From Alphaproteobacteria bacterium (GTDB lineage Bacteria > Pseudomonadota > Alphaproteobacteria > Bin95): a DNA stretch of 64,000 bases. The stretch spans positions 1,440,001 to 1,504,000 of the forward strand of contig CBDBGH010000003.1 of the NCBI GenBank assembly GCA_965205265.1. The letters are read 5' to 3'. The notes beneath the pieces were generated by a model. The model ran no database searches, was not told where the DNA came from, and was given only the letters and a program-made list of their open reading frames with translations. Shown in pieces: positions 1 to 64,000 of the stretch; the stretch's first letter is position 1, and every line of letters begins with the position of its first letter. The position numbers and the translations under genes are program-made.

Positions 1-854
1 GCAAGTCGCTGACCGGCATGTCGATCATCGGCCTTCTGGAGCCGCCGGGGCGCATCGCGGAAGGGCGCGTCCGCCTGGACGGCCGGCGCATCGACAATCT
101 CGCGCCGGAGGCAATGCGCCGCATCCGCGGCAAGCAAATCGGCGCCGTCTTCCAGGACCCGCTGACCAGCCTCAACCCGCTCTACACCATCGGCCGGCAG
201 CTTGTGGAAACCATCTCCACCCATCTCGACCTCGGCGACCGGGCGGCGCGCTCCCGGGCACTGGAGCTGCTTTCCGAGGTCGGCATTCCGGCTCCCGAGC
301 GCCGTATCGACAGCTATCCGCACGAGTTTTCGGGCGGGATGCGCCAGCGCGTGGTGATTGCGCTCGCGCTTGCGGCCAATCCGCGCCTGCTGATCGCCGA
401 CGAGCCGACGACGGCGCTCGACGTGTCGATCCAGGCGCAGATCATCGCGCTGCTGAAACGCCTCTGCCGCGAGCACGGCACGGCGGTCATGCTGGTGACG
501 CACGACATGGGCGTGATCGCGGAGACGGCTGACCGGGTGGCGGTGATGTATGCCGGACGGATCGCCGAGATCGGCCCGGTGCGCGATGTCATCCAGGTTC
601 CGCGCCACCCCTATACCGAGGGACTGATGGGATCGATCCCGACCATGGCGGAGCGGCGCGACCGGCTGGTCCAGATCGAGGGCGCCATGCCGCGCCTCAC
701 CGAAATCCCGCCCGGCTGCGCCTTCGGTCCCCGCTGCCCGAAGGTCTTTGCCCGTTGCGGCGACGAGCGCCCCGAGCTGATGGCGACAGGAGGCTCCAGC
801 CGCGCCGCCTGCTGGCTTTACGACGGCGTCCATGAAACCGAGGAAGGTCAATGA
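1..854 (+). CDS. Dipeptide/oligopeptide ABC transporter ATP-binding subunit (DppD/OppD-like), 5'-truncated by the window edge
   Basis: End of Walker A (KSLT) at the window start, [12 protein letters not shown] signature, [12 protein letters not shown] Walker B, C-terminal HPYT...GCAF.PRC oligo_HPY domain. Confidence 0.93.
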
Positions 855-1063
855 ACACGAACGAAGACCCTGTAGCCCGCGATTTCGACCCGGACGCCGC
901 GCCGGACCTGTCGCGGGACGGCTGGCCGGAGAAGTTTGCCGCTGCGAATGTCAGGTGGGAGGCAGCCGCCGGCAAACGCGGATCGACCGGGCGACGAGGG
1001 AGTGGATTGCGAGGTCCGCGACCTGCTTCCGATGCGTCCGGAAAGCGCGGCGCGGGACCATGA
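851..1063 (+). pseudogene. BrnA-type (DUF4415) antitoxin remnant with internal deletion/frameshift
   Basis: Frame from 851 gives DFDPDAAPDLSRDGWPEKFA (BrnA-like N-terminus); the frame of ORF 832..1086 gives GGSRRQTRIDRATREWIAR (resembles the BrnA C-terminal GWQTRIxxALREW); the central RGRP/IRL segment is missing. Confidence 0.6.
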
Positions 1064-1122
1064 CAATGGGGAGAAATCCGGGTTAGGTTCCCGCCCGCAA
1101 ACAATCCCGAAAGGCTCCGAGG

Positions 1123-2697
1123 ATGCGACTCCGAACTGCTGCTGCGGCGCTCGCCGCGACGATGGCCATGGCGATGCCCGCCGGCGCCAAGACCTTCACC
1201 TGGTCGTTCCAGGGCGACGCGCAGGCGCTCGACCCCTATGTGCTGAACGAGACCTTCACGCTGGGCCTGCTCGGCAATGTCTATGAAGGGCTGATCCGGC
1301 GCGGACCGGACCTGGACATCCAGCCGGCGCTCGCCGAGCGCTGGGAGATCGTCGAGCCCAACCGGTGGCGCTTCCATCTCCGGCAGGGCGTCGTCTTCCA
1401 CAACGGCAACCCCTTCAACGCCGACGACGTGATCTTCTCCGCCGACCGCGTGCGCGCCGAGGGGTCGGACCTGACGACCCGCATCGCCAAGAGCGTCAAG
1501 GTCGAGAAGGTCGACGACTACACCGTCGATTTCGTGACCGACGGCCCCAACCCGATCCTGCATTCGGAATGGGCGACCTGGTACATCATGGACAAGGAGT
1601 GGTCGGAAGCGAACAACGCCGCAGCGCCGACCTCGCTCGCCGAAGGCACGGACAATTTCGCCGCCTTCAACGCCAACGGCACCGGCCCCTTCAAGGTCGT
1701 GAAGCGCGAAACCGATGTGGAAACGGTGCTGGAGCCGCATGAGGGCTGGTGGGACACGCCGAAGCACAACCTGACCCGCGTGGTGTTCAAGCCGATCGGC
1801 TCCGACGCGACCCGCGTCGCCGCGCTCCTCTCCGGCGAGATCGACATGGCCTATCCCGTGCCGGTGCAGGACATCAAGCGCGTGGACGGCAATGACGGCA
1901 CCTCGGTGCTGATCGGCCCCGAACTGCGCACGATCTTCCTCGGCCTCGACATCGCCCGCGACGAGCTTCTCTATTCGAGCGTCAAGGGCGCCAATCCGTT
2001 CAAGGACGTGCGGGTGCGGCAGGCCTTCTATCACGCGATCAATATCGACGCGATCCGCAAGAAGGTGATGCGCCGCCTGTCCGACCCCTCGGCGCTGATG
2101 ATCTCGCCGAAACTCTTTCCGCATGCTCCGGGAATCGAGCGGCTCGCCTATGACCCGGACAAGGCGAAATCGCTGCTGGCGGAAGCCGGTTACGGCGAGG
2201 GCTTCGAGGTCGGCATGAATTGCCCGAACAACCGCTATGTGAACGACGAGCAGATCTGCATCGCGATTTCCTCGATGCTCGCCAAGATCGGCATCAAGGT
2301 GAACCTCGTGGCCGAGCCGAAGGCGCTGTTCTTCAAGAAGATCCTGGGGCCGAACTACGACACCAGCTTCTTCCTGCTCGGCTGGACGCCGGGTTCGTTC
2401 GACAGCTGGAACGTGCTCTACAACCTGCTGAATTGCCGGGAGGATACCGGGCGCGGCAAGTTCAATGTCGGCGGCTACTGCAACAAGGACGTCGATGCGC
2501 TGACGGACAGGATCAAGGTCTCGACCGACGAGGCGGAACGCAACGCCATGATTGCGAAGGCCTATGAGATCGCCGCTGCCGAAGTCGGCACAATTCCGCT
2601 GCACCAGCAGGGACTGGCATGGGGCAAGAGCGACTCCGTCGAGCTCGCCCAGCGCGCCGACAACCAGTTCATGCTCTACTATGTCGTGAAGAAGTAG
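1123..2697 (+). CDS. ABC transporter substrate-binding protein, family 5 (DppA-like)
   Basis: Signal peptide, YEGL..PALAE.W, LRQGVVFHNG.PF.ADDV.FS, GTGPF, DVRVRQA motifs. Confidence 0.95.
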   Translation: MRLRTAAAALAATMAMAMPAGAKTFTWSFQGDAQALDPYVLNETFTLGLLGNVYEGLIRRGPDLDIQPALAERWEIVEPNRWRFHLRQGVVFHNGNPFNADDVIFSADRVRAEGSDLTTRIAKSVKVEKVDDYTVDFVTDGPNPILHSEWATWYIMDKEWSEANNAAAPTSLAEGTDNFAAFNANGTGPFKVVKRETDVETVLEPHEGWWDTPKHNLTRVVFKPIGSDATRVAALLSGEIDMAYPVPVQDIKRVDGNDGTSVLIGPELRTIFLGLDIARDELLYSSVKGANPFKDVRVRQAFYHAINIDAIRKKVMRRLSDPSALMISPKLFPHAPGIERLAYDPDKAKSLLAEAGYGEGFEVGMNCPNNRYVNDEQICIAISSMLAKIGIKVNLVAEPKALFFKKILGPNYDTSFFLLGWTPGSFDSWNVLYNLLNCREDTGRGKFNVGGYCNKDVDALTDRIKVSTDEAERNAMIAKAYEIAAAEVGTIPLHQQGLAWGKSDSVELAQRADNQFMLYYVVKK

Positions 2698-2706
2698 GCG
2701 CCGGCG

Positions 2707-2739
2707 GGGGAGGGCAGGGCCTTGCCGCCGGCCCTCCCC
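2707..2739 (+). terminator. GC-rich hairpin after the SBP gene (terminator or mRNA-stabilising stem)
   Basis: GGGGAGGGC...GCCCTCCCC inverted repeat 10 bp after the stop; no U-tract. Confidence 0.45.
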
Positions 2740-2759
2740 GGGCCCAGATGGCCTCTGCC

Positions 2760-3188
2760 ATGACGGATGCCCTCTTCAAGCTCTACACGCGCGACATCCT
2801 CCGCCTTGCAGGCGGCATTTCCCGCGTGGGGCAGCTGGACGGGGCGGACGGGGCGGCGACGCGCACCAGCCGGCTTTGCGGCAGCGTGATGACGGTTGAG
2901 GTTGCGGTCGAGGACGGCCGCATCGCCGACTATGCGCAGCGCATCCAGGCCTGCGCCTTCGGCCAGGCGTCGGCGGCGCTGTTCGCGGAGACGGCGCCCG
3001 GACGCAGCGCCCGGGAGGTCGAGGAAGGGCGCGCCCAGGTCGAAGCGTTCCTGAAGGGCGGGGCGGCTCCGAACGGCGTGTGGAGCGCGTTCGGGCGCCT
3101 TGAGCCCGTGCGCGAGGTAACGGCGCGCCACGGCGCGGTATTGTTGCCTTTCGAGACGACGCTGGATGCGCTTCAGGCCGCGGCGTAG
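2760..3188 (+). CDS. Fe-S cluster scaffold-like protein (NifU_N/IscU/SufU family)
   Basis: LYTRDIL, SRLCGS, ACAFGQASA, RHGAVLLPF motifs of the alphaproteobacterial NifU-N family. Confidence 0.85.
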   Translation: MTDALFKLYTRDILRLAGGISRVGQLDGADGAATRTSRLCGSVMTVEVAVEDGRIADYAQRIQACAFGQASAALFAETAPGRSAREVEEGRAQVEAFLKGGAAPNGVWSAFGRLEPVREVTARHGAVLLPFETTLDALQAAA

Positions 3189-4321
3189 CGGTTCGTAGTC
3201 GTTTCGAAATGGGCCACGGCCGGCTCGTTCCGGCCGATGGTGACATGCGCGTTCACCCCGGCGGCGAACCCCGCCTGAATCGTCTCGCCGGTCGGGAAGT
3301 CCTCTTCGATCACCGTGCGCACCGCCAGATCGACATTCTTGTCCCAGTGGATGCGCGCCTTTTCGCCCCGCACCGGCTCCGGAATGTAGAAGTCGAACAG
3401 GACCGTGGAAGCGCCCGGCCCGCCGCCCTTTTTCGGGAAACAGCGCCAGACCTCCATATGGTCCTTCTGGACGATGAAGGCGGTGTTCGGGAAGAACACG
3501 TAAACGAGCGCCGAGTTGTCCACGAGGTCCCAGTCCTCGGGCGGCTTCTCGCGCATTTCGCGGAGGCCGTGACGCGGCAGCACCTCGCGAAGATGCGGCC
3601 CGAACCCGTCGTAAAGGCAGAGATTGCCGATGAAGATCGAGGCGACGGTGTTCTTGTGCAGGAACGGGAAGTGGTAGGGCTCCAGGAAGGTATCGACGGC
3701 GATCTTCCAGTTCATGGAGAAATCGAAGCGCCGGCTGGAGTAGGGCACCCAGCCTTCGAGCCGGTAGGGCGCAAACTCCGCGGCCATGCCTTCGAGCAGC
3801 GTATCGACTTCGAACGGCTCGCCCGGCGTCGCCTGCACGAAGACCATGCCGTGCTTCTCCGCCACCGGCACCGGCGCCAGGCGGTGGCCGTCTCGTTCGA
3901 CGCCGGGGAAATTGCGTTCGTCGGGCAGGCCGATCAGCCGGCCTTCAAGGTCGTAGGTCCAGCCGTGGTAAGGGCAGGAGAAGGAGGCCGCGCCGCAGCC
4001 GCGGCCCTCGACGAGCCTCGCCCCGCGGTGGCGGCAGACATTCGCGAACGCCCGGAGTTCCCCGTCGCGGCCGCGGACGACCAAAAGCGGTATGCCGGTC
4101 TCGTCGCTGGCGATCCAGTCTCCGGGATCGGGCAACAGCCCCGAGAGCCCGACGAAGAGCGGGCGCCCGCGGAACAGCTTCCGGTTTTCCCGTTCGGCCC
4201 GCTCGGGGCAGGTGTAGGCGCTCACCGGCTGGCGGACGACCTCCGGCCAGACATCGGTCGTTCCCGCGTCGAGATGGGCGAACAGCCTGCGGGAGAGTTC
4301 CTGTTGAAGCTCAGCCTGCAT
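3173..4321 (-). CDS. Rieske aromatic ring-hydroxylating oxygenase alpha subunit
   Basis: CRHRG...CPYHGW Rieske motif; NWK..D.FLEPYH...LH mononuclear Fe site; distal EED. Confidence 0.93.
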   Translation of the reverse strand: MQAELQQELSRRLFAHLDAGTTDVWPEVVRQPVSAYTCPERAERENRKLFRGRPLFVGLSGLLPDPGDWIASDETGIPLLVVRGRDGELRAFANVCRHRGARLVEGRGCGAASFSCPYHGWTYDLEGRLIGLPDERNFPGVERDGHRLAPVPVAEKHGMVFVQATPGEPFEVDTLLEGMAAEFAPYRLEGWVPYSSRRFDFSMNWKIAVDTFLEPYHFPFLHKNTVASIFIGNLCLYDGFGPHLREVLPRHGLREMREKPPEDWDLVDNSALVYVFFPNTAFIVQKDHMEVWRCFPKKGGGPGASTVLFDFYIPEPVRGEKARIHWDKNVDLAVRTVIEEDFPTGETIQAGFAAGVNAHVTIGRNEPAVAHFETTTNRYAAA

Positions 4322-5921
4322 CCTTTTCTTCCCGCTTTGCGAGGTCCCACAAGCGGTCCAGTTCCGCGAGCGGGGCCTCCGGAAGCGCCGTGCCTTCCTC
4401 CTGCGCGAGGGCCTCGACCCTGCGAAACCGCCTCTCGAACCGGGCGTTGGCGTCCCGCAGCGCCGTTTCCGGCTGGACGCCGAGCTTACGCGCGAGATTG
4501 ACGGCGGAAAAGAGCAGGTCGCCGATCTCGGCCGGGATGTCGGCATCCAGCGCCACTATCTCGTCCAGCTCCTCGCGCACCTTATCGAAAACCAGCGCGG
4601 CGTTCGGCCAGTCGAAACCGGCCCGCGCCGCGCGGCGTTGCAGCTTCTCCGCGCGCATCAGCGCCGGCAGGGCGAGCGGCACATCGTCCAGCACGCTCGA
4701 ACGCGGCGCGCCGGAGTCTTCGGCCTTGCGCTGGCGCTCGCGTTCCTTCTGCGCCTCCCAATTGGCGGTCTGCGCCTCGGCGTCGGCAACCGTGGCGCCG
4801 CCGAAGACGTGGGGGTGGCGCGCGACCATCTTGGCGGAAACCGCATTGACGACATCGCCAAAGGCGAATGCGCCGCGCTCCTCGGCCATTCTTGCGTGGA
4901 AGACGACCTGGAAGAGCAGGTCGCCCAACTCGTCGCGCAGCGCATCGAGGTCTCCGGAACGGATGGCCTCCGCGACTTCGTAGGCTTCCTCGACCGTGTA
5001 TGGCGCGATGGTCTCGAAACTCTGCTCGATATCCCAGGGACAGCCGACAGAAGGCGTCCGCAGGGTGGCCATGATTTCCAGAAGCGAATCAACGGGTTGC
5101 GATCCTATTGTCGCATAATGTATATTATGGGAAATCAAAGCCGGTGAATTCGGGAGGACTTCGAAGGTCATGCCGTCGATGCCGGGTTCGACCCCCTCCG
5201 GCAGTTCGGCAACGAGCGTCCGGTAGTCCATATAATGATTGAGATGCGTCAGCACGACGCGCCGCGGCCCGAGGCGTTCCACCCACTCCAGCACGACCGG
5301 CAGGAAGGCGTGGTTGCCGCTCGGAAAATCGGCATGGCCAGCGCCAACGATCCAGGTCTCGATTCCCTCAAGCGCCTCGAACGCGGCTTCGTCGAGATGC
5401 GATACATCGGTGCTGTAGGCGAAATTCCCGATCCTGAGCCCGGTGGACCGTCCCTGCCCGTGCTGCTGCTCGAAGGCCCGGAACCCGATGCCTGAAATCT
5501 CGAAGCGGTCTTCGATCGGATACGGATTCACGGCGGGCCGGAAGTAAACCGGCCCATCGACGGGACCGGCAAAGGCATAGGGAAACCTCTGCCGGATGCG
5601 CTCCAGCACTTCCGCCCGTCCGTAAACATCGACCGGGCCGCCGCGCTCGGTGCAGAGCGACTTCAGGTCGTCGATGCCGTGAATATGGTCGGCATGAGCA
5701 TGGGTGTAGATGACGGCGTCGAGCCGCCCGCCGCCCGCGGAAAGCCACTGCTCGCGGAAGTCCGGCCCGGTATCGACGACGATACGCGCGCCTTCCGCCT
5801 CGATCAGGATCGACGGCCGCCTGCGCCGGTTTCGCGGATCGTCGGGGTCGCAGGCGCCCCAGTCGCCGCTCGCGACCGGCACGCCGGCGGAGCCGCCGCA
5901 GCCGAGAACCGTTATGCGCAA
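4311..5921 (-). CDS. mazG: MBL-fold metallo-hydrolase (PhnP/YycJ-like) fused in frame to nucleoside triphosphate pyrophosphohydrolase MazG
   Basis: TTG start at 5921 (MRITVLGCGGSAGVP), THAHADHIHG; no stop before LR...GCPWD.EQ, EEAYEV, DELGDLLFQ, EIGDLLF MazG motifs. Confidence 0.88.
   Translation of the reverse strand: MRITVLGCGGSAGVPVASGDWGACDPDDPRNRRRRPSILIEAEGARIVVDTGPDFREQWLSAGGGRLDAVIYTHAHADHIHGIDDLKSLCTERGGPVDVYGRAEVLERIRQRFPYAFAGPVDGPVYFRPAVNPYPIEDRFEISGIGFRAFEQQHGQGRSTGLRIGNFAYSTDVSHLDEAAFEALEGIETWIVGAGHADFPSGNHAFLPVVLEWVERLGPRRVVLTHLNHYMDYRTLVAELPEGVEPGIDGMTFEVLPNSPALISHNIHYATIGSQPVDSLLEIMATLRTPSVGCPWDIEQSFETIAPYTVEEAYEVAEAIRSGDLDALRDELGDLLFQVVFHARMAEERGAFAFGDVVNAVSAKMVARHPHVFGGATVADAEAQTANWEAQKERERQRKAEDSGAPRSSVLDDVPLALPALMRAEKLQRRAARAGFDWPNAALVFDKVREELDEIVALDADIPAEIGDLLFSAVNLARKLGVQPETALRDANARFERRFRRVEALAQEEGTALPEAPLAELDRLWDLAKREEKDAG
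5108..5135 (+). other. dif: dif site (XerC/XerD chromosome dimer resolution site)
   Basis: TTGTCGCATAA-TGTATA-TTATGGGAAAT; 11-6-11 layout closely matching E. coli dif GGTGCGCATAA-TGTATA-TTATGTTAAAT. Confidence 0.9.
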
Positions 5922-6691
5922 GTCCGTGCTTTCCGGAACAGGCGGAAGAAGTTGTCCGTGGTTGCTGCTGCAAAGGCTTCGCCGGAAACGCCTTTCAGTT
6001 CGGCTGCGACCGCCGCCGTATGGACGACATAGGCCGGCTCGTTGCGCTTGCCCCGCATCGGCACCGGCGCCAGGAACGGCGCATCGGTCTCCACCAGCAA
6101 TCGGTCGAGCGGCACGTCCGCCGCGATCTCGCGCAGGGCCGCTGAATTGCGGAAAGTCACGATGCCGGAAAGCGAAATATAAAGCCCCAATTCCAGGGCC
6201 TTGTCCGCCAATGCCCGTCCGCTGCTGAAACAATGCATGACGCCCGGGACCTGCCCCGCCGCCTCTTCTTCGAGGATCGCCGCGGTGTCCGTATCGGCGT
6301 TGCGGCTGTGCACGACGAACGGCACGTCCGCCTTTGCGGCGGCGCGGATATGGCGCCGGAAGCTCTCCTGCTGGAGCTCGCGGGGGCTGCGGTCGTAGTG
6401 GTAGTCGAGGCCGGTTTCGCCGAGCGCGACCACCTTGGGGTGTTCCGCCAGGCCGGCAAGATACCCCTCTTCCGACAGCCCTTCGGCGGCGACATGGTGC
6501 GGATGCAGCCCGACCGCGCAGAACACGCTCTCATGGCGCTCGGCAAGCGCAATCACGGCCTCGGCCTGTCGCGGGCGGGTGCAGATCGTCACCATGCAGC
6601 CGACCCCGGCCTCGCGCGCGCGTTCCACCAGCGCATCGACTTCCCCCTCGAAGTCCGGGAAATCGAGGTGGCAATGGCTGTCCACCAGCAT
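5912..6691 (-). CDS. tatD: TatD family hydrolase
   Basis: DSHCHL, GLHPH, GETGLDY, HSR, HCFS, ETDAPFLAP; metG-tatD-MBL synteny. Confidence 0.95.
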   Translation of the reverse strand: MLVDSHCHLDFPDFEGEVDALVERAREAGVGCMVTICTRPRQAEAVIALAERHESVFCAVGLHPHHVAAEGLSEEGYLAGLAEHPKVVALGETGLDYHYDRSPRELQQESFRRHIRAAAKADVPFVVHSRNADTDTAAILEEEAAGQVPGVMHCFSSGRALADKALELGLYISLSGIVTFRNSAALREIAADVPLDRLLVETDAPFLAPVPMRGKRNEPAYVVHTAAVAAELKGVSGEAFAAATTDNFFRLFRKARTCA

Positions 6692-8241
6692 CAGGCTTCC
6701 TCGCCGCTATAGCGCGGGAACACGCCTTCCGGCCTGGGCAGCGCCCTGCCGGGGCTGAGCGTCCCGGCCTCTCCGAACGCCGCGAAATCGCGGGCTTCGG
6801 GCTCGACGGCAAGCTGGTCGAGAATGCGGTGGGACGCATCCGGCATGAACGGCAGGGTCGCAAGGGCAAGGCCCCTGATGGCCTCGGCGGCAACGAACAG
6901 GACCGTGCCCATGCGTTCCGGGTCGCTCCTGCGCAGCGCCCAGGGCTCCTCGCCGGCGATATAGGCATTGGCCGCCCGGATGACGCGCCAGATGTCTTCC
7001 AGCGCCTCGTGGAAGGCCTGGCGGTCCATCGCCGAGCGAAGCGGCTCGAGCAGGCCGCCGGCTTCGCCGAGCAACCCGTTGTCTTCTGGCAAAAACTGTC
7101 CCGGCCCGGGCAGCTTGCCGCCGCAATTCCGGGCGATCATCGAGAGCGTCCGCTGCACCAGGTTGCCGTAGTCGTTGGCGAGCTCGCCGTTCATGCGCTG
7201 GACCATCGACCGGTGCGAGAAATCGCCGTCATTGCCGAACGGCACCTCGCGCAGCAGGAAATAGCGGAGCTGATCCAGCCCGTAGCGTTCGATCAGGTCG
7301 TAGGGGTCGATGACATTGCCGAGCGATTTGGAGATCTTCTCGCCCTCATTGGTCCACCAGCCATGCGCGAACACGCGCCTGGGCGGCGCCACGCCGGCGG
7401 CCATGAGGAAGGCCGGCCAATAGACCGCATGGAAGCGCACGATGTCCTTGCCGACCATGTGAAGGTCGGCGGGCCAGTAGCGGCCGAACGATTCGCAGCC
7501 GGTCTCGGGGTAGCCGACCGCGGTGATGTAGTTGGTGAGCGCGTCCAGCCATACATACATGACATGGGCGTCGTCGCCGGGAACCGGAATGCCCCAATTG
7601 AAGGTCGTCCGCGAGACCGACAGGTCCTGCAGGCCCCCCTTGACGAAGCTGATGACCTCGTTGCGCCGGCTTTGGGGCCCGATGAAATCGGGATTCGCCT
7701 CGTAGAAGGCCAGCAGACGGTCCTGCCACCCCGACAGCCGGAAGAAATAGCTCGGCTCCTCGACCCATTCGCACTCGGCCCCGGTCGGCGCGATGCGGGC
7801 GCCGTCCCCGCGCTTCGTCACCTCGGATTCGGTAAAGAACGCCTCGTCGCGCACCGAATACCAGCCGGCATAGGTTCCCTGGTAGATGTCCCCGGCAGCC
7901 ACCAGCGCCTCCCAAATGCCCTGGCTTGCCAAAGTGTGGCGGTGTTCCGTCGTGCGGATGAAGTCGTCGTTCGACGTGCGCAGCGCCACCGCAAGCTTCC
8001 GGAAATTTTCCGACATCCGGTCGGTGAACGGTTGCGGCGCGTCGCCGGCGGCCGCTGCCGCCTTCTCGACCTTCTGCCCGTGCTCGTCCGTCCCGGTCAG
8101 GAACCGGACATCGTAGCCGTCGAGCCGCTTGAAGCGCGCCAGCACATCGCAGGCCAGCGTCGTGTATGCGTGGCCGATATGCGGCGCATCGTTGACGTAG
8201 TAGATCGGCGTGGTGATGTAGAACGGCGTGGCGTCGCTCAT
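6691..8241 (-). CDS. metG: Methionine--tRNA ligase
   Basis: YITTPIYYVN, HIGH, GTDEHG, KISKS, YVWLDAL. Confidence 0.98.
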   Translation of the reverse strand: MSDATPFYITTPIYYVNDAPHIGHAYTTLACDVLARFKRLDGYDVRFLTGTDEHGQKVEKAAAAAGDAPQPFTDRMSENFRKLAVALRTSNDDFIRTTEHRHTLASQGIWEALVAAGDIYQGTYAGWYSVRDEAFFTESEVTKRGDGARIAPTGAECEWVEEPSYFFRLSGWQDRLLAFYEANPDFIGPQSRRNEVISFVKGGLQDLSVSRTTFNWGIPVPGDDAHVMYVWLDALTNYITAVGYPETGCESFGRYWPADLHMVGKDIVRFHAVYWPAFLMAAGVAPPRRVFAHGWWTNEGEKISKSLGNVIDPYDLIERYGLDQLRYFLLREVPFGNDGDFSHRSMVQRMNGELANDYGNLVQRTLSMIARNCGGKLPGPGQFLPEDNGLLGEAGGLLEPLRSAMDRQAFHEALEDIWRVIRAANAYIAGEEPWALRRSDPERMGTVLFVAAEAIRGLALATLPFMPDASHRILDQLAVEPEARDFAAFGEAGTLSPGRALPRPEGVFPRYSGEEA

Positions 8242-8301
8242 GGGAGGCGGACATCCGGGTCCGGGAACACGGGCGCGTTGTCCCACTTATAATTCGCGGA
8301 A

Positions 8302-9315
8302 TCAAGCACGGGCGCCCTGCCCTCCGCCGGCGGCTGTCCTGGCGAGCCTGCCGAAAATCTCGAACACCGTCTGCCGCCGGTCGAGGGACAGCGTCATGCA
8401 GCGTTCCAGCAGGCGCGAGGCGCCCGCCTCGGCGTCCAGCCACGCGGCATCGGGGCCGATGGTCCGCAGGCGTTCGGCCAGGCTCATTGCAAGGATTCTT
8501 CCGAATGCCTGGAAATGCCCGGGCTCGCGGTTCTCCGTCACCGCGGCGGCGAGCGCCTCCAGGGCCTTGCGGTCGATAGCCGGCAGCGATTCGAGCAAGG
8601 CATCGACCGCCTGCTTGATTCCGCGTCCGCCGAGTCGCTCCAGTTCAAGCGCCGCGCCGGGGCTGCCGCCGGAAACCGCGAACAGGCGGGCGCATGCCTC
8701 CGCGTCCAGTTCCGGCGCGATATCGGAAAGGACATCGTCGAAATCCGGGCGGTCGAGAGGAACCATTCGCAGCAGGCGACAGCGGGAGCGCACCGTTGGG
8801 AGAAGCAGCGACGGGCGATGGGCGACCAATAAAATCAACACGTTGAGCGGTGGTTCTTCCAGAACTTTGAGGGCGGCGTTCTGCGCATTGGGATTCATCG
8901 AGTCGGCCCCGTCCACGATCAGGACGCGCCACGCCGACTCGCCGGGCGTGAGCTTCAGGAAGCGAATCGCGTCGCGTATCGCATCGACCCGGATTTCCCC
9001 ACGCGCGCCTGCCGGCTCTACGGTCCGCAAGTCGGCATGGCCGCCCGACGCCACGCGGCGGAAGACAGGCTCGTCGGCCGACAGATGGAGCGGCGTGGCC
9101 TCTGCCTCTTCCGGAAGCAATCCGGGTTGTCCTGCAAGGAGATAGCGGGCGAACCTGAAGGCCAGCGTCGCCTTGCCGATTCCGCGCGGCCCGGCAAGAA
9201 TCCAGGCATGATGCAGCCGGCCGGCGGCGTAATGGGCCGCAAGCATGCCCGCCGCGGCCAGGTGGCCGACCAGCCTCTCCCGTTTTCGCGGCTCCACTGC
9301 TTCCCCGCCGGTCAT
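8302..9315 (-). CDS. holB: DNA polymerase III subunit delta'
   Basis: HAWILAGPRGIGKATLA, NAALKVLEEPP, LPTVRSRC; tmk-holB-metG synteny. Confidence 0.93.
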   Translation of the reverse strand: MTGGEAVEPRKRERLVGHLAAAGMLAAHYAAGRLHHAWILAGPRGIGKATLAFRFARYLLAGQPGLLPEEAEATPLHLSADEPVFRRVASGGHADLRTVEPAGARGEIRVDAIRDAIRFLKLTPGESAWRVLIVDGADSMNPNAQNAALKVLEEPPLNVLILLVAHRPSLLLPTVRSRCRLLRMVPLDRPDFDDVLSDIAPELDAEACARLFAVSGGSPGAALELERLGGRGIKQAVDALLESLPAIDRKALEALAAAVTENREPGHFQAFGRILAMSLAERLRTIGPDAAWLDAEAGASRLLERCMTLSLDRRQTVFEIFGRLARTAAGGGQGARA

Positions 9316-9932
9316 GACAGGCCGAAATGCGCTGCAACGACGGCCTGCACGGCTGCCGCCACACTGTCCGGGTCCTGAGCAGCATCGACGACCGCTACGC
9401 GCTGCGTTTCCCGGCGCGCGATTTCAAGAAATCCCGCGCGCACGCGCAGATGCAGCTCGTCGTTCATCTCCTCGTAACGGCTCTTCTGCCGCTCGCGCGC
9501 TCTGTCCCGGCCCGTCTCAACGGGCAAGTCCAGCAGCAGCGTCAGGTCGGGCCGCAAGCCGCCGATGGCAAGCCGGCGCAGGACCGCCTCGTCTTCCGGC
9601 GCAACGCCCTGGCCGTAGCACTGGTAGGCAACCGTCGAATCGAAGAACCGGTCCGACAGCACCCATGTCCCGGCCGCAAGCGCCGGGCGGATGCGCTTTT
9701 CCGCATGCTCGCGCCGCGCCGCGTAGTGCAGCATCGCTTCCGTTAGCGGGTCCCAGTCCCGCGCCCCGGCGACAAGCAGCCCGCGGATGGCTTCGGCTTC
9801 CGTCGTGCCGCCCGGTTCGCGTGTGCGGATCACCTGGATGCCGTGCTCCTCCAGCCAGTCGGCCAGACGGCCCGCCTGGGTCGATTTTCCGGCCCCGTCG
9901 CCGCCTTCGAAAGTTATCAGCCTGCCGGTCAC
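9312..9932 (-). CDS. tmk: Thymidylate kinase
   Basis: GTG start; ITFEGGDGAGKSTQ, TREPGG, DRFFDSTVAYQ. Confidence 0.97.
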   Translation of the reverse strand: MTGRLITFEGGDGAGKSTQAGRLADWLEEHGIQVIRTREPGGTTEAEAIRGLLVAGARDWDPLTEAMLHYAARREHAEKRIRPALAAGTWVLSDRFFDSTVAYQCYGQGVAPEDEAVLRRLAIGGLRPDLTLLLDLPVETGRDRARERQKSRYEEMNDELHLRVRAGFLEIARRETQRVAVVDAAQDPDSVAAAVQAVVAAHFGLS

Positions 9933-11059
9933 GCCGCGGGGTCGAAGCCGAAGATCATGGCGCGCATCCGCTCGAAGATACGGCCGAAAAAGCCGACCCG
10001 CTCGACATCCGTTCCCGCGTAAAGCGGATGCTCCACCGGCTGGATGCCGGGCGCCTCCAGACGCAGAACTGCGAGCTGCTGGCCCTCCTTCACGGGAGCA
10101 ACGACCGGCCCCGTCCATCTGACGGACGCCTTCAGGCCCGAGCGCGCCTGGCGCTTCAGCGAAAGCACCACATCGCTGCCCGGAACCAGCGGCACACGGT
10201 CCACGCTGCCGAGCCACACGGCCGCCTTCTCGACGGTCTCTCCCCTTTTCAGGAGGGGATAGGCTGCGAACTCGCGGAAGCCCCATTCGATCAGCCGTTC
10301 CGACTCCCGCGCGCGCGGCCGGGAGTTCTTCAGCCCGTTCAACACGAGGTAGAGCCGTCTCCCGTCGCGCTCGGCGGAGGCGGTCAGGCCGTAACCCGAT
10401 GCGTTGGTATGGCCGGTCTTGAGGCCATCGGCGCCCGGAACGCGCCCCAACAGGGGATTGCGGTTGCGCTGCTTGATCTTGTTGAACTCGAACTCGCGCT
10501 CCGCAAACATCCCGTAATATTCGGGAAACCCGGTCACGAGAATCTGTGCAAGACGGGCAAGGTCCCGCGGCGAAATCTCATGTTGCGGATGCGGCCAGCC
10601 GGTCGCATTCGTGAAATTCGCGCTGGCAAGGCCCAGTTCCCGCGCGCGCGCCGTCATCGCTTCGGCGAAGGCTTCCTCGCTGCCGGAAATCCCCTCGGCA
10701 ATGACGATGGAGGCATCGTTGCCCGACTGCACGATGACGCCGCGCAGCAGGTCGGCGACCGACACGCGCCTGTTGACGCGCACGAAGGTCTTGGAGCCGC
10801 CCATCTTCCACGCCTTGTGGCTGACCGGGAAGGTCTGGTCCATCGAAAGCACGCCGGCTTTCAGCCGTTCGAAGACCATGAGCACGGTCATGAGCTTGCT
10901 CATCGACGCCGGCGGGAGCGGCGTGTCGGCGTCCTTTTCCAGCAGCACGGTCCCGGTCGTTCCGTCGATCAGTATCGCGTGCGGCGCAATGGTCGTATCG
11001 GCGCGGGCGGCCGGGGCCAGAAGCAGAGCGGCCAGAATAGCGAAGACACTCAATCGCAT
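9929..11059 (-). CDS. dacA: D-alanyl-D-alanine carboxypeptidase (PBP5/6, peptidase S11)
   Basis: PASMSK (SxxK), SGN, KTG motifs; signal peptide. Confidence 0.93.
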   Translation of the reverse strand: MRLSVFAILAALLLAPAARADTTIAPHAILIDGTTGTVLLEKDADTPLPPASMSKLMTVLMVFERLKAGVLSMDQTFPVSHKAWKMGGSKTFVRVNRRVSVADLLRGVIVQSGNDASIVIAEGISGSEEAFAEAMTARARELGLASANFTNATGWPHPQHEISPRDLARLAQILVTGFPEYYGMFAEREFEFNKIKQRNRNPLLGRVPGADGLKTGHTNASGYGLTASAERDGRRLYLVLNGLKNSRPRARESERLIEWGFREFAAYPLLKRGETVEKAAVWLGSVDRVPLVPGSDVVLSLKRQARSGLKASVRWTGPVVAPVKEGQQLAVLRLEAPGIQPVEHPLYAGTDVERVGFFGRIFERMRAMIFGFDPAA

Positions 11060-11070
11060 GGGCGCGCCTC

Positions 11071-11931
11071 CTACCCTGTCGAGCGGACTACGAAGGCATC
11101 CCGCGGCCCGCGCGCCTTCACGCGGGCCTGCAGGGCGTCGGCCGACTGCCTGGTGTTTTCCGGCCCGATGCGGACGCGGTGCAGGACCCTGCCGTTTTTC
11201 GCCGTGCTCGTGTGAACCCGCACGCTGTCGAAGTGCCGCCTCAACCTGTTCGCCATGATCTCGGCATTCCTGCGGTCGCGAAACGTGCCAGCCTGCACAT
11301 AATACACGCCGGTCCTGGGGCTGCCGCCCCCGACGAAATCGGCCACGAGGCGGTCCTGCTGCCGGGCCCCGCCGCCGGCCTTCGCAATTCGGGCGACCTT
11401 GCGGCTCAGCTCGGGCAGCAGTTCGACCCGCACCCCGGTGACGCCCTTGCGGCGAAAACCGATCTTCTCGGCCGCTGCGAGCGACAGGTCGATGATCCGC
11501 TCGCGCGCATAGGGGCCGCGGTCGTTGATACGCACGACCACGCTTCGTCCATTGCTGAGATTGGTGACGCGCACGACGCTCGGCATCGGCAGCACGCGAT
11601 GCGCCGCCGTCATCGCGTACATGTTGAAGACTTCGCCATTAGCCGTCTGGCGGCTGTGGAATTTCCTTCCGTACCAGGACGCCATGCCGGTTTCGGAAAA
11701 GGTCTCGTATTCCTTCGGGCGATACCAGCGTTCGGCAATCTTGTAAGGCTCGCCGACCTTGTAGCTGCTGACATTGTAGGTCAGCGGGCGGTATGGCGAG
11801 GCCGAGACGCCGAGGCGCCTGTCCACGACCTTTCCGCCCCGCTCTCCCGTCTTCGCCGTCCGCTTAAACGTGTCGGGCGAACTGCAGGCGCAAACGGCGA
11901 ACGCCAGCAGCAGCGCAAGGACGCGGTTCAT
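11071..11931 (-). CDS. rlpA: Septal ring lytic transglycosylase RlpA
   Basis: Lipobox, ASWYG, TAAHR.LP, INDRGP, RIIDLS, C-terminal SPOR domain. Confidence 0.95.
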   Translation of the reverse strand: MNRVLALLLAFAVCACSSPDTFKRTAKTGERGGKVVDRRLGVSASPYRPLTYNVSSYKVGEPYKIAERWYRPKEYETFSETGMASWYGRKFHSRQTANGEVFNMYAMTAAHRVLPMPSVVRVTNLSNGRSVVVRINDRGPYARERIIDLSLAAAEKIGFRRKGVTGVRVELLPELSRKVARIAKAGGGARQQDRLVADFVGGGSPRTGVYYVQAGTFRDRRNAEIMANRLRRHFDSVRVHTSTAKNGRVLHRVRIGPENTRQSADALQARVKARGPRDAFVVRSTG

Positions 11932-12941
11932 CGGCACCCTCCGACGGCATCCGACAACAGCCCCACCGTCAACGCATAGAGATTGGAACAATTGTAGCGC
12001 AGCAGGCTTTCGTAGTTGCGATAGACGAGAAAGGCCTTGCCGTCGGCGTTGTCCGGCAGGAGCAGCCTGGCGTCGAGCGTGACGGCCGGCAACGCGGCGC
12101 CGGACAGGCGGCGCAGGCCCGCCGTCTGCCACGCCGCGAGGCTCTGCGCTTTTGTCGCCCGCCGGAGCGCGCGGCATCCCTTCGCCTTCCCGGCCACCAT
12201 CGAATCGTAAGCCTGCCTCACTGTCTTCGGCACCCGCACCCCGCGCCCCCATGTGCGTGCATCCGACCAGCCGTGCCGGTGGAGATAGTTGGCAATTGAG
12301 GCGAAAACATCGCCGAGATTATTCCAGATGTCCCGTCGGCCGTCGCCGTCGAAATCTTGCGCGAATGCAAGGTAGCTGGACGGGATGAACTGGGGATGGC
12401 CCATCGCGCCCGCCCAGGAGCCCTTCATGTCGGCCAGCTCGATATAGCCCTTGTCCACCATGCGCAGCGCATCCAGCAGTTGCGCGCGGAAGAAACGGGA
12501 CCGCCGCCGGTCGAACGCCAGCGTCGCGAGCGCCGGCACCACTTCCGTGCTGCCCCTGATGGCGCCGTAGCGGGTTTCGATGCCCCAGATTGCGACAATG
12601 AAGCGCGGTTGCACGCCGTAGCGCGCGGACACCCGCCGCAGCAGCCCGGCATGTTCCGCCATCATCGCCCTGCCCCGTTCGATATTGACGGGCTTGAGGA
12701 GGCGGTTGCTGTAGGTCTCGAAGGTCAACTTGAACTCCGGCTGCCTGCGGTCCCGGTTCAGGACCTTCTCCAGCGGCCTGAGCCCGGTGAGCGCAGCGTC
12801 CAGCGTGGCCGGCGAAATGCCCATGCCCGCGGCCTCGGCGCGAAATTCCGTCAGCCACCTGCCGAAATCGTCCGCCTGCCCGTCCCCGCCGGCGCAGCAG
12901 ACCCCGGCCAGCACCGCAAGCGCGACAGCGCCTCGCCGCAT
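11928..12941 (-). CDS. mltB: Lytic murein transglycosylase (MltB family)
   Basis: AIWGIETRYG, GSWAGAMGHPQFIPSS, DFDGDG, LRYN.S. Confidence 0.92.
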   Translation of the reverse strand: MRRGAVALAVLAGVCCAGGDGQADDFGRWLTEFRAEAAGMGISPATLDAALTGLRPLEKVLNRDRRQPEFKLTFETYSNRLLKPVNIERGRAMMAEHAGLLRRVSARYGVQPRFIVAIWGIETRYGAIRGSTEVVPALATLAFDRRRSRFFRAQLLDALRMVDKGYIELADMKGSWAGAMGHPQFIPSSYLAFAQDFDGDGRRDIWNNLGDVFASIANYLHRHGWSDARTWGRGVRVPKTVRQAYDSMVAGKAKGCRALRRATKAQSLAAWQTAGLRRLSGAALPAVTLDARLLLPDNADGKAFLVYRNYESLLRYNCSNLYALTVGLLSDAVGGCR

Positions 12942-13120
12942 CGCCTTCCCCTCGTTCGCGGGCCCGGCAACCGGAACCCCTGCAACCTCCGCGCCAACAT
13001 ATCGGACGATTCCGGGCCTGTCGCGCCGGCCGGTTCCCGCAATGCCTGTCTTTCGGGGCGTTTCCGGTTGGGCCATGATGGGCGCCGCTTTGCGCAAAAC
13101 CTCGCTGCGGGAGAAGAAGA

Positions 13121-13861
13121 ATGAAGCTTGCCGGCAAGACCGCGATCGTCACGGGAGGGGCCTGGGGCATGGGGGCGGTTACGGCCGAGCTCCTGGCGTC
13201 CGAGGGCGCGGATGTGGTCATCGCGGATATTCTGGAGGAAGAGGGGCGCTCCCGGGCAAAGAAGATTGCGGGTGACGGTGGAAAGGCCTCCTTCCACCGG
13301 CTGGATGTGACCGAGGATTCGGGATGGGCGGAACTGGCCGCCTCCCGGCCGGAAACCGACATCCTGGTCAACAATGCCGGCATCAGCGGCAGCGGCTACG
13401 CCGACCCGTTCGATCTCGACGCATGGAACAGCCTCATGGCCATCAATGTCACCGGGGCATTTCTCGGATGCCGGCATTTCGTGCCGAAGATGGCGGCCGC
13501 GGGCGGCGGCGTCATCGTCAATATCTCGTCCATTTCCGGCGTGGTCGGCCAGGACGTCGTCCATCACGGCTACAATGCCTCCAAGGGTGCCATCCGCGTA
13601 TTGACGAAATCGCTGGCCGTGCGCCATGCGCCCGAGGGAATCAGGGCGAATTCGGTTCATCCGGGGTTGATGCCGCCGATGCGGACCTCCGGCGCCACTG
13701 CCGATCCCGCCGTGCGCGAGCGGATGCTGCGCCGGGTTCCGATGGGCCGCAACGGACGGGCGGACGAGGTGGCCAAGGCCGTGCTCTTCCTGGCGTCCGA
13801 CGACAGCAGCTACTGCTCCGGCGTGGAGCTTTATGTGGACGGCGGTTATCTCGCGTCCTGA
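13121..13861 (+). CDS. SDR family oxidoreductase
   Basis: TGGAWGMG, NNAG, YNASK, VDGG. Confidence 0.93.
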   Translation: MKLAGKTAIVTGGAWGMGAVTAELLASEGADVVIADILEEEGRSRAKKIAGDGGKASFHRLDVTEDSGWAELAASRPETDILVNNAGISGSGYADPFDLDAWNSLMAINVTGAFLGCRHFVPKMAAAGGGVIVNISSISGVVGQDVVHHGYNASKGAIRVLTKSLAVRHAPEGIRANSVHPGLMPPMRTSGATADPAVRERMLRRVPMGRNGRADEVAKAVLFLASDDSSYCSGVELYVDGGYLAS

Positions 13862-13871
13862 CCTTTGCCTT

Positions 13872-13902
13872 CCGGACGGGACGGGGCCGCCCTTCCCGTC
13901 CG
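13872..13902 (+). terminator. Hairpin downstream of the SDR gene
   Basis: CCGGACGGGA...TCCCGTCCGG 10-bp stem. Confidence 0.45.
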
Positions 13903-13963
13903 GCGCATCCAATCCGGCGCCCCGACCGGCGGTTTCCCGGCGAATGAAGGAATCGAACAGCCG

Positions 13964-15625
13964 ATGTCATCCCCTTCCAATACGATCAGCGGCCGCAGCG
14001 CCTTCCTTGCCGTGCTCAAGGACGAAGGCGTCACGCATCTCTTCGGCAATCCGGGCACGACGGAGTTACCGATCATGCACGCGCTGACGGAGCAGACCGA
14101 CCTCGGCTATGTGCTGGGACTGCAGGAGTCGGTGGTCGTCGCCATGGCCGACGGCTATGCGCGCGCGTCCGGCAAGCTGGCGGCCTGCAACGTTCATGTC
14201 GCGCCGGGATTGGGGAACGCCATCGGCGCGCTCTACACCGCCTCGCAAAGCGGCTCGCCGATCATCGTGACCGCCGGCCAGCAGGAGCAGGGCCACGGGC
14301 TGACGGAACCGCTCCTCTATGCCCCGCTCACCCCGATTGCCGAGCCGGTGGTCAAATGGGCGGTGGAAGTCTCCAGAATCGAGGATCTGCCCCGCATCTT
14401 GCGCCGCGCCGCCAAGGTTGCGACGACCCCGCCGACGGGGCCGGTGTTCATCTCCCTGCCCGGAGACATCCTGAACCGCCACGAGGCCATTGATCTCGGC
14501 CGGGCCACCCGGGTCGACGCCCGCGCCCGCCCTTCGGACGAGGCGCTGGCGGCGATGGCCGACCGGATCGCCGCCGCTGCAAATCCGGTCATCCTCGCCG
14601 GCCATGAGACGGCCACCGGCGGCGCGCTCGATGCCGCCGCCCGGTTCGCCGCATTGCTGGGCGCGCCCGTTTACCAGCAAAGCGTGCCCCAGGGCGCGCA
14701 TTTTCCCTCGGAGCATCCCTGCTTCATGGGGGCGCTCACGCGCAGTCAGCCGCAGGTTCGCCGGACGCTGGCGCCCTACGACCTGATCGTCAGCCTCGGA
14801 GCCGACTTCCTGCGCATGTCGGTCTGGAGTGAAACGGACCCGCTGCCCGGGCATATGTCGGTCATCCAGATCGGCCTTCGGGACTGGGAACTCGCCAAGA
14901 ACTATCCCGCCGAGATCGCCGCGCTGAGCGATGTAAGGGAGACCCTTGCCGCCCTGAATCCGCTGCTGGAGGACAGGCTGGGCGCCAGCCGGCAGCAGCG
15001 TGTCGCCGCGCTTGCCGAGAGCAATTGGACCGCGAACCGGCGCAACGCGGCGGACGCCCTGGCGGAGGTACCGGAAGAGTCCGGGCCCATCCCGCCGGCC
15101 TGGCTCTGCAGGTGCCTGGCCGAGGAACTGCCCGAAGACGGCATCGTCGTCGATGAGGGCATCACCACCGGCGCGCGCCTTCTGGACTTCCTGCCGTTCC
15201 GGGATGCGAACGGGTATTTCGGCAATGTCTCGGGCGGCATCGGATGGGGCATTGCGGCGGCGGTCGGCGTGCAGATCGCGCAGCCCGCGCGGCGCACGGT
15301 GGCGCTTATCGGCGACGGCAGCGCCATGTATTCGATCCAGGCGCTCTGGACCGCCGTCAATGCCCGGCTGCCGGTCGTTTTCGTCATCGCCAACAATGGC
15401 GGCTACCGCATTCTGAAGGACAGGATGAAGGCGTTTCACGACAATGACGCGCCGATAGGAATGGATTTTCGCGATCCGCCCATCGATGCGACACGACTTG
15501 CGGAAGGCTTCGGCATGGCCGCCTTGCGGGCCGAAACGCCGGCCGCCTTCCGCAAGGCATACCGGGATGCGCTCGCAGGCTCGGGGCCCGTCCTGATCGA
15601 GGCGATGGTCAGCGCCGGCGGGTGA
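13964..15625 (+). CDS. ThDP-dependent enzyme, benzoylformate decarboxylase-like
   Basis: FGNPGTTELP, LQE..V.MADGYA, GDGS...NN ThDP motif. Confidence 0.9.
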   Translation: MSSPSNTISGRSAFLAVLKDEGVTHLFGNPGTTELPIMHALTEQTDLGYVLGLQESVVVAMADGYARASGKLAACNVHVAPGLGNAIGALYTASQSGSPIIVTAGQQEQGHGLTEPLLYAPLTPIAEPVVKWAVEVSRIEDLPRILRRAAKVATTPPTGPVFISLPGDILNRHEAIDLGRATRVDARARPSDEALAAMADRIAAAANPVILAGHETATGGALDAAARFAALLGAPVYQQSVPQGAHFPSEHPCFMGALTRSQPQVRRTLAPYDLIVSLGADFLRMSVWSETDPLPGHMSVIQIGLRDWELAKNYPAEIAALSDVRETLAALNPLLEDRLGASRQQRVAALAESNWTANRRNAADALAEVPEESGPIPPAWLCRCLAEELPEDGIVVDEGITTGARLLDFLPFRDANGYFGNVSGGIGWGIAAAVGVQIAQPARRTVALIGDGSAMYSIQALWTAVNARLPVVFVIANNGGYRILKDRMKAFHDNDAPIGMDFRDPPIDATRLAEGFGMAALRAETPAAFRKAYRDALAGSGPVLIEAMVSAGG

Positions 15626-17639
15626 ACACGCCGACGGCCAGCAGCAGGGCCAGCAGCAGCGTCGTGGCCGCTATGCCGTAGCCGAGCAGCCGGCCCGCAT
15701 GCTGCAGCCCGGCGAAAGCGACGATGCTGCCGGCAAGCAGGGGGCCGGCAATGCTGCCGGCGCGCTCCACCACCCGGAAGGCCGCCGTGACCGGGCCGGT
15801 GCCGAAGGCTTCGGTTTCGGACCTGAAATAAATCGGCAGCACGGCCACTTGCGGCGTCATCACGAAGGACTGGCCGAGCCCGATCAGCGCGACGCCGCAA
15901 GCCAGCAGCAAGGCGTCGGTCGTGGAAACGAACAGCAGGCAGCCCGCCGCCACCGAAATCCCGCCAACGACGATCAGCATGCCGTGGTTCTGGAACCTGT
16001 CGGCTATCAGCGCCGCCGCCTGGTTCATGACCAGCAACACCAGGAAATAGACCATCATGGTGCGCCCGATGGCCGCCCCGCCGAAATCGAGCGAATCCAG
16101 ATAGAGCGGCACGAGGAAGAACAGGAAGCCGGTGAGCACGGTCCGCGACGGCAGGGCCGAGAGCGCCATGAATGTCATGAATCCCGGACTGCCGTAAATT
16201 CCGAACCGCCTACGATGGGCCTGTGCGCCCGCTCTGGTCCCGACTCCTTCCTCCGACGACAGGAAGCCGAAGGCGATCATCATGGCCACGAAGACGATGG
16301 TTGCCCCGACGATAAAGGTGTTCTCGTATCCCAGCCGTTCGGCGAGGATGCCGCCGATTGCGGTCGCGCAGATGCTGCCGCCGCCCGTGGCCGTGACGAA
16401 CACGCCGATATTGAGCGCGCGCCGGCGTTCCGGCGCCGTTATGGCAAGCCGGACCAGAATTGCAGCGGTGACGAGGCCGAAGCCCGCCGCCGTTACGCAA
16501 CGCCACGCAATGAGTTCGACGAACCCGGTCGCGAATGCCGTCGCGATGAGGCCGACGCTCGTGGGCGCCATGCCGAGCAACAGCGTGTTGCGCGTGCCGA
16601 GGCGGCGGATCAGCGTCGGCGCAAGCGGTGTCGTGAACAGCATTGCGACCACCCAGACCGACATCGGCATGGCGATCGCGATCGAGGCGTCGATGCCGAG
16701 CGAGGGATCGTAGAGGTCGCGCACGAAGAGGGGGAAGAAGGGACGAGAGAGTTCGACGCCGAAAATGAAGAAGAACAGTGGATACTGCACGTCTCCGGCG
16801 CGCAGCACCTGCACCGGCCGGTAGGCGCCCTCCTCGGCGAATACCCGCCCTTCCCGAAGCCTTTCGACGGCGCCGCCGGCGGTCACCAATGCGCGGAAAC
16901 GCCGGTTGATCTCGGTATTGATGCTATTCATGGCGTCGATGACCCGGGCTAGGTCGTCGCGTCCGCGCGAGGCGATGGAGGCCGAGAAGTCCCCTTCGCT
17001 GACCGCATGCATCAACCGCCTCATCAGGCCGATGGACCGGGCGACCGTAAGCGACAGCACCAGCAGGGTGAGTTCGAGAACGATCAGGATGGCGACGCAC
17101 AGCGAGATGCCGATATCGGTGAAGATGCCGGCCATGGTGTTGCGGACGTAACGCCGGTCTATTCCGACCATTGCGTGCCCGACCTGTTCGCCGCCATGAA
17201 GCAGGGGATGCGCGATATTGTAGTCGGAGCCGATCGAAACGAATGCGCCGGCATTCGCGGCAAAGGGATTGGAACTGGTATCGACTCCCTCGCCGGCCTC
17301 CGCCGAGAACAGCACCTTGCCCTCGGCATCGGTCACGGCGAGATAGGCAACCTCGGGGTGGTCGGTCAGCAAGTCGTCCAGATAGGCGTCCACACCCCTC
17401 AGGCCTTCGACCGGGATATCGAGGCGTACTGCCGTGTTGAGATCGTTGGCAATCGACCGGGCCAGGACATGCGCTTTGCCCTTGATGACGGGCTCCAGCC
17501 TCGTCTCCACCGCGCCGAGCGCAATCCAGGCAAGGAACGCATTTGCGGCAACGAGGGCCAGCACGGCGACGAAACCGATGCGGATGCCGATGCCCGCAAG
17601 GGTCGGAGCCCGTCGGTGGCCGCCGCGGTCGGGGCTCAC
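15609..17639 (-). CDS. MFS transporter with N-terminal periplasmic sensor-like domain and HAMP domain
   Basis: TM, ~140-aa periplasmic domain, TM, HAMP (VSEGDFS...RDDLARV..AMN), then about 12 hydrophobic helices with IRRLG.R, LAERLG and IADRF MFS loops. Confidence 0.82.
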   Translation of the reverse strand: MSPDRGGHRRAPTLAGIGIRIGFVAVLALVAANAFLAWIALGAVETRLEPVIKGKAHVLARSIANDLNTAVRLDIPVEGLRGVDAYLDDLLTDHPEVAYLAVTDAEGKVLFSAEAGEGVDTSSNPFAANAGAFVSIGSDYNIAHPLLHGGEQVGHAMVGIDRRYVRNTMAGIFTDIGISLCVAILIVLELTLLVLSLTVARSIGLMRRLMHAVSEGDFSASIASRGRDDLARVIDAMNSINTEINRRFRALVTAGGAVERLREGRVFAEEGAYRPVQVLRAGDVQYPLFFFIFGVELSRPFFPLFVRDLYDPSLGIDASIAIAMPMSVWVVAMLFTTPLAPTLIRRLGTRNTLLLGMAPTSVGLIATAFATGFVELIAWRCVTAAGFGLVTAAILVRLAITAPERRRALNIGVFVTATGGGSICATAIGGILAERLGYENTFIVGATIVFVAMMIAFGFLSSEEGVGTRAGAQAHRRRFGIYGSPGFMTFMALSALPSRTVLTGFLFFLVPLYLDSLDFGGAAIGRTMMVYFLVLLVMNQAAALIADRFQNHGMLIVVGGISVAAGCLLFVSTTDALLLACGVALIGLGQSFVMTPQVAVLPIYFRSETEAFGTGPVTAAFRVVERAGSIAGPLLAGSIVAFAGLQHAGRLLGYGIAATTLLLALLLAVGVFTRRR

Positions 17640-18388
17640 CTCGCATTCCTTTCAGCGGCCGCGAGCGTCGCCGCCGTTTCGCGCACGGAGGCGCTGTAGC
17701 CGACGAATTCGGCGAGGTCGGTGTCCGCCGGCGTTTCACCCGATTCCGGCTTCAGAAGGCTTTCAACGCTTCGACGCAGATAACGGGCGGTTCTGGTCAG
17801 TTTCCATAGGGCAGCCGCAGTTCCCAGCACCGCCAGCAGCCCGCTGGCAAAAAAGATGAGAGCCGCAGCCTCCACAAGCTCCGTCGTCAGTCCTTCGACG
17901 ATGCCGTTGAAACGCGCCTTGCTGTAGCGAACCGCGACCCCGCCTTCGAGCTTGCCGAAATTGTTGATGACGGGCGCGCCGACCACGAAGGATTCCGGGT
18001 CCTCGATGCGCCAGACATCCCCCGCCGCCTCCCGGTTGCCTGCGTTCCAGGCCCGGGGCGCCTGCGACCCTCCGCCATTCAACTCGTCGCCGCCATGTAC
18101 GAGCAGCCTGCCTCCCGCATCGAAAATGCTGACGGACTGAAATTCCGGATATTCGGCGACCAGCGCCTCCACCATGGTCCGGCTTTCGGCGATGTCCTTG
18201 AGAGGCAGGCCGAGGTCCACGGCCTGCCGCAGCCGGCGGGAGGTGTCGAGTGTGACGACCGAGACACGCGAATCGTCGAGCCCGCGCAGGATATCGGCGA
18301 ATTTCTGCTGGTTGAGCAGGATCATCAGCGCCATCGTCACGGCAAAGGCGCAAAGAAAGGCGGCGTTCAGGACAACCAGCAACCTCAT
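17636..18388 (-). CDS. Membrane protein with periplasmic Cache-like domain and no output domain
   Basis: Two TM helices flanking AVDLGLPL...YPEF.SVSIFDAGG...GAPVINNFGKLEGGV; paralog of 24416..25153; start and stop overlap both neighbours. Confidence 0.75.
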   Translation of the reverse strand: MRLLVVLNAAFLCAFAVTMALMILLNQQKFADILRGLDDSRVSVVTLDTSRRLRQAVDLGLPLKDIAESRTMVEALVAEYPEFQSVSIFDAGGRLLVHGGDELNGGGSQAPRAWNAGNREAAGDVWRIEDPESFVVGAPVINNFGKLEGGVAVRYSKARFNGIVEGLTTELVEAAALIFFASGLLAVLGTAAALWKLTRTARYLRRSVESLLKPESGETPADTDLAEFVGYSASVRETAATLAAAERNAR

Positions 18389-19395
18389 GCCGCCAGCATC
18401 CCCTGGCGCTGCATGCTGTAGCAGAGGAAATGCTCGATCATGGCCGCATGCGACACGCCCGCGGCGCCCGCACCGATATTCATCGACATGACGGTCGCCA
18501 GGTTGCAGGTGACATTGAACTCGAGCAGGCGGAAGGACCGGTCCGGCGCGACCCGGAAATCGACCCTGAGATAGTCGCAGGGCTGCACCAGCTTCGCGAA
18601 CGCAACCGCTGCTTCCCGGAGCTCCTCGCAAAGCATGGCGTCGTCGAAAGGTTCGCCCCGCTTCCCGGGCTCCAGAAAGCGCTTTTGCCCTTCGGTCTGC
18701 ACACCTTCGCGCAACTCGGAATGATTGGCGACGGGATGAAGCGCAAGAGGTCCGCCCAGCACCGGCACGGTCACGTCGAGGCCGGGTGCCAGGGATTCGA
18801 TCAGCGCCTCCTCGCCGGCGGCCAGCAAGGTCGATGCCCGCGAGCGCGCCTCTTCCCAGTCATCGCAGATCGATCCTTCATCGATGCCTTCCGAGTTGGC
18901 GCCGAAGCGGGGCTTGACGAAATAGGGCCCGTCGAAGCCGGGCGGCTCGTCAAGATCGGCCTCTGCGACCGCCGCGACTCCTTCGGGCACCGGCAGGCCC
19001 GCAGCCCGGGCCATCAGCTTGGCGATCCACTTGTCCTCGGCCATGGCGCGCACATTGGGCGGGCTGCCGAGATAGGGAACGCCCGTGCGCGCACAAAGCG
19101 AAGACACCAGTATTTCGGGGTTGCGGACAGGCTCCCGGTTGTAGATCTGGAAGATGTAATCGGGAGCCGGCCCGCGGCGCATACGTTCTTCGAAAGCTTC
19201 GAGGCTGGCGCAGGGCTCCACCGAGCGCGCCAGGCCCCGCAGTACTGAGAGCACCTCGAATTTGGTGTAGAGTTCGCGCCCGTATTGCGGATGGACCGTG
19301 GGTGGCGGTTCGGTCCAGTCCTCCGCATATTTGGCGAGAAACAGGATATCCAGCTCCTGACGGCGGTCCGGGCCGATTCGTAACAACTTTAGCAT
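18385..19395 (-). CDS. ATP-grasp ligase, D-Ala-D-Ala ligase-like (non-canonical)
   Basis: YLGS...EDKWIAK...GLPVP, FVKPRFGANSEG, LIE, RVDFR, LEFN. Confidence 0.85.
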   Translation of the reverse strand: MLKLLRIGPDRRQELDILFLAKYAEDWTEPPPTVHPQYGRELYTKFEVLSVLRGLARSVEPCASLEAFEERMRRGPAPDYIFQIYNREPVRNPEILVSSLCARTGVPYLGSPPNVRAMAEDKWIAKLMARAAGLPVPEGVAAVAEADLDEPPGFDGPYFVKPRFGANSEGIDEGSICDDWEEARSRASTLLAAGEEALIESLAPGLDVTVPVLGGPLALHPVANHSELREGVQTEGQKRFLEPGKRGEPFDDAMLCEELREAAVAFAKLVQPCDYLRVDFRVAPDRSFRLLEFNVTCNLATVMSMNIGAGAAGVSHAAMIEHFLCYSMQRQGMLAA

Positions 19396-19486
19396 TTCAA
19401 ATTGGCCGGATGTGTCGAAATTGCACGGAACAAGCGTATGATAGCCGTCAACCCTTCCACCGGCAACGCAGCGGACCCAGCCTCCC

Positions 19487-20500
19487 ATGTTACGAGTGCT
19501 ATTGCTGGCGCTCGCCATCTCGACCGTGGCGGCCCCGGCTTCCCAAGCCGATCCCTTCACTATCTATATGATCGTGCATCGCGCCGGGTCGGGCGCGGAT
19601 GACGGTTTTCGCGATTACCTGACGGCGAACGGCGTCGATGCGAACTTCGTCTTCCGCGACATGGAGAACGACCGGTCCCGCCTCCCGGGATATGTCGAGG
19701 AAATCAAGGCGCTCAAGCCCGACCTCGTCTATACCCAGACGACTTCGGTGACGCGCGCCATCGTCGGGCGGCTCGAAGAGGCCGATCCGCAGAAGCATGT
19801 GCTCGACATTCCCGTCGTGTTTTCGATGGTTTCGTTTCCAGCCAGATCGAAACTTGTGCCCCAGCCTCCCGGTCCGGCGGCGCCGATGCTCTCGAAGCGC
19901 AACATTACCGGGGCAAGGCACGTCGTCTCGAACCTCGTGCGTCTCAATGCGATGCGCACCTACATGCCCTTCGAGAAGCTCGGCATGCTCTATGACAAGA
20001 GCTCGGGCGCGCAGCGCCGCACCGAGACCGCAATGCGGACCCTCGTGGAAGACGCCGGCATCGAATTCGTGTCCGACAGCCCGACGGAACCCGAGGCCGA
20101 ACGGGACCCGGCCCAGATAGAGCCGACGCTGCGGCGCCTCAAACAGGCGGGAGTCGACTTCCTCTATATCCCGCCGTCCAACTTCTTCGGCACCCATGCC
20201 GAACTCGTGACCCGCACGGCAACGGAACTCGGCCTGCCGACCTTCTGCGGCGTGGAGACGCTGATCCGGCAACACTGCATGACGGGGCTCGTCAGCCCGC
20301 TCTACGCGGTCGGGCAATTCGCCGCCTTCAAGGCCGAGCAGATACTGACCGGCGGCAAGGACCCGGGCGAAATCCCCATCGAAACGCTCTCCCGGTTCTC
20401 CTTCGTGGTCAACATGGAGACGGCGCACAAGCTGAAAGTCTATCCGCCGATGGAAATCCTGCGCTTCGCGCAGTTCATCAAGACCGGAGCCGATTCTTGA
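19487..20500 (+). CDS. Periplasmic substrate-binding protein (ABC_sub_bind type)
   Basis: Signal peptide, KPDLVY, IPVVFS, NITG, KAEQIL.GG..P.EIPIE, VVNM.TA.KL. Confidence 0.85.
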   Translation: MLRVLLLALAISTVAAPASQADPFTIYMIVHRAGSGADDGFRDYLTANGVDANFVFRDMENDRSRLPGYVEEIKALKPDLVYTQTTSVTRAIVGRLEEADPQKHVLDIPVVFSMVSFPARSKLVPQPPGPAAPMLSKRNITGARHVVSNLVRLNAMRTYMPFEKLGMLYDKSSGAQRRTETAMRTLVEDAGIEFVSDSPTEPEAERDPAQIEPTLRRLKQAGVDFLYIPPSNFFGTHAELVTRTATELGLPTFCGVETLIRQHCMTGLVSPLYAVGQFAAFKAEQILTGGKDPGEIPIETLSRFSFVVNMETAHKLKVYPPMEILRFAQFIKTGADS

Positions 20501-21525
20501 TCGCCCTGAAACGTCTGGACGACAAACGCCGCGCCGCGCTCAAAATCCTGTATCTGGTGCCCCATGCGCCTTCGCCCGACACACCCAGGCCTCCGGACAT
20601 TCATCCGGATTACGGCGTGCAGCCCGCCTACCAGTACGAAATCTGGGATGTGCTGCGGAACGGTCTCGGCCTGGATGTCGACAGCAGTTCCGATCTCGGC
20701 GTCGTGCCCCAGGCCTTCGAAGGCCGGAATTACGTTTTCTCGCTCTACAACATTGCGCCGTTCCGAAATTCGGAAATTTACGTCTCCGCCCTGGCCGCGA
20801 AAGCCGGTATCGCCTGCCTGGGCGCCCCCCCGAACATTCGCGCGCTCGCTGAGGACAAGTGGCTAAGCAAGCTGGCGGCGCGGGCGCTCGGCCTGCCGGC
20901 GCCGGACGGGAAAGTGTTCGCAGGAAACGGTCCCGTGCGGAAGCCGGACTTCGACGGGCCCTATATCGCCAAGCCGCGGTTCGGCGCCGCATCGACGGGA
21001 ATCGACGCTTCGAGCGCGCAAGAGGAATTCGGCGCTCTCGAAGCGCGGGTCGCGGCTCTCGGGGCAACAATCGACGAGTGCCTTGTCGAGCATGTCTTCG
21101 GTGACTTCGATGTGACGGTGCCGATACTGGTGGGCGAGGACGGGCCGGTGGCCCTGCCCCCTGCCACCCAGACCTGCGACAGCCCGTACGGGTTGTTTAC
21201 CCACCGCCAGAAACGAAAGCTGGAACCCGGCCTCACACGCGAGTTCCCCGGCGATGAGCCCTGGCTCAAGCCCATTGTCGAAGATGCCCTGCGGTTCGCG
21301 AGGGCGGTGGAGCCGTACGACTATCTGCGCTGCGACTTCCGCTTCGGCGCCGCGGGGCACGCCTTCCTCGAATTCAATCTCGCCTGCTCGATCGGCGGCG
21401 CTATGGCCTTCGCGCAAAGCGCGGCGCGTGCAGGCATTTCCTCGGAGGCCCTGGTCGAGCACATTCTTGCTACAAGCCTCGACCGGCAGTGGGGTCAGGA
21501 CGCTTCCGGACCGCCGCCCAGATAG
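20497..21525 (+). CDS. ATP-grasp ligase, D-Ala-D-Ala ligase-like (non-canonical), paralog of 18385..19395
   Basis: LGAPPNIRALAEDKWLSK, YIAKPRFGAASTG, RCDFR, LEFN; TTG start overlaps the SBP stop. Confidence 0.85.
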   Translation: MIALKRLDDKRRAALKILYLVPHAPSPDTPRPPDIHPDYGVQPAYQYEIWDVLRNGLGLDVDSSSDLGVVPQAFEGRNYVFSLYNIAPFRNSEIYVSALAAKAGIACLGAPPNIRALAEDKWLSKLAARALGLPAPDGKVFAGNGPVRKPDFDGPYIAKPRFGAASTGIDASSAQEEFGALEARVAALGATIDECLVEHVFGDFDVTVPILVGEDGPVALPPATQTCDSPYGLFTHRQKRKLEPGLTREFPGDEPWLKPIVEDALRFARAVEPYDYLRCDFRFGAAGHAFLEFNLACSIGGAMAFAQSAARAGISSEALVEHILATSLDRQWGQDASGPPPR

Positions 21526-24419
21526 CGCACCGCCACCGTGGTGATGTCGTCGCTCTGCTCGACTCCCGTCGAGAATTCCTCGACCGACGCGCGCATCGCA
21601 TCGCAGATGACAGCCGGCGAGGCGTCCGCATGGGCCGCCAGTTCCGCTTCCAGGCGCGGCTCGCCGAATTGTTCGCCTGCTTCGTTGAAGGCCTCGTTCA
21701 CACCGTCTGTGTAAAGGAACAGCGTTTCGCCCGGCGTCAGCGTGGTCTCTCCCTCCTCGAAATCGAACCCCGGCATGATGGCAAGCGCCAGGCCGGGACT
21801 CATCGGCAGGGTCGATAGCCGCCCCCCGCCGTCGATCCGGTAAGTCGGGTTGTGTCCGGCATTGGCGAAGGTCACATGGCCGGTTTCGGTATTCACGACC
21901 GCATAGAAGGCGGTCACGAACATCATCTGCTCGTTCTCGGCTTCCAGCATGTCGTTCAACGCGGTCAACACCCGGCCCGGCGATTCGCCGATCAGAGCGG
22001 TGGCCTTGAGCAGGGTGCGCGCAATCAGCATGAAGAAGGCAGCCGGGATGCCCTTGCCCGAGACATCCGCGATAACGAGCCCGATGCGTTGCTCGTCGAT
22101 GGCGAAGTAGTCGTAGAAGTCGCCGCCGACCTCCTTGGCCGGAAGCATCTGCGCCGCGATCTCGACGGTGCGCTGCGGCGGCGTCTCGCGCGGCAGCACC
22201 GAGAGCTGCAGGTCGTGCGCGATGGACAGCTCGCGCTCGATCGCGACCAGGCGCTCCTTGTGCTTGAGCGCCTCGCGCAGTTCTTCAATCAACTCCGTCA
22301 GGCGTCCATGCTGTTCGCGGATGCGTTGCGCCATCTGTTCGAAAACGAGTGTGAGAGCCTCGAACTCGTCGCTGGCGCCTTCCCGTTCGAGCTCGGCGAG
22401 CTGGTCCGTAACGGCCTGGCGGGCTTCTGCGCCCACAGCCGAGGTCAGCCCGGCCATCTGCTGGCGCAGGAAACGTTCGCGCCGCCTTTGCGCCCGGCGG
22501 CGCTCGGCCGACAGGCGTTCGACCTCGCCCAGGGAACTTCGATACGCCTCGACCGCTCTGGCGATACGGGCAATTTCGTCCCTGCCGGCCTCCTGTTCGA
22601 GCCACACGCCGCGCCGGCCTTCGGAGAGCGCCTCCAGCACGCCTATCACCCGGTCGAGCGGTTGCAGGGAGCCGCTCAGATTCGCATAGAGCGCCCAAAG
22701 GGCAATGCAGGCGAAAACGGCCGCTGCTCCGAAAAAGGCAATACGCAGCGCCTGCTGCCGCGCGGCAAGCTCGCTGACATCGGCGACGACGTGCAGGCCG
22801 GCAAGACGCCCGCCGTTCAGGGCCGGGATGCTTGTTGTCGTCCTGGCATAGTCCGCGCTGTCCCGGTCCAGAGCTTGCCAGAGCAGCGGGTCGGTGCCGA
22901 AGATCAACCCGCCCTCGCTCCCGACCAGAAAGGCCTCTCCGCCGAGGACGGCCCCCGCCTCCTGAACCGCCGAGGCGAGCGGGAGGCTTGCGGCAACGAT
23001 CAACACATCGCCCCGTTCCGGGTCTCCCAGCAATTCTGCAACCGTCCAGACCGGCTGCCCGTCAGCGTCGATGTCGCCGCCGCTTGCCCGCGTTCCGGTA
23101 TCGACAATTCGCTTGGCCACGCGAGACGACAGGGGATTGCGGCCGACGAACAGGCGTCCACCGGCTCCTTCCGAGGGATCGAAGGTCACGAGCCGTTCGA
23201 TTCCGCTGCCGGTCGAAAGATCCTCGATCAGGCGCGCGGCGAGCAGTGTATCGCGAGCAAGAAGCGCGGACCGGATGTCTTCGTTGGCGCGCAAGGGGGC
23301 CAGCAGGCGCGCAACCGTATCCGTTTCGCGCTGCGACAGGGTCTTCCAGACGGTCTTCAACGCTGTCTGGCGGTCTTCGTTATAGCTTTCGGCAAGAAGG
23401 CGCTCACGCACGATGCTGCCATAGCCGAGGCCTACCGCCAGCAGAAGCCCCGCAAGGCTGATGATCGCCGTCAGCCGCAGGCGTATCGAGACATTCCGGC
23501 CGAAACGGCCGACCGCGGTGGGCGGCGTCGGGGGAATATCGCGAAAGGCCGGCTCCAATCTCTGGACCAGCCCCCGGCGGATGCGTTCGAGCGAATCGCG
23601 CACCGTCCGGCCGACTGCGGCATCGCGCGCGTCCTCCGCGTGATCCAGGGTTTCGTCATATCGCGTGCGGAGGCCGTGCAGCACCGCATTGAATGCGCGG
23701 GCTGCATAGCCGATTTCGTCCCGCTGCCCCAGATCCGCGAGCAGCACCGGGTGGCCGCCGGCCGCTTGCGCAATTCCGTCGTCGAGCCGCTGCAGGCGCC
23801 GGCCGACGCGCAATGTCAGAACGAGCGCACACAGCAACCCGACAACGAGGCCGACAGCGCCCGCAATGGCGAAACCCGGCCAATTGCGGCGCAGCAGATG
23901 CGTCACGAAGTCCTTTTCGACCGCGACATGCAAGAGGGCCAATGGATAGTCTGCCGGGCCGATCGGACGGATATCGACAGAGAGGTCGCCGAAGGTATGG
24001 CGGCTCCGGGCCTCCGTCATCCCTCCCGCCAGGCGCCGCTCCTCGAATCTGGTGTCCGCCGACTCAAGCAGGTTTTCCAGCCGGCTGCGCGCGATGCCGC
24101 TGAAATAGACGGGTTCCTTGTCCGGCCTCGTCATCGCGATGAAGCGTATGTCCGGATTGTCGTCGAGGAAGCGCTGGAAGAACGGCTCTACGCCCCGGAG
24201 CTCCTCGAGCGGAATGCCGACCCGGGCGGCGCGCTCCATCTCGACCTTCATGGCCTGGCCGACCGCGAGCGCCTTGCGGTCGAGCTCGCCCGCCAGCGGT
24301 TCCTCGGCCCACCAGTGGAATGCTGCGGTCGTCAGCACCGCCTGCAACAGCGCAACGACGACGGCGGCAATGCAGGCCTTCAGGCAGATCGCTCGCGAGA
24401 TCCGGCCCATGCCCGTCAT
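21495..24419 (-). CDS. Membrane PP2C/SpoIIE (RsbU-like) phosphatase with two sensor-HAMP modules
   Basis: EVGGDFYD, ADVSGKG, NAGH, YTDGV, SDDIT; four TM segments, two HAMP-like regions (RDEIG, RDEIA). Confidence 0.9.
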   Translation of the reverse strand: MTGMGRISRAICLKACIAAVVVALLQAVLTTAAFHWWAEEPLAGELDRKALAVGQAMKVEMERAARVGIPLEELRGVEPFFQRFLDDNPDIRFIAMTRPDKEPVYFSGIARSRLENLLESADTRFEERRLAGGMTEARSRHTFGDLSVDIRPIGPADYPLALLHVAVEKDFVTHLLRRNWPGFAIAGAVGLVVGLLCALVLTLRVGRRLQRLDDGIAQAAGGHPVLLADLGQRDEIGYAARAFNAVLHGLRTRYDETLDHAEDARDAAVGRTVRDSLERIRRGLVQRLEPAFRDIPPTPPTAVGRFGRNVSIRLRLTAIISLAGLLLAVGLGYGSIVRERLLAESYNEDRQTALKTVWKTLSQRETDTVARLLAPLRANEDIRSALLARDTLLAARLIEDLSTGSGIERLVTFDPSEGAGGRLFVGRNPLSSRVAKRIVDTGTRASGGDIDADGQPVWTVAELLGDPERGDVLIVAASLPLASAVQEAGAVLGGEAFLVGSEGGLIFGTDPLLWQALDRDSADYARTTTSIPALNGGRLAGLHVVADVSELAARQQALRIAFFGAAAVFACIALWALYANLSGSLQPLDRVIGVLEALSEGRRGVWLEQEAGRDEIARIARAVEAYRSSLGEVERLSAERRRAQRRRERFLRQQMAGLTSAVGAEARQAVTDQLAELEREGASDEFEALTLVFEQMAQRIREQHGRLTELIEELREALKHKERLVAIERELSIAHDLQLSVLPRETPPQRTVEIAAQMLPAKEVGGDFYDYFAIDEQRIGLVIADVSGKGIPAAFFMLIARTLLKATALIGESPGRVLTALNDMLEAENEQMMFVTAFYAVVNTETGHVTFANAGHNPTYRIDGGGRLSTLPMSPGLALAIMPGFDFEEGETTLTPGETLFLYTDGVNEAFNEAGEQFGEPRLEAELAAHADASPAVICDAMRASVEEFSTGVEQSDDITTVAVRYLGGGPEAS

Positions 24420-25153
24420 CCGATCCGGTCCAGCCGATCGACCTCGCGGGCATCGTCGTCCATCGCGGCAAGCATTCTCGCCGCAGTATCGTGGAAGCCC
24501 GCAAGCGACGGCGGCGCACCCTCCAGGTCCGCTGCCTGGCCCTCCGCCATCGCCAGCAACGAGGCGTCGCTTCGCCTCAGCATGTCGAGAACCGGATGCA
24601 GCACCCAGCGGGCAAACAGGAAAACAAGCAGGAGGCAGACCGCGAACACGCCGGCGGCAATGCCGAAGACGGTAACGGCCGCGCGTTCGCGCAGCGGCGC
24701 ACTGTGCCGGACTTCGCTCTCCAGCAGGACACCGCCGACGACCTTGCCGAAATTATTGATAAGCGGGCTCCCGACGGTCACCGCCCGCTCATCGGTCTCG
24801 ATCCAGCGCCCGGTTCGGTCGCCGGCATCGACCGTGGTCCCGAGGTCCGTCTGGTCGGTGGAGAATACGACCCGGCCGTCCGGCCCGAAAACCAGCAGCC
24901 GGTCGATATCCGGGTCGGCCGCCTGGGTGCGGTCCAGCAATGCCGCGATTTCCGGGATGGTCTCGAGTCGAAGGCCCAAATCCGTGCGGACCGTAATCGC
25001 ATGGGCGATTTCATCGACGGTGAAGCCGAAATGCGACGCCTTAACAGTTCGGAGTTCGCGGTCGAATGTGTCGAGTGCGGCATACACGACCAGCGCGAGA
25101 GAAAGGGCAACGCCGGCCAGGAACGCCAATCCCAACTTGATCCGCAGTCTCAT
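24416..25153 (-). CDS. Membrane protein with periplasmic Cache-like domain and no output domain
   Basis: Two TM helices; TDLGLRL...DPDI..LLVFGPDG...GSPLINNFGKVVGGV; coupled to the PP2C gene. Confidence 0.75.
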   Translation of the reverse strand: MRLRIKLGLAFLAGVALSLALVVYAALDTFDRELRTVKASHFGFTVDEIAHAITVRTDLGLRLETIPEIAALLDRTQAADPDIDRLLVFGPDGRVVFSTDQTDLGTTVDAGDRTGRWIETDERAVTVGSPLINNFGKVVGGVLLESEVRHSAPLRERAAVTVFGIAAGVFAVCLLLVFLFARWVLHPVLDMLRRSDASLLAMAEGQAADLEGAPPSLAGFHDTAARMLAAMDDDAREVDRLDRIG

Positions 25154-25296
25154 GCTTACCGGCCAATCCCGCCCTTCGCGTTGCCGCAATCATAGCGCCC
25201 AATCGTTTCCGCGCCAGCGTTGCCTCTTTGCTTCTCAGGGCAATCGCTTTTGGATTTGTCATATGCGAACACCCCCGTCATGCCCGAACGCCCCCT

Positions 25297-25386
25297 CCGT
25301 CATACCCGGACTTGTTCCGGGTATCCATGCGGCCGTCCGGCGGAAGCGGTGGAAGGAGATACCCGGAACAAGTCCGGGTATGACGG
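25297..25386. repeat. CGTC-type REP doublet (perfect 29-bp inverted repeat, each arm internally palindromic)
   Basis: CCGTCATACCCGGACTTGTTCCGGGTATC (25297-25325) and its exact reverse complement (25358-25386). Confidence 0.85.
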
Positions 25387-25674
25387 GAAGGGGATATGAC
25401 CGGAAGAGCGTCGGGGCTTCGATTCGACCGCCCCCCTCGAAACCCGGCTGAATCCCGGCCATGCGCCCTGCTCGCAAATCTTCAAAAGCGATTGCCCTGT
25501 TTGCTTCTTCGCCCTGGTTTCGTCCCGATGCAACGGAAACAACGCAGCGTCCCGGAAGAAGAGAACCGGAGGAAGAACCAGCGCCTGCAAGCAAACGAAC
25601 TCACCGAAAGGGCACCAATTTACAGCCGGGTCGACCTCGGGCGGCAAGCCTTGAAGACCGGTTGGGCCCCGCCG

Positions 25675-27261
25675 TCAGGAGGCCGGCGCCATCGGCTCCG
25701 CCTCGGCATCCCAGCAAGCGCCGATTCCCCGCTCGCGCAACTCGTGACGCGCGATTTCGTTCTTGGTCATCGTGCGGGGGAACTCCTCCACGAATTCGAC
25801 GTAGCGCGGCGCCTTGAAATAGGCGATGCGCTCGCGGCACCATGCCACCAGCGCGCCCGGCTCGACCGGCGCGGAAACCTGCACATAGGCCTTGATGTCC
25901 TCCTCTCCGAGATCGGAGGGCACGCCCACGCAGGCGCAGTCGATGACCGCGTCATGGGCCGTCATCGCCTTCTCCACCTCGAAGGCCGACACATTCTCGC
26001 CCCGACGCCGGATCCAGTGCGCCTCGCGCCCGACGAAATGGACATAGCCGTCCTCGTCGAGCCAGCCGAGGTCGCCGGAGTGGTACCAGAGGTTGCGCCA
26101 GGCGGCGAGGGTCGCCTGCGGCTTGTTGATGTATTCCATCATGCAGGTGTTCGGCACGCTGGGCCGCAGCAGCAAGTGGCCCGTCTCGCCGGCGGGCAGC
26201 GGGTTGTCGTCGGCATCGGCGACCATGATCTCGGCCCAGCCGTGCGGCCGGCCGCAGGTGCCGGCCTTGCGGTCGTGCAGGCGCTCGGAGCAGAGCAGCA
26301 CGCCCATTTCCGTCATCGCATAGACCTCCAGCATCGGGATGCCGAACCGGGCCTCGAACTCGTCGCGGAGCTCGCGCCGCACCTGGCCGGACGCGATCCC
26401 CACCCCGACCTTTACCCGGTGCGAGCGGTCGAGCCCGCTTTCCGGCCGGCGGAGCAGCACGGACATCATCGTGCCCAACGGGTCGACGATCGTGGCGCCG
26501 TGGCGATGCACCGTCTCCCAGTAGCGCGAGGCGCTGAACCATTTGTGCATCACGCCGGTCATGCCGGTGTAGAGCGGACCGGTGACGCCGAATTGCTGGC
26601 CGCCGATATGGAAGAAATGCGAGTTCGCGAAATGCACGTCGTCGGGGCCGGCCTCGGCGATCTCCGCATAGCGAACGGCCGCGCCGATGTAATAGAGGTG
26701 CGAGACGAGCACGCCCTTGGGCATGGATGTGCTGCCGCCGGTATAGACGATGGCCGCCGGGTCGGTCGGCCGCACCTCCGCCTGGGGAAGCGCCTCCGAA
26801 CTCGTCAGCAATTCCTCCCAGGCGCCGTATCCCGCGCGCGGCGCGCCGTGGACGAGCACCTTCGGGGGAGACGAAAACCGGTCCGCCGCCGCTTCGCAGA
26901 CATCCATCAGCTCGTCGTCCGCGACCAGCAGTTTCGCGCCGGTGTCGTTCAGGCTGTAAGCAAGATCGTCCCGGGCGAGCGACACGTTGAGGGCCGCATA
27001 GACCGCGCCGATCTTGGCGCAGGCGAACCAGACGATCTCCTGCGCAAGCGAGTTGTACATGAAGGTCGCGACGACATCGCCCTTGCCTATCCCGCGTTCG
27101 AGAAGCGCGTTGGCGGCGCGGTTCGACAGCCGGTCGGCATCGGCGTAGGTCAGGGTCTCGTCCCGGCAGATGAGTAGCGGCTTGTCGCCGAGCCGGGCGC
27201 GCATCGTCACCAGGTCGCGGAGCGTGGTCGCGTGCGGCGTCTTGCCCATGATGCGGATCAT
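25675..27261 (-). CDS. Acyl-CoA ligase (CaiC-like AMP-binding enzyme)
   Basis: YTGGSTSMPKG, YAMTE, YHSGDLG, IRRRGENVS, PRTMTK. Confidence 0.9.
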   Translation of the reverse strand: MIRIMGKTPHATTLRDLVTMRARLGDKPLLICRDETLTYADADRLSNRAANALLERGIGKGDVVATFMYNSLAQEIVWFACAKIGAVYAALNVSLARDDLAYSLNDTGAKLLVADDELMDVCEAAADRFSSPPKVLVHGAPRAGYGAWEELLTSSEALPQAEVRPTDPAAIVYTGGSTSMPKGVLVSHLYYIGAAVRYAEIAEAGPDDVHFANSHFFHIGGQQFGVTGPLYTGMTGVMHKWFSASRYWETVHRHGATIVDPLGTMMSVLLRRPESGLDRSHRVKVGVGIASGQVRRELRDEFEARFGIPMLEVYAMTEMGVLLCSERLHDRKAGTCGRPHGWAEIMVADADDNPLPAGETGHLLLRPSVPNTCMMEYINKPQATLAAWRNLWYHSGDLGWLDEDGYVHFVGREAHWIRRRGENVSAFEVEKAMTAHDAVIDCACVGVPSDLGEEDIKAYVQVSAPVEPGALVAWCRERIAYFKAPRYVEFVEEFPRTMTKNEIARHELRERGIGACWDAEAEPMAPAS

Positions 27262-28961
27262 ATCCCGGCTCCCCGGTCGAGCATTGGTGCAGGCTTGCGA
27301 AAGGGCGGGCGCCGGCCGTTGGCGCGCCAGGGCGCGGCCACCAGCCGTTCCCTGCCGGTGACGGGATGGTGCGCCTCGATCCAGCCGGGACAGTCCGCGA
27401 AAACCGGCGAGGCGTCGCTGTCGTCGAGTTCAACCACCGGGACCGTCATCGGCCGCGGCGGCCCCAGGGCCGGCGTTTCGGCGAGCGCGGCGGCGGCCTC
27501 GATCTGCGACAGGTCGAGCGCCCGCCCCCCGCCGTCCCGATCTCTGGCGACCAGGGCAGCCAGAGCCGCGAACGCGCCGAAGCAGGCGGCATTCGGATCG
27601 CTGATCGAGAAGGTCGGCGAGCCGATGAAGGCGCCCTCATTGTCCCGGATCGGGATTTCCGCGCCTGCAAGCGCGCTCAGCACGAGGCCGTAGGACCGGA
27701 GCCGTTCCACCGACGAGCCCCGGCCCGGCCCGCTCATCGACAGGCTGACCAGACCCGGATTGGCCCGTTTCAGCACATCGCGCCCGAGGCCCATCCGCTC
27801 CATCGTCCCGACGGTGAAATTCTCGATCAGCAGATCGGCCCGCGCGACCAGCTCCAGCAGCCGCGCCCGGCCTTCCGCCGACTTCAGGTTGAGCGACAAG
27901 CCGGTCTTGTTCCGGTTCAGGCTGTGGAAATAAAGCGAGCTTTCCAGCCGGATATGCTCGTCCATCCCGCCCCGCAAATGCTCCAGTCCGCGCGTGCGGT
28001 AGAGATCGAAGCGGTCCGGCGACTCGACCTTGACGACTTCCGCGCCGAGATCGGCCAGGAGCTGGCCGACCATCGGCCCCGACCAGATCCAGCAAAGCTC
28101 CACGCAGACGAGGCCCTCGAGCGGCCCGGCCCCGCCGCCCCGCTTCCGGCGGACTTCGGCTTCCCTGTCCCCCAAGGGCTCCGCCAGGAAGGGCATGGCG
28201 GGCTCCTCGAAACCGGGCCGGAACACGCCGCGGGCCAGCGCCTCCGCGTAGCTGTAAACGGGGGCGATGACCGCGCCTTCCTCCAGCCCGCGCGCCAGAA
28301 GCTCGTCACGCTCCCGGTCCGCGAGGGTTTCTTCGAGCAGCGCATCCGCTTCCGCGCTTTGCCTGGCGAGAACGAAGGGATTGTCGAAGCCGGGCCGGCG
28401 CGTCCAGTCGGGGTCGCCCACGGCCTTCGCAATGCGCCGCCAGTCGCGCCGGGAGCGCCCGAGCAGCGCGACATGGCCGTCGCGGCAGGCGAAGAAGCCC
28501 ATGGGGAAGATCAGGCCATGCTCGACGCAGATGCGCCCGTTGCGCTTCCAGAGGCGGCGGCGCTCCTCCGGCGTGCCCGAATTCTGGAGCGCGAAGGAGC
28601 GCATGATATCCGCCGCCGAGACATCGTATTCGGGCGCGTCGCCCTCCGACCCCCGCCAGGCTTCGGCAAGCGCGAGCACCGCGCCGACCAGCCCGCACCA
28701 TTTCTCCGGCATGTCGGCCGGCAGGGGCACGCCCGGACCGTCCGCATGGCCGATGGCCGCGGCCGGCCCGGCGACGGCAGAGGCGTCCGCGCCGCTGCCT
28801 TCCATGCCGGTCTGGAAATCCCAGAGTCGGATTGCCGGGCCGCCGGACGCAGCCTCCGCGCCCGCCATGGCAAGCCAGTTCCCGGCATAGGCGGGCGCGC
28901 GGCCGGTCCCTCCGAAGGAGGCCGGGACCGGGCCGACCGGCAGCCGGCGCGCCTCCTTCAC
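27258..28961 (-). CDS. CaiB/BaiF (family III) CoA-transferase with duplicated domains
   Basis: GPLEGL..VEL...WSGP..GQLLADLGAEVVKVE, LNRNK, ADLLIENF; GTG start overlaps the upstream stop. Confidence 0.82.
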   Translation of the reverse strand: MKEARRLPVGPVPASFGGTGRAPAYAGNWLAMAGAEAASGGPAIRLWDFQTGMEGSGADASAVAGPAAAIGHADGPGVPLPADMPEKWCGLVGAVLALAEAWRGSEGDAPEYDVSAADIMRSFALQNSGTPEERRRLWKRNGRICVEHGLIFPMGFFACRDGHVALLGRSRRDWRRIAKAVGDPDWTRRPGFDNPFVLARQSAEADALLEETLADRERDELLARGLEEGAVIAPVYSYAEALARGVFRPGFEEPAMPFLAEPLGDREAEVRRKRGGGAGPLEGLVCVELCWIWSGPMVGQLLADLGAEVVKVESPDRFDLYRTRGLEHLRGGMDEHIRLESSLYFHSLNRNKTGLSLNLKSAEGRARLLELVARADLLIENFTVGTMERMGLGRDVLKRANPGLVSLSMSGPGRGSSVERLRSYGLVLSALAGAEIPIRDNEGAFIGSPTFSISDPNAACFGAFAALAALVARDRDGGGRALDLSQIEAAAALAETPALGPPRPMTVPVVELDDSDASPVFADCPGWIEAHHPVTGRERLVAAPWRANGRRPPFRKPAPMLDRGAGI

Positions 28962-30106
28962 GACAGCGGCAGGGGCACCGGCCCCTTCTTCCGCGAGGGC
29001 AGCGCGACGGTGGCGGTCCCGAACGCGGAAACCGTGTCCACCTGGTTTCGCGCCTCGACATCGAGGTCCGCCAGCATGGCGCCGCCGGCCTCGCGCTTGC
29101 CCGTCACCCTGCCCCGCCACCGGATCGTGTCGCCGACGAGGTTCGGCCGGCGCACGGATACATTCAGCCGGTGCAGGAAGCCGTGGTCGCCGATCCAGTT
29201 CGTCAGCATGTGCTGCGCCCAGGCGATCCGTTGCGGGCCGACATCGTAGGCCCCGCCCATGCCGACATCGCGGCCGGTGGCGGCTTCGAGATGGCCGCGG
29301 CCGGCCGCGTCCTTGGCGCCCGTTTCCGGGTTGATGTGGTAGTCGTCGTGGCGCCGGCGGTAGCGCACCGCGTCCCCATGCGCCCCGCCATAGGGCATGG
29401 CCCCTTGCGTTGCGGAATACCAGGCGACGATATCGGTGATGGTGAGCGGCCCCTTGACGACCGGCGGCACCGCGTCGCCGACCGATACATCCTCCCAGTA
29501 GAGCGGCTCCGGCCCCCGCCGGGTTTCGGCAAGCACCTCGCGTTCGATCGCGTCCAGTTCCTCCGGCGTGTAGCGGTGCGCGGCGGCGCTTGCTGCCTCT
29601 CCGCCCCGCTCCGCCTTCAGCTGCTCGCCGCGCGGCGTGCGGGCCACCTGGCCGACGGCCTTTGCGACAAGCCGGCCATCGCTCCTGTCCCGGTAGTCCA
29701 CCTCGCCGGTCTGCAGCACCCATCGGGCGAAGCGGCGGCCGGACTTCATCTCCTGGCGCACCAGCCGCGCCTCGACCTCGAAACGGGTATCGAGGCGGAT
29801 GCGGTCGAACCAGGTGAACTCGGTCCCCGCATAGATCCACTGCACGCCGGAGAGCTTGGGCGCAACGATGGTCATGTCCACGGCGTAGAGGATGCAGGGC
29901 GGCGCGACAATGCCGCCCGCGGGCGATGCCCGGGCATAGTCTTCGTCGAGCCAGAGAGGGTTGTCGTCGCCCACGCCCCAGGCGAAATGGCGGATGGCGT
30001 CCCGCGTCGCGGTTTCGATCCATTGCAGCCGGGAGCGGCGCAAGGGCCTGCCGATCAGCGCGGCCGCCTCCGCCAGACGCTCCTCGGTAATCTCCCCCCA
30101 GGCCAC
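28958..30106 (-). CDS. Double hot-dog MaoC/FAS1-like dehydratase
   Basis: DAIRHFAWGVGDDNPLW.D..YA, IVAPP, YWEDV.VGD, GPQR.AW...LTNWIGD. Confidence 0.85.
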   Translation of the reverse strand: MAWGEITEERLAEAAALIGRPLRRSRLQWIETATRDAIRHFAWGVGDDNPLWLDEDYARASPAGGIVAPPCILYAVDMTIVAPKLSGVQWIYAGTEFTWFDRIRLDTRFEVEARLVRQEMKSGRRFARWVLQTGEVDYRDRSDGRLVAKAVGQVARTPRGEQLKAERGGEAASAAAHRYTPEELDAIEREVLAETRRGPEPLYWEDVSVGDAVPPVVKGPLTITDIVAWYSATQGAMPYGGAHGDAVRYRRRHDDYHINPETGAKDAAGRGHLEAATGRDVGMGGAYDVGPQRIAWAQHMLTNWIGDHGFLHRLNVSVRRPNLVGDTIRWRGRVTGKREAGGAMLADLDVEARNQVDTVSAFGTATVALPSRKKGPVPLPLS

Positions 30107-30113
30107 CGGGGCG

Positions 30114-31199
30114 CTACCCGGCGGCGCGGAGCGGCTCGGCCCCCGTTTCCATCCGCTGCAGTTCCGGCAGCACCTCGGCGGCGAAGAGCCGCAGCATGTC
30201 GAGCGTGCGCTCGACGCCGTAATAGGGCGGATAGTGGATCATCAGCGAGGTCGTGCCGACATCGCGGAAGGCCTCGATCTTGCGCAGCACGGTGTCCGGC
30301 GAGCCGTGCAGGATGGTGTCCTTCACCAGATGTTCGTAGGCGAACTGGCTCTCGTCCGCCTTCTCGGTCACGTCACCCAGATAGCGCCCGACCGCGCCGC
30401 TGAGGAACGTCTTCATGTGGTGGGTGATGCCGGCCTCGCTCTCCTCGCGGGCCCTGGCGTCGGTCGGCGCCTCATAGGTCATGCGCACCACGTCCACCTC
30501 GCCGAAGGCCGGGTTGGCGTTGAGCGGGGCCGGCGCCTCGGCCATGTGTTCGCGATAGACGGCGATGTGCTCGCCGATGGTGGCGGCCGACGGCAGCGAG
30601 GACTGCATCAGGCCGAAGCCGTTCCGCGCCGCCATGCGGATCGAGCCCTCCGTGCCGGCGCCCATGTAAAACGGCGGGTGCGGCTTCTGGACGGGCTGCG
30701 GAAAGACCTCGTAGATGTCGTCCATCTCGATCCTGAAATACTTGCCGTCGGCGTTCACGCGCTTCTTGTGGAAGCCGTCGAGGATGAGCGGGATCGCCTC
30801 CGCCTGGATTTCGCGGCGCTCCTCGTAGCTGATGCCGAGGCCCTCGAACTCATAGGGCCGGTAGCCCGAGCCGAGGCCGAGCTGGAAGCGCCCGTTGCTC
30901 AGGATATCGACGAAGGCCGCATTCTCGACGATGCGCATGGGGTGGTGCAGCGGCACCACCATGACGGCGGCGCCCAGCTGGATTTTCGTCGTCTTCGCAG
31001 CCAGATAGGAGAGATAGCTGAACGGGTCCGGCAGGATGCCGTATTTGTTCGAGAAGTGGTGTTCGGCGATCCACACGCTGTCGAAGCCGAGCTCCTCGGC
31101 CTCCAGGATTTCGCGGGTGGTGCGTTCGTGAATGGCCTGGTGCGGATAGGGCTCGGACTTCGGGTCCGGATGCGAGGTGAAGAGAATGCCGACCTTCAT
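30114..31199 (-). CDS. LLM class flavin-dependent monooxygenase (luciferase-like)
   Basis: AEELGFDSVWIAEHH, HPMRIVE, D.LSNGR.QLGLG.GY. Confidence 0.93.
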   Translation of the reverse strand: MKVGILFTSHPDPKSEPYPHQAIHERTTREILEAEELGFDSVWIAEHHFSNKYGILPDPFSYLSYLAAKTTKIQLGAAVMVVPLHHPMRIVENAAFVDILSNGRFQLGLGSGYRPYEFEGLGISYEERREIQAEAIPLILDGFHKKRVNADGKYFRIEMDDIYEVFPQPVQKPHPPFYMGAGTEGSIRMAARNGFGLMQSSLPSAATIGEHIAVYREHMAEAPAPLNANPAFGEVDVVRMTYEAPTDARAREESEAGITHHMKTFLSGAVGRYLGDVTEKADESQFAYEHLVKDTILHGSPDTVLRKIEAFRDVGTTSLMIHYPPYYGVERTLDMLRLFAAEVLPELQRMETGAEPLRAAG

Positions 31200-31301
31200 G
31201 GGACGCAGCGCCTTTCGTGATCCGACTTGTTCGCGAGGCTCCAGCCTAGCAGGATGGCGCGGCTGCTGCACGGGGCCGGCGCACGCCCGGCCCGGCCTGC
31301 C

Positions 31302-31391
31302 GGATGGGTGGCAGAGCGGTTGAATGCACCGGTCTTGAAAACCGGCGTGGGCGCAAGTCCACCGAGGGTTCGAATCCCTCCCCATCCGCCA
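31302..31391 (+). tRNA. tRNA-Ser(TGA)
   Basis: GGATGGG/CCCATCC acceptor stem, anticodon loop CTTGAAA, long variable arm, GGTTCGAATCC, encoded CCA. Confidence 0.97.
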
Positions 31392-31409
31392 CCGGGTTGT
31401 GCGCTTCGG

Positions 31410-31883
31410 TCACGTTTCGGGCGGGTCTATCCGGTTCCTGAAATTCCGCAGGCATTCCGGCAGGCGCTCTGCAAGGACGCGCGCGGACGCAACGGCGATT
31501 CCAGCCCCGTCGAGTCTGAAATCGTCGTAGCTCCGCGTTGCGACATTGCGAAAACGGCGGGTCTCGTCGGCGTGTTCGCAGATGTCCGGCGGCAGGATGG
31601 CTTCCCTCTCCCCGACTGGCCTGCATACCCGGCGCAGAAGGTCCCGGTGCCACGACTCGCCTTGCGGACGCTCTTCGCCGAGAAGGACCAGAATCCTTAC
31701 GAGACCGGATTCCAGAGAGGTGTGGCCGGACTGCATGGCGTGCATCAATGCCATGGACGCCTTGTAGCCCTCGATTCCGCCATCGTCGAAGCCGCCGGCA
31801 TCGAACAACCGGGCAGCGCCTGCAAAATGCGCGCAGGCCGTCTCGAAATCGCCTTCTATTTCAATCCAGCGCGCATCGCTCAT
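31410..31883 (-). CDS. HEPN-domain (HepT/DUF86-like) toxin partner
   Basis: 157 aa, ATGA-coupled to the MNT gene; GESWHRDLL, ETRRFRNVATRSY. Confidence 0.72.
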   Translation of the reverse strand: MSDARWIEIEGDFETACAHFAGAARLFDAGGFDDGGIEGYKASMALMHAMQSGHTSLESGLVRILVLLGEERPQGESWHRDLLRRVCRPVGEREAILPPDICEHADETRRFRNVATRSYDDFRLDGAGIAVASARVLAERLPECLRNFRNRIDPPET

Positions 31884-32212
31884 GCGAGGACCTTCGCGCC
31901 GGGCAATACGCGCTGCAGGAACGTCTCGCTGCACCAGGCCTGATCGACGATGTCGCAGGCAAGGCCCAGTTCGTCGCAAGCATCCTCGGCCGCCCGGATC
32001 GCGGCGGAGATGCTGTGCCTCGGAAAATCCGCGAGAAGATCGACATCGCTGTCCGGACGCATGGCGCCGCGCGCCGCCGAACCGTACAGCCTGTAACAGC
32101 CGCCATGTTGCGCGGCGGTTGCCGCCAGGCAGAGTTCGAGTTGAGCCAGTGCCGCCTTGCGGCGGGCCAGAATGCGCGCCTTGCGTTCCTTCAGCGTGAC
32201 GATGGAAGGCAT
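31880..32212 (-). CDS. Minimal nucleotidyltransferase (MNT) antitoxin
   Basis: LYGSAARG...SDVDLL polymerase-beta NTase motif, third Asp in CDIV. Confidence 0.85.
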   Translation of the reverse strand: MPSIVTLKERKARILARRKAALAQLELCLAATAAQHGGCYRLYGSAARGAMRPDSDVDLLADFPRHSISAAIRAAEDACDELGLACDIVDQAWCSETFLQRVLPGAKVLA

Positions 32213-32317
32213 GAGGCAACTTGTAGCATGGGAGCGCAGAGGCCGGGAGCGCGGAGATGAAGGCTCGTCCGCCCTCGTTAGCCGGTTTCACCGGCGTCAC
32301 GCGGCGGGTGCCTAATC

Positions 32318-32983
32318 CTAAAGCCGCTCGGCAATCAGTGCATCGAGTTCCGGGAATTGACGCCGGATCGCCAAGGCGAGTGCCTCCAGTACGAAAGCAG
32401 GGGTCGCGCCGGGCAGCATGATGGAGCTTTCCAACTCCGCCGGACCGTCCGGGACTTGCAGGTCCAGCATGACCGCCTCGCGGACATTGCCCGATATGTC
32501 GATGCGCCACATTTCCGGCACGCCAAGGCGGCGATAGGCAAGCGGCTTGTCCCCGTCGCCGCTGCTGCGCTCGACCTCGATGACAAGGTCGGGCGGGTTC
32601 TCCAGCGCGAAGGCGTCGTGCTTGTCCTCGTCCAGCGGGTCGATCTCGTCCAGGCGCTCCGCCCTGTCGCCCAGATAGTAGCAGGCGTCGGGCTCGGCCC
32701 CTGTATTCGTAGGGTCTTCCGGCCTGCGCCAGCGCGTCGAGCCCAGCAGCGCAACAGGAACCCCGTTTCTGGCGATGGCGTCCATTACGCGGTCCGTGCC
32801 CCTCGAAAAACGCTCATGCGTCGAGGAGGGGGTCATGAGGTCCACGAAGCCGGTCACCGGATCGATGAATACCCGGCGCGCGAGCAGGTTCCAGTCGAAT
32901 TTCTCCGTAAGCAGAGGCACGGCCTCCGGGTCGAGGCGGAACCGGACATATTCCGAGCCCATGCTGCCCGTCACCCGTTCCAT
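32318..32983 (-). CDS. Uma2/DUF820 family endonuclease
   Basis: MTPS..HE, AEPDACYY, PPDLVIEVE, K..AY..LGVPEMW. Confidence 0.88.
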   Translation of the reverse strand: MERVTGSMGSEYVRFRLDPEAVPLLTEKFDWNLLARRVFIDPVTGFVDLMTPSSTHERFSRGTDRVMDAIARNGVPVALLGSTRWRRPEDPTNTGAEPDACYYLGDRAERLDEIDPLDEDKHDAFALENPPDLVIEVERSSGDGDKPLAYRRLGVPEMWRIDISGNVREAVMLDLQVPDGPAELESSIMLPGATPAFVLEALALAIRRQFPELDALIAERL

Positions 32984-33054
32984 GCCTTGCGTCCTCCGCT
33001 TGTCGGCGCCGGGGCAGTATAGCCGGACCGGGCGAAGCCGTCCCGCTCGGCGTC

Positions 33055-33816
33055 TCACGCATTCGACACGGAATGCCCGCCGTCCACGGCGAGGAGCTGG
33101 CCGGTGATGTAGGCCGAGGCGTCGGAGAGCAGGAAGAGCAGCGGCGCGGCAAGGTCTTCCGGCTGGCCGAGGCGGCCCATCGGCACGCGGCGCATCAGCG
33201 CCTGCCCCGGCGGCGAGGCGAAGAAGGCCTCGTTGAGGTCCGTCAGCACATAGCCGGGCGCCGGCGTGTTGACCCGTACATGCTCGCGCGCAAGCTCCGC
33301 GGCCAGGACGCGCGTCAGGTGATGGAGCCCGGCCTTGGACGCTGCATAGCCGACGGCGCCGCGCCCGGTGCGCAGGCCCAGCAGCGAGCCGATATTGACG
33401 ATGCTGCCGCCCTCCCCACGCGCTACCATCCGCTTCGCGGCCTCCTGCGCCACGAACCAGGCGCCGGTGAGGTTGGTGTCGATGACGCGCCGCCAGTCGT
33501 CTTCCTCCGTCTCCAACAGCCGGCGCGTCACGGCGACGCCGGAATTGTTGACGACGGCGCGGACGGGCCCAAGCGCTTCCTCGGCGGCGTCGAAGCCGGC
33601 CGCCACCCGCTTGCGGTCGGTCACGTCCATGGAAATGACGGCGGCATTGCCGATGCCGGCGGCTGTTTCGGCGAGCGCCTCCATGTCCCGTGCCGCCAGC
33701 GCCACTTGCGCGCCCGCCGCAGCCGCAACCTCGGCGAATCCGCGTCCCAGACCGCGCGATGCGCCCGTCACCAGAACGGTCTTGCCGTCCAGCCGTAGAA
33801 TTCCCGCCATCGACAC
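33055..33816 (-). CDS. SDR family oxidoreductase
   Basis: TGASRGLG, NNSG, YAASK, VDGG. Confidence 0.92.
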   Translation of the reverse strand: MSMAGILRLDGKTVLVTGASRGLGRGFAEVAAAAGAQVALAARDMEALAETAAGIGNAAVISMDVTDRKRVAAGFDAAEEALGPVRAVVNNSGVAVTRRLLETEEDDWRRVIDTNLTGAWFVAQEAAKRMVARGEGGSIVNIGSLLGLRTGRGAVGYAASKAGLHHLTRVLAAELAREHVRVNTPAPGYVLTDLNEAFFASPPGQALMRRVPMGRLGQPEDLAAPLLFLLSDASAYITGQLLAVDGGHSVSNA

Positions 33817-33856
33817 GCTTTCCTCCCTTCGGGGCCGCTCCTATATTGCGGGTCCC

Positions 33857-34489
33857 ATGCTGATCGAGATTTTCTCCGACGTCATCTGCCCCTGGTGCTT
33901 CATCGGGCGCCGGCGCCTCGCCCGCGCCCTGGAGTCCCGGCCCGGCCTGGACCCGGTCATCCGCTGGCGGGCATTTCAGTTAAATCCGGGCATGCCGCCG
34001 GAAGGCATGGCGCGCCAGGACTATCTCGCGCTCAAATTCGGTGCGGAGGGCGGCGGGCCCGCCTATGACCGCATCCGCGAGACCGGACGGTCGGAAGGCA
34101 TCGATTTCCGCTTCGACAGCATAGAGCGCACGCCGAGCACGCTGGCCGCGCACAGGCTCATCCGGGAGTCGGGCGAGCGGCAGACGGCGGTGGTGGATGC
34201 GCTCTTCGACGCCTATTTCCTGAACGGCGAAGACATCGGGGACCCGGGGCAACTGGCGGATATCGCCTCGCGCGCCGGCTGGGACAGATGCGAGGCGGAA
34301 GCCTTTCTGGCCTCGGACGCCGCGAGCCAGGAAGTCCGGCAGGAGGACGCACGCGCGCGCTCGATGGGCATTCAGGGCGTGCCCTGCTTCGTGGTGGACC
34401 GCCGCTACGCCATTTCCGGCGCCCAGGAACCGGAATATTTCGCGCCCCTCTTCGACCTCGTGCAAAACGGCGAAGCCGCTGCCGAGTAG
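33857..34489 (+). CDS. DsbA family oxidoreductase (FrnE-like)
   Basis: SDVICPWCFIG, FQLNP, GIQGVP.F, SGAQ. Confidence 0.93.
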   Translation: MLIEIFSDVICPWCFIGRRRLARALESRPGLDPVIRWRAFQLNPGMPPEGMARQDYLALKFGAEGGGPAYDRIRETGRSEGIDFRFDSIERTPSTLAAHRLIRESGERQTAVVDALFDAYFLNGEDIGDPGQLADIASRAGWDRCEAEAFLASDAASQEVRQEDARARSMGIQGVPCFVVDRRYAISGAQEPEYFAPLFDLVQNGEAAAE

Positions 34490-34541
34490 CCGCCCGGCGG
34501 GACTTTGCCCCGCGCCTGTCCTTACCCCCGAGTCTCTGTTC

Positions 34542-34646
34542 CCTCATCCCGAGTGGCGGCGTCAGCCGTGTGTCGAGGGACGGGCGGGACCGGCGTGAGC
34601 CATCCTTCGATACGCGCCCGCAGGGCGGACGCTACTTGGGATGAGG
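34542..34646. repeat. Degenerate alphaproteobacterial palindromic intergenic repeat (CTCATCC...GGATGAG type)
   Basis: CCTCATCCCGAGT (34542-34554) pairs with ACTTGGGATGAGG (34634-34646); inner TCGAGGGA/TCCTTCGA pair. Confidence 0.65.
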
Positions 34647-34720
34647 CGAGGTCCGGGACGCTGCACAGGGTAGTATTGAGACAATTTGTTCGTAAAATTA
34701 AGAATATTTCTCTATACTAC

Positions 34721-34747
34721 TTGCATTATCAGAAAGTGTGCTATGAT
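34721..34747 (+). promoter_or_regulatory. Putative sigma70 promoter with extended -10
   Basis: TTGCAT-N15-TATGAT with TG at the extended -10 position, in an AT-rich patch; mirrored in the second copy. The spacer is short. Confidence 0.55.
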
Positions 34748-35006
34748 GGGTCCGAGGGAAGCGGCGTCCATGGACCGCTTCCCGCCCGCGCCGGTCCGGT
34801 GCGGCACGACCCCGATCCAGCCGACAGGTGAAGTGTGTCCTGTGCCCGCCTCGCGCGCGGGCAATCAGGCGCGCGAACCGCGCCGCCGCGAAACGCCCGC
34901 CCGCCCGCGCACAGGCGCCCGCGCAGGATGACGCGCGAATAAGGGTCGCTCCGGTGCCGGGGCGGTGTGCCGGATGAACATGAGACGAAACCAAGGAGCC
35001 GCACCC

Positions 35007-35918
35007 ATGCCCGCGCTCGACCCGACCCTCTCCCTCTCCTCCCGCCAGGAAGCCTTCTGCCGCCACTACACAGCCTCCGGCAATGCCGCAGACGCCGCAA
35101 GGCGCGCCGGCTATGCCGAACGCTCCGCAAGGCAGACCGGCTCCGCTCTGCTGGAACGCCCCTGGATCGTCGAGCGGGTGCGGCGCATCCGCATGTCGTG
35201 GCGGCGCACCGAGCGGGACGAGGCGCAGATCGTGCTCGCCCGTCTGGAGCAGGCCTGGGATGCGGCGGTCGCCAGCGGGTCCGCCTACATGATGGTCCGG
35301 ATCGTCCGCTTCCAGGCGGAGATTGCGGGGCTGACGCAGCCCGCCAACCGGGCGGCGCTCTGGTCGATGCCGGAGGAGGACGAGTTCGGGGAGATCGAGG
35401 CCGGCGAGGCGCAGGAGGCCGGCACCGTGCCGGGACCCCTCGCCGAAGCCGTGCGCAATGGCCGTGCCCGCGCCGAGCGCGCCCTTGCCCGCCATTGCGG
35501 GAACAGGGAGGCGATGGAGGCAGGGGAAGGCTTCGACAGAGCCGCCCATGCCATGACCGCCGAACGGCTCATGGCGGCCGTCGAGGAGCGCGAGAGCCTG
35601 CCCGTCTGCTTCGACCCGCCGCCGCCTCCGGCAAACGACCTGCCCCTCGCTGACGACCCGCCCGAAGACACCTACGACCCCGAGCGGTTCCCCGGCGAGT
35701 GGGCCGACGGCGACCGCCCGGGCGAGGAGGAGAGGGCCGAGGGCGCGGAGACCGACTGGCTCTACCAGCGCCGCAACGACTATGCCGAGATCCACGACCC
35801 CTGGTCGCCGGAAAACATCGAACGCCGCCAGGCCGACAGCCTCAACCGGCTCGAGAATGGGCCGCCCTTCAACCCGCCCCGCAACCCCGGTTTCTCACCC
35901 GACCATGACATTTCATGA
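35007..35918 (+). CDS. Orphan terminase small subunit-like protein with long acidic/proline-rich tail
   Basis: RBS AAGGAG; LSSRQEAFCRHY..SGNAADAARRAGYAERSARQTGSALL.RP.I is the Terminase_2-type HTH. Confidence 0.8.
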   Translation: MPALDPTLSLSSRQEAFCRHYTASGNAADAARRAGYAERSARQTGSALLERPWIVERVRRIRMSWRRTERDEAQIVLARLEQAWDAAVASGSAYMMVRIVRFQAEIAGLTQPANRAALWSMPEEDEFGEIEAGEAQEAGTVPGPLAEAVRNGRARAERALARHCGNREAMEAGEGFDRAAHAMTAERLMAAVEERESLPVCFDPPPPPANDLPLADDPPEDTYDPERFPGEWADGDRPGEEERAEGAETDWLYQRRNDYAEIHDPWSPENIERRQADSLNRLENGPPFNPPRNPGFSPDHDIS

Positions 35919-35930
35919 CATCCCATGACA
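35904..35930 (+). repeat. Three CATGACA direct repeats with 10-bp period
   Basis: CATGACA at 35904, 35914, 35924. Confidence 0.9.
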
Positions 35931-35983
35931 CGGCGCGAGAGGGGCGCCGTTGCCCCCATTCACCGCCCCGGCTCGCCTCCGGT

Positions 35984-36943
35984 TCAGGCGAAGGCCTCTT
36001 CCCAGCTGCCGCGGGTTGCGGCCTTGGCGTATTCGGTGGCGCGGTTCTCGAAGAAATTGGCGTGCTCGACGCCGTTCAACATTTCGTCCATCCAGGCGAG
36101 CGGGTTCTCCGCAACGCCGAACGCCGCCTCGAGGCCCAGCTGCTCCAGCCGCCGGTCTGCGATGAAGCGGATGTAGGACTTCACCTCCTCCGCCTCCAGG
36201 CCTTCGACGCCGCCCATTTCGAAAGCGAGGTCGATGAAGGCGTCCTCATGCCCGATCACCGTTCGGCAGGCGTCTGCCAGGTCCCGGCGGAGCTCATCGG
36301 TCCACACTTCGGGATATTCGCCGACAAAGGTTCGGAAGAGACGGATCGCATTCTCGGTATGCAGGGTCTCGTCGCGCGCCGACCAGGCCACGATCTGGCC
36401 CATCCCCTTCATTTTGCCGAAGCGCGGGAAGTTGAGCAGGATGGCGAAGCTCGCGAAAAGCTGGACCCCTTCGGTGAAGGCGCCGAACACGGCGAGGGTG
36501 CGCGCGATGTCTTCTTTCGAATCCGAGCCGAACTGCTTCATGTAGTCGTATTTGTCGCGCATCGCCTTGTAGCGCATGAAGGCCGAATACTCGACTTCCG
36601 GCATGCCGACCGTATCCAGCAAATGGCTGTAGGCGGCGATGTGCACCGTCTCGATATTGGAGAACGCCGCCAGCATCATCTGTATCTCGGTCGGCTCGAA
36701 GACGCGGGCGTAATGCTTCATGTAGCAGTTGTTCACCTCGACATCGGCCTGGGTGAAGAAGCGGAAGATCTGGGTGAGCAGGTTCCGTTCGGCCGGGGTG
36801 AGGATGCGCCGCCAGTCGGTCACGTCGTCGGAGAGCGGCACTTCCTCCGGCAGCCAGTGGATGCGCTGCTGTGTAAGCCAGGCATCGTAAGCCCACGGAT
36901 AGCGGAAGGGCTTGTAGGTCGGGCTCGGGTCGAGAAGCGGCAT
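35984..36943 (-). CDS. nrdB: Ribonucleotide-diphosphate reductase subunit beta
   Basis: HWLPEEV, FFTQAD, ETVH..AY, FTEG..LF.SF, RDE.LH, NFFE.RATEY. Confidence 0.96.
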   Translation of the reverse strand: MPLLDPSPTYKPFRYPWAYDAWLTQQRIHWLPEEVPLSDDVTDWRRILTPAERNLLTQIFRFFTQADVEVNNCYMKHYARVFEPTEIQMMLAAFSNIETVHIAAYSHLLDTVGMPEVEYSAFMRYKAMRDKYDYMKQFGSDSKEDIARTLAVFGAFTEGVQLFASFAILLNFPRFGKMKGMGQIVAWSARDETLHTENAIRLFRTFVGEYPEVWTDELRRDLADACRTVIGHEDAFIDLAFEMGGVEGLEAEEVKSYIRFIADRRLEQLGLEAAFGVAENPLAWMDEMLNGVEHANFFENRATEYAKAATRGSWEEAFA

Positions 36944-37037
36944 GGGTGCGGCACCGATGTTTCAGCCGGACAGTGTATAGCCGGGGAGGCAGCCTTGCTA
37001 TAACGGCGTCACCCGAAAGAGGCACTTGCCCGTCCCC

Positions 37038-38669
37038 ATGACCCTCCCGATCCTCCTCCTCGAAGAGGCCCTCGACGCAGCCCGGTCCTATCTGGAAGAG
37101 GCGCGCGGCAGCGTGGCGGCGCGCGTGCAGGCCGGCGGCCGGACCGACCCCGCCGCGCTTGAGCGCGACCAGTTCGCGGCCCACGGTTTCGCCTGGACCG
37201 CGACCTATGTGGCGGGCCTGCGGGAAATGCTCGGCTGGGCGCGGCGGCTGGAAGCGGCGGACAGTCTCACCGGGCTCGACCGTCTTGTACTGCAAGCTGC
37301 CTTCGGGGAATATCTGGCCCAGCTAGCGGGCGGCATCGCCGTCTCGCAGGGGGAAGCGGTCCGGCCCGCGGACCTCGGCCTCGACGACGCGGCATTGCGG
37401 GTTCCCGCCGTCGAGCGCGTCGCAGCCGAGGGCAATTCCAATGCCGTGCGCATGGAAATCGCCGCCCTTCTCGCCGAAGGCCAGAGGCCGTCCGACGGGC
37501 TGGAAGACGAATCGCTCGCTCTCGTGCGCGGCCAGTTACGCCGATTCGCGGACGAACGCATCGTGGGCCCGGCGCATGGATGGCACAGCCGCGACGAGCT
37601 CATCCCGATGCCGGTCGTCGAGGACATGGCGGCAATGGGCGTGTTCGGGCTCACCGTGCCCGAGGAATGGGGCGGGCTCGGGATGGGCAAGGTGGCCATG
37701 TGCGTGGTCACGGAGGAGCTTTCGCGCGGCTATATCGGCGTGGGCTCGCTCGGCACCCGATCGGAGATCGCGGCCGAACTCATCCGGCTCGGCGGCACAG
37801 AGGAGCAGAAGGAACGCTGGCTGCCCGGCATTGCGAGCGGCGCCGTGCTGCCGACCGCCGTGTTCACCGAACCCGATGTCGGCTCGGACCTCGGCGGCGT
37901 GAAGACGCGGGCGGTGCGGAACGGCGGGACTTACCGGGTTTCCGGCGCCAAGACCTGGATCACCCATGCGGCGCGCGCCGACCTGATGACCCTGCTCGCC
38001 CGGACCGATCCCGACAAGCCCGGCTATCGCGGCCTCTCCATGTTCCTTGCGCCGAAAACGCGCGGAAGCGATGACGACCCCTTCCCCGACCCCGGCATCG
38101 ACGGCGGTGAGATTCCCGTGCTCGGCTATCGCGGCATGAAGGAATACGAGATCGGCTTCGATGGCTTCGAGGTGGACGCGGGGGACCTTCTCGGGCGCGA
38201 GGAAGGCCAGGGCTTCAAGCAATTGATGGCGACCTTCGAAAGCGCGCGCATACAGACGGCGGCGCGCTCGGTGGGCGTGGCCGAGCGCGCGATGGAACTG
38301 GCGCTCGACTATGCCGCCGGACGCAGGCAGTTCGGTAAGGCGATCCTGGGCTTCCCGCGCGTTGCGGGCAAGATCGCCTGGATGGCGGTCGAGACCCAGA
38401 TCGCCCGCCAACTCGCCTATTTCGCCGCCCGCGAGAAGGATGGCGGCCGGCGTTGCGATATCGAGGCCGGCATGGCGAAGCTGCTGGCCGCGCGCGCCGC
38501 CTGGGCCAATGCCGACAATGCCGTCCAGGTGCATGGCGGCAATGGATACGCACAGGAATACGAGGTCGGGCGCATCCTTTGCGATGCGCGCATCCTCAAC
38601 ATCTTCGAGGGCGCGGCGGAGATACAGGCCCATGTCATCGCGCGCGGCCTGCTCGAACGCCGGAACTGA
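37038..38669 (+). CDS. mcd: Acyl-CoA dehydrogenase, (2S)-methylsuccinyl-CoA dehydrogenase-like (ethylmalonyl-CoA pathway)
   Basis: N-terminal extension (QFAAHGFAW.ATY), PTAVFTEP..GSDL, VLGYRGMKEYE, TFESARIQTAAR, IFEGAAEIQ. Confidence 0.82.
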   Translation: MTLPILLLEEALDAARSYLEEARGSVAARVQAGGRTDPAALERDQFAAHGFAWTATYVAGLREMLGWARRLEAADSLTGLDRLVLQAAFGEYLAQLAGGIAVSQGEAVRPADLGLDDAALRVPAVERVAAEGNSNAVRMEIAALLAEGQRPSDGLEDESLALVRGQLRRFADERIVGPAHGWHSRDELIPMPVVEDMAAMGVFGLTVPEEWGGLGMGKVAMCVVTEELSRGYIGVGSLGTRSEIAAELIRLGGTEEQKERWLPGIASGAVLPTAVFTEPDVGSDLGGVKTRAVRNGGTYRVSGAKTWITHAARADLMTLLARTDPDKPGYRGLSMFLAPKTRGSDDDPFPDPGIDGGEIPVLGYRGMKEYEIGFDGFEVDAGDLLGREEGQGFKQLMATFESARIQTAARSVGVAERAMELALDYAAGRRQFGKAILGFPRVAGKIAWMAVETQIARQLAYFAAREKDGGRRCDIEAGMAKLLAARAAWANADNAVQVHGGNGYAQEYEVGRILCDARILNIFEGAAEIQAHVIARGLLERRN

Positions 38670-38687
38670 ACGCCCGGAGCATATTGC

Positions 38688-39875
38688 ATGGCACGGATCG
38701 TCATCGTCGGCGCGGGCATAGGCGGCCTCGCCGCATCCCTCGCCCTGGCGAAGCGCGGCGTCGAGGCGCTGGTGCTGGAGCAGGCGCCGCGCATCGAGGC
38801 GGTGGGCGCCGGCATCCAGCTCAGCCCGAACGCCACGCGCATCCTGAACTGGCTCGGCCTGGAAGACGATATGGCCGGGTGGGGTGTCGAGCCGGTCGGG
38901 CTCGCGATCCGCAGCCATGAGGGCGAGATGCTGGTCGAGGCGCCGCTCGGCCGGGACGCCCGCGAGACCTTCGGCTACCCCTACTACCACGCGCATCGCG
39001 CGGACCTGCTGGACGGGCTGCTGAGCCGCCAGCCGCCGGGACGGGTGCGGCTGGGCGCGCAGGTCGTCTCGATGGAGGACGGACGGCTGACGCTTGCAGA
39101 CGGCGAAACCGTTGAAGCCGATATCGTCGTCGGCGCGGACGGCATCCACAGCCCGGTGCGCCGGCATCTCTTCGGCACAGGCAATGCGCGTCAGTCGGGC
39201 TCGGTGGCATGGCGCGCGCTGGTCCCGGCCGAGCGGCTCGCCGATCTCGGCATTCCGCGCGAGTCCGGCGTCTGGTGGGGGCCGGACGCCTGCATGGTGC
39301 GCTACTGGGTTGCTGCCGGTCGGCTGATGAACTGGATCGCCATCGCGCGCACCGACCGGGAGACGCCGGAATCCTGGTCGCGCCTCGGCCGCGTAGAGGA
39401 TGCCGCAGAGGCCATGGCACCTTTCCCGCCCACGGTCACGCGCATGGTCGAACGCACCGGGACCGTGCATGAATGGGCGCTGTTCGACCGGGAGGGCCTG
39501 CCGGCCTGGACGTGCGGGCGGGTAACGCTGCTGGGAGACGCCGCCCACGCCATGATGCCCTATCACGCGCAGGGCGCCGCCATGAGCCTGGAGGATGCCT
39601 GGGTGTTGGCCGGCTGCCTCGAAGAAGACATGGGAGAAGGCGGGCTTGCGCGTTATGAGGCGTTGCGGCGGGACCGCGCCAACCGGGTGCAGGCCTGGTC
39701 GCGCGCGGTCGAACGCCACTGCCTGCTGGCCGACCCTGCCGAAGTAGCGGTTCGCAACGCCAAGCTGGCGAAGGACCGCGCGGACTATCGCGGCGGCTTC
39801 CCGCCCGGACAGATCTGGCTCTACGGCTACGACGCCGAAGCCGCACTGTCGGAGGAATCCGCCATTGCCGGTTGA
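38688..39875 (+). CDS. FAD-dependent monooxygenase (salicylate hydroxylase/NicC-like, group A)
   Basis: GAGIGG, GAGIQ, ADGIHS, LLGDAAH.M.P..AQGA. Confidence 0.9.
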   Translation: MARIVIVGAGIGGLAASLALAKRGVEALVLEQAPRIEAVGAGIQLSPNATRILNWLGLEDDMAGWGVEPVGLAIRSHEGEMLVEAPLGRDARETFGYPYYHAHRADLLDGLLSRQPPGRVRLGAQVVSMEDGRLTLADGETVEADIVVGADGIHSPVRRHLFGTGNARQSGSVAWRALVPAERLADLGIPRESGVWWGPDACMVRYWVAAGRLMNWIAIARTDRETPESWSRLGRVEDAAEAMAPFPPTVTRMVERTGTVHEWALFDREGLPAWTCGRVTLLGDAAHAMMPYHAQGAAMSLEDAWVLAGCLEEDMGEGGLARYEALRRDRANRVQAWSRAVERHCLLADPAEVAVRNAKLAKDRADYRGGFPPGQIWLYGYDAEAALSEESAIAG

Positions 39876-39986
39876 TGCAAGCGGGACGAAGCCTGCCGGT
39901 TGGGTCGGCGGCGCAAATCGGGTGGAAACGCTCGAACGTCTCCGGCATTGTGCAAGATCGGCAGCGTGTCGAAAGGTCTGGGCCGC

Positions 39987-40172
39987 ATGTCCTTCCTGAT
40001 CCCGATTTTCCTCGCCGCAGTGGCGCTTGTCCTCTTCACCGGGATTTTCGGGATGATGCGGGGCGGCAGCTTCAACCGGAAATACGGCAACAAGCTGATG
40101 CAGCTTCGCGTCGGCCTGCAATTCCTCGCCATCATCCTGATCGTCGCGGCGGCGCTGCTGGCCGGCTCCTGA
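39987..40172 (+). CDS. Twin transmembrane helix small protein (HIG1-like)
   Basis: GG.FN.KYGNKLMQLRV.LQ motif; directly upstream of the adenosyltransferase. Confidence 0.85.
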   Translation: MSFLIPIFLAAVALVLFTGIFGMMRGGSFNRKYGNKLMQLRVGLQFLAIILIVAAALLAGS

Positions 40173-40735
40173 TGGTCCGGCTCACGAAGATCTACACGAA
40201 AGGCGGCGACAGGGGGGAGACCTCGCTCGGCAACGGCGCGCGCGTCGCCAAGGACAGCATTCGCGTCGAGGCGTTCGGCGCGGTGGACGAGACCAATGCC
40301 TGCATCGGTCTCGCCCGCCTGCACGCATCGGGCGAGATGGACGACATGCTAGCGCGCATCCAGAATGACCTGTTCGACCTGGGCGCCGACCTCTGCACGC
40401 CGGAAGGCGGCGAACGGCGCACCGGGGCCTTGCGCGTCGTTCCGGAGCAGGTCCAGCGGCTGGAGGCCGAAATCGACGCGATGAACGCGGAGCTCGCGCC
40501 GCTCAACTCCTTCGTGCTGCCGGGCGGGTCGGCGGCGGCGGCGGCGCTGCATCTCGCGCGCACCACGGCCCGGCGGGCGGAGCGCGCCGTGACGGCGCTG
40601 GCCCGCGAGGAGCCCGTGGGCGAAGCCGCGCGGCACTACATGAACCGCCTCTCGGACCATCTCTTCGTCGCCGCCCGTCTGGCCAACGACAAGGGCGCCG
40701 CCGATATCCTCTGGGTGCCCGGCGCGAACCGGTGA
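40172..40735 (+). CDS. Cob(I)alamin adenosyltransferase, PduO type
   Basis: KIYTKGGD.GET, G.VDE.N, IQNDLFDLGADL, ARRAER, NRLSD. Confidence 0.95.
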   Translation: MVRLTKIYTKGGDRGETSLGNGARVAKDSIRVEAFGAVDETNACIGLARLHASGEMDDMLARIQNDLFDLGADLCTPEGGERRTGALRVVPEQVQRLEAEIDAMNAELAPLNSFVLPGGSAAAAALHLARTTARRAERAVTALAREEPVGEAARHYMNRLSDHLFVAARLANDKGAADILWVPGANR

Positions 40736-40755
40736 GGCCGTCGCCGGACGGTCGG

Positions 40756-41292
40756 TCAGTTCCCCTGCTTCCGGACCATCACGCGCCTTAGCGCCTTCCT
40801 CGCATAGTCCCAGTCGGGGCGGATGGCGAGCGAGCGCTCGTAGTCGGCGAGCGCCTCATCCAGCTGCCCCATTTCGGCCTTGAGGTCGCCGCGCACCTTG
40901 TAGGCGCGCCAGAGCTCCACCTGGCCGAGCGCGATGCTCTCGTCGAAATCGGCGAGCGCGCTTTCCAGTTCCCCCATGCGCCACTTGGCGACGCCGCGAT
41001 TGTGGAAGGCCTCGCCGTATTCCGGGCGCAATCCGATCGCCTCGTCGAAATCGGCGACCGCCTCCTTGTAGGCCCCGGTCTCGATCTGCGCCGTGCCGCG
41101 CTTGAAGAGCCCCCTTGCGCGGTCCTCCGGCGCTTCGAACAGGCCGCCTTCCAGCGCGCGCGTGCAATGCAGCACATTCGCCGAGGGCGCGCCGCCGCCC
41201 GCCATGCAGAGCATCTTGTCCCAGGAGTCCGCGGCCAGCGCCGGCCCCGCGGACAAGAGCAGCAAGAGCGCGAGTCCGGTCCTAGCGGCCAT
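40756..41292 (-). CDS. Secreted tetratricopeptide repeat protein
   Basis: Signal peptide; three TPR units (A.ADFDEAI.L.P...EAF.NRG). Confidence 0.85.
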   Translation of the reverse strand: MAARTGLALLLLLSAGPALAADSWDKMLCMAGGGAPSANVLHCTRALEGGLFEAPEDRARGLFKRGTAQIETGAYKEAVADFDEAIGLRPEYGEAFHNRGVAKWRMGELESALADFDESIALGQVELWRAYKVRGDLKAEMGQLDEALADYERSLAIRPDWDYARKALRRVMVRKQGN

Positions 41293-42427
41293 GGCGCATA
41301 TGCCTTGCGATGATTGTGCGCTGGATCTGGCTGGTGCCGCCGCCGATGGTCGCCTGCATGCCTTCGCGGAAATAGCGCTCCATGTCGGCCTCCGGCGTGG
41401 TGCCGATGCCGCCCATGATCTGCACGCCCTGGCGAGAGACCTCCTGCAGGGTCTCGGATGCGAACAGCTTCGCCATCGCCGCTTCCTTCGGGCACGGACC
41501 TCCACCATTCGCCGCCGCAGCGGCGCGGTAGGTCAGAAGCCGCGCTGCATCGACCCTGGTCTGCATGTCGGCCAGCATATGCCGAATGACCTGGAAATCG
41601 AAGATCGGTTGGCCGAATTGCTCGCGCGCGCCGGCGTAGCCGCAGGCATCGTCCACGGCCTGCTGCGCGCAGCCGACATAGCCGGCCGCGATGGATATGC
41701 GCTCCAGCTCCAGATGTTCGGTCATGATATGCCAGCCTTGGCCTTCCCCGCCGAGCAGGGCATGGCCGGGCAGTCGGACATCGTCGAAGAAGATCGTGTT
41801 GGAGCCTGTGGCCCGGCGGGCGAGCGCCTCGACCTTGTGGACGGTCACACCCGGCGCATCGTTCGGGATCAGCAACACCGAGAGGCCGTCATGCCGGGCG
41901 GAGCCCGCCTCCGTGCGCACCAGCGCGCAGAGCACCGCGCCCTTCGCACCGCCGCCCGAGTTCCAGAGCTTCTGCCCGTTCACTACCCATTCGTTGCCGT
42001 CCAGCCGGGCGCGGGTGCGGGCATTGGCGGCGTCGGAACCCGCCTGCGGCTCCGAGAGGGAGATGACGAAGCGCATCTCGCCGGCCAGGAACGGCTCGAT
42101 ATAGCGCGCCACCTGCTCCGGCGTGCCGTGGTGGACGATATTCTGGGCGGTGAACATCGGCACCATCAGCGCCGTGGCGAAATCCGGGCCGTAGCGCGCC
42201 AGTGCTTCGCACATCAGCGCGTAGGAGAAGATGTCGCCGCCCTGCCCGCCCTGCTCTTCCGGCACCAGCAGGCCGATCCAGCCCTGCGAGACGATCTTCG
42301 CGTAACCCTCATAAGGATATTCGCGGTTGCGGTCCTTCTCGCGGACATAGTCGCGGCCGACCTCTTCCTCCATGAAGCGGAAGACGGTCTCGCGCCACAT
42401 TTCCTGTTCGGGGGTCAGGAAATCCAT
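41282..42427 (-). CDS. Acyl-CoA dehydrogenase family protein
   Basis: SLSEPQAGSD, NGQKLW, R.QFGQPI..FQ, IGGGTSQIQR. Confidence 0.93.
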   Translation of the reverse strand: MDFLTPEQEMWRETVFRFMEEEVGRDYVREKDRNREYPYEGYAKIVSQGWIGLLVPEEQGGQGGDIFSYALMCEALARYGPDFATALMVPMFTAQNIVHHGTPEQVARYIEPFLAGEMRFVISLSEPQAGSDAANARTRARLDGNEWVVNGQKLWNSGGGAKGAVLCALVRTEAGSARHDGLSVLLIPNDAPGVTVHKVEALARRATGSNTIFFDDVRLPGHALLGGEGQGWHIMTEHLELERISIAAGYVGCAQQAVDDACGYAGAREQFGQPIFDFQVIRHMLADMQTRVDAARLLTYRAAAAANGGGPCPKEAAMAKLFASETLQEVSRQGVQIMGGIGTTPEADMERYFREGMQATIGGGTSQIQRTIIARHMRHGR

Positions 42428-42449
42428 CGGCGGGAGCTCCGGTCAAACC

Positions 42450-43601
42450 CTAATTGACGACGAGTTCGGTGGAAGCGTGGGTCATCGGCTCGTTGCCGGT
42501 TTCCGTCACGACGGTCGTGGTGCCGGTGGTCGCGGCGAGACCGGCCTGGCTGTCGAAAATGATGATGTGGATGAAGAACACCATGCCGGGCACAGCGAGT
42601 GTCGGATTGCCGCGATAGAACATCGGGCTGTCCATCCACACCGGCGCGAAGGTGGCGCCCAGCGAATAGCCGCAGGCGTTCATGCGGTGCCCGGCGAGGC
42701 CGTGCGCGTCCAGCACGCGGGCATGGGCGTCGAACACCTCGCCCACCGGCCGGCCGGGCTTCAGCGCCTCCCGGCAGGCGGCCAGCGCCTCGACCGCGGC
42801 ATTGTGGAGGAAACGCTGGCGCTCCGGCGGCGGGCCGATGCGGATCGTGCGCATCAGGCACGCATGGTAGTGCCGCCAGGTGCCGGCGAACTCCAGCATC
42901 AGTTGATCGTCGGCATCCAGGTGCCGCCTGCCGCTGTAGTAGCGGCACATGAGCGCGCCGGGGCCGGAGCCGATGACCGTCTCGTTCGCCGGCTCGTCGC
43001 CGCCGGCCCGCCAGACCGCGCCCTGCATCGCCGCCAGGATGTCTCCCTCGAACGCGCCCGGCCGCGCGAGCCGCACGGCTTCGTCCCAGGCGCGGTCGGC
43101 AAGCTCCCCCGCCTTGCGCACATAGCCGAGCTCCGCCGGGCTCTTGACCATGCGCAGCCGGTCCACCAGCCCGGAAGCGTCCCCCAGCTCGACAAAGCCC
43201 TCCAGCGCATCGCGGAGCCGGAAGCCGAGGGCCGCCGGAAGCCCGTAGGCGAGCCACTCCACGCCAAGCCGCCCGCCGGCGACGCCGAACTCCGCCAGCA
43301 TCGCCTTCAGGTCCGTCTCGGGCCGGGCGTCGGCCGCGTCCTCCCAGATGCGTATGTCTTCGAGCACCGAGGTGAACTCGGCCTGGCGAAGGTCCGGCGC
43401 GCGGGTCAGCAGCGCCGTCCGCCCATCGGCGCCGAGCCAGAGGCACTGGAAGAAGCAGAAGCCGAACGTGTCGTAGCCGGTCAGGTAGAACATGCTCTCC
43501 TGCTTGAAGATCAGCAGGCCGTCGAACCCGGCTGCCGCCGCCGCCTCGGCCGCGGCGCGCTGCCTGGCCGCGAATTCTTCCTCGCTGAAATGGATGTGCA
43601 T
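42450..43601 (-). CDS. M24 (Xaa-Pro peptidase/creatinase fold) hydrolase
   Basis: Creatinase_N (F..EE..AR, YLTGY), R.VKSPAE, pita-bread domain with altered metal ligands. Confidence 0.85.
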   Translation of the reverse strand: MHIHFSEEEFAARQRAAAEAAAAAGFDGLLIFKQESMFYLTGYDTFGFCFFQCLWLGADGRTALLTRAPDLRQAEFTSVLEDIRIWEDAADARPETDLKAMLAEFGVAGGRLGVEWLAYGLPAALGFRLRDALEGFVELGDASGLVDRLRMVKSPAELGYVRKAGELADRAWDEAVRLARPGAFEGDILAAMQGAVWRAGGDEPANETVIGSGPGALMCRYYSGRRHLDADDQLMLEFAGTWRHYHACLMRTIRIGPPPERQRFLHNAAVEALAACREALKPGRPVGEVFDAHARVLDAHGLAGHRMNACGYSLGATFAPVWMDSPMFYRGNPTLAVPGMVFFIHIIIFDSQAGLAATTGTTTVVTETGNEPMTHASTELVVN

Positions 43602-43694
43602 GCCGCGTCCCTCGCTTTCCTGTCCGCCCTCGCGCATCATGGCATGAAGAGCTGCCCCGATGACAAGGCGGGCCGACAGGGGAGAGCAGGGACG

Positions 43695-45413
43695 ATGGCG
43701 AGCGAACGGGCCGAAACGGTCGCAACCCGGGATATGGCCGTGGCCGGACACCAGCTTGCGGCGAGCGCGGCGTTCTCCGTGCTGGAGGCCGGCGGCAACG
43801 CCATCGACGCGGGCGTAGCCGGCGGGCTGGCGCTCGGCATTCTCGAGAGCGACCTCGTCAGTGTCGCGGGCGTTGCGCCGATCATGGTCTATAGCGCGGA
43901 AACGCAGCAGGTCGTTACCATCTCGGGTCTCGGCTGGTGGCCGAAAGCGGCGGATATCGAGCATTTCCGGCGCAAATACGGCGGCGCGATCCCGAACGGC
44001 GTGCTGAGGACGGTCGTGCCGGCTGCTCCGGACGCCTGGATCACAGCGCTGGGGCTCTGGGGCCGGATGAGCTTCGGCGAAGTGGCGAGCGCGGCGATCC
44101 GCTACGCCCGCGACGGCTTTCCTATGTATCCGCTGATGGAGCGCATCATCTCGGAGCATGAGGCCGAGTTCCGCGCCGCGCCGGACACCGCCGCGATCTT
44201 CCTGCCCGGCGGGCGGCCGCCCCGGACCGGCGAGCTTTTCTTCCAGAAGGAAGGGGCGGCCGCGCTGCAATACATGGCCGACGAGGAAGCCGCCGCGGCG
44301 CGGCGGGGCGGGCGCAAGGCCGGGCTCGCGGCCGCCCGGGACGCCTTCTACAAGGGCGACATCGCCCGGCGCATCGCCGAGTGGCAGGCTGCCGAAGGCG
44401 GCTGGATGACGCGCGAGGACCTCGCGTCCTTCCGCGTCGGCATAGAGGAGCCGGTGCGCGGCCGGTTCGGCAATGCGGATGTCTATGCCTGCGGGCCCTG
44501 GTGCCAGGGGCCCGCGCTGATCGAGGTGCTGAACATCCTCGGCGGCTACGACCTCCGCGAACTCGGCCACAACAGCGCCGATGCCGTGCATGTCTCGGTC
44601 GAGGCGGTGAAGCTCGCCATGGCGGACCGGGATGCGTGGCTCGGAGACCCGCGCTTCGTGGACGTGCCGACCGACACGCTCGCGTCGGAGGCTTACGCCG
44701 CGCTTCGCCGGGCGGAGATCGACATGGGCCGCGCCATGCCCGAAATGCCGCTTCCGGGCGATGCCGGCTCGCGCTTCAGGGTCCCCGCAGCGCCGGTGCC
44801 GACGCGGGAGCCCGAAGTCGCGCCGCTGGACACCTCCTATGTCTGCGTCGTGGACGAGGAAGGCAATGTGTTCTCGGCCACGCCCTCCGACGGTTCCTAT
44901 GGCGGCACGGTGGCGCCGGGCGTCGGCCTCGCGGTCTCTTCGCGCGGCTGCCAGTCCTGGACCGACCCGGCGCATGCCTCGGCCCTCGCTCCCGGCAAGC
45001 GCCCGCGCCTGACGCCGAACCCGGCGCTCGCCGTGCTGGACGGCGGAACGCGCTTCGTGCCTTTCGGCACGCCCGGCGGCGATGTCCAGACGCAGGCGAT
45101 GTCGCAATGCCTGATGAACCTCACGGTCCACGGCATGTCCGCCCAGGAAGCCGTCTCCGCGCCCCGCTATGCCAGCTACAGCTTCCCGTCTTCCTTCGAG
45201 CCGCACGCCTATTATCCGGGGTTGCTGAAGCTGGAAGGCGCCATCGCGGACGAGGCCGGCGACGAACTCGCGCGGCGGGGCCACGAGATCGAACGGTGGC
45301 CGGAGCGCATCTGGCTTGCGGGTTCGGTCTGCATGATCGACGCCGACAGCGAGCGCGGCGTGATGACCGGCGGCGCCGACCCCCGCCGCATGGCCTGCGC
45401 CGTCGGCGCGTGA
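43695..45413 (+). CDS. Gamma-glutamyltransferase family protein
   Basis: GGNAIDA, A..YARDGF, FYKGDIA, DTSY.CVVD (Thr nucleophile), PGKRP, GTPGG, ADPRR. Confidence 0.93.
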   Translation: MASERAETVATRDMAVAGHQLAASAAFSVLEAGGNAIDAGVAGGLALGILESDLVSVAGVAPIMVYSAETQQVVTISGLGWWPKAADIEHFRRKYGGAIPNGVLRTVVPAAPDAWITALGLWGRMSFGEVASAAIRYARDGFPMYPLMERIISEHEAEFRAAPDTAAIFLPGGRPPRTGELFFQKEGAAALQYMADEEAAAARRGGRKAGLAAARDAFYKGDIARRIAEWQAAEGGWMTREDLASFRVGIEEPVRGRFGNADVYACGPWCQGPALIEVLNILGGYDLRELGHNSADAVHVSVEAVKLAMADRDAWLGDPRFVDVPTDTLASEAYAALRRAEIDMGRAMPEMPLPGDAGSRFRVPAAPVPTREPEVAPLDTSYVCVVDEEGNVFSATPSDGSYGGTVAPGVGLAVSSRGCQSWTDPAHASALAPGKRPRLTPNPALAVLDGGTRFVPFGTPGGDVQTQAMSQCLMNLTVHGMSAQEAVSAPRYASYSFPSSFEPHAYYPGLLKLEGAIADEAGDELARRGHEIERWPERIWLAGSVCMIDADSERGVMTGGADPRRMACAVGA

Positions 45414-45465
45414 CCGGCGCGAACGGACACCGGGCCCCACCAATCCTGAACCGGCGAGCGACATC

Positions 45466-46521
45466 ATGGCCTTAGCAACGCGGCAAGGCGCCAACGCGCC
45501 GCGCATCAATCTCTACAGCGACACACAGACCCTGCCGACGCCGGAAATGCGCCAGGCGATGGCCGAAGCGCCGGTGGGCGACGAACAATCCTTCGCCGAC
45601 CCGAGCGTCAATGCCCTTTGCGAACGGGTGGCGGCGCTGCTCGACAAGGAAGCGGCCGTGTTCCTTCCTTCGGGCACGATGTGCAACGAAATTTCCGTCC
45701 GGGTCCATTGCCGGCCCGGCGACGAGGTGATCGCCGAAGCGTCCTGCCACATACTGAACTTCGAGGGCGGCGGGCCGGCGGCGCTTTCCGGCGTGCAGAT
45801 CGCACCGATAGCGGGAGAGCGCGGCATCTACACGGCGGCGCAGGCCGAAGCCGCAATCCGTCCGGAGCACCGCTATGCGCCCCGGTCCGCGCTGCTGGAG
45901 GTCGAGAACACGGCCAATATGGGCGGCGGCTCCGTCTGGCCGCTCGAGGCCGTGCAGGCAGTGACGGATGTCGCCCGCGCGCACGGCCTTGCGACCCATC
46001 TGGACGGGGCGCGGCTGCCGAATGCGGTCGTGGCCTCCGGCACCGCCGCCGCCGACTACGCCGCCTGCTTCGACAGCGCATGGATCGACCTCAGCAAGGG
46101 GCTCGGCTGCCCCGTGGGTGCGGTGCTTGCCGGCTCGACCGCCTTCATCGACGAGGTCTGGCGCTGGAAGCAGCGCATGGGCGGCGCCATGCGGCAGGCC
46201 GGAATCGTCGCTGCCGCCGGCCTTCATGCGCTCGACCGGCATTGGGACCGGCTGGCCGAGGACCACGCCAATGCCGCCCTGCTGGCCGATGCGCTCGCGC
46301 GGATAGACGGGATCTCGGTCGAGCCCTGCGAGACCAACATCCTGTTCTTCGACGTGGGCGGCACCGGGCGGACCGCCGCCGACATTGCCGAGCGTGCAGG
46401 CGCGGCGGGCCTGCGCATCGGCGCGATGGGTCCGACACGGATGCGCGCCGTGACTCATCTGGATGTCAGCCGCACGGATTGCGAGGAAGCCGCCCGCATC
46501 CTCGCCGAGGCGGCGGCATGA
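45466..46521 (+). CDS. ltaE: Low-specificity L-threonine aldolase family (PLP)
   Basis: SDT.T.PT..M, VGD, PSGTMCN, HLDGAR, LSKGLG.PVG. Confidence 0.9.
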   Translation: MALATRQGANAPRINLYSDTQTLPTPEMRQAMAEAPVGDEQSFADPSVNALCERVAALLDKEAAVFLPSGTMCNEISVRVHCRPGDEVIAEASCHILNFEGGGPAALSGVQIAPIAGERGIYTAAQAEAAIRPEHRYAPRSALLEVENTANMGGGSVWPLEAVQAVTDVARAHGLATHLDGARLPNAVVASGTAAADYAACFDSAWIDLSKGLGCPVGAVLAGSTAFIDEVWRWKQRMGGAMRQAGIVAAAGLHALDRHWDRLAEDHANAALLADALARIDGISVEPCETNILFFDVGGTGRTAADIAERAGAAGLRIGAMGPTRMRAVTHLDVSRTDCEEAARILAEAAA

Positions 46522-47342
46522 GCTTCGATCCGGACGCCTTCAAGGCGTTCGAGCGCGCGGGCTGGAACCGGCAGGCCGCCGGCTATCGGGCCGTTTCCTG
46601 GGACTCGACGCGCCTCGGCCTCGGGCCTGTGCTCGACGCCGCCGGCGTCAGGGCCGGCATGGATGTATTGGACGTGGCGACGGGCCCCGGATACGGCGCG
46701 GCGCTGGCCGCCGGGCGCGGCGCGCGGGCGACCGGCGTGGATTTTGCCGCGGCCATGGTGGAAGAGGCGCAGCGCAACTTCCCCGAGGCCGGGTTCCGCG
46801 AGGGCGACGCCGAGGCCCTGCCCTTCGGGGACGGGAGCTTCGACGCCGTCACCTGCTCCTTCGGCATGCTGCATTTCGCCAGGCCGGAGCGCGCGGTCGC
46901 GGAGGCGTTCCGGGTATTGCGGCCGGGCGGGCGCTACGCGTTCTCCGCTTGGTGTACGGCGGACAGGGTGGCGCATTTCGGCATGTTCCGCCGCGCCGTC
47001 TCGGCCCACGGGGATCCTCATGCCGGCGGCATCCCCGAGGGGCCGGAGATGTTCCGCTTCGCGGATCCGGGGGAATGCGCCCGCGTCCTGGAAACGGCAG
47101 GCTTCCGGAAGACGAAGGTGGAGGAAATCGTCATTCGCCGCCGTGTTTCTCCGGAGGCGCTGGTCGAGGGGCTGCGGCACGCTACGGTGCGCTCCCGTGC
47201 GCTGCTCGACGCACAGACGCCCGAGGCCCGCGCCGCCATAGAAGCCTCCGTGCTGGCGGAAGCCCGCGCCATGGCCGGCCCCGACGGCATACTCGACCTC
47301 TCCCTTCCCGCCGTTCTCGCCTCGGGAACGAGGGCGGGCTAG
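46518..47342 (+). CDS. Class I SAM-dependent methyltransferase
   Basis: VLDVATGPG, GDAEALPF.D.SFD, RVLRPGG. Confidence 0.92.
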   Translation: MSFDPDAFKAFERAGWNRQAAGYRAVSWDSTRLGLGPVLDAAGVRAGMDVLDVATGPGYGAALAAGRGARATGVDFAAAMVEEAQRNFPEAGFREGDAEALPFGDGSFDAVTCSFGMLHFARPERAVAEAFRVLRPGGRYAFSAWCTADRVAHFGMFRRAVSAHGDPHAGGIPEGPEMFRFADPGECARVLETAGFRKTKVEEIVIRRRVSPEALVEGLRHATVRSRALLDAQTPEARAAIEASVLAEARAMAGPDGILDLSLPAVLASGTRAG

Positions 47343-47359
47343 GATGACGAGCCTGTAGA

Positions 47360-47551
47360 GTGCGCAAGGTACGGGAGGCAATACGCCTGATCGAACGAGA
47401 CGGTTGGCGGTTGGTTCGGACCCGAGGCAGCCACCGCCAGTACCGGCACCCTGTCAAGCCGGGTACCGTCACGATTGCCGGAAAGCCCAGCGACGACCTG
47501 CCGCCGGGTACATGGGCCAGTATCTTGAAGCAATCGGGCACGAAGGAGTGA
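47360..47551 (+). CDS. hicA: HicA family toxin
   Basis: KVRE.I.LIE.DGW...RTRGSHRQYRHP.KPG.VTI. Confidence 0.92.
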   Translation: MRKVREAIRLIERDGWRLVRTRGSHRQYRHPVKPGTVTIAGKPSDDLPPGTWASILKQSGTKE

Positions 47552-47559
47552 GAACCGGG

Positions 47560-47778
47560 ATGCGGTACACCATCGTCATCGAGAAGGCGCCGGCCAACTA
47601 TGCCGCCTTTGTCCCCGATTTGCCGGGCTGCGTTGCGACCGCACCCACGAGGCAAGAAGCGATAGTGGAAATACGCCAGGCGATTGCGTTCCATATACAG
47701 AGCCTGCGGGAACATGGGGAGCCGGTGCCCGAACCCCGCTGTACCGCGACAGTCGTTGATGTCGCGGCTGTCGCCTGA
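47560..47778 (+). CDS. hicB: HicB family antitoxin (short form)
   Basis: Y.IVIEK...NY.AFVPDLPGC.A...T..EA...I..AI..H...L.E.GEPVP. Confidence 0.92.
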   Translation: MRYTIVIEKAPANYAAFVPDLPGCVATAPTRQEAIVEIRQAIAFHIQSLREHGEPVPEPRCTATVVDVAAVA

Positions 47779-47820
47779 CCGCTCCAGACCCGCCCAGAGG
47801 ACATACATCCCGAGGAAGCC

Positions 47821-48249
47821 GTGGCCGGTTCGATACCCTATATCCGCACCGTCTCCGCCGTCGTCGTCATGCTGCTTCTGCCCGCTACGGCATTGCAGGC
47901 GGAAACGAAGTCCTGCCCGCCCGGTTTCGAGCGCTACGCAGAGTACCGGATGTTTTTCGGGCGCAGCAAGCCGGGGGTCGGGACGGTGTCCGACGGCGAA
48001 TGGAGGGACTTCCTCGCCGTCGAGGTCACGCCGCGCTTCCCGGACGGCCTGACCGTCGTCGATGCCGGCGGGCAGTGGCGCGACAGCAAGGGCGCCATCG
48101 GCCGCGAGGGAGCCAAACTGCTGATCGTGCTCGCTGAGCCTGGCCCCGACGCTGTGCGGCGCACGGAGGAGATTGCCGAAGCCTACAAGCGTGCCTTCGA
48201 CCAGCAATCCGTGCTGCGCACCGTCGAGACGGTTTGCGCCGCGTTTTAG
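47821..48249 (+). CDS. DUF3574 family protein
   Basis: FFGR......VSD.EW..FL..EVTPRFPDGLTV.DA.GQW, F.QQSVLR. Confidence 0.85.
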   Translation: MAGSIPYIRTVSAVVVMLLLPATALQAETKSCPPGFERYAEYRMFFGRSKPGVGTVSDGEWRDFLAVEVTPRFPDGLTVVDAGGQWRDSKGAIGREGAKLLIVLAEPGPDAVRRTEEIAEAYKRAFDQQSVLRTVETVCAAF

Positions 48250-48347
48250 AGGGCGGTTCGCTTCGGTCGGGCTGACGGTCGTCCGGGGAACGCCGTCCGT
48301 GTAGGGCTCCCGGCGGGGGCAGTGCAACCGAAGCCCTCGCGCCGCCG

Positions 48348-48416
48348 TGTCATGGAATGTCATGTTTGTCATGCGGGGCCGGCAGGACCTCGTGCGATGT
48401 GTCATGAGATGTCATG
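48348..48416 (-). repeat. Five CATGACA repeats (TGTCATG on the + strand)
   Basis: TGTCATG at 48348, 48358, 48367, 48400, 48410. Confidence 0.9.
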
Positions 48417-48788
48417 ATTTGCATGTGCGCGGCGCATATGCTGTGACCTGTTCGGGCATGGGGGTCGGATATTCTCTCCGGTTCCGGTAACTTCTTATCT
48501 TCGACATGGGGCCCTTCTCCCGACCGGTCTTCGTTCGGTTCTTCCCGCCGCCCGGCTGTCCGGAGCGGCGGGACCCTGATTCGCGCGTAATGTGCGCGGA
48601 CGCCTGTGCGCGCGGGGGCGTACGTTTCGCGGCGGCGCGAATCGCGCGCCTGATTGCCCGCGCCTGCCCGCGCGTGCGAGCCAGCGGCGGGACGCACTTC
48701 GCCCGTTGGCTGAATCAGGTTTTTTTCGCGCCGGCGCGAACGGCAAAACGAAGCGGACCCGCGGATGCCGCTTCCTTCCTCCTATCTC

Positions 48789-48816
48789 ATACTAGCACAA
48801 GAATTGAATTTGTCAA
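48789..48816 (-). promoter_or_regulatory. Putative sigma70 promoter
   Basis: Minus strand TTGACA-N16-TAGTAT with extended -10 TG, AT-rich upstream tract. Confidence 0.7.
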
Positions 48817-49002
48817 CGAATATGAACGAAATATTTCTGTATATTCATGAACAAAAATTCTTTCGATCCTGAGACAGCCTTCCAGAGCGCATTTCGGGGC
48901 AAACCCCAAAAAACGTCGCCCCGGACCGCAATCCGGGGCGATAATGTTTTCCTTTGGCTTCTCCCGATCCGCGAGACCGGGATTCCACTGCAGGGCGAGC
49001 GC

Positions 49003-50274
49003 CTAGAAGAAGACGTAGGAGCGGACGACGACGTTCTTGCGGCAGCGCGCATCGGCCGGCGCCGTCGGGTCGATGCAGGCCGAGTGGAACGACCAGCGCG
49101 ACACCGAGCCGTCCGTGACCGAGTCGTAGCATTTCAGCATCGACACTTCCGTCGAAGTCTGCCGCGGGAACCAGTACCACTCATGGTCCGGGCGGTAGGT
49201 GAAGCGCGTCGTCTCCCCGACCCGGTCGTCATAGATGCGGTAGTTGTTGATGTAGGGCTGGTCGGCGAAAGACGGCCAGGCGCAGAGCACGAACGGGAAC
49301 TGCTCCACCGTCTCCATCGGCTTGGCGAGATTGATCGACATGAACCGCCGCGACATCTTCGCGTCGGCCTCCGCCTCGGTGTAGTGCTGCGTGCGCCCGA
49401 AATTGCGCAGGTTCTTCGTCAGCAGCTCGCGGCAGCGCACCCGCCCGCTATTGTCGTTCAGGTCGTTGTGGACGAGATTGACATAGCGCGCGTTCACGCC
49501 GGGGTTCTTGGCGTCCTGGTCTTCCGTACGGTCGCCCTGGTAGTCCTTGTCGAACACATCGTGGTTATAGACCAGCGCGTCGGTGGCATCCGGGAAGAAC
49601 TCGAGCAGCAGCTTCTCGATTTCCGGGTAGAACACCCGCTCCACTTCCGCGGAGTCGTAGAAGTTCTCGCACTTGGACTCGAGGTGCGCCAGCGAGACGC
49701 CGAGCCTGTCCATGCATTCGGGGCTGCCGGGAGAGAGGCCGGGATAGTACTCCCCGATCCGGCGCGCGTCGCGCAGCACCTGCGGGAAATAAAGGCTGCG
49801 GTCCCTGAGCTCGTCTTCGGCCTTGCGCAGCAAATCCGCCTCGGCCTTGCGCGCCGGGTCGCGCCAGAGCGCATTGGACGGCACGATGGAGTAAGAGGGA
49901 TGCTCATAGACCGTGTAGCGCAAAGGAAGCGCCACGCCGCCCTCGGGGACTTCGAAATCGTTGGCGCGGATATAGTCCAGGCATTCCTCATATTCGCGGA
50001 AGCCCGGGCCCCACTTGGTCTCGATGGGTCCCGGAGGCGCACTGTTGAGCCGGTCCATCAACGCTTGGCTGTGCCCTTCGGCGATCTGCCGGAGCGCCGC
50101 CTCGATCGCCGCGGCGGTCCCGGCATCGCCATCCTTGTCGAACGACATGTAGGAGAGGCCGCCGTTTGCCGCGACGGGCGGCGGTTGTCCCTCCGTCAAC
50201 TGGAGCGGCGGCACATAGGCCGGCGACTCCGCACCCGCCTCAACCCGGTTCCCGATGGCTTGCTGCCCGTCCAT
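49003..50274 (-). CDS. CmcJ/NvfI/AsaB-like putative Fe(II)/2OG oxidoreductase with N-terminal extension
   Basis: RBS GGAGG; V..VFYPEIE, VHNDL (HxD), INLAKP, H.WYWFP.Q...EV...KCYDS, FHSA..DP.AP.DA..R...VR. Confidence 0.72.
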   Translation of the reverse strand: MDGQQAIGNRVEAGAESPAYVPPLQLTEGQPPPVAANGGLSYMSFDKDGDAGTAAAIEAALRQIAEGHSQALMDRLNSAPPGPIETKWGPGFREYEECLDYIRANDFEVPEGGVALPLRYTVYEHPSYSIVPSNALWRDPARKAEADLLRKAEDELRDRSLYFPQVLRDARRIGEYYPGLSPGSPECMDRLGVSLAHLESKCENFYDSAEVERVFYPEIEKLLLEFFPDATDALVYNHDVFDKDYQGDRTEDQDAKNPGVNARYVNLVHNDLNDNSGRVRCRELLTKNLRNFGRTQHYTEAEADAKMSRRFMSINLAKPMETVEQFPFVLCAWPSFADQPYINNYRIYDDRVGETTRFTYRPDHEWYWFPRQTSTEVSMLKCYDSVTDGSVSRWSFHSACIDPTAPADARCRKNVVVRSYVFF

Positions 50275-50423
50275 TACTCGTCCTCCTACTGGATAATTCC
50301 TATTATGAAGGAAGGGACTCCCGTTTTCCAAGGCTCCCGCCCTCGCACAGCATTTGTGTCACCGATGCACAAATGCCTGCGTTGCCCGGACGACTTCATA
50401 TCGCAGCACACAGGAAACATCGC

Positions 50424-51122
50424 ATGACTCATCCGGTTGTCTCGCGCGAAGCATGGCTCGATGCCCGCAAGGCGCTTCTCGAACGGGAAAAGGCACTGAC
50501 CCGCGAACGCGATGCGCTGGCGGCTGCCAGAAGAGCGTTGCCCTGGGTGGAAGTGACGGAGGACTACCGCTTCGACAGCGAAACCGGCGAGACCGGCCTC
50601 GCCGACCTGTTCGGCGAAAGGGGCCAGCTCGTCGTCTCGCATTTCATGTTCGGGCCGGGCTGGGAGGCGGGCTGCCCGAGCTGTTCCTTCTGGGCCGACG
50701 GCTACGATCCGATGGTCGTTCATCTGGCGGCCCGGGACGTTGCCTTCGTCGCCGTGTCGCGCGCGCCGCTCGCCTCGCTCCTTGCCTATCGAGGCCGCAT
50801 GGGCTGGCGCTTCCCGTGGGTTTCCTCGCTGCACAGCGCATTCAACCGGGATTTCGGCGTTTCCTTCGACGAGGAGGCCCTCGCGGCGGGGCCGGTCATG
50901 TACAACTACCGCGAAACCGCCATGCGCGGCAGCGAAGCGCCCGGACTCAGCGTGTTCTGCAAGGATGCGGCCGGGCGCATCTTTCACACCTACTTCTGCT
51001 ATTCGCGCGGGCTGGACCCGATGAATGCCGCCTACCAGCTTCTCGACATCGTGCCGAAGGGCCGCGACGAGCAGGACCTGCCGTTCCCGATGACTTGGGT
51101 GCGCCGCCGCGACGAATATTGA
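50424..51122 (+). CDS. DUF899 thioredoxin-like protein
   Basis: VVSREAWL.AR..LL.REK, RR.LPW, HFMFGP, GCPSCS, VSRAP, F.W.SS, WVRR.DEY. Confidence 0.92.
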   Translation: MTHPVVSREAWLDARKALLEREKALTRERDALAAARRALPWVEVTEDYRFDSETGETGLADLFGERGQLVVSHFMFGPGWEAGCPSCSFWADGYDPMVVHLAARDVAFVAVSRAPLASLLAYRGRMGWRFPWVSSLHSAFNRDFGVSFDEEALAAGPVMYNYRETAMRGSEAPGLSVFCKDAAGRIFHTYFCYSRGLDPMNAAYQLLDIVPKGRDEQDLPFPMTWVRRRDEY

Positions 51123-51141
51123 ACCGTTGCCGGCGGCACCC

Positions 51142-52110
51142 TCACGCCATAGCGGCGAGGCGGTATTTCATCCGCTCGGTCGCGGCGACGAGGGCCGCGC
51201 GGATGCCGAACTCCATCGCGGAATGGCCGGCTTCCGGCACCGGCACATATTCGGCAGCCGGCCAGGCGCGCGCCAGCTCGTCCGCGGTCGCAATCGGGCA
51301 GACGACATCGTAGCGGCCCTGGACGATGGCCGCCGGCAAGCCTTCGATGCGGTGGAGGTCGTTGAGGAGCTGGCCGTCCCGGAGGAACAGGCCGTTCATG
51401 AAGTAATGCGCTTCCAGACGCGCAAGGCCGAGGGCGGCGCGGTCCCCGGCTACCGCGACCGTGTCGGCAGGGCCGGGCCGGAGCGCCGAACAGGCGCTCT
51501 CATAGCGAGACCAGGCGCGCGCGGCCGGCAGGTGGACGCGGGGGTCCGGGTCCGTCAGCCGGCGGTGATAGGCGGCCAGCAGGCCGGCGCCGCGCTCCTC
51601 CCTCGGAATCGGCGCGACAAACGCCCGGTGCGCCTCCGGGAAGAAAGTGCCCATGCCGTGCAGGAACCAGTCGATTTCCGCCCGCCGTCCGAGAAACACG
51701 CCGCGCAGCACGAAGCCGAGGCAGTTTTCGGGGTGCGCCTGCCCGTAGGCGAGCGCGAGCGTGCTGCCCCAGGAGCCGCCGAAGACCAGCCACCGATCCA
51801 CCGACAGATGCCGGCGCAGCGTTTCGATGTCGCGGATGAGGTGCTGTGTCGTGTTGGCGTGGGTCTCGGTGCCCGGCGTGGAACGGCCGGCGCCGCGCTG
51901 GTCGAACAGGAGAATCCGGTAGGCCGCAGGATCGAAGAAGCGCCGATAGGCCGGCGTGCAGCCGGCTCCGGGGCCTCCATGCAGGAACAGCACCGGCAGG
52001 CCGTCGGGGCTGCCGGCCTCCTCCCAATACATGACATGGCCGCCGTCCAGGGGCAGCATGCCGCTCTCAGCCGCTTCTATCGCCGGGAATAGATCTGTCC
52101 GCCCGCCCAT
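51142..52110 (-). CDS. pip: Proline iminopeptidase
   Basis: LHGGPG, DQRG.GRS, GGSWGSTL, LRG.FL, GRYDVVCP, AGH. Confidence 0.96.
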   Translation of the reverse strand: MGGRTDLFPAIEAAESGMLPLDGGHVMYWEEAGSPDGLPVLFLHGGPGAGCTPAYRRFFDPAAYRILLFDQRGAGRSTPGTETHANTTQHLIRDIETLRRHLSVDRWLVFGGSWGSTLALAYGQAHPENCLGFVLRGVFLGRRAEIDWFLHGMGTFFPEAHRAFVAPIPREERGAGLLAAYHRRLTDPDPRVHLPAARAWSRYESACSALRPGPADTVAVAGDRAALGLARLEAHYFMNGLFLRDGQLLNDLHRIEGLPAAIVQGRYDVVCPIATADELARAWPAAEYVPVPEAGHSAMEFGIRAALVAATERMKYRLAAMA

Positions 52111-52153
52111 CCCCAGAACCTTAGCGACCGCCTTGCAAGGCTTCCAGACGCCC

Positions 52154-52798
52154 ATGCTGCGCCATTTGCCCGCCCTGCTGCTCATATTGCTTGCCGGCCC
52201 CGCCTTTGGGGATGCAGGCAAGCTGAAACCTGCCGATGTGCGGCTGCTGGAAGGCGGCGAAGCGTTCGTTGCCGCCTTTCTGGCCCGGCCCGACCTCCGC
52301 TACGAGCCGGAGCCGGCCCGCCTCGACCGGCACGGCCGGCGCCTCGCGCATGTGTTCTCGGGATCGCTCTGGCTGCAGCGGGAGCTGGTCGCGCGCGGCC
52401 TCGCCGCGGTGGCACCGCCGCTCGTCTCGCGCGACCGTGCGCTTGCCCTGCTTCGGCTGGAACGCCGGGCGCGCCTTTCCGAACCCGGCCTCTGGGCGGT
52501 GCGGCCGGAAGCGAAGCCCGTTCCTGCCGAGCGCGCGCGAACCGTTCTCGACCGCTTCGCCATAGTGGAGGGGCGCGTTCTGTCGGTTGCGCGCGGCTTC
52601 CGCAGCAATTTCGTCAATTTCGGCGACGACTGGCGCGAAGATTTCACCATTTACCTGAAGCGCGGGCGCATCTCGCGCGCCTTCCCGCCGGCATTGCTGG
52701 ACGGGCAGCGCGTCCGCGTTCGCGGCTGGGTGTTCTACAGCAACGGCCCCGCCATAGACCTCGCCGACCCGCTCTATCTGGAAGTGCTGGGCCGTTAG
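52154..52798 (+). CDS. Thermonuclease (SNase)-like secreted protein with C-terminal OB-fold, N-terminally reduced
   Basis: DRHGRRLAHV, WLQ..LV..GLA, E..AR....GLW, NFGDDWREDFT, VRVRGW. Confidence 0.72.
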   Translation: MLRHLPALLLILLAGPAFGDAGKLKPADVRLLEGGEAFVAAFLARPDLRYEPEPARLDRHGRRLAHVFSGSLWLQRELVARGLAAVAPPLVSRDRALALLRLERRARLSEPGLWAVRPEAKPVPAERARTVLDRFAIVEGRVLSVARGFRSNFVNFGDDWREDFTIYLKRGRISRAFPPALLDGQRVRVRGWVFYSNGPAIDLADPLYLEVLGR

Positions 52799-52806
52799 AG
52801 CGGCGG

Positions 52807-54321
52807 TCAACCCGCCAGCCCCTGGCGGTAGCTCAGCGCCTCCGCGATATGCAGCCGGCCTACCCGGGCGCTCGCGTCCATGTCCGCCAGCGTCCGCGCC
52901 ACGCGGAGCACGCGGTGGTAGCCGCGCGCCGAGAGCCTGAGCCGCTCCGTCGCGCTTTGCAGGAGGGACGCGCCCGCCTCGTCCGGGGCCGCCGCCTCGG
53001 CGAGCCGCGCGCCGTCGATGTCCCCATTGAGCGCAGGCTCCCCATAGCGCGCCGTCTGCCTTTTGCGCGCCTCTTCGACGCGGGCCGCGACATGGCGGCT
53101 GCTCTCTGCCGGCGGCGGCAGCGCCAGGTCCGCAGCCGCGACGCGCGGCACGTCCACGAAGAGGTCGAAACGGTCCAGCAGCGGGCCGGAAAGACGGCGG
53201 CGATAGTCCGCCGCGCAGCGCGGCGCGCGGTTGCAGGCGCGGTCCGGCTCGTCGATATGGCCGCAGCGGCAGGGGTTCATCGCCGCCACAAGCTGGAAGC
53301 GGGCCGGATATACGACATGCCGGTTGGCGCGCGCGATCGACACCCTGCCGACCTCCAGCGGCTGCCTGAGCGCCTCCAGCGCGGGCCGGACGAATTCGGG
53401 CAGTTCGTCCAGGAACAGCACGCCGCGATGCGCCAGCGAAATCTCGCCCGGCGCGGCGCGTTGCCCGCCGCCGACCAGCGCGGTCATCGACGAGGAATGG
53501 TGCGGATCGCGGAAGGGTCGCCGGCGTGGTATCCGCCCGGCTTCCAGAGCGCCGGCGGCGCTGTGAATCCGCGATACCTCCAGCGCCTCGGCCGGTTGGA
53601 GCGGAGGCAGCACGCCCGGCAGGCGGGCCGCCAGCATCGACTTGCCGGCGCCCGGCGGCCCCGAAAAGAGCAGGTTGTGGCCGCCGGCCGCCGCGATCTC
53701 CAGCGCCCGCTTGGCGGTCTCCTGCCCCTTGATGTCGTGGAGGTCGAGCGTGTCCGCCTCCGGGGCGATTTCGCCGGGCTCGGGCGGCGCCAGCACCTGC
53801 CGGCCGCGGAAATGATTGAGCAATGCGAGCAGCGTCTTCGGCGCCAGGACCTCGAGATCGCCCGCCCAGGCGGCTTCCGGACCGTTGCCGGCGGGGCAGA
53901 TCAGGCCGCGGCGCGACCCCACCGCCGACATGGCGGCCGACAGAACGCCCGCAACTTCCGTCAGCGCGCCGTCGAGGCCGAGTTCGCCGAGCGCAATGCG
54001 GCCCGCGATATCCTCGACCTGCACGGCTCCCATCGCCGCCAACAGTCCGAGCGCGATGGGCAGGTCGAAATGGCTGCCTTCCTTCTGGAGGTCGGCCGGG
54101 GCGAGATTGACGGTGATGCGCTCCGCCGGCAGCCCGAGGCCGATGGCGGCGAGCGCCGCCCGCACCCGCTCGCGGCTTTCCGCGACCGCCTTGTCCGGCA
54201 GGCCGACGACGTTGAACGCGGCGAGCCCGCTGCCGAGATGCACCTGGACATCGACCTCGCGCACCTCGATGCCGTCGAAGGCGACCGTCGCGACATGCGC
54301 GACCGCCGGGCGGCCGCTCAC
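52807..54321 (-). CDS. comM: YifB/ComM Mg-chelatase-like AAA+ ATPase
   Basis: [59 protein letters not shown]. Confidence 0.92.
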
Positions 54322-55286
54322 CGCGCCGGCCCCGCGCCGCCCTGCCCCGCAAGGCGCCCCTCGATCGCGTCCCAGATGAGCGCGGCAATCCGCACGCCGT
54401 CGAAGCGCTCGATTTCCTGGATGCCGGTCGGCGAGGTGACATTGATCTCGGTGAGCCAGCCGCCGATGACATCGATGCCAACGAAGGTGAGCCCTCGTTC
54501 CCGCAGGGCCGGGCCGATGATCTCGCAGATCTCGGTCTCGCGCGGCGTCAGGGCGCTCTGCACCGGCCTGCCGCCGACATGCATGTTGGCGCGGGACTCG
54601 CCCGCTGCCGGAATGCGGTTGATGGCGCCGACGGCCTCGCCCTCGACAAGGATGATGCGCTTGTCGCCTTCGCGCACTTCCGGCAGGTAGCGCTGCGCGA
54701 TGACGGGGTCCCGCGAAGACGTCAGGAACATCTCCAGCAGCGCATTCAGGTTCTCGTCGTCCTCGCGCAGGTGGAACACGCCGGCGCCGCCGTTTCCGAA
54801 CAGCGGCTTCAGGATGATGTCGCGGTGTTCCTCGCGGAAGGCCGCGATCTCGGCCTCGTCACGGCTAATCATGGTCGGCGGCATCACACCTTCGAAATGG
54901 GTGACGAACAGCTTCTCGGGCGCGTTGCGCACGGAAGCCGGGTCGTTCACCACCAGCGTCCCGGGGTGGATGTGCTCCAGCAGATGGGTCGCGGTGATAT
55001 AGGACATGTCGAAGGGCGGGTCCTGGCGCATCATCACGACATCGACGCCTGCCAGGTCCACCGTCTCCGGCGCGCCCAGCGTGGCGTGGCGGCCCTTCTC
55101 GCGCCGGAGCGTCATCGGCCGGCCGCGCGCCGTCAGGCGCCCGTCCCGGAAGACGAGCGCATCCGGCAGGTAGTGGAACAGCGAGTAGCCGCGCGCCTGG
55201 GCCTCCAGGCAGAGCGCAAAGGTGCTGTCGGCGTCGATATCGACACTCTCGATAGGGTCCATCTGGACGGCGATGGCGAGGCTCAT
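54318..55286 (-). CDS. gshB: Glutathione synthetase
   Basis: [39 protein letters not shown]. Confidence 0.98.
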
Positions 55287-55373
55287 GGGGCAGGAATCCG
55301 GTCGGGATATGCGGAACGCCCGCGCATCATATCGCGCCCCATTCCGCCGCGCACGGGGTTGCGCGCCGCCCCT

Positions 55374-56153
55374 TCAATTGAGGCGGGCGCGGAAGCGCTG
55401 GATCAGGGTTGCGGCTTCGAGGCGGGCCCCGTCGGCGGGCTCCATCGCGATGTAGCGCTCCAGGCTTTCGACCGCGCCCTTGAAGCGGCCGAGCGCGGCT
55501 TCCAGCATTGCCCGCTCGCGCACCAGCTCCGCGAGGTCGGGCGCAATCCAGGTCATGCGCTCGAGCACGGCGAGCGCAGCCTCGAATTGCCGGCGGCGCG
55601 CGAGGCGCAGGCGGATATTGTTCTGCAGCCTCAGCAGCACGCTGCGGTCCGCGGCCGTGCGGAAATGCGCCGTTTCGAGCTCCGCCGAGGCGCCGTAGGC
55701 CGCCTTTAGCAGCTGCCGCAAGGCGGGCGGGTCTCGCACGGCGCCGCGTTCGAACGGGTCGACGATCTCCGTCCTGTCCACCCGGATGAGGAAATGGCCG
55801 GGAAAGTCGAGGCCCTCGACATGCGCACCGAGACGCCGCCCGACCGCCATATAGAGGATGCCGAGCGCGACCGGCAGGCCCCTGCGACGGTCGATCACCC
55901 GCAGGAGATTGGCGTTCTGCAGGTCGTCATAGGTCGCCCGGTCGCCCGTATAGCCGAAGGCACAGCCGAGCGTGTCGGCAAGACGGTCCGGGCTTCCGGC
56001 CGCCTCCGCCAGTTCGTCGAAATGCGCGCGGTAGCGGTCCAGCGGCACGCCCGGCCGGTCGAACGAGCCGAGCAGCAGGGCCGCTTCGCCGATGTCGAAC
56101 GGCTCTTCGCCGCATTCGCCGATCCGGCGGAGTTCGGCTTCCGCCGGGGTCAT
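55374..56153 (-). CDS. SirB1/transglutaminase-like protein with TPR
   Basis: GD..TYDD.QN, VIDRRRGLPVALGILY, FPGHFL. Confidence 0.88.
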   Translation of the reverse strand: MTPAEAELRRIGECGEEPFDIGEAALLLGSFDRPGVPLDRYRAHFDELAEAAGSPDRLADTLGCAFGYTGDRATYDDLQNANLLRVIDRRRGLPVALGILYMAVGRRLGAHVEGLDFPGHFLIRVDRTEIVDPFERGAVRDPPALRQLLKAAYGASAELETAHFRTAADRSVLLRLQNNIRLRLARRRQFEAALAVLERMTWIAPDLAELVRERAMLEAALGRFKGAVESLERYIAMEPADGARLEAATLIQRFRARLN

Positions 56154-56527
56154 GCGACCCGCCTTGCGCGGCTGTCCCCGTCCCGCCAGGCGTCGGGGAT
56201 CACGATGGGCAACCGCCCCGGCACCACGGCAATGACATCGAAGCGCACGGGCCAGTCGCGATAGCGGGGATTGGCCGCAAGAAAATGCCGCGCCGCCATT
56301 GCGATGCGGTCACGCTGGCGCTGGGGCACTGCCTGCCGCGCCAGCGCCTCGGTCGGGCGCGCCTTGACCTCGACCATGACCAACCGCCGGCCGCGCCGCG
56401 CGACCAGGTCGACCTCGCCGACCGGAGTCCGGTAGCGGCGCGCCAGAACGCGGTAGCCCGCGAGGCGCAGCCGCCAGGCGGCAACGCGCTCGGCCCGGCG
56501 GCCGCGGCTGTCACCCGTCGCGGGCAA
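56150..56527 (-). CDS. yraN: YraN family endonuclease (UPF0102)
   Basis: G..AE..AA..L...GY.VLAR, GEVDLVA, VEVKAR, RFDVI; TTG start inferred. Confidence 0.9.
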   Translation of the reverse strand: MPATGDSRGRRAERVAAWRLRLAGYRVLARRYRTPVGEVDLVARRGRRLVMVEVKARPTEALARQAVPQRQRDRIAMAARHFLAANPRYRDWPVRFDVIAVVPGRLPIVIPDAWRDGDSRARRVA

Positions 56528-57437
56528 GCAATTCGAGTCCGCGCCGGTAGAGGTCGCGCCGGGGCCGCCCCGAAACCGCCGCCAGCTCGCCCGCCGCGCG
56601 CGAAAGGCCAAGCGCGGCGATCCGTTCCGCAAGCAGTGCATCGGGAATCTCGGCCGGCGCCGCGTCCGGGGGCGGCCCGACGACGATGACGATTTCGCCT
56701 TTCGGCGGCCCGGCCTCCGCATAGCGCATCGCAAGCTCGTCGAGCGGACCGCGAACGACCTCTTCATGGCGTTTCGTGAGTTCGCGCGCGACTGCCGCTT
56801 CGCGCGCGAACTCACGAAACGCCATATCCGCGAGGCAGGCAACGAGCCGCGTTCCCGCTTCGTAGGCGAGCAGCGTTGCCGGCGTTTCGGCCCAAGGCGC
56901 GAGCGCGCGCCGGCGGGCCGGCCGTTTCGCCGGCAGGAAGCCCAGGAAGCCGAAGCGGTCCGGCGCCAGGCCCGAAAGCTGGAGGGCCGTCAACGCCGCA
57001 TTCGCCCCCGGCGCCGACGTCACCGCGAAGCCCTCCGCCCGAATCGCGCGCACGAGGCCGAAACCGGGGTCCGAGACGAGCGGCATCCCCGCGTCGCTCG
57101 CCAGCGCCACGGCTTTTCCCGCCCGGATGGCGGCAACGAGTTTCGGCCGCACCCGCTCCGCATTGTGGTCGTGATAAGCGGTGAGGCGCGCCTTCAGCCC
57201 GTGAATCCGAAGGAGGCGGCGGGTTACGCGCGTGTCCTCGCAGGCAACGAGATCGGCGGCGGCCAGAATGTCGAGGGTGCGAAGCGTGATGTCGCGTGCA
57301 TTGCCGATCGGCGTCGCCACAAGATACAGGCCCGCCGGCAGGCGCCCCTTCAGGTCGTCCGGTGCTTTACGCGCCGGGCCGGGAAGGTTAGCTTCGCGCC
57401 CGGCTGCACCGTCGGAGACGGGTCGTGAACACGGCAT
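56511..57437 (-). CDS. rsmI: 16S rRNA (cytidine1402-2'-O)-methyltransferase (true start may be further downstream)
   Basis: LYLVATPIGN..DITLR, ACEDTR, SDAGMP.VSDPG, GFLP, ARELTK..EE, KGE. Confidence 0.95.
   Translation of the reverse strand: MPCSRPVSDGAAGREANLPGPARKAPDDLKGRLPAGLYLVATPIGNARDITLRTLDILAAADLVACEDTRVTRRLLRIHGLKARLTAYHDHNAERVRPKLVAAIRAGKAVALASDAGMPLVSDPGFGLVRAIRAEGFAVTSAPGANAALTALQLSGLAPDRFGFLGFLPAKRPARRRALAPWAETPATLLAYEAGTRLVACLADMAFREFAREAAVARELTKRHEEVVRGPLDELAMRYAEAGPPKGEIVIVVGPPPDAAPAEIPDALLAERIAALGLSRAAGELAAVSGRPRRDLYRRGLELLARDG
56766..56825. repeat. Perfect 26-bp inverted repeat with 8-nt loop inside rsmI
   Basis: ATGGCGTTTCGTGAGTTCGCGCGCGA-ctgccgct-TCGCGCGCGAACTCACGAAACGCCAT. 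Confidence 0.95.
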
Positions 57438-58678
57438 ACTGGCGCTACGCCTCTTTCGCGCTGCTCGGCATGGCGGTTGCCGCCTGCCAGCAATCGGGAA
57501 CGGACAAGCCTAGCCCGCCGAAGCCCCCTGCGAAAGCGCCGGCGGCGGCCGCCCCGCCCGCTCCGCAGCCGCAAGCGCCGGCATCGGCACCCTCTTCGCC
57601 GCCGGTATTCCGCGCGGCGCTGCTGGCGCCGTTCTCGGGCCGCCATGCGGAGTTCGGCGCGGCCATGCTGAATGCGGCCCAATTGGCGCTCTACGACGCC
57701 GCGGGAGAGGACTTTGTGCTGATGCCGCTGGACACCCGGGGGAACCCGGCCGGCGCAGCCGAGGCTGCCCGGCAGTCCGTGCAGCGCGGCGCCGGCGCAA
57801 TGGTCGGCCCGATTTTCGGCTCGAATGTCTCGGCGGCGGCCGAGGCGGTGCGGGTGCGGTCCCTTCCCGTCTTCGCGTTCTCGAACGACCGCGCGGCGCT
57901 CAGGCCGGGTGTGTGGCTCTTCGGCCCTTTGCCGGAAGACGAGGTGGAGCGGCTGGTGGGCCATGCCGCCGCCGAAGGCCGGAAGCGGCTGGGCCTGTTG
58001 GGCTACGACACGGAGTTCGGGCGCTACGCGATGCAGGCCGCCGAGCGCGCCGCCCGCAGGCACGGCGTTACCGTGGTCCGCAGCGGCATCATCTCTCCCG
58101 GCCTCGACGCGAAGGCGCTGTCCGAGCGGGTGCGCGTGTTCGCCGGCGCTCCGGCCAGGCGCACGCCGGAGACGGAGGAACGGCCCCCGCCTTTCGATGC
58201 CGTGCTGATCGCCGCGGAGGGCGAGGCGTTGCGTTCGACGGCGGCGCTGCTCGCCTTTCACGGAATCGACCCGAAACTGGCGCGCTATCTGGCGACGGGC
58301 GTCAGGCCCGACCGGCTTCCGCTCGATGAACCGAGCCTCGCGGGCGCGTGGTATGCGGGACCGCCGCCGGAAGCGTTCGACCTCTTCTCCCGCCGCTACG
58401 AAGCCGTTTATGGGGCGCCGCCGCCCCGCCTGGCCGGGCTCGCCTACGATGCGACAGCCATAGCCGCCATGCTGGCGGAGGACCGGCGCGGCGGCGCGCT
58501 GGATGCCGCGGCGCTTACCGCTCCGGACGGCTTCTTCGGCGCGGGCGGCTTCTTCCGGTTCCGGCCGGACGGCGCGATCCAGCGGGCGCTCGCCATATTC
58601 GAGATCGCGCCCGGCGGCCCCCGCATCGTCGATCCCGCCCCGGAGCGCTTCGACGCCGGGGGCAGGCCGGTCGGCTAG
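57425..58678 (+). CDS. Penicillin-binding protein activator-like lipoprotein (LpoA/YraM family)
   Basis: Lipobox VAAC, ALLAP.SG....G..M.NAAQLA, DT.G, GP.F, LAYDA, G.FRF..DG...R.L; divergent from rsmI. Confidence 0.85.
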   Translation: MNTAYWRYASFALLGMAVAACQQSGTDKPSPPKPPAKAPAAAAPPAPQPQAPASAPSSPPVFRAALLAPFSGRHAEFGAAMLNAAQLALYDAAGEDFVLMPLDTRGNPAGAAEAARQSVQRGAGAMVGPIFGSNVSAAAEAVRVRSLPVFAFSNDRAALRPGVWLFGPLPEDEVERLVGHAAAEGRKRLGLLGYDTEFGRYAMQAAERAARRHGVTVVRSGIISPGLDAKALSERVRVFAGAPARRTPETEERPPPFDAVLIAAEGEALRSTAALLAFHGIDPKLARYLATGVRPDRLPLDEPSLAGAWYAGPPPEAFDLFSRRYEAVYGAPPPRLAGLAYDATAIAAMLAEDRRGGALDAAALTAPDGFFGAGGFFRFRPDGAIQRALAIFEIAPGGPRIVDPAPERFDAGGRPVG

Positions 58679-58732
58679 ACCCCGCGCCGCGCAAAGCCGG
58701 CTCGCCCGGACGCTACTCGTCAGGATTGAGGA

Positions 58733-59584
58733 ATGCCGGAGCTTGGCGACATTGGCGAAGCGGCGATCCGGCTGGGGTTCTTCCTCGGCATTCTTGTCCT
58801 TGTGGCCTTGTGGGAGCTCGCTCGCCCGCGCAGGCGGCTGACCCATCCGCGCTGGCTGCGCTGGTATGCCAATCTGGGCCTGGCGGTGTTGAACACAGCG
58901 CTGGTGTGGCTTCTCGTCCCGCTGGTGCCGGTCGCATTGGCCGTCATTGCCGAAAGCCGGGGCTGGGGAATTCTCAATCTCGTCGAATTGCCGGTCTGGC
59001 TCGAAGTCCTGCTCGCGGTCGTCATTCTCGATTTCGCGATCTATCTCCAGCATGTGGTGTTCCATGCCGTGCCCGCGCTCTGGCGGCTGCACCGCATGCA
59101 CCACGCCGATCTCGACTTCGATGTGACCACCGGGGCGCGGTTCCACCCGGTCGAGATCCTCGTCTCCGTGGCAATCAAGCTCGCCGTTGTCGCCCTTATC
59201 GGCGCGCCGGCGGCGGCGGTGCTGGTTTTCGAAATCCTGTTGAACGCGACCTCGATGTTCAATCACGGCAATCTGCGGATGCCGGCATGGCTGGACCGCA
59301 TGTTGCGGTGGATCGTCGTAACGCCGGACATGCACCGGGTGCATCATTCCGATATTCCCGCCGAGACGGACAGCAATTTCGGCTTCAACCTGCCTTGGTG
59401 GGACCGCCTGTTCGGCACCTACCGGGCGCAGCCGCGCCTGGGCCATGAAAAGATGACAATCGGCCTTGCGGTATTTCGGCAGCGCGAAGACCTGCATCTG
59501 CACAGGATGTTGATCCAGCCGTTCCGGCAGGGCCAGGAAGGCGCATCGACCGACCGGCGCCCGGACCGCGACGGACCCGCCTGA
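58733..59584 (+). CDS. Sterol desaturase/fatty acid hydroxylase family membrane protein
   Basis: His boxes QHVVFH, HRMHH, FNH, HRVHHS; NFGFNLPWWDRLFGT. Confidence 0.92.
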   Translation: MPELGDIGEAAIRLGFFLGILVLVALWELARPRRRLTHPRWLRWYANLGLAVLNTALVWLLVPLVPVALAVIAESRGWGILNLVELPVWLEVLLAVVILDFAIYLQHVVFHAVPALWRLHRMHHADLDFDVTTGARFHPVEILVSVAIKLAVVALIGAPAAAVLVFEILLNATSMFNHGNLRMPAWLDRMLRWIVVTPDMHRVHHSDIPAETDSNFGFNLPWWDRLFGTYRAQPRLGHEKMTIGLAVFRQREDLHLHRMLIQPFRQGQEGASTDRRPDRDGPA

Positions 59585-59599
59585 CCCGCCTGACCCGCT

Positions 59600-59776
59600 T
59601 CAGGAATCGCCGCCCGCCGCGCGCGCCTCCTCTATCAGCGCGAGCACCCGTTCGCCGTCGCCGACCTCGTTGGCGAGCAGCAGGATGAGGCGCGCATCGA
59701 GCCTCCGGCTTTCCGCTTCGTCCAGCCCCCGGTGGGCGTCCACCAGGGCCGCGTAAATGTCGTCAGCGCGTTTCAT
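59600..59776 (-). CDS. DUF2783 family protein
   Basis: D..YAALVDAHRGL...ES..L.ARLILLLAN.VGD. Confidence 0.88.
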   Translation of the reverse strand: MKRADDIYAALVDAHRGLDEAESRRLDARLILLLANEVGDGERVLALIEEARAAGGDS

Positions 59777-61368
59777 TGCCAACCCCGCGCCCGTTCCACC
59801 GCCGCGTCGATACGCGCGGGATCGAAGCGACGCCAGCGCGCGGCGACATGCTGGTCGGGGCGAAACAGCCAGGTCGTGCCGGGCCGCCCGTCATAGCGCG
59901 ACGCCAGAAGACCCTCCGGCCGCGCGCAGTGGACAGGCAACCCCCGGTTCGCCGCCGCTGCTGCCCCGCCCGGCTCCGCGAAGTGCAGCAGGGAGAAACC
60001 GCCGTCCAGACGGTCCAGCCACCAGCCGTTCCCGAGGGGCGCATCGACGGCCGCCGCGCCGGGCTGCATCGTTCCCTCGAAACCGGCCCGTTCCGGCTCA
60101 TCGGGCGTCGAGAGCGGAGACGCCGCCAGTATCGCCGGCGTCGAAAGCCGCCCGCTATTGACGAAGGCCCGCGCGAACTCGTGCCGGCGCGCGAGGGTCA
60201 GCGCCGCATCCCGGAACGCCTCGGCCGCCCCGCCGACCGGCGTCATGAAGTCGGTCGAGCGCGAGGAATTCAGGATGTTCTCGTCGGCGGCAGGGATGCG
60301 CTCCGCCTCGTAGCTGTCGAGCAGCGCCGGCCCGGCGCCGCCCCGGATCGTCTCGGCCAGCTTCCAGGCGAGGTTGTCGGCGTCCTGGATGCCGCCATTG
60401 CCGCCGCGCGCGCCGAAGGGCGAGACCTGGTGCGCGGCATCGCCGAGAAAGAAGACGCGCCCGTGGCGGAAGCGCTCCAGCCGCCGGCAGCGGAAGGTAT
60501 AGACGGAGACCCATTCGAGATCGAAGGGCGTGTCGGGGCCGATCATGGCGCGGATACGCGGGAGCACCTTCTCCGGCCTCGCCTCTTCCTCCGGGTCGGC
60601 GTCGGGGCCGAGCTGGAGGTCGATCCGCCAGACATCGTCGGGCTGCTTGTGGAGCAGCGCCGAGCGGCCTGCGTGAAAGGGCGGGTCGAACCAGAAGCGC
60701 CGTTCCGCCGGGAACTCGGATTTCATCCGGACATCGGCGATCAGGAACCGGTCCGGAAAGGACTGCCCGCGAAAGGGAAGTCCCAGGCTGCCGCGCACGG
60801 CGGAGCGCACGCCGTCGCAGGCCAGCAGCCAGTCGCAGGTGAAGGCGTAGCCACCGGCCGGCGTCGAGACCCGGACGCGGACGCCGCCGCCCTGCTCTTC
60901 CGTCCCGGTGACCCGCGTCTTCCAGCGCAGATCGAGGCCGAGCGACCGGGCACGCTCCACCAGATATTCCTCGACATAATATTGCTGGATATTGATGAAG
61001 GCCGGCCAGCGGTGCCCTTCTTCGGGCAACAGGTCGAAGGCGTAGATGAGTTCGTCGCCGTGGAAGACCTTGCCGCGGTTCCAGACCACGCCCTTCGCGG
61101 CCAGTTCGGGGCCGATGCCGAGGCGCGCGAGTATCTCCAGCGTCCGCTTGGCGAGGCAAATGAGCCGCGAACCGGCGCTTACCGTATCGTCCTCGTCCAC
61201 CAGCACGACATCGACGCCCCGCAGCTTCAGGTCGATGGCCGCGGCCAGCCCGACCGGCCCCGCCCCGACAACGCAGACGGGGTAATGCCGTTCGCGCCCG
61301 TCGAGGTCGGCGGGTTTGCGAAAGGGATAGACCGGGTTCGTCCGGCCCGGATTCAGGGCTGCCTGCAT
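59773..61368 (-). CDS. FAD-dependent oxidoreductase (MhpA-like monooxygenase)
   Basis: GAGPVG, ACDG.RS, GDAAHQVSPFGARG.N.G.QDA.NL.WK, RPDQHVAAR. Confidence 0.9.
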   Translation of the reverse strand: MQAALNPGRTNPVYPFRKPADLDGRERHYPVCVVGAGPVGLAAAIDLKLRGVDVVLVDEDDTVSAGSRLICLAKRTLEILARLGIGPELAAKGVVWNRGKVFHGDELIYAFDLLPEEGHRWPAFINIQQYYVEEYLVERARSLGLDLRWKTRVTGTEEQGGGVRVRVSTPAGGYAFTCDWLLACDGVRSAVRGSLGLPFRGQSFPDRFLIADVRMKSEFPAERRFWFDPPFHAGRSALLHKQPDDVWRIDLQLGPDADPEEEARPEKVLPRIRAMIGPDTPFDLEWVSVYTFRCRRLERFRHGRVFFLGDAAHQVSPFGARGGNGGIQDADNLAWKLAETIRGGAGPALLDSYEAERIPAADENILNSSRSTDFMTPVGGAAEAFRDAALTLARRHEFARAFVNSGRLSTPAILAASPLSTPDEPERAGFEGTMQPGAAAVDAPLGNGWWLDRLDGGFSLLHFAEPGGAAAAANRGLPVHCARPEGLLASRYDGRPGTTWLFRPDQHVAARWRRFDPARIDAAVERARGWQ

Positions 61369-61475
61369 GGCCTCATTATCGCCGCCCTGCCGCAGCGGGG
61401 CCAGACATACGCGCTGTCCACCCGAGGCGCACTATACTCGCAGGAATGTCCGTATCATTGGGGGGCCGATCCGAA

Positions 61476-63035
61476 ATGGCGCGCGTCCGCAATATCCTGT
61501 TCATCATGACGGACCAGCTCCGCTGGGATTATCTCTCCTGCTACGGGCATCCGGCGCTGGAGACGCCGCATCTGGACGGGCTGGCGGAGAAGGGAACGCG
61601 CTTCACCCGCGCCTATTGCCAGTCGCCGATCTGCGGGCCGTCGCGCATGTCCTTCTATACCGGCCGCTACATGTTCAGCCACGGCGCCACATGGAACAAC
61701 GTCCCGCTGGCGGTGGGCGAACTCACGCTCGGCGACTGGCTGCGCCCGCTCGGGCTGCGCACGGCGCTGGTCGGCAAGACGCATATGGCCCCCGACCGGG
61801 AGGGCATGCAGCGACTCGGCATCGACCCGGTGAGCAATACCGGCGTGCTGCTTTCGGAATGCGGTTTCGAGCCCTGGGAGCGGGACGACGGGCTGCATCC
61901 CGACATCGGCGTCGATCCGGACCTCGCCTACAACCGCTGGCTGAGGGAGCGCGGCTATGACAGCCCGAACCCCTGGCACGATTTCGCCAACTCGGCCGAG
62001 GGGCCCGACGGCGAACAGCTCTCCGGCTGGTATCTGCGTTACGCCCCGTTGCCGGCGCGCGTGAAGGCCGAGCACTCCGAGACGGCCTACATGACCGGGC
62101 GGGCGATGGAGTTCATCCGCGAGCAGGGCGAGGAGCCCTGGTGCCTCCATCTTTCCTACATCAAGCCGCACTGGCCCTATATCGCGCCTGCGCCCTATCA
62201 CGGCCTCTACGGGGCCAACTCCGTCATCGCCGCCAACCGGCACGAGGACGAACGCCGGGACCCGCATCCGGTCCACGCCGCCTTCATGGCCCATGAGGAC
62301 AGCCGGAGCTTCGCCCGCGACGAAGTCCGGCGCGCGGTCATCCCCGCCTATATGGGGCTCGTCAAGGAGATCGACGACCATATGGGCCGCCTGTTTGCCT
62401 TTCTGGAGGAGCGGGGCCGGATGGAAGACACGATGATCGTCTTCACCAGCGACCACGGCGACTATCTGGGCGACCATTGGCTCGGCGAGAAGGAGTTGTT
62501 CCACGAAGAAAGCGTGCGCATTCCGCTGATCCTCTACGACCCGGCCGGGCGCCCCGGCGCGGTCGTGAACGACCTTGTGGAGTCGATAGACCTGGTGCCG
62601 ACCTTCGTGGAGGCGGCGGGCGGCGAGGTCCAGCCGCACCGGGTGGAAGGGCGCTCCCTGCTGCCGCTGCTCCGGGACGGAAAGGCGGAGCGGCGAGAGG
62701 CGGTGTTCTCCGAAACCGATTACGCGCACCGCGCCGCCCGTCTCACGCTCGGGCGCGGCGTGGAGGAGTCCCGCGGCTACATGGTCCGCATGGAGCGCTG
62801 GAAATATGTGTTCTGGGAAGGGTACCGCCCGCAATTGTTCGATATGGCCGCAGACCCGCTGGAACTCGCCGACCTCGGGTGCGACCCTGCCCATGCCGGC
62901 ATCCGCACGGACCTCCACGAGCGGCTGTTCGCCTGGCTCAGGGCGCGGCGCACCCGCACCACGCTTTCCGACGAAGAGGTGGCGCAGCGCACCGACGGGA
63001 GCCGCAAGCGCGGATTCATCATCGGCGTGTGGTAG
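61476..63035 (+). CDS. Sulfatase/phosphonate monoester hydrolase family protein
   Basis: NILFIM.DQLR, CGPSR formylglycine motif, GKTH, KPHWP, SDHG, EK. Confidence 0.92.
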   Translation: MARVRNILFIMTDQLRWDYLSCYGHPALETPHLDGLAEKGTRFTRAYCQSPICGPSRMSFYTGRYMFSHGATWNNVPLAVGELTLGDWLRPLGLRTALVGKTHMAPDREGMQRLGIDPVSNTGVLLSECGFEPWERDDGLHPDIGVDPDLAYNRWLRERGYDSPNPWHDFANSAEGPDGEQLSGWYLRYAPLPARVKAEHSETAYMTGRAMEFIREQGEEPWCLHLSYIKPHWPYIAPAPYHGLYGANSVIAANRHEDERRDPHPVHAAFMAHEDSRSFARDEVRRAVIPAYMGLVKEIDDHMGRLFAFLEERGRMEDTMIVFTSDHGDYLGDHWLGEKELFHEESVRIPLILYDPAGRPGAVVNDLVESIDLVPTFVEAAGGEVQPHRVEGRSLLPLLRDGKAERREAVFSETDYAHRAARLTLGRGVEESRGYMVRMERWKYVFWEGYRPQLFDMAADPLELADLGCDPAHAGIRTDLHERLFAWLRARRTRTTLSDEEVAQRTDGSRKRGFIIGVW

Positions 63036-63073
63036 CGCCCGGTTTTCGTTGCCTTTATGCTGCCCCCAGGCTC

Positions 63074-63811
63074 ATGTCGGAAATGCAAACCCTCATCCTC
63101 ACCGGCGCCAGCCGCGGTATCGGCCATGCCACGGCCATCAAATTCAAGGACGCCGGCTGGCGCGTCATCACCTGCTCGCGGCAGTCCTTTCCGGGCGGCA
63201 TATGTCCGTGGGGCGCGGGGCCGGAGGACCATATCGAGGTGGACCTGTCGGACCCGGAAGGGCTCGCGGTCACGATAGAGGAAATGCGCAAGCGATTGAC
63301 GGACGGGCGCGTCCACGCGCTGGTCAACAATGCCGCGGTTTCGCCCAAGGACGATGACGGCGGCAGGCTCGGCGTGCGCAACACGCGCCTCAGCGCCTGG
63401 CACCATGTCATGCAGGTCAATTTCTACGCCCCGCTGATGCTCGCGCGCGGCCTTGCGAGGGAGCTGGCCGCCGGCAACGGGTCGGTGGTGAATGTCACCT
63501 CGATTGCGGGGGGGCGGGTGCATCGCTTCGCCGGGCCCGCCTATGCCACGTCGAAAGCAGCGCTGGCGGCGCTCACCCGCGAGATGGCGGCGGAATTCGG
63601 GCCCGACGGCATTCGCGTCAACGCCATCGCGCCCGGCGAGATCGACACCCCGATGCTCTCCCCCGGCACGGACGAAATCGTCCGCGCCATCCCGGTCGGC
63701 CGCATGGGCGAGCCGGGGGAAGTCGCCGACACGATCTATTTCCTCTGCACGGACGCCTCGCGCTACATCAACGGTGCCGAAATCCACGTGAATGGCGGCC
63801 AGCACGTATAG
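63074..63811 (+). CDS. SDR family oxidoreductase
   Basis: TGASRGIG, NNA, YATSK, NGG. Confidence 0.92.
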   Translation: MSEMQTLILTGASRGIGHATAIKFKDAGWRVITCSRQSFPGGICPWGAGPEDHIEVDLSDPEGLAVTIEEMRKRLTDGRVHALVNNAAVSPKDDDGGRLGVRNTRLSAWHHVMQVNFYAPLMLARGLARELAAGNGSVVNVTSIAGGRVHRFAGPAYATSKAALAALTREMAAEFGPDGIRVNAIAPGEIDTPMLSPGTDEIVRAIPVGRMGEPGEVADTIYFLCTDASRYINGAEIHVNGGQHV

Positions 63812-63891
63812 GCGCGACGGGCCGCCGGGCGGTTGACCCGCGACGAGCGCCGAACCAGTTTCCGGCTACCTCTCCACAGACAGGGTTTCCC

Positions 63892-64000
63892 TTGCTCGAT
63901 CTTCCCACACCCTCCCGCGTGGTCGTCGCCATGTCCGGCGGCGTGGACAGCTCGGTCACGGCGGCGCTGCTTGCGGAGGCGGGCCATGAGGTCGTCGGCG
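63892..64000 (+). CDS. mnmA: tRNA 2-thiouridylase MnmA, 5' part only (start codon uncertain)
   Basis: RVVVAMSGGVDSSVTAALL.EAGHEVVG. Confidence 0.88.
   Translation, partial: MLDLPTPSRVVVAMSGGVDSSVTAALLAEAGHEVVG

Follow-up and report, generated by a model that had tools for sequence, protein, structure and literature searches.

A rare receptor-transporter module of several bacterial phyla, extended in an alphaproteobacterial gene cluster

The window, the whole stretch of 64,000 nucleotides from an Alphaproteobacteria bacterium that was analysed, carries a cluster of seven genes built on a conserved core, which is a stub receptor of ~250 aa, a receptor-HAMP-MFS fusion and a PF04392 binding protein (SBP). 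Three independently anchored neighbourhood surveys showed this core in Alphaproteobacteria, Burkholderiales and Myxococcota. The module is rare, is uncharacterised and occurs in several bacterial phyla, and the cluster extends it; the cluster is best explained by a conserved membrane module of three parts that was duplicated and enlarged here. The sequence-only reading knew of no characterised system with such a layout, and our literature search did not find the module described in print either.

That reading had proposed seven genes, and the open reading frame listing, the GC3 profile and translation confirmed all of them at their positions:

15609-17639, minus strand, receptor-HAMP-MFS fusion, 676 aa
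17636-18388, minus strand, stub receptor 1, 250 aa
18385-19395, minus strand, ATP-grasp ligase 1, 336 aa, with the ATG at 19395 taken as start
19396-19486, no strand, divergent intergenic region of 91 bp between the ligase 1 and SBP genes
19487-20500, plus strand, SBP (PF04392), 337 aa
20497-21525, plus strand, ATP-grasp ligase 2, 342 aa, TTG start
21495-24419, minus strand, double receptor-PP2C, 974 aa
24416-25153, minus strand, stub receptor 2, 245 aa

Stub receptor 1, the fusion and ligase 1 constitute unit A, and stub receptor 2 and the double receptor-PP2C protein constitute unit B. The overlapping start and stop codons that had been described are present, each spanning 4 nt (17636-17639, 18385-18388, 20497-20500 and 24416-24419), the last of these being an ATGA between the stub receptor 2 and PP2C genes. 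A Pfam search of the cluster also agreed with the earlier claim that there is no ABC permease or ATPase, kinase or transcription factor among these genes, which are flanked by a TPP enzyme and an AMP-binding ligase. The intergenic region gave no Rfam match and contains one promoter-like site per strand (plus 19415-19442 and minus 19466-19438), which is a hint on placement only, since the region-wide count was 3 compared to 1.4 +/- 1.0 in shuffled sequences. In two studies, contigs assembled from RNA libraries of close relatives cover all seven genes, and such contigs may include DNA and hence cannot prove transcription.

Based on hydropathy, Pfam and an AF2 model (pLDDT 74.1), the fusion consists of TM1 (residues 23-41), a periplasmic Cache/PAS-like domain (~42-175), TM2 (176-194), a HAMP segment (~195-245), a linker and a 12-TM MFS domain (288-669). 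The MFS_1 match scored 94.1 bits and the HAMP match 22.7 bits, the latter under the Pfam cut-off of 25, and Pfam recognised HAMP in several members (30.4 bits in P0261). Residues 210-280 were poorly modelled in the monomer (pLDDT 39-56). The periplasmic sensor domains of the cluster stayed below the dCache_1 threshold, and it is by their fold that they are Cache/PAS-like. Orthologues of the fusion were found in loci L009-L027, L082-L088 and L093-L100, and transporter motifs are conserved among 29 fusion proteins, with R380 present in 28, G429 in all 29, E625/R626 in 27 and an acidic residue at position 296 in 23. The MFS domain also keeps the sequence G-[TP]-x-x-G-G, resembling what we take to be motif C. 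Its NCBIfam matches were a mixture of importers and exporters, and the best Foldseek matches (VMAT1/2, NorA, MdfA, VAChT and YajR) point to drug/amine:H+ antiporters, which fit export better than SBP-fed uptake. The transporter domain itself thus weakly suggests export, and for the module as a whole we slightly favour uptake.

Stub receptor 1 comprises a TM segment, a Cache/PAS-like periplasmic domain, a second TM segment and a helix-loop-helix tail of 56 aa, lacks an output domain, and matched no Pfam family above cut-off. Judged by its sequence, it and the head of the fusion are paralogues (hhalign probability 97%, E 5e-11); the tail was not aligned to HAMP by hhalign. The AF2 model (pLDDT 79.5) had WalK as top Foldseek match, covering the TM regions and HAMP (9a5d_A, TMq 0.66). 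The two stubs are 31% identical (E 2e-18), stub receptor 2 matched profile A2 with an E of 5.8e-26, and Pfam assigns HAMP to residues 199-238 of its 281-aa equivalent in L097. In the surveyed loci, the stub 1 gene always lies immediately upstream of the fusion gene (5/5 fusion-anchored loci with upstream DNA). The top 150 relatives of the stub include 13 long proteins, and in 7 of these, stub, receptor and MFS are a single chain. Stub receptor 1 is predicted to be the partner of the fusion, and stub receptor 2 that of the PP2C receptor.

The SBP has a hydrophobic, signal-peptide-like N-terminus and scored 58.7 bits against ABC_sub_bind (PF04392). It had been called an orphan, and indeed the genome has no second PF04392 match and the protein is not accompanied by an ABC partner. 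Identity to the cassette SBPs of Myxococcota and Burkholderiales amounts to 40-49%, with 75 invariant columns. In L101, a member of the same SBP family is encoded immediately upstream of a sCache-HAMP hybrid histidine kinase, and this position next to a sensor kinase fits a co-receptor role of the SBP. Solved PF04392 proteins have been reported to bind L-Trp, L-Tyr and L-Phe (excerpts of PMC10443332).

The fusion was present in 16/73 loci and the SBP in 15/73 when the survey was anchored on the ligase, and the SBP accompanied 4 of the 7 fusion-anchored loci. The stub-anchored survey, which sampled 400 Pseudomonadota genomes evenly, yielded 9 loci, seven with the fusion, eight with the SBP and four with PP2C. 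All seven genes recur in this layout in 6 related loci (L009-L014), the core also occurs in other phyla, and the genes for stub, fusion, ligase and SBP are consecutive, with 4-nt overlaps, in Corallococcus, Cystobacter and Burkholderiales MAGs. Exceptions are L087, with stub and fusion and no SBP within 8 kb, and L095, which lacks the SBP. A Porin_O_P gene is located immediately upstream in the Corallococcus and Cystobacter loci. All this synteny evidence is correlative, and it places the arrangement far beyond chance. The sequence-only reading had named co-occurrence in other genomes as a check, and the joint presence of stub, fusion and SBP in three surveys supports these genes as a functional unit.

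The PP2C protein contains four TM segments according to hydropathy. Its N-terminal half (TM1, periplasmic domain 1, TM2 and a HAMP-like segment) is homologous to the fusion's N-terminus (25% identity, E 1e-8), and it is from this alignment that we infer the first HAMP, which was not detected by Pfam. The C-terminal half continues with TM3, periplasmic domain 2 of ~220 aa, TM4, a HAMP at residues 585-630 (34.6 bits, Pfam), a coiled coil and a SpoIIE-type phosphatase at 775-966 (178.3 bits, Pfam). In L016/L017, L026, L096 and L097, the two halves are separate genes. It is the sole SpoIIE-family gene of the genome, and the STAS and RsbW-like genes of the genome are scattered outside the cluster. 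The PP2C receptor joins the conserved core repeatedly, and this recurrent link, together with the RsbW-like kinase gene adjoining the module in L016 and the STAS gene in L100, agrees with the proposal that a related receptor pair controls a partner-switching phosphatase.

The two ligases share 41% identity and matched Dala_Dala_lig_C with 25.8 (ligase 1) and 22.3 bits (ligase 2; cut-off 24). The ligase profile aligned with the PDB Ddl structure 3r23 (E 4.9e-23, residues 37-333 versus 14-302), and in ligase 1 the ATP-grasp catalytic residues K122, K161, R277, D279, E292 and N294 are invariant. Assignment of ligase 1 as a Ddl was rejected, since despite the Ddl-like fold it reached only 50.6 bits against the NCBIfam Ddl models (cut-off 243). 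Both are translationally coupled to their neighbours, ligase 1 to the stub receptor 1 gene and ligase 2 to the SBP gene, its TTG start overlapping the SBP stop. When the ligases were placed on a tree, the cassette-linked ones, ligase 1 among them, formed one side of a branch (25 rows, one change, support 76), with ligase 2 in a separate sub-clade inside this clade. Linkage of ligase and sensor genes elsewhere, which had been made a test of the circuit, was found in only one clade (17/73 ligase-anchored loci) and is absent from many versions of the module. No ligase was present in the 9 stub-anchored loci, and 3/7 fusion-anchored loci lack it (L086, L087 and L088); ligase-less loci retain stub and fusion, mostly with the SBP, and 56/73 loci of the ligase family have unrelated contexts. 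The ligases do not appear central to the circuit.

In the TRAP (DctPQM) and TTT (TctCBA) transporters, a 12-TM permease works with a small membrane protein and a periplasmic binding protein, and the small and large parts are sometimes fused. The module has a similar make-up, its binding protein being encoded together with a small membrane component and a 12-TM secondary permease, the latter two fused in some members, but it uses PF04392, a Cache-HAMP stub and MFS instead of DctP/DctQ/DctM or TctC/TctB/TctA, its membrane parts bear receptor-type periplasmic domains and HAMP, and transport is a prediction here. The ligases resemble Ddl/Van ligases over their full length and conserve the R277, D279, E292 and N294 core, whereas the N-terminal region, which in Ddl presumably binds the first D-Ala, is not conserved; given this and the scores below the Ddl cut-off, the cluster ligases need not share the substrates of Ddl. 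The structure that the stub matched best is the part of WalK (YycG) with TM, extracellular Cache/PAS, TM and HAMP, and WalK also works with small membrane-anchored auxiliary proteins, YycH and YycI. However, WalK is a histidine kinase, its auxiliary proteins and its sensor head are not paralogous, and it has no transporter or SBP. In UhpC/UhpB and BceAB/BceS, a transporter and a signalling module form one complex. A transporter fold is also joined to a signalling module in the SLC5/STAC histidine kinases CbrA, CrbS and RpuS (excerpts of PMC9100948). In these systems the transporter domain is N-terminal and serves as input to a kinase, whereas in the module the order is receptor, HAMP and MFS, with the MFS at the output position. 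RsbU of Chlamydia and SiaA of Pseudomonas are, like the PP2C protein, membrane receptors with a periplasmic domain, HAMP and SpoIIE/PP2C, and a sensor phosphatase RsbU with the RsbW kinase and RsbV is a defined scheme (excerpts of 10.1101/2024.02.22.581593). The window protein differs in its two tandem receptor modules, separate stub partner, SBP/MFS cassette setting, and kinase and STAS genes outside the cluster; against the SiaA model it scored 80.9 bits (NCBIfam, cut-off 700).

We propose, with about even odds of being right, that the SBP triggers a heterodimeric MFS transporter gated by its HAMP and that a phosphatase branch runs in parallel. Stub and long receptor would pair via their homologous TM, Cache-like and HAMP parts, resulting in a two-chain receptor head and a HAMP bundle that bears one MFS permease. 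Once it carries a small periplasmic ligand, the secreted PF04392 protein would dock on the periplasmic domains, and the HAMP, continuous with the first permease helix, would open or close transport. In unit B, the paralogous receptor head would switch the genome's only SpoIIE-type phosphatase, which may dephosphorylate STAS proteins encoded elsewhere, i.e. partner switching. The Ddl-like ligases could be clade-specific cytoplasmic accessories acting on the permease cargo, either by conjugation after uptake or by synthesis before export.

The sequence-only reading favoured a self-contained circuit, in which the ligases build a small peptide-like molecule that the MFS exports and the SBP captures, and related receptors control transporter and phosphatase. 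Such a closed autocrine loop, with receptors feeding back on exporter and phosphatase, would be a private quorum or homeostasis signal. The translational coupling of the ligases to stub and SBP genes, their retained catalytic residues and the likeness of the MFS domain, including its G-[TP]-x-x-G-G motif, to DHA1-type antiporters are in line with this, and the one-sided tree branch suggests long co-inheritance. Since the ligase is absent from so many loci, including all nine stub-anchored ones, a ligase product as exported and recaptured signal cannot be how the module works in general; unrelated contexts are the rule for the ligase family, and neither a product nor a further biosynthetic gene is evident within the cluster. 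We consider such a loop unlikely, and within the ligase-carrying clade it may operate. Information might also flow in reverse, with the MFS as a possibly non-productive substrate sensor that reports via HAMP and receptor head to PP2C, so that the module is chiefly a sensor. Transporters are known as co-sensors in UhpC/UhpB, DctA/DcuS and BceAB/BceS, fusion and PP2C receptor share an operon in L016/L017, L082/L083, L096 and L097, and the PP2C receptor of the window carries a covalently attached head of the fusion type. This reading is improbable in our view, as most loci have fusion and SBP without PP2C (4/7 fusion-bearing stub-anchored loci, and every myxobacterial and Burkholderiales locus of the ligase-anchored survey), the window's PP2C protein lost the MFS part and kept the receptor head, and the order of periplasmic domain, HAMP and MFS is the input-to-output order of known HAMP proteins.

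An equally low probability is given to a tripartite SBP-dependent importer without real signalling, in which stub and head are no more than an SBP docking scaffold comparable to the TRAP/TTT small subunit, the HAMP-like segment acts as a structural linker, and the solute, once imported, is metabolised by the ligase. The TRAP/TTT-like composition with occasional fusion of small and large parts, the SBP without ABC partner, the Porin_O_P gene in the Corallococcus and Cystobacter loci and the amino acid ligands of solved PF04392 proteins would suit an importer. Against it, Pfam detects HAMP in several members, such as P0261, and the same receptor head drives PP2C while a related sCache-HAMP head drives a histidine kinase beside a PF04392 SBP, which argues for genuine signalling. 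If the HAMP-gated transporter with its phosphatase branch is true, one outside cue would set a transport step and the regulatory state together.

The seven genes lie exactly where the sequence-only reading had placed them, as judged by ORF listing, third-position GC content (GC3) and translation, and its statement that the cluster is devoid of any ABC component, kinase or regulator held in Pfam and NCBIfam searches of all seven proteins.

Genes of the cluster (window coordinates; each based on ORF listing, GC3 and translation)
15609-17639, minus strand, receptor-HAMP-MFS fusion
17636-18388, minus strand, stub receptor 1 (transmembrane (TM) receptor lacking an output domain)
18385-19395, minus strand, ATP-grasp ligase 1
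19487-20500, plus strand, secreted binding protein (SBP)
20497-21525, plus strand, ATP-grasp ligase 2
21495-24419, minus strand, double receptor-PP2C protein
24416-25153, minus strand, stub receptor 2

The genome has a GC content of 66%. The genes are in a translationally coupled order, with a 4-nt overlap at four junctions, and are flanked by unrelated metabolic genes, for a TPP enzyme and an AMP-binding ligase. By hydropathy, each stub has two TM segments, the PP2C protein has four, and two precede the MFS part of the fusion. Duplication is seen inside the cluster: the two ligases are 41% identical, the two stubs 31%, and the N-termini of the fusion and the PP2C protein match each other with an E-value of 1e-8. 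That the seven genes are neighbours by chance was rejected, as their layout is kept across phyla. Rfam gave no match in 15000-26000 (E <= 0.1), a tRNA scan found none in 25100-25750, and predicted promoters (3 sites versus 1.4 +/- 1.0 expected) and terminator-like sites (12 versus 8.0 +/- 2.6 expected) were not above chance.

Parts of the stretch were found in sponge and coral-reef metagenomes, and contigs assembled from metatranscriptomes (three libraries, two studies) were 90-99% identical to it. In two runs the cover of 15000-26000 was complete (all 30 bins), and the contigs bridged the stub 1/ligase 1, SBP/ligase 2 and stub 2/PP2C junctions, which shows presence in an RNA library and is not proof of transcription. 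The gap that separates stub receptor 2 from the AMP-binding gene holds a near-perfect palindrome of ~110 nt (25276-25395; RNAfold -79.8 kcal/mol), which looks like a REP/MITE-like interspersed repeat, since it has 281 blastn matches across the genome of the window. Its repetition accounts for a 205-fold depth spike in the RNA-library contigs of run X19. Further downstream, in 32318-36943, a Terminase_2-like ORF (34965-35918), which may be a phage remnant, has a Uma2 endonuclease-like gene on one side and the gene for the small subunit of ribonucleotide reductase on the other.

Three neighbourhood surveys, whose loci are numbered with an L, together define the conserved core as the stub, the receptor-HAMP-MFS fusion and the SBP, with the PP2C receptor as a recurrent extension and the ligase as an accessory of one lineage. 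In the ligase-anchored survey, a profile built from 24 ligase sequences found 541 relatives in contigs of one genome per species, and the best 80 gave 73 loci, which were screened by tblastn with the window proteins. The complete seven-gene layout was present in six loci, all from close relatives (L009-L014). The fusion was detected in 16 of the 73 loci, the SBP in 15, the stub in 13 and the PP2C protein in 9, two more loci (L018 and L020) had a 264-aa ORF at the stub position, and in 56 loci the ligase stood in other settings without other cassette genes. Corallococcus, Cystobacter and Burkholderiales metagenome-assembled genomes (MAGs) have the order stub, fusion, ligase, SBP on the same strand with 4-nt overlaps. 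For relatives of very high GC content, genes were called by means of a plain GC3 filter, with tblastn as a check. In the Burkholderiales MAGs a divergent gene for a dCache-adenylate/guanylate cyclase-cNMP-binding protein sits beside the core operon (L018:3781-6426, L020:3933-6461).

The fusion-anchored survey of metagenomes yielded seven loci, with the stub upstream in all five that have upstream DNA, the SBP in four and the ligase in three. The ligase was absent despite the DNA being present in L086 (stub, fusion and SBP), L087 (stub and fusion only) and L088 (fusion and SBP). In the stub-anchored survey, a stub profile was run against an even sample of 400 Pseudomonadota genomes and matched nine loci in seven genomes besides the window's own; the MFS fusion was found in seven of the nine, a PF04392 SBP in eight and a receptor-PP2C in four. 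Two of these loci (L096 and L097) carry stub, fusion, SBP, stub and receptor-PP2C in this order on a single strand, and L100 carries a fused stub-receptor-MFS gene, SBP and STAS gene. In L101, the PF04392 SBP directly precedes a sCache_3_2-HAMP-PAS-GAF-HisKA-HATPase-REC hybrid histidine kinase (pair at 8198-12231), so that here an SBP is paired with a sensor whose output is a classical kinase. The expectation that the components co-occur elsewhere was therefore correct for stub, fusion and SBP in all three surveys, but only in part for the ligase, which was found in 0/9 stub-anchored loci. Taxonomically close to the window's genome, the fusion occurs in 13 of 16 other genomes of the genus; two sister genera have it in none of eight genomes, and other families of the class in one of 16. 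The module is rare (7/400 sampled Pseudomonadota genomes), yet present in Alphaproteobacteria, Burkholderiales and Myxococcota, and its cultured carriers include Corallococcus coralloides, Cystobacter fuscus and a Zavarzinia sp.

The fusion matches MFS_1 (PF07690) with 94.1 bits against a cut-off of 33.4 in Pfam, and in its AlphaFold2 (AF2) model residues 282-675 form 6+6 helices; VMAT1/2, NorA, MdfA, VAChT and YajR are its best Foldseek matches (probability 1.00 for VMAT, NorA and MdfA). Among 29 fusion proteins, R380 and G386 are each kept in 28, G429 in all, G430 in 24, D547 in 25 and R548 in 23, with T in 20 and P in 6 at position 426; we take the TM4 arginine to be motif B, the glycine-rich TM5 segment motif C and the cytoplasmic loop motif A. 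Because these transporter motifs are kept, the MFS part probably functions as a permease and is not just an anchor. Across phyla this domain is more conserved than the receptor head. The weak NCBIfam matches of the fusion mix importers and exporters. HAMP (PF00672) scored 22.7 bits in the window fusion, below the Pfam cut-off of 25, and also stayed below it in relatives (24.3 in L026 and L086, 23.0 in L087, 23.1 in the second fusion of L016); it exceeded the cut-off in the library protein P0261 (30.4 bits), and many fusion orthologues carry a precomputed PF00672 annotation. A word-based search with the fusion N-terminus returned 63 matches, nearly all close relatives and all but one MFS-bearing or truncated, and a protein atlas yielded only generic "MFS transporter" clusters.

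The stub has no Pfam family, and is a paralogue of TM1 plus the periplasmic domain of the fusion (hhalign probability 97%, E 5e-11). In its AF2 model (pLDDT 79.5) the first TM helix extends as a long helix into the periplasm; a PAS/Cache-like alpha/beta core and a second TM helix follow, and the tail is a helix-loop-helix. A long helix and five strands between two TM helices, the architecture of Cache/PAS-like sensors, are present in the AF2 models; the dCache_1 scores were below threshold (16.7 and 18.5 bits versus 45, Pfam). Foldseek matched the stub best to WalK (TMq 0.66), TM and HAMP parts included, and next to the sensor domains of KinD, YycG, CitA, DcuS and Tlp3, with sensor-domain matches, WalK included, ranging from E 4.5e-8 to 1e-3. 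For the stub equivalent in L097, Pfam places a HAMP at residues 199-238. At E <= 1e-3 the stub family comprises 1,524 cluster representatives, of which 139 remain at E <= 1e-30; almost all measure 240-290 aa, and 13 of the best 150 relatives exceed 400 aa. According to profile matches, seven of these 13 (P0246, P0252, P0254, P0258, P0261, P0296 and P0300) consist of a stub, the fusion head and MFS_1 in a single chain, and two more are tandem stubs. Of all the evidence for a joint action of stub and long receptor, such natural fusions weigh most.

The SBP matches ABC_sub_bind (PF04392) with 58.7 bits against a Pfam cut-off of 25.9, and begins with a hydrophobic segment (residues 1-19) that qualifies as a secretion signal. 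It is indeed an orphan, as had been suspected, being the sole PF04392 match in the 5.7-Mb genome, with no ABC permease or ATPase in the cluster or its flanks. Its score with the TrpX equivalog model was 70.6 bits, well below the cut-off of 390. It shares 40-49% identity and 75 invariant columns with cassette SBPs of other phyla, and is only remotely related (E about 1e-4) to the solved PF04392 proteins, which bind L-Trp, L-Tyr or L-Phe (PMC10443332, Table 1).

The PP2C protein matches SpoIIE (PF07228) with 178.3 bits over profile positions 1-191 of 192 in Pfam, and contains the motifs ADVSGKG, YTDG and SDDIT, whose aspartates are presumably metal-binding. Its second HAMP scored 34.6 bits (cut-off 25), and its first was undetected by Pfam. 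Other genomes encode its N-terminal receptor module on its own: in L016 and L017 the module still carries an MFS, and in Zavarzinia it is a 512-aa protein. It is the only SpoIIE-family phosphatase of the genome, and Pfam detected no anti-sigma kinase or STAS antagonist in the cluster; elsewhere the genome has two small HATPase_c_2 (RsbW-like) genes and two stand-alone STAS genes. In L016 an RsbW-like kinase gene directly follows the PP2C gene, and in L100 the STAS gene is adjacent to the cassette. Both stand-alone STAS genes (C3:529090-530081 and C3:5284035-5286390; L091 and L092) precede a GPP34-family gene, and in L092 an IS605 OrfB/Cas12f-like (TnpB-type) ORF lies in between.

The ligases are full-length distant relatives of Ddl (3r23, E 4.9e-23), and their NCBIfam scores fall far short of a Ddl assignment (ligase 1 at best 50.6 versus 243 bits, ligase 2 39.5 versus 245.65 bits). 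The ATP-grasp core residues K122, K161, R277, D279, E292 and N294 are invariant in 24 sequences, and the N-terminal substrate region of Ddl is not conserved in them. In a quick maximum-likelihood tree (IQ-TREE) of 81 ligases, one branch (support 76) separates the 25 cassette-linked ligases from the others, which include a Bacillota/Bacteroidota clade and an alphaproteobacterial one with support 100. A third paralogue in the same genome (C3:4939936-4940904; L008:7913-8992; 43% identity) was dismissed as a cassette member, its surroundings, two TcpQ-domain ORFs and several ORFs without a Pfam family, being unrelated to the cassette. In Bacillota, Bacteroidota and Melainabacteria (L034, L038, L042, L049 and L058, around 10000), a ligase-family gene faces a convergent gene for a 756-806-aa protein, with TPR matches in three of the five loci; a tyrosine integrase is immediately upstream in L034, L049 and L058, and a RimK-like ATP-grasp gene lies beyond the large protein in L038 and L042. 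Such loci may represent a mobile island, possibly one for defence. An alphaproteobacterial clade of the ligase (L028, L029, L045 and L056, around 8300-12200) adjoins a DUF2478-DUF4213-DUF364 protein, followed in three of the four loci (L029, L045 and L056) by an SBP_bac_6-domain ORF, a second and different pairing of a ligase with a binding protein.

We propose that the stub and the long receptor would form a heterodimer whose paired TM2/HAMP helices bear a single permease. The ligand-loaded SBP would dock onto the paired Cache-like domains, and the HAMP would set the gate of the permease. The paralogous receptor pair would do likewise for the PP2C domain, which would act on phospho-STAS proteins and hence on whatever the RsbW-like kinases hold, and the ligases would act on the cargo in the cytoplasm. 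Judged from synteny, sequence and structural models, this picture as a whole has about an even chance of being right. Uptake is slightly favoured over efflux, because SBPs normally serve uptake, the ligase is dispensable, the layout is TRAP/TTT-like, and in myxobacteria a Porin_O_P gene directly precedes the core operon (Corallococcus L024:5859-7154, Cystobacter L027:5816-7117).

On the other hand, the antiporter-like MFS fold found by Foldseek points to efflux, which is the direction of the autocrine loop put forward in the sequence-only reading, with ligases making a molecule, the MFS exporting it and the SBP capturing it; the core loci that have no ligase speak against this loop, and we consider it improbable. 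A tripartite importer in which the receptors are a scaffold only seems unlikely to us. The same low probability is given to a trigger-transporter, in which the MFS itself would be the sensor. With TRAP and TTT systems the resemblance is one of layout only, their DctP/DctQ/DctM and TctC/TctB/TctA Pfam families being found on none of the seven proteins. The SLC5/STAC kinases are transporter-signalling fusions too, but with the opposite domain order. As for the gated permease favoured here, the transmembrane RsbU/SiaA-type phosphatases resemble its PP2C branch, and WalK with its auxiliary membrane proteins resembles the stub in fold and in the idea of a partner. In none of these four, the closest known systems, does a HAMP feed a transporter, and an output-less twin receptor and this gene set are likewise absent from them.

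No description of a HAMP-MFS fusion or of this gene set was found in full-text searches of a literature collection with few subscription journals, and public names of the module proteins are only the generic "MFS transporter" or "hypothetical protein". We file the module as known parts in a new combination. A genuinely new kind of system, in which an SBP-operated Cache-HAMP receptor with a 12-TM MFS output forms a heterodimer with an output-less twin and is wired to a PP2C branch, is conceivable, if somewhat doubtful. The known outputs of HAMP domains are kinases, cyclases, chemotaxis arrays and phosphatases, and a HAMP leading straight into a transporter would be a new output class. The fusion would open a direct route to studying the gating of an MFS permease by a two-helix signal, and the pairing of stub and long receptor, backed by the natural fusions, may answer the apparent mismatch between a dimeric signalling module and a presumably single-copy permease. 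The module also provides a case of an orphan PF04392 binding protein predicted to act outside ABC transport, and its cultured carriers make it testable. Were it such a new kind of system, the module would be the first receptor-gated secondary transporter and would stand beside TRAP and TTT as a third kind of SBP-dependent secondary transport, based on an MFS permease; uptake or efflux and gene regulation would then answer the same outside ligand through the PP2C partner-switching branch.

What the first reader, a model, noticed from the sequence alone, without database searches (positions are those of the whole stretch)
34683..48860. Two-copy dispersed element: promoter, structured leader, cargo ORF (orphan TerS) and phased CATGACA array
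Seen: 34683-35960 (+) and 48310-48860 (-) share, in the same order, five parts. (i) An AT-rich tract (TTTGTTC...AATATTTC). (ii) A sigma70-like promoter with conserved TGTGCTA. (iii) A ~250-nt GC-rich leader, including GCGCGGGCAATCAGGCGCGCGA(AC/TT)CGCGCCGCCGCGAAACG at 39/41 identity (34855-34895 vs 48623-48663). (iv) CCCATGCCCG at the start codon. (v) A 3' end of CATGACA repeats followed by CGGC...GCGAG...GTTGC...CCCC. One copy carries a terminase small subunit-like gene, the other almost nothing. There is no integrase, transposase, TerL, portal or capsid gene in the window. Inference: an undescribed family of selfish or domesticated elements with full-length and deleted forms. It might direct helper-phage or GTA packaging to its own repeats (pac-like), or act as a portable expression cassette. 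The two copies converge on a ~12.3-kb block near dif.
Basis: partly seen in the sequence, partly recalled or inferred. Interest (0 to 1): 0.88.

Follow-up and report, generated by a model that had tools for sequence, protein, structure and literature searches.

The report
High-copy promoter–leader–heptad cassette family
The two look-alike stretches belong to a family of about 70 small cassettes scattered through this bacterial chromosome, a few of which carry a gene derived from a phage DNA-packaging protein, and how they spread is unknown.

Summary
The two copies belong to about 70 copies in this genome. Twelve related genomes of the same genus hold 112-319 phased heptad pairs each.

Each cassette has four parts:
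- an AT-rich 5' end with a sigma-70-like promoter;
- a ~250-nt GC-rich leader with an invariant core;
- an optional ORF;
- CATGACA heptads spaced 10 bp apart at the 3' end.

Seven copies carry a 300-311-aa protein that keeps only the DNA-binding HTH half of phage small terminase. These paralogues are under purifying selection (pN/pS 0.00-0.24). Eight copies carry an unrelated 195-206-aa acidic protein. Most, like copy B, carry no ORF.

Orthologous sites are filled in some species and empty in others. No transposase, integrase or large terminase lies in the cassettes. The genome gave no match to three TerL families or to the HK97 capsid family.

Best reading: an undescribed selfish cassette family whose TerS-derived protein binds the heptad end. 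The enzyme that cuts and joins the DNA is unknown. Resident phage or GTA packaging is not supported. Hijacking of an incoming phage remains possible.

The parts
34686..34720 (+). Copy A 5' end: TTGTTC followed by an AT-rich tract.
   Evidence: Similarity among paralogues starts at or within about 8 nt of TTGTTC; upstream flanks are unrelated in most copies. TTGTTC is present in 40 of 70 copies, with GTTC variants in others.
34721..34747 (+). Copy A promoter-like site: TTGCAT, 15-nt spacer, TG-n-TATGAT.
   Evidence: Read. Family-wide, 40 of 70 copies match at least 9 of 12 sigma-70 positions and 48 of 70 have the extended -10 TG; spacers are mostly 15-16 nt. The tool's 16-18-nt rule does not call it in copy A.
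34753..35006 (+). Copy A leader. 5' hairpin at 34756-34764 / 34775-34783; invariant core at 34855-34895; second conserved block at 34931-34947; AAGGAG at 34993-34998.
   Evidence: Alignments of 70 and 22 copies. No 3-nt periodicity. Modest covariation: 0.163 against 0.144 +/- 0.006, reached in 1 of 500 shuffles. Fold z-score -2.1. No Rfam match.
35007..35918 (+). TerS-derived HTH protein gene, 303 aa. The stop is the TGA of the second heptad.
   Evidence: Pfam Terminase_2, residues 11-87. PHROG small terminase families. PDB 4zc3, 2cmp and 3zqp over residues 10-59. 365 homologues. pN/pS 0.00-0.24 among 7 paralogues.
35904..35930 (+). Copy A 3' end: three CATGACA heptads spaced 10 bp apart.
   Evidence: Similarity among paralogues stops after the last heptad.
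48849..48860 (-). Copy B 5' end (TTGTTC at 48854-48849).
   Evidence: Homology with G007 on the upstream side stops at 48877.
48789..48816 (-). Copy B promoter-like site: TTGACA, 16-nt spacer, TAGTAT, with TG.
   Evidence: The tool scores it 10 of 12.
48460..48782 (-). Copy B leader; core at 48663-48623.
   Evidence: Fold z-score -0.95.
48412..48459 (-). Copy B 15-codon frame, better read as a block of CATG-core motifs; it ends in the TGA of the first heptad.
   Evidence: 53 of 85 arrays are preceded by such an intact frame, but variability shows no codon periodicity (0.86 / 0.83 / 0.88).
48348..48416 (-). Copy B 3' end: two heptads (48410-48416, 48400-48406), a GC spacer, then three heptads (48367-48373, 48358-48364, 48348-48354).
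   Evidence: The same two-block layout occurs in many short copies.

Best explanation
Copies A and B belong to a genus-wide, high-copy family of small modular cassettes that behave as selfish, amplifying DNA.

Shown:
- Each cassette is one unit that begins at its own promoter. It continues through a transcribed leader of about 250 nt with an invariant core. It may carry an ORF, and it ends in CATGACA heptads phased at one helical turn.
- Full-length forms encode either a TerS-derived DNA-binding protein or an unrelated acidic protein of about 198 aa. Both are conserved.
- Most copies, including copy B, are ORF-less derivatives that keep both ends.
- Sites are gained or lost between species. 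Copies exchange sequence by gene conversion.

Inferred:
- The TerS-derived HTH protein binds the phased heptads, as small terminases bind pac repeats. It would act in trans as the factor that recognises the ends of all copies, the ORF-less ones included.
- The enzyme that cuts and joins DNA is not encoded in the cassette. It is either a host enzyme or an unrecognised one.
- Transcription from the internal promoter and the leader RNA are needed in cis, because nearly every copy keeps them.
For: Copy number:
- 72 5' modules and 81-85 heptad arrays. There are 713 CATGACA sites against 277 expected.
- Arrays lie downstream of 5' modules on the same strand.
- Phased heptad pairs: 103 in this genome, 112-319 in 12 further genus genomes, 23 in G008, 0-1 in the other 3. 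Genomes of other genera have 0-1 (24 genomes). The reversed control gives 0 in all 41 genomes.

Protein:
- There are exactly 7 Terminase_2 hits in the genome, all in cassettes.
- pN/pS is 0.00-0.24 over 21 pairs.
- 365 homologues, most of them full length.
- ORF ends encode ...HDIS or ...HDKT, read from the heptads, across genomes and for both cargo types.

Gene-array pairing:
- It is kept in 52-60% identical homologues, with CATGACA or CCTGACA heptads.
- Homologues at 34% identity have other 10-bp repeats, and their recognition helix differs too.

Co-occurrence:
- Of 13 genus genomes with at least 100 pairs, 12 have the TerS-like gene. Of the 4 with at most 23 pairs, none has it.

Gain and loss:
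- Site A is filled in G000 and G005 and empty in G014. Site B is filled in G000 and G014 and empty in G005 and G012.

Context:
- 25 of 68 copies lie between convergent genes, against 17% of all intergenic regions (binomial P = 7e-5; crude gene caller).
Against: - No DNA breakage or joining enzyme is present in any copy.
- The AF2 model of the protein is all-helical, with mean pLDDT 61.5 and no catalytic fold.
- The C-terminal 204 aa occur only in this architecture: 36 representative clusters, none a scorable fusion to another domain.
- No terminal inverted repeats or target duplications were seen.
- No clean empty-versus-filled junction was obtained.
- No head-to-tail or circle-like junction exists in the genome.
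- The identical coding sequences of copy A and C3:1738629 sit at a site that G014, G005 and G007 also fill. This points to gene conversion rather than recent transposition.
- Binding of the protein to the heptads is untested.
- A 9-copy TerS-like family in another family-level lineage (G033) has no arrays.
- No copies lie in the 4.63-5.46 Mb tail of C3 or on C1 and C2, where about 15 were expected. That fits poorly with free transposition, unless that DNA is foreign or newly acquired.
Confidence: 0.5

Rival explanations
1. Packaging hijack or decoy. The TerS-derived protein recruits the large terminase of an incoming or induced phage to the heptad arrays, which would be pac-like. This would either spread adjacent host DNA and the cassettes by transduction, or sabotage phage packaging, as phage satellites do with their own TerS.
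For: - HTH homology to small terminases.
- Phased direct repeats lie next to the gene, as at pac or cos sites.
- A related viral contig has terS-TerL-portal in a row.
- In 9 of 16 distant homologue loci, a GAAC-N7-GAAC motif lies between promoter and start codon, against a background of 0.021 per kb. It equals the Caulobacter SOS box GTTCN7GTTC (PMC9578287, Table 1, passage seen). That would time expression with prophage induction.
Against: - Only profile positions 2-73 of 141 are matched. Bona fide TerS proteins match 1-128 to 1-135.
- There is no TerL of three families and no HK97 capsid in this genome.
- 8 of 12 TerS-bearing genus genomes lack all three TerL families.
- tblastn found no close homologue in 50,697 phage records. 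IMG/VR gave only 28-36% HTH matches.
- The SOS-like box is present in 1 of 70 cassettes of this genome.
- This reading does not explain the dispersal of ORF-less copies or the conserved promoter and leader.
Confidence: 0.2
2. Host-domesticated regulatory units. The cassettes are about 70 genes for a structured RNA, or for a small regulon. The heptad arrays, bound by the HTH protein, would serve as roadblock terminators or nucleoid sites. Copy number would be kept by host-level selection.
For: - A strong promoter-like site is kept in most copies.
- The leader core is invariant across copies that are 65-75% identical overall.
- G-U-preserving changes and modest covariation favour pairing in the sense-strand RNA.
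- No intrinsic terminator lies in the cassette.
- The ORFs are under purifying selection.
Against: - Sites are filled or empty between close species.
- Copies are enriched in convergent, terminator-type intergenic regions.
- There are many truncated, nested and solo pieces; 18 of 84 array clusters are solo.
- Three genus genomes have essentially none: 0-1 phased heptad pairs and no TerS-like gene, though two of the three give weak leader matches.
- Fold z-scores are weak, -2.1 and -0.95.
- No Rfam family matches.
Confidence: 0.15
3. A described IS, MITE or REP family, or a prophage remnant, mobilised by a known transposase.
For: - The size range and the mix of full-length and short forms resemble IS/MITE pairs.
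- GTTC at the 5' junction recalls the IS91 target sequence (recalled from memory, not tested).
Against: - There are no TIRs and no TSDs.
- Y1_Tnp gave 0 hits. Y2_Tnp gave one 48-aa remnant with a stop.
- No integrase or transposase domain is in the cargo proteins.
- Literature searches found nothing.
- ISfinder was not available.
Confidence: 0.05
4. A simple decayed two-copy duplication.
For: None beyond the two copies in the window.
Against: There are about 70 copies in this genome and hundreds of arrays in relatives.
Confidence: 0

Closest known systems
Phage small terminase (TerS, Pfam Terminase_2; SF6/SPP1 G1P type) with its pac site
   Same: - N-terminal HTH DNA-binding domain.
- A long helix follows it.
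- Repeated DNA motifs lie beside the gene.
   Different: - Only profile positions 2-73 of 141 are matched.
- The C-terminal 200 aa are lineage-specific, acidic and partly disordered.
- No TerL lies beside the gene or anywhere in the genome.
- There are 7 paralogues per genome.
- About 60 arrays have no such gene.
Phage satellites that carry their own TerS and pac (SaPI/PICI type; properties recalled, papers seen only as search listings)
   Same: A TerS-like gene with its own cognate site, separate from any phage.
   Different: - The cassette is 0.45-1.4 kb rather than several kb.
- There is no integrase, repressor, replication or capsid-remodelling gene.
- There are tens to hundreds of copies per genome.
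- No helper is identified.
MITE or Correia-type dispersed intergenic repeats with internal promoters (properties recalled)
   Same: - Short, high-copy and intergenic.
- Promoter-bearing.
- Present or absent between relatives.
- Longer relatives carry an ORF.
   Different: - There are no terminal inverted repeats or target duplications.
- The ends are asymmetric: an AT-rich promoter end and a heptad array.
- The ORF is not a transposase.
- The whole 250-nt leader is conserved, not only the ends.
IS110-family elements with a 5' non-coding bridge RNA before the recombinase gene (recalled)
   Same: The order is promoter, then a structured non-coding leader, then the ORF. The ends are asymmetric, without TIRs.
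   Different: - There is no DEDD or serine recombinase domain.
- The leader core is invariant rather than programmable.
- There is no Rfam or Pfam match.
Arm-type or accessory-site arrays bound by small winged-helix factors (lambda Xis, P2 Cox) and iteron or centromere arrays (recalled)
   Same: Head-to-tail direct repeats phased by one helical turn lie at an element end, next to a small HTH protein gene.
   Different: No recombinase, Rep or Par partner is present. Binding is untested.

Membership tests
Phage small terminase (TerS) | N-terminal HTH DNA-binding domain of the Terminase_2 type. | tested here: met
   Pfam E = 3.7e-13 over residues 11-87. phrog_51 E = 1e-13. PDB 4zc3 and 2cmp, E about 2e-4.
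Phage small terminase (TerS) | Central oligomerisation and C-terminal part of the family profile. | tested here: not met
   All 7 copies match only profile positions 2-72 or 2-73 of 141. Viral and prophage TerS proteins match 1-128 to 1-135.
Phage small terminase (TerS) | A partner large terminase, adjacent or at least in the genome. | tested here: not met
   PF03354, PF04466 and PF17289 each gave 0 hits in the genome, and the control genomes gave hits. The neighbouring genes are a DSBA-like gene and the small chain of ribonucleotide reductase.
Gene transfer agent or prophage | A cluster with portal, HK97 capsid and TerL. | tested here: not met
   Portal: one sub-threshold fragment on C2. HK97 capsid: 0 hits. 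TerL: 0 hits.
MITE / IS | Terminal inverted repeats. | tested here: not met
   The 5' end is TTGTTC plus an AT-rich tract, and the 3' end is direct heptads. Only a weak TGT...ACA resemblance was seen by eye.
MITE / IS | Target-site duplication. | tested here: inconclusive
   None is seen in the flanks. No clean empty site could be aligned to the base.
MITE / IS | An autonomous partner that encodes a transposase. | tested here: not met
   The cargo proteins have no transposase domain.
IS200/IS605, REP-RAYT, IS91 (HUH elements) | A Y1 or Y2 HUH transposase in the genome. | tested here: not met
   PF01797 gave 0 hits. PF04986 gave one 48-aa remnant with a stop.
Phage satellite (PICI/SaPI-like) | Integrase, regulatory and replication modules, several kb in size, and a helper phage. 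| tested here: not met
   Units are 0.45-1.4 kb with at most one ORF. The helper could not be tested.
Known RNA family (Rfam 15) | A covariance-model match at or near the gathering score. | tested here: not met
   The only match in the window is a tRNA. The best leader matches have E = 2.5-4.3, far below the gathering scores.
LexA (SOS) regulon member, alphaproteobacterial box GTTCN7GTTC | A perfect box between promoter and start codon. | tested here: not met
   1 of 70 cassettes in this genome has one, but 9 of 16 loci of 49-60% identical homologues do. The box sequence comes from PMC9578287, Table 1.
Known anti-phage defence systems (PADLOC 2.0) | A protein match. | tested here: not met
   0 families for both cargo proteins.

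The most novel reading that the evidence does not exclude
A new class of bacterial mobile element. A terminase-derived DNA-binding protein, a cis-acting transcribed leader RNA and helically phased heptads at one end would replace the usual transposase and inverted repeats. The protein would mobilise dozens of ORF-less copies in trans.

A second version of the same parts: they form a chromosome-wide network of pac-like sites that turns any incoming pac phage into a transducer of host DNA.
Probability: 0.2. Interest if true: 0.9.

Novelty: new variant of a known kind. Interest (0 to 1): 0.7.

Why it matters
If the TerS-derived protein and the heptad arrays are a working pair, this is a case of a phage packaging-recognition module becoming a self-amplifying chromosomal element. 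It occupies tens to hundreds of sites per genome in a whole genus of uncultured Alphaproteobacteria, and each site carries a strong promoter.

The case would give testable access to three questions:
- how elements without a transposase spread;
- what a conserved leader of about 250 nt does in cis;
- whether dispersed pac-like sites shape transduction or phage resistance.

Practically, the family breaks short-read assemblies of these genomes. It also causes genes to be annotated as 'terminase small subunit' where no phage is present.

Tried and rejected
Leads that gave nothing or were rejected:
- Coding leader: rejected. There is no 3-nt periodicity, and both strands are open in most copies, as expected at 68% GC.
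- Mini-peptide: rejected. 53 of 85 frames are intact but show no codon periodicity. The conserved letters are CATG cores.
- Rfam at gathering score and at E-value threshold: nothing.
- PADLOC and NCBIfam: nothing for either cargo protein.
- Protein Atlas on residues 100-303: best score 0.86, unnamed viral clusters, below the level to trust.
- Foldseek against PDB with the second cargo model: no match at E <= 1e-3. No fold search was run on the TerS-like model, whose pLDDT is 61.5.
- The two cargo proteins are not alike (BLASTP E = 0.36).
- tblastn against phage records: no match.
- Portable promoter for downstream genes: 31 of 68 co-oriented, so no support.
- Replichore orientation bias: by hand count on the list, 15 plus-strand and 16 minus-strand copies lie in 0-1.5 Mb, so none.
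- HUH partners: none.
- Head-to-tail or circle junctions: no array lies within 300 bp upstream of any 5' module.
- Exact insertion boundaries from relatives: sites A, B and C3:1738629 gave filled and empty states, but the intergenic DNA is too diverged or rearranged for base-level junctions.
- A GC hairpin after the last heptad: only a small excess of stability (-15.3 against -14.1 kcal/mol, P = 5e-4) under a looser array definition (182 clusters).
- Expression: no RNA holder was listed.
- Reads: the four runs laid were short contigs that break inside the repeat. No joint across an empty site was seen.
- Small-share runs were not used to name a habitat.
- ISfinder, web BLAST and paper supplements were not available.

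Full report
**1. The observation**

- The 5' modules align at 77% mean column identity.
- The 41-nt core is 39 of 41 identical, at the stated coordinates.
- Both have CCCATGCCCG at a start codon.
- Both end in CATGACA units spaced 10 bp apart.
- Copy A's ORF (35007-35918) matches Pfam Terminase_2 over residues 11-87 only.
- Copy B holds just a 15-codon frame.

**2. It is a large family, not a pair**

The window is G000:C3:1440001-1504000, in a 5.70-Mb, 68% GC assembly.
- A sensitive blastn with copy A found 77 matches, 72 of which hold the 5' module. Seventy were aligned. One of these is an assembly duplicate, because the first 27 kb of C3 recur at 4,632,568.
- CATGACA occurs 713 times on C3, against 277 expected. 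There are 81 clusters of two or more, nearly all spaced 10 bp apart.
- The clusters lie downstream of 5' modules on the same strand. Of 84 clusters, 18 have no 5' module within 1.7 kb.
- Size classes are as follows.
  - 38 units are under 620 bp.
  - 7 units of about 1.25 kb carry the TerS-like ORF.
  - 4 units are deletion forms that keep its first codons: C3:2603198, 3934508, 2173478 and 1121678.
  - 8 units carry an intact, unrelated ORF of 195-206 aa, and 3 carry it truncated.
  - Some units are lengthened by nested repeats or IS elements.

**3. Anatomy**

- Similarity among paralogues begins at, or within about 8 nt of, TTGTTC. It ends right after the last heptad.
- I saw no inverted terminal repeats and no target duplications.
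- A promoter-like site follows the AT-rich end. Of 70 copies, 40 match at least 9 of 12 sigma-70 positions, 20 match 11, and 48 have the extended -10 TG. Spacers are mostly 15-16 nt. The scanning tool calls it in copy B at 10 of 12. It does not call it in copy A, whose spacer is 15 nt.
- No intrinsic terminator lies inside copy A.
- The leader is non-coding.
- The leader's core, and a second block about 70 nt on, are invariant in copies that are otherwise 65-75% alike.
- Evidence for RNA structure is modest.
  - Fold z-scores are -2.1 and -0.95.
  - The RNAalifold covariation term is -1.06, with 3 of 28 pairs compensated.
  - The covariation score is 0.163 against 0.144 +/- 0.006, reached by 1 of 500 shuffles.
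  - Many one-sided changes keep G-U pairs. This favours pairing in the sense-strand RNA, most clearly in the hairpin at the predicted 5' end.
- Rfam has no match.
- In short copies, the 45 nt before the first heptad form an open 15-codon frame in 53 of 85 arrays. Variability shows no codon periodicity, and the conserved letters are CATG cores at about -44, -23 and -10.

**4. The proteins**

*TerS-like protein*
- It has 365 homologues at E <= 1e-3 among the candidates scored. Most are 270-345 aa, and there are often several per contig.
- Twenty-one aligned sequences share many invariant residues over the first 200 aa. They end in ...HDIS or ...HDKT, which is the reading of the heptads.
- Only the HTH matches known small terminases.
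- All 7 copies in this genome match profile positions 2-73 of 141.
- A viral contig's TerS matches positions 1-128 and is followed by a Terminase_3 TerL and a portal gene.
- The AF2 model is helical, with disordered acidic stretches (pLDDT 61.5).
- The C-terminal 204 aa occur only in this architecture: 36 representative clusters among 1.84 billion proteins.
- The seven paralogues show pN/pS of 0.00-0.24. Copy A and C3:1738629 are identical over 265 codons.

*Second cargo protein*
- It has no Pfam family and 147 homologues.
- Its model is a helical hairpin plus two beta-hairpin-helix units (pLDDT 75.6).
- It has no PDB fold match.
- In other genomes it also ends in the heptads.

**5. Distribution**

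- Leader DNA is found in 15 of 16 other genomes of the genus, though two of these matches are weak.
- Phased heptad pairs number 103 here, 112-319 in 12 further genus genomes, 23 in G008, 1 in G001, and 0 in G003 and G013.
- They number 0-1 in 24 genomes of other genera. The reversed control gives 0 everywhere.
- Terminase_2 hits number 2-12 in 11 of the 16 other genus genomes. There are none in G001, G003, G008, G013 and G014. G014 is fragmented, and a TerS-like 3' part is visible there.
- Record titles of homologue loci are uncultured 'Alphaproteobacteria bacterium' and 'Rhodospirillaceae bacterium' MAGs.

**6. Gain and loss**

- Site A (DSBA-like gene to ribonucleotide reductase small chain) is filled in G000 and G005. 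In G014 it is an 89-bp spacer.
- Site B is filled in G000 and G014. In G005 and G012 about 10 bp separate the two convergent stop codons.
- The site of C3:1738629 is filled in G000, G014, G005 and G007. The G014 copy carries a different protein variant, so gene conversion is at work.
- Copies are enriched between convergent genes: 25 of 68 against 17% of intergenic regions (P = 7e-5; crude gene caller).
- None lies in the C3 tail or on C1 and C2, where about 15 were expected.

**7. Wider relatives**

- Homologues at 52-60% identity keep heptad arrays (CATGACA or CCTGACA) at the ORF end.
- Two homologues at 34% identity have other 10-bp repeats. Their neighbouring genes are GFA and PAS genes, not TerL.
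- These relatives lack the long leader. Instead, 9 of 16 have GAAC-N7-GAAC just before the ribosome-binding site, against a background of 0.021 per kb.
- That motif is the Caulobacter SOS box listed in PMC9578287, Table 1 (passage seen). In this genome 1 of 70 cassettes has it.
- The recognition helix is the same in the CATGACA and CCTGACA lineages. It differs where the repeats differ, or where there are none (few lineages).
- G033, from another family, has 9 TerS-like copies without arrays.

**8. What it is not**

- Resident packaging is unsupported. TerL_ATPase, Terminase_3, Terminase_6C and HK97 capsid gave no hit here, while the control genomes did.
- Across the genus, TerL_ATPase is found in 0 of 17 genomes, Terminase_3 in 0 of 17 and Terminase_6C in 5 of 17. 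So 8 of the 12 TerS-bearing genomes lack all three.
- No HUH transposase partner exists.
- There is no defence-system match.
- Five literature searches found no description: (listings and abstracts). From the listing, one passage was read (PMC4222105) and was irrelevant.

**9. Verdict**

This is an undescribed, genus-wide family of promoter-bearing cassettes. A terminase-derived DNA-binding gene is conserved together with phased heptads. I read it as selfish amplifying DNA in which the protein recognises the heptad end.

Three steps are inferred, not shown: binding of the protein to the heptads, the enzyme that moves the DNA, and the role of the leader.

Noticed in passing
window 34541-34661: A different repeat family lies between the DSBA-like gene and copy A. 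It has many copies at 77-83% identity in G010, G016 and G014.
   Followed up: partly
G000:C3:1-27098 and 4632568-4659093; C3 tail 4.63-5.46 Mb: The first 27 kb of C3 recur at 4.63 Mb. The 830-kb tail has lower GC (67.2% against 68.4%), its own GC-skew rise, many copies of a 4-kb repeat and no cassettes. It may be a separate replicon or a mis-join.
   Followed up: partly
G000:C3:2837500-2839900 (L153) and 3851300-3856400: A 1.94-kb IS encoding a 551-aa DDE_Tnp_1 transposase has inserted twice at heptad arrays, with direct duplications of 157 and 94 bp. Long variable duplications recall IS1634 (recalled from memory). An IS21-like pair is nested in the second site; this was judged from ORF sizes only.
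   Followed up: partly
G000:C3, e.g. near 42826, 1039736, 4008645, 5413818: Another short repeat, containing TTGACAACAGG, abuts heptad arrays in several places. This suggests that arrays are insertion hot spots for other elements.
   Followed up: no
L117:488-1081 (-) = G000:C3:2615087-2615680, and 7 paralogues: The second cassette cargo is a 195-206-aa acidic protein with an internal duplication. It has no Pfam, NCBIfam, PADLOC or PDB-fold match, and 147 homologues in the same kind of genomes.
   Followed up: yes
G000:C3:165469-166256: A composite of two partial cassettes in tandem: a 5' module with an array, followed by a leader without a promoter and the 3' end of the TerS ORF. Contigs from three runs show the matching 'goes back 270' joint.
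   Followed up: partly
window 48916-48941: A bidirectional terminator-like hairpin with T runs lies upstream of copy B, in DNA that G007 shares without the cassette.
   Followed up: no
G033 (L154-L157): A genome of another family holds 9 TerS-like paralogues (279-314 aa) with a short promoter region and no heptad arrays. One has GAAC-N7-GAAC upstream.
   Followed up: partly
window 31302-31388: A tRNA gene, the only Rfam match in the window.
   Followed up: no
5' flanks of 6 of 12 TerS-type or related copies, e.g. C3:4474481, 1923750, 1846923: A shared motif of about 35 nt containing GAATCCGGCGGCCGG lies just upstream of TTGTTC. Two other copies share a different upstream repeat. The 5' boundary may therefore be mosaic.
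   Followed up: no
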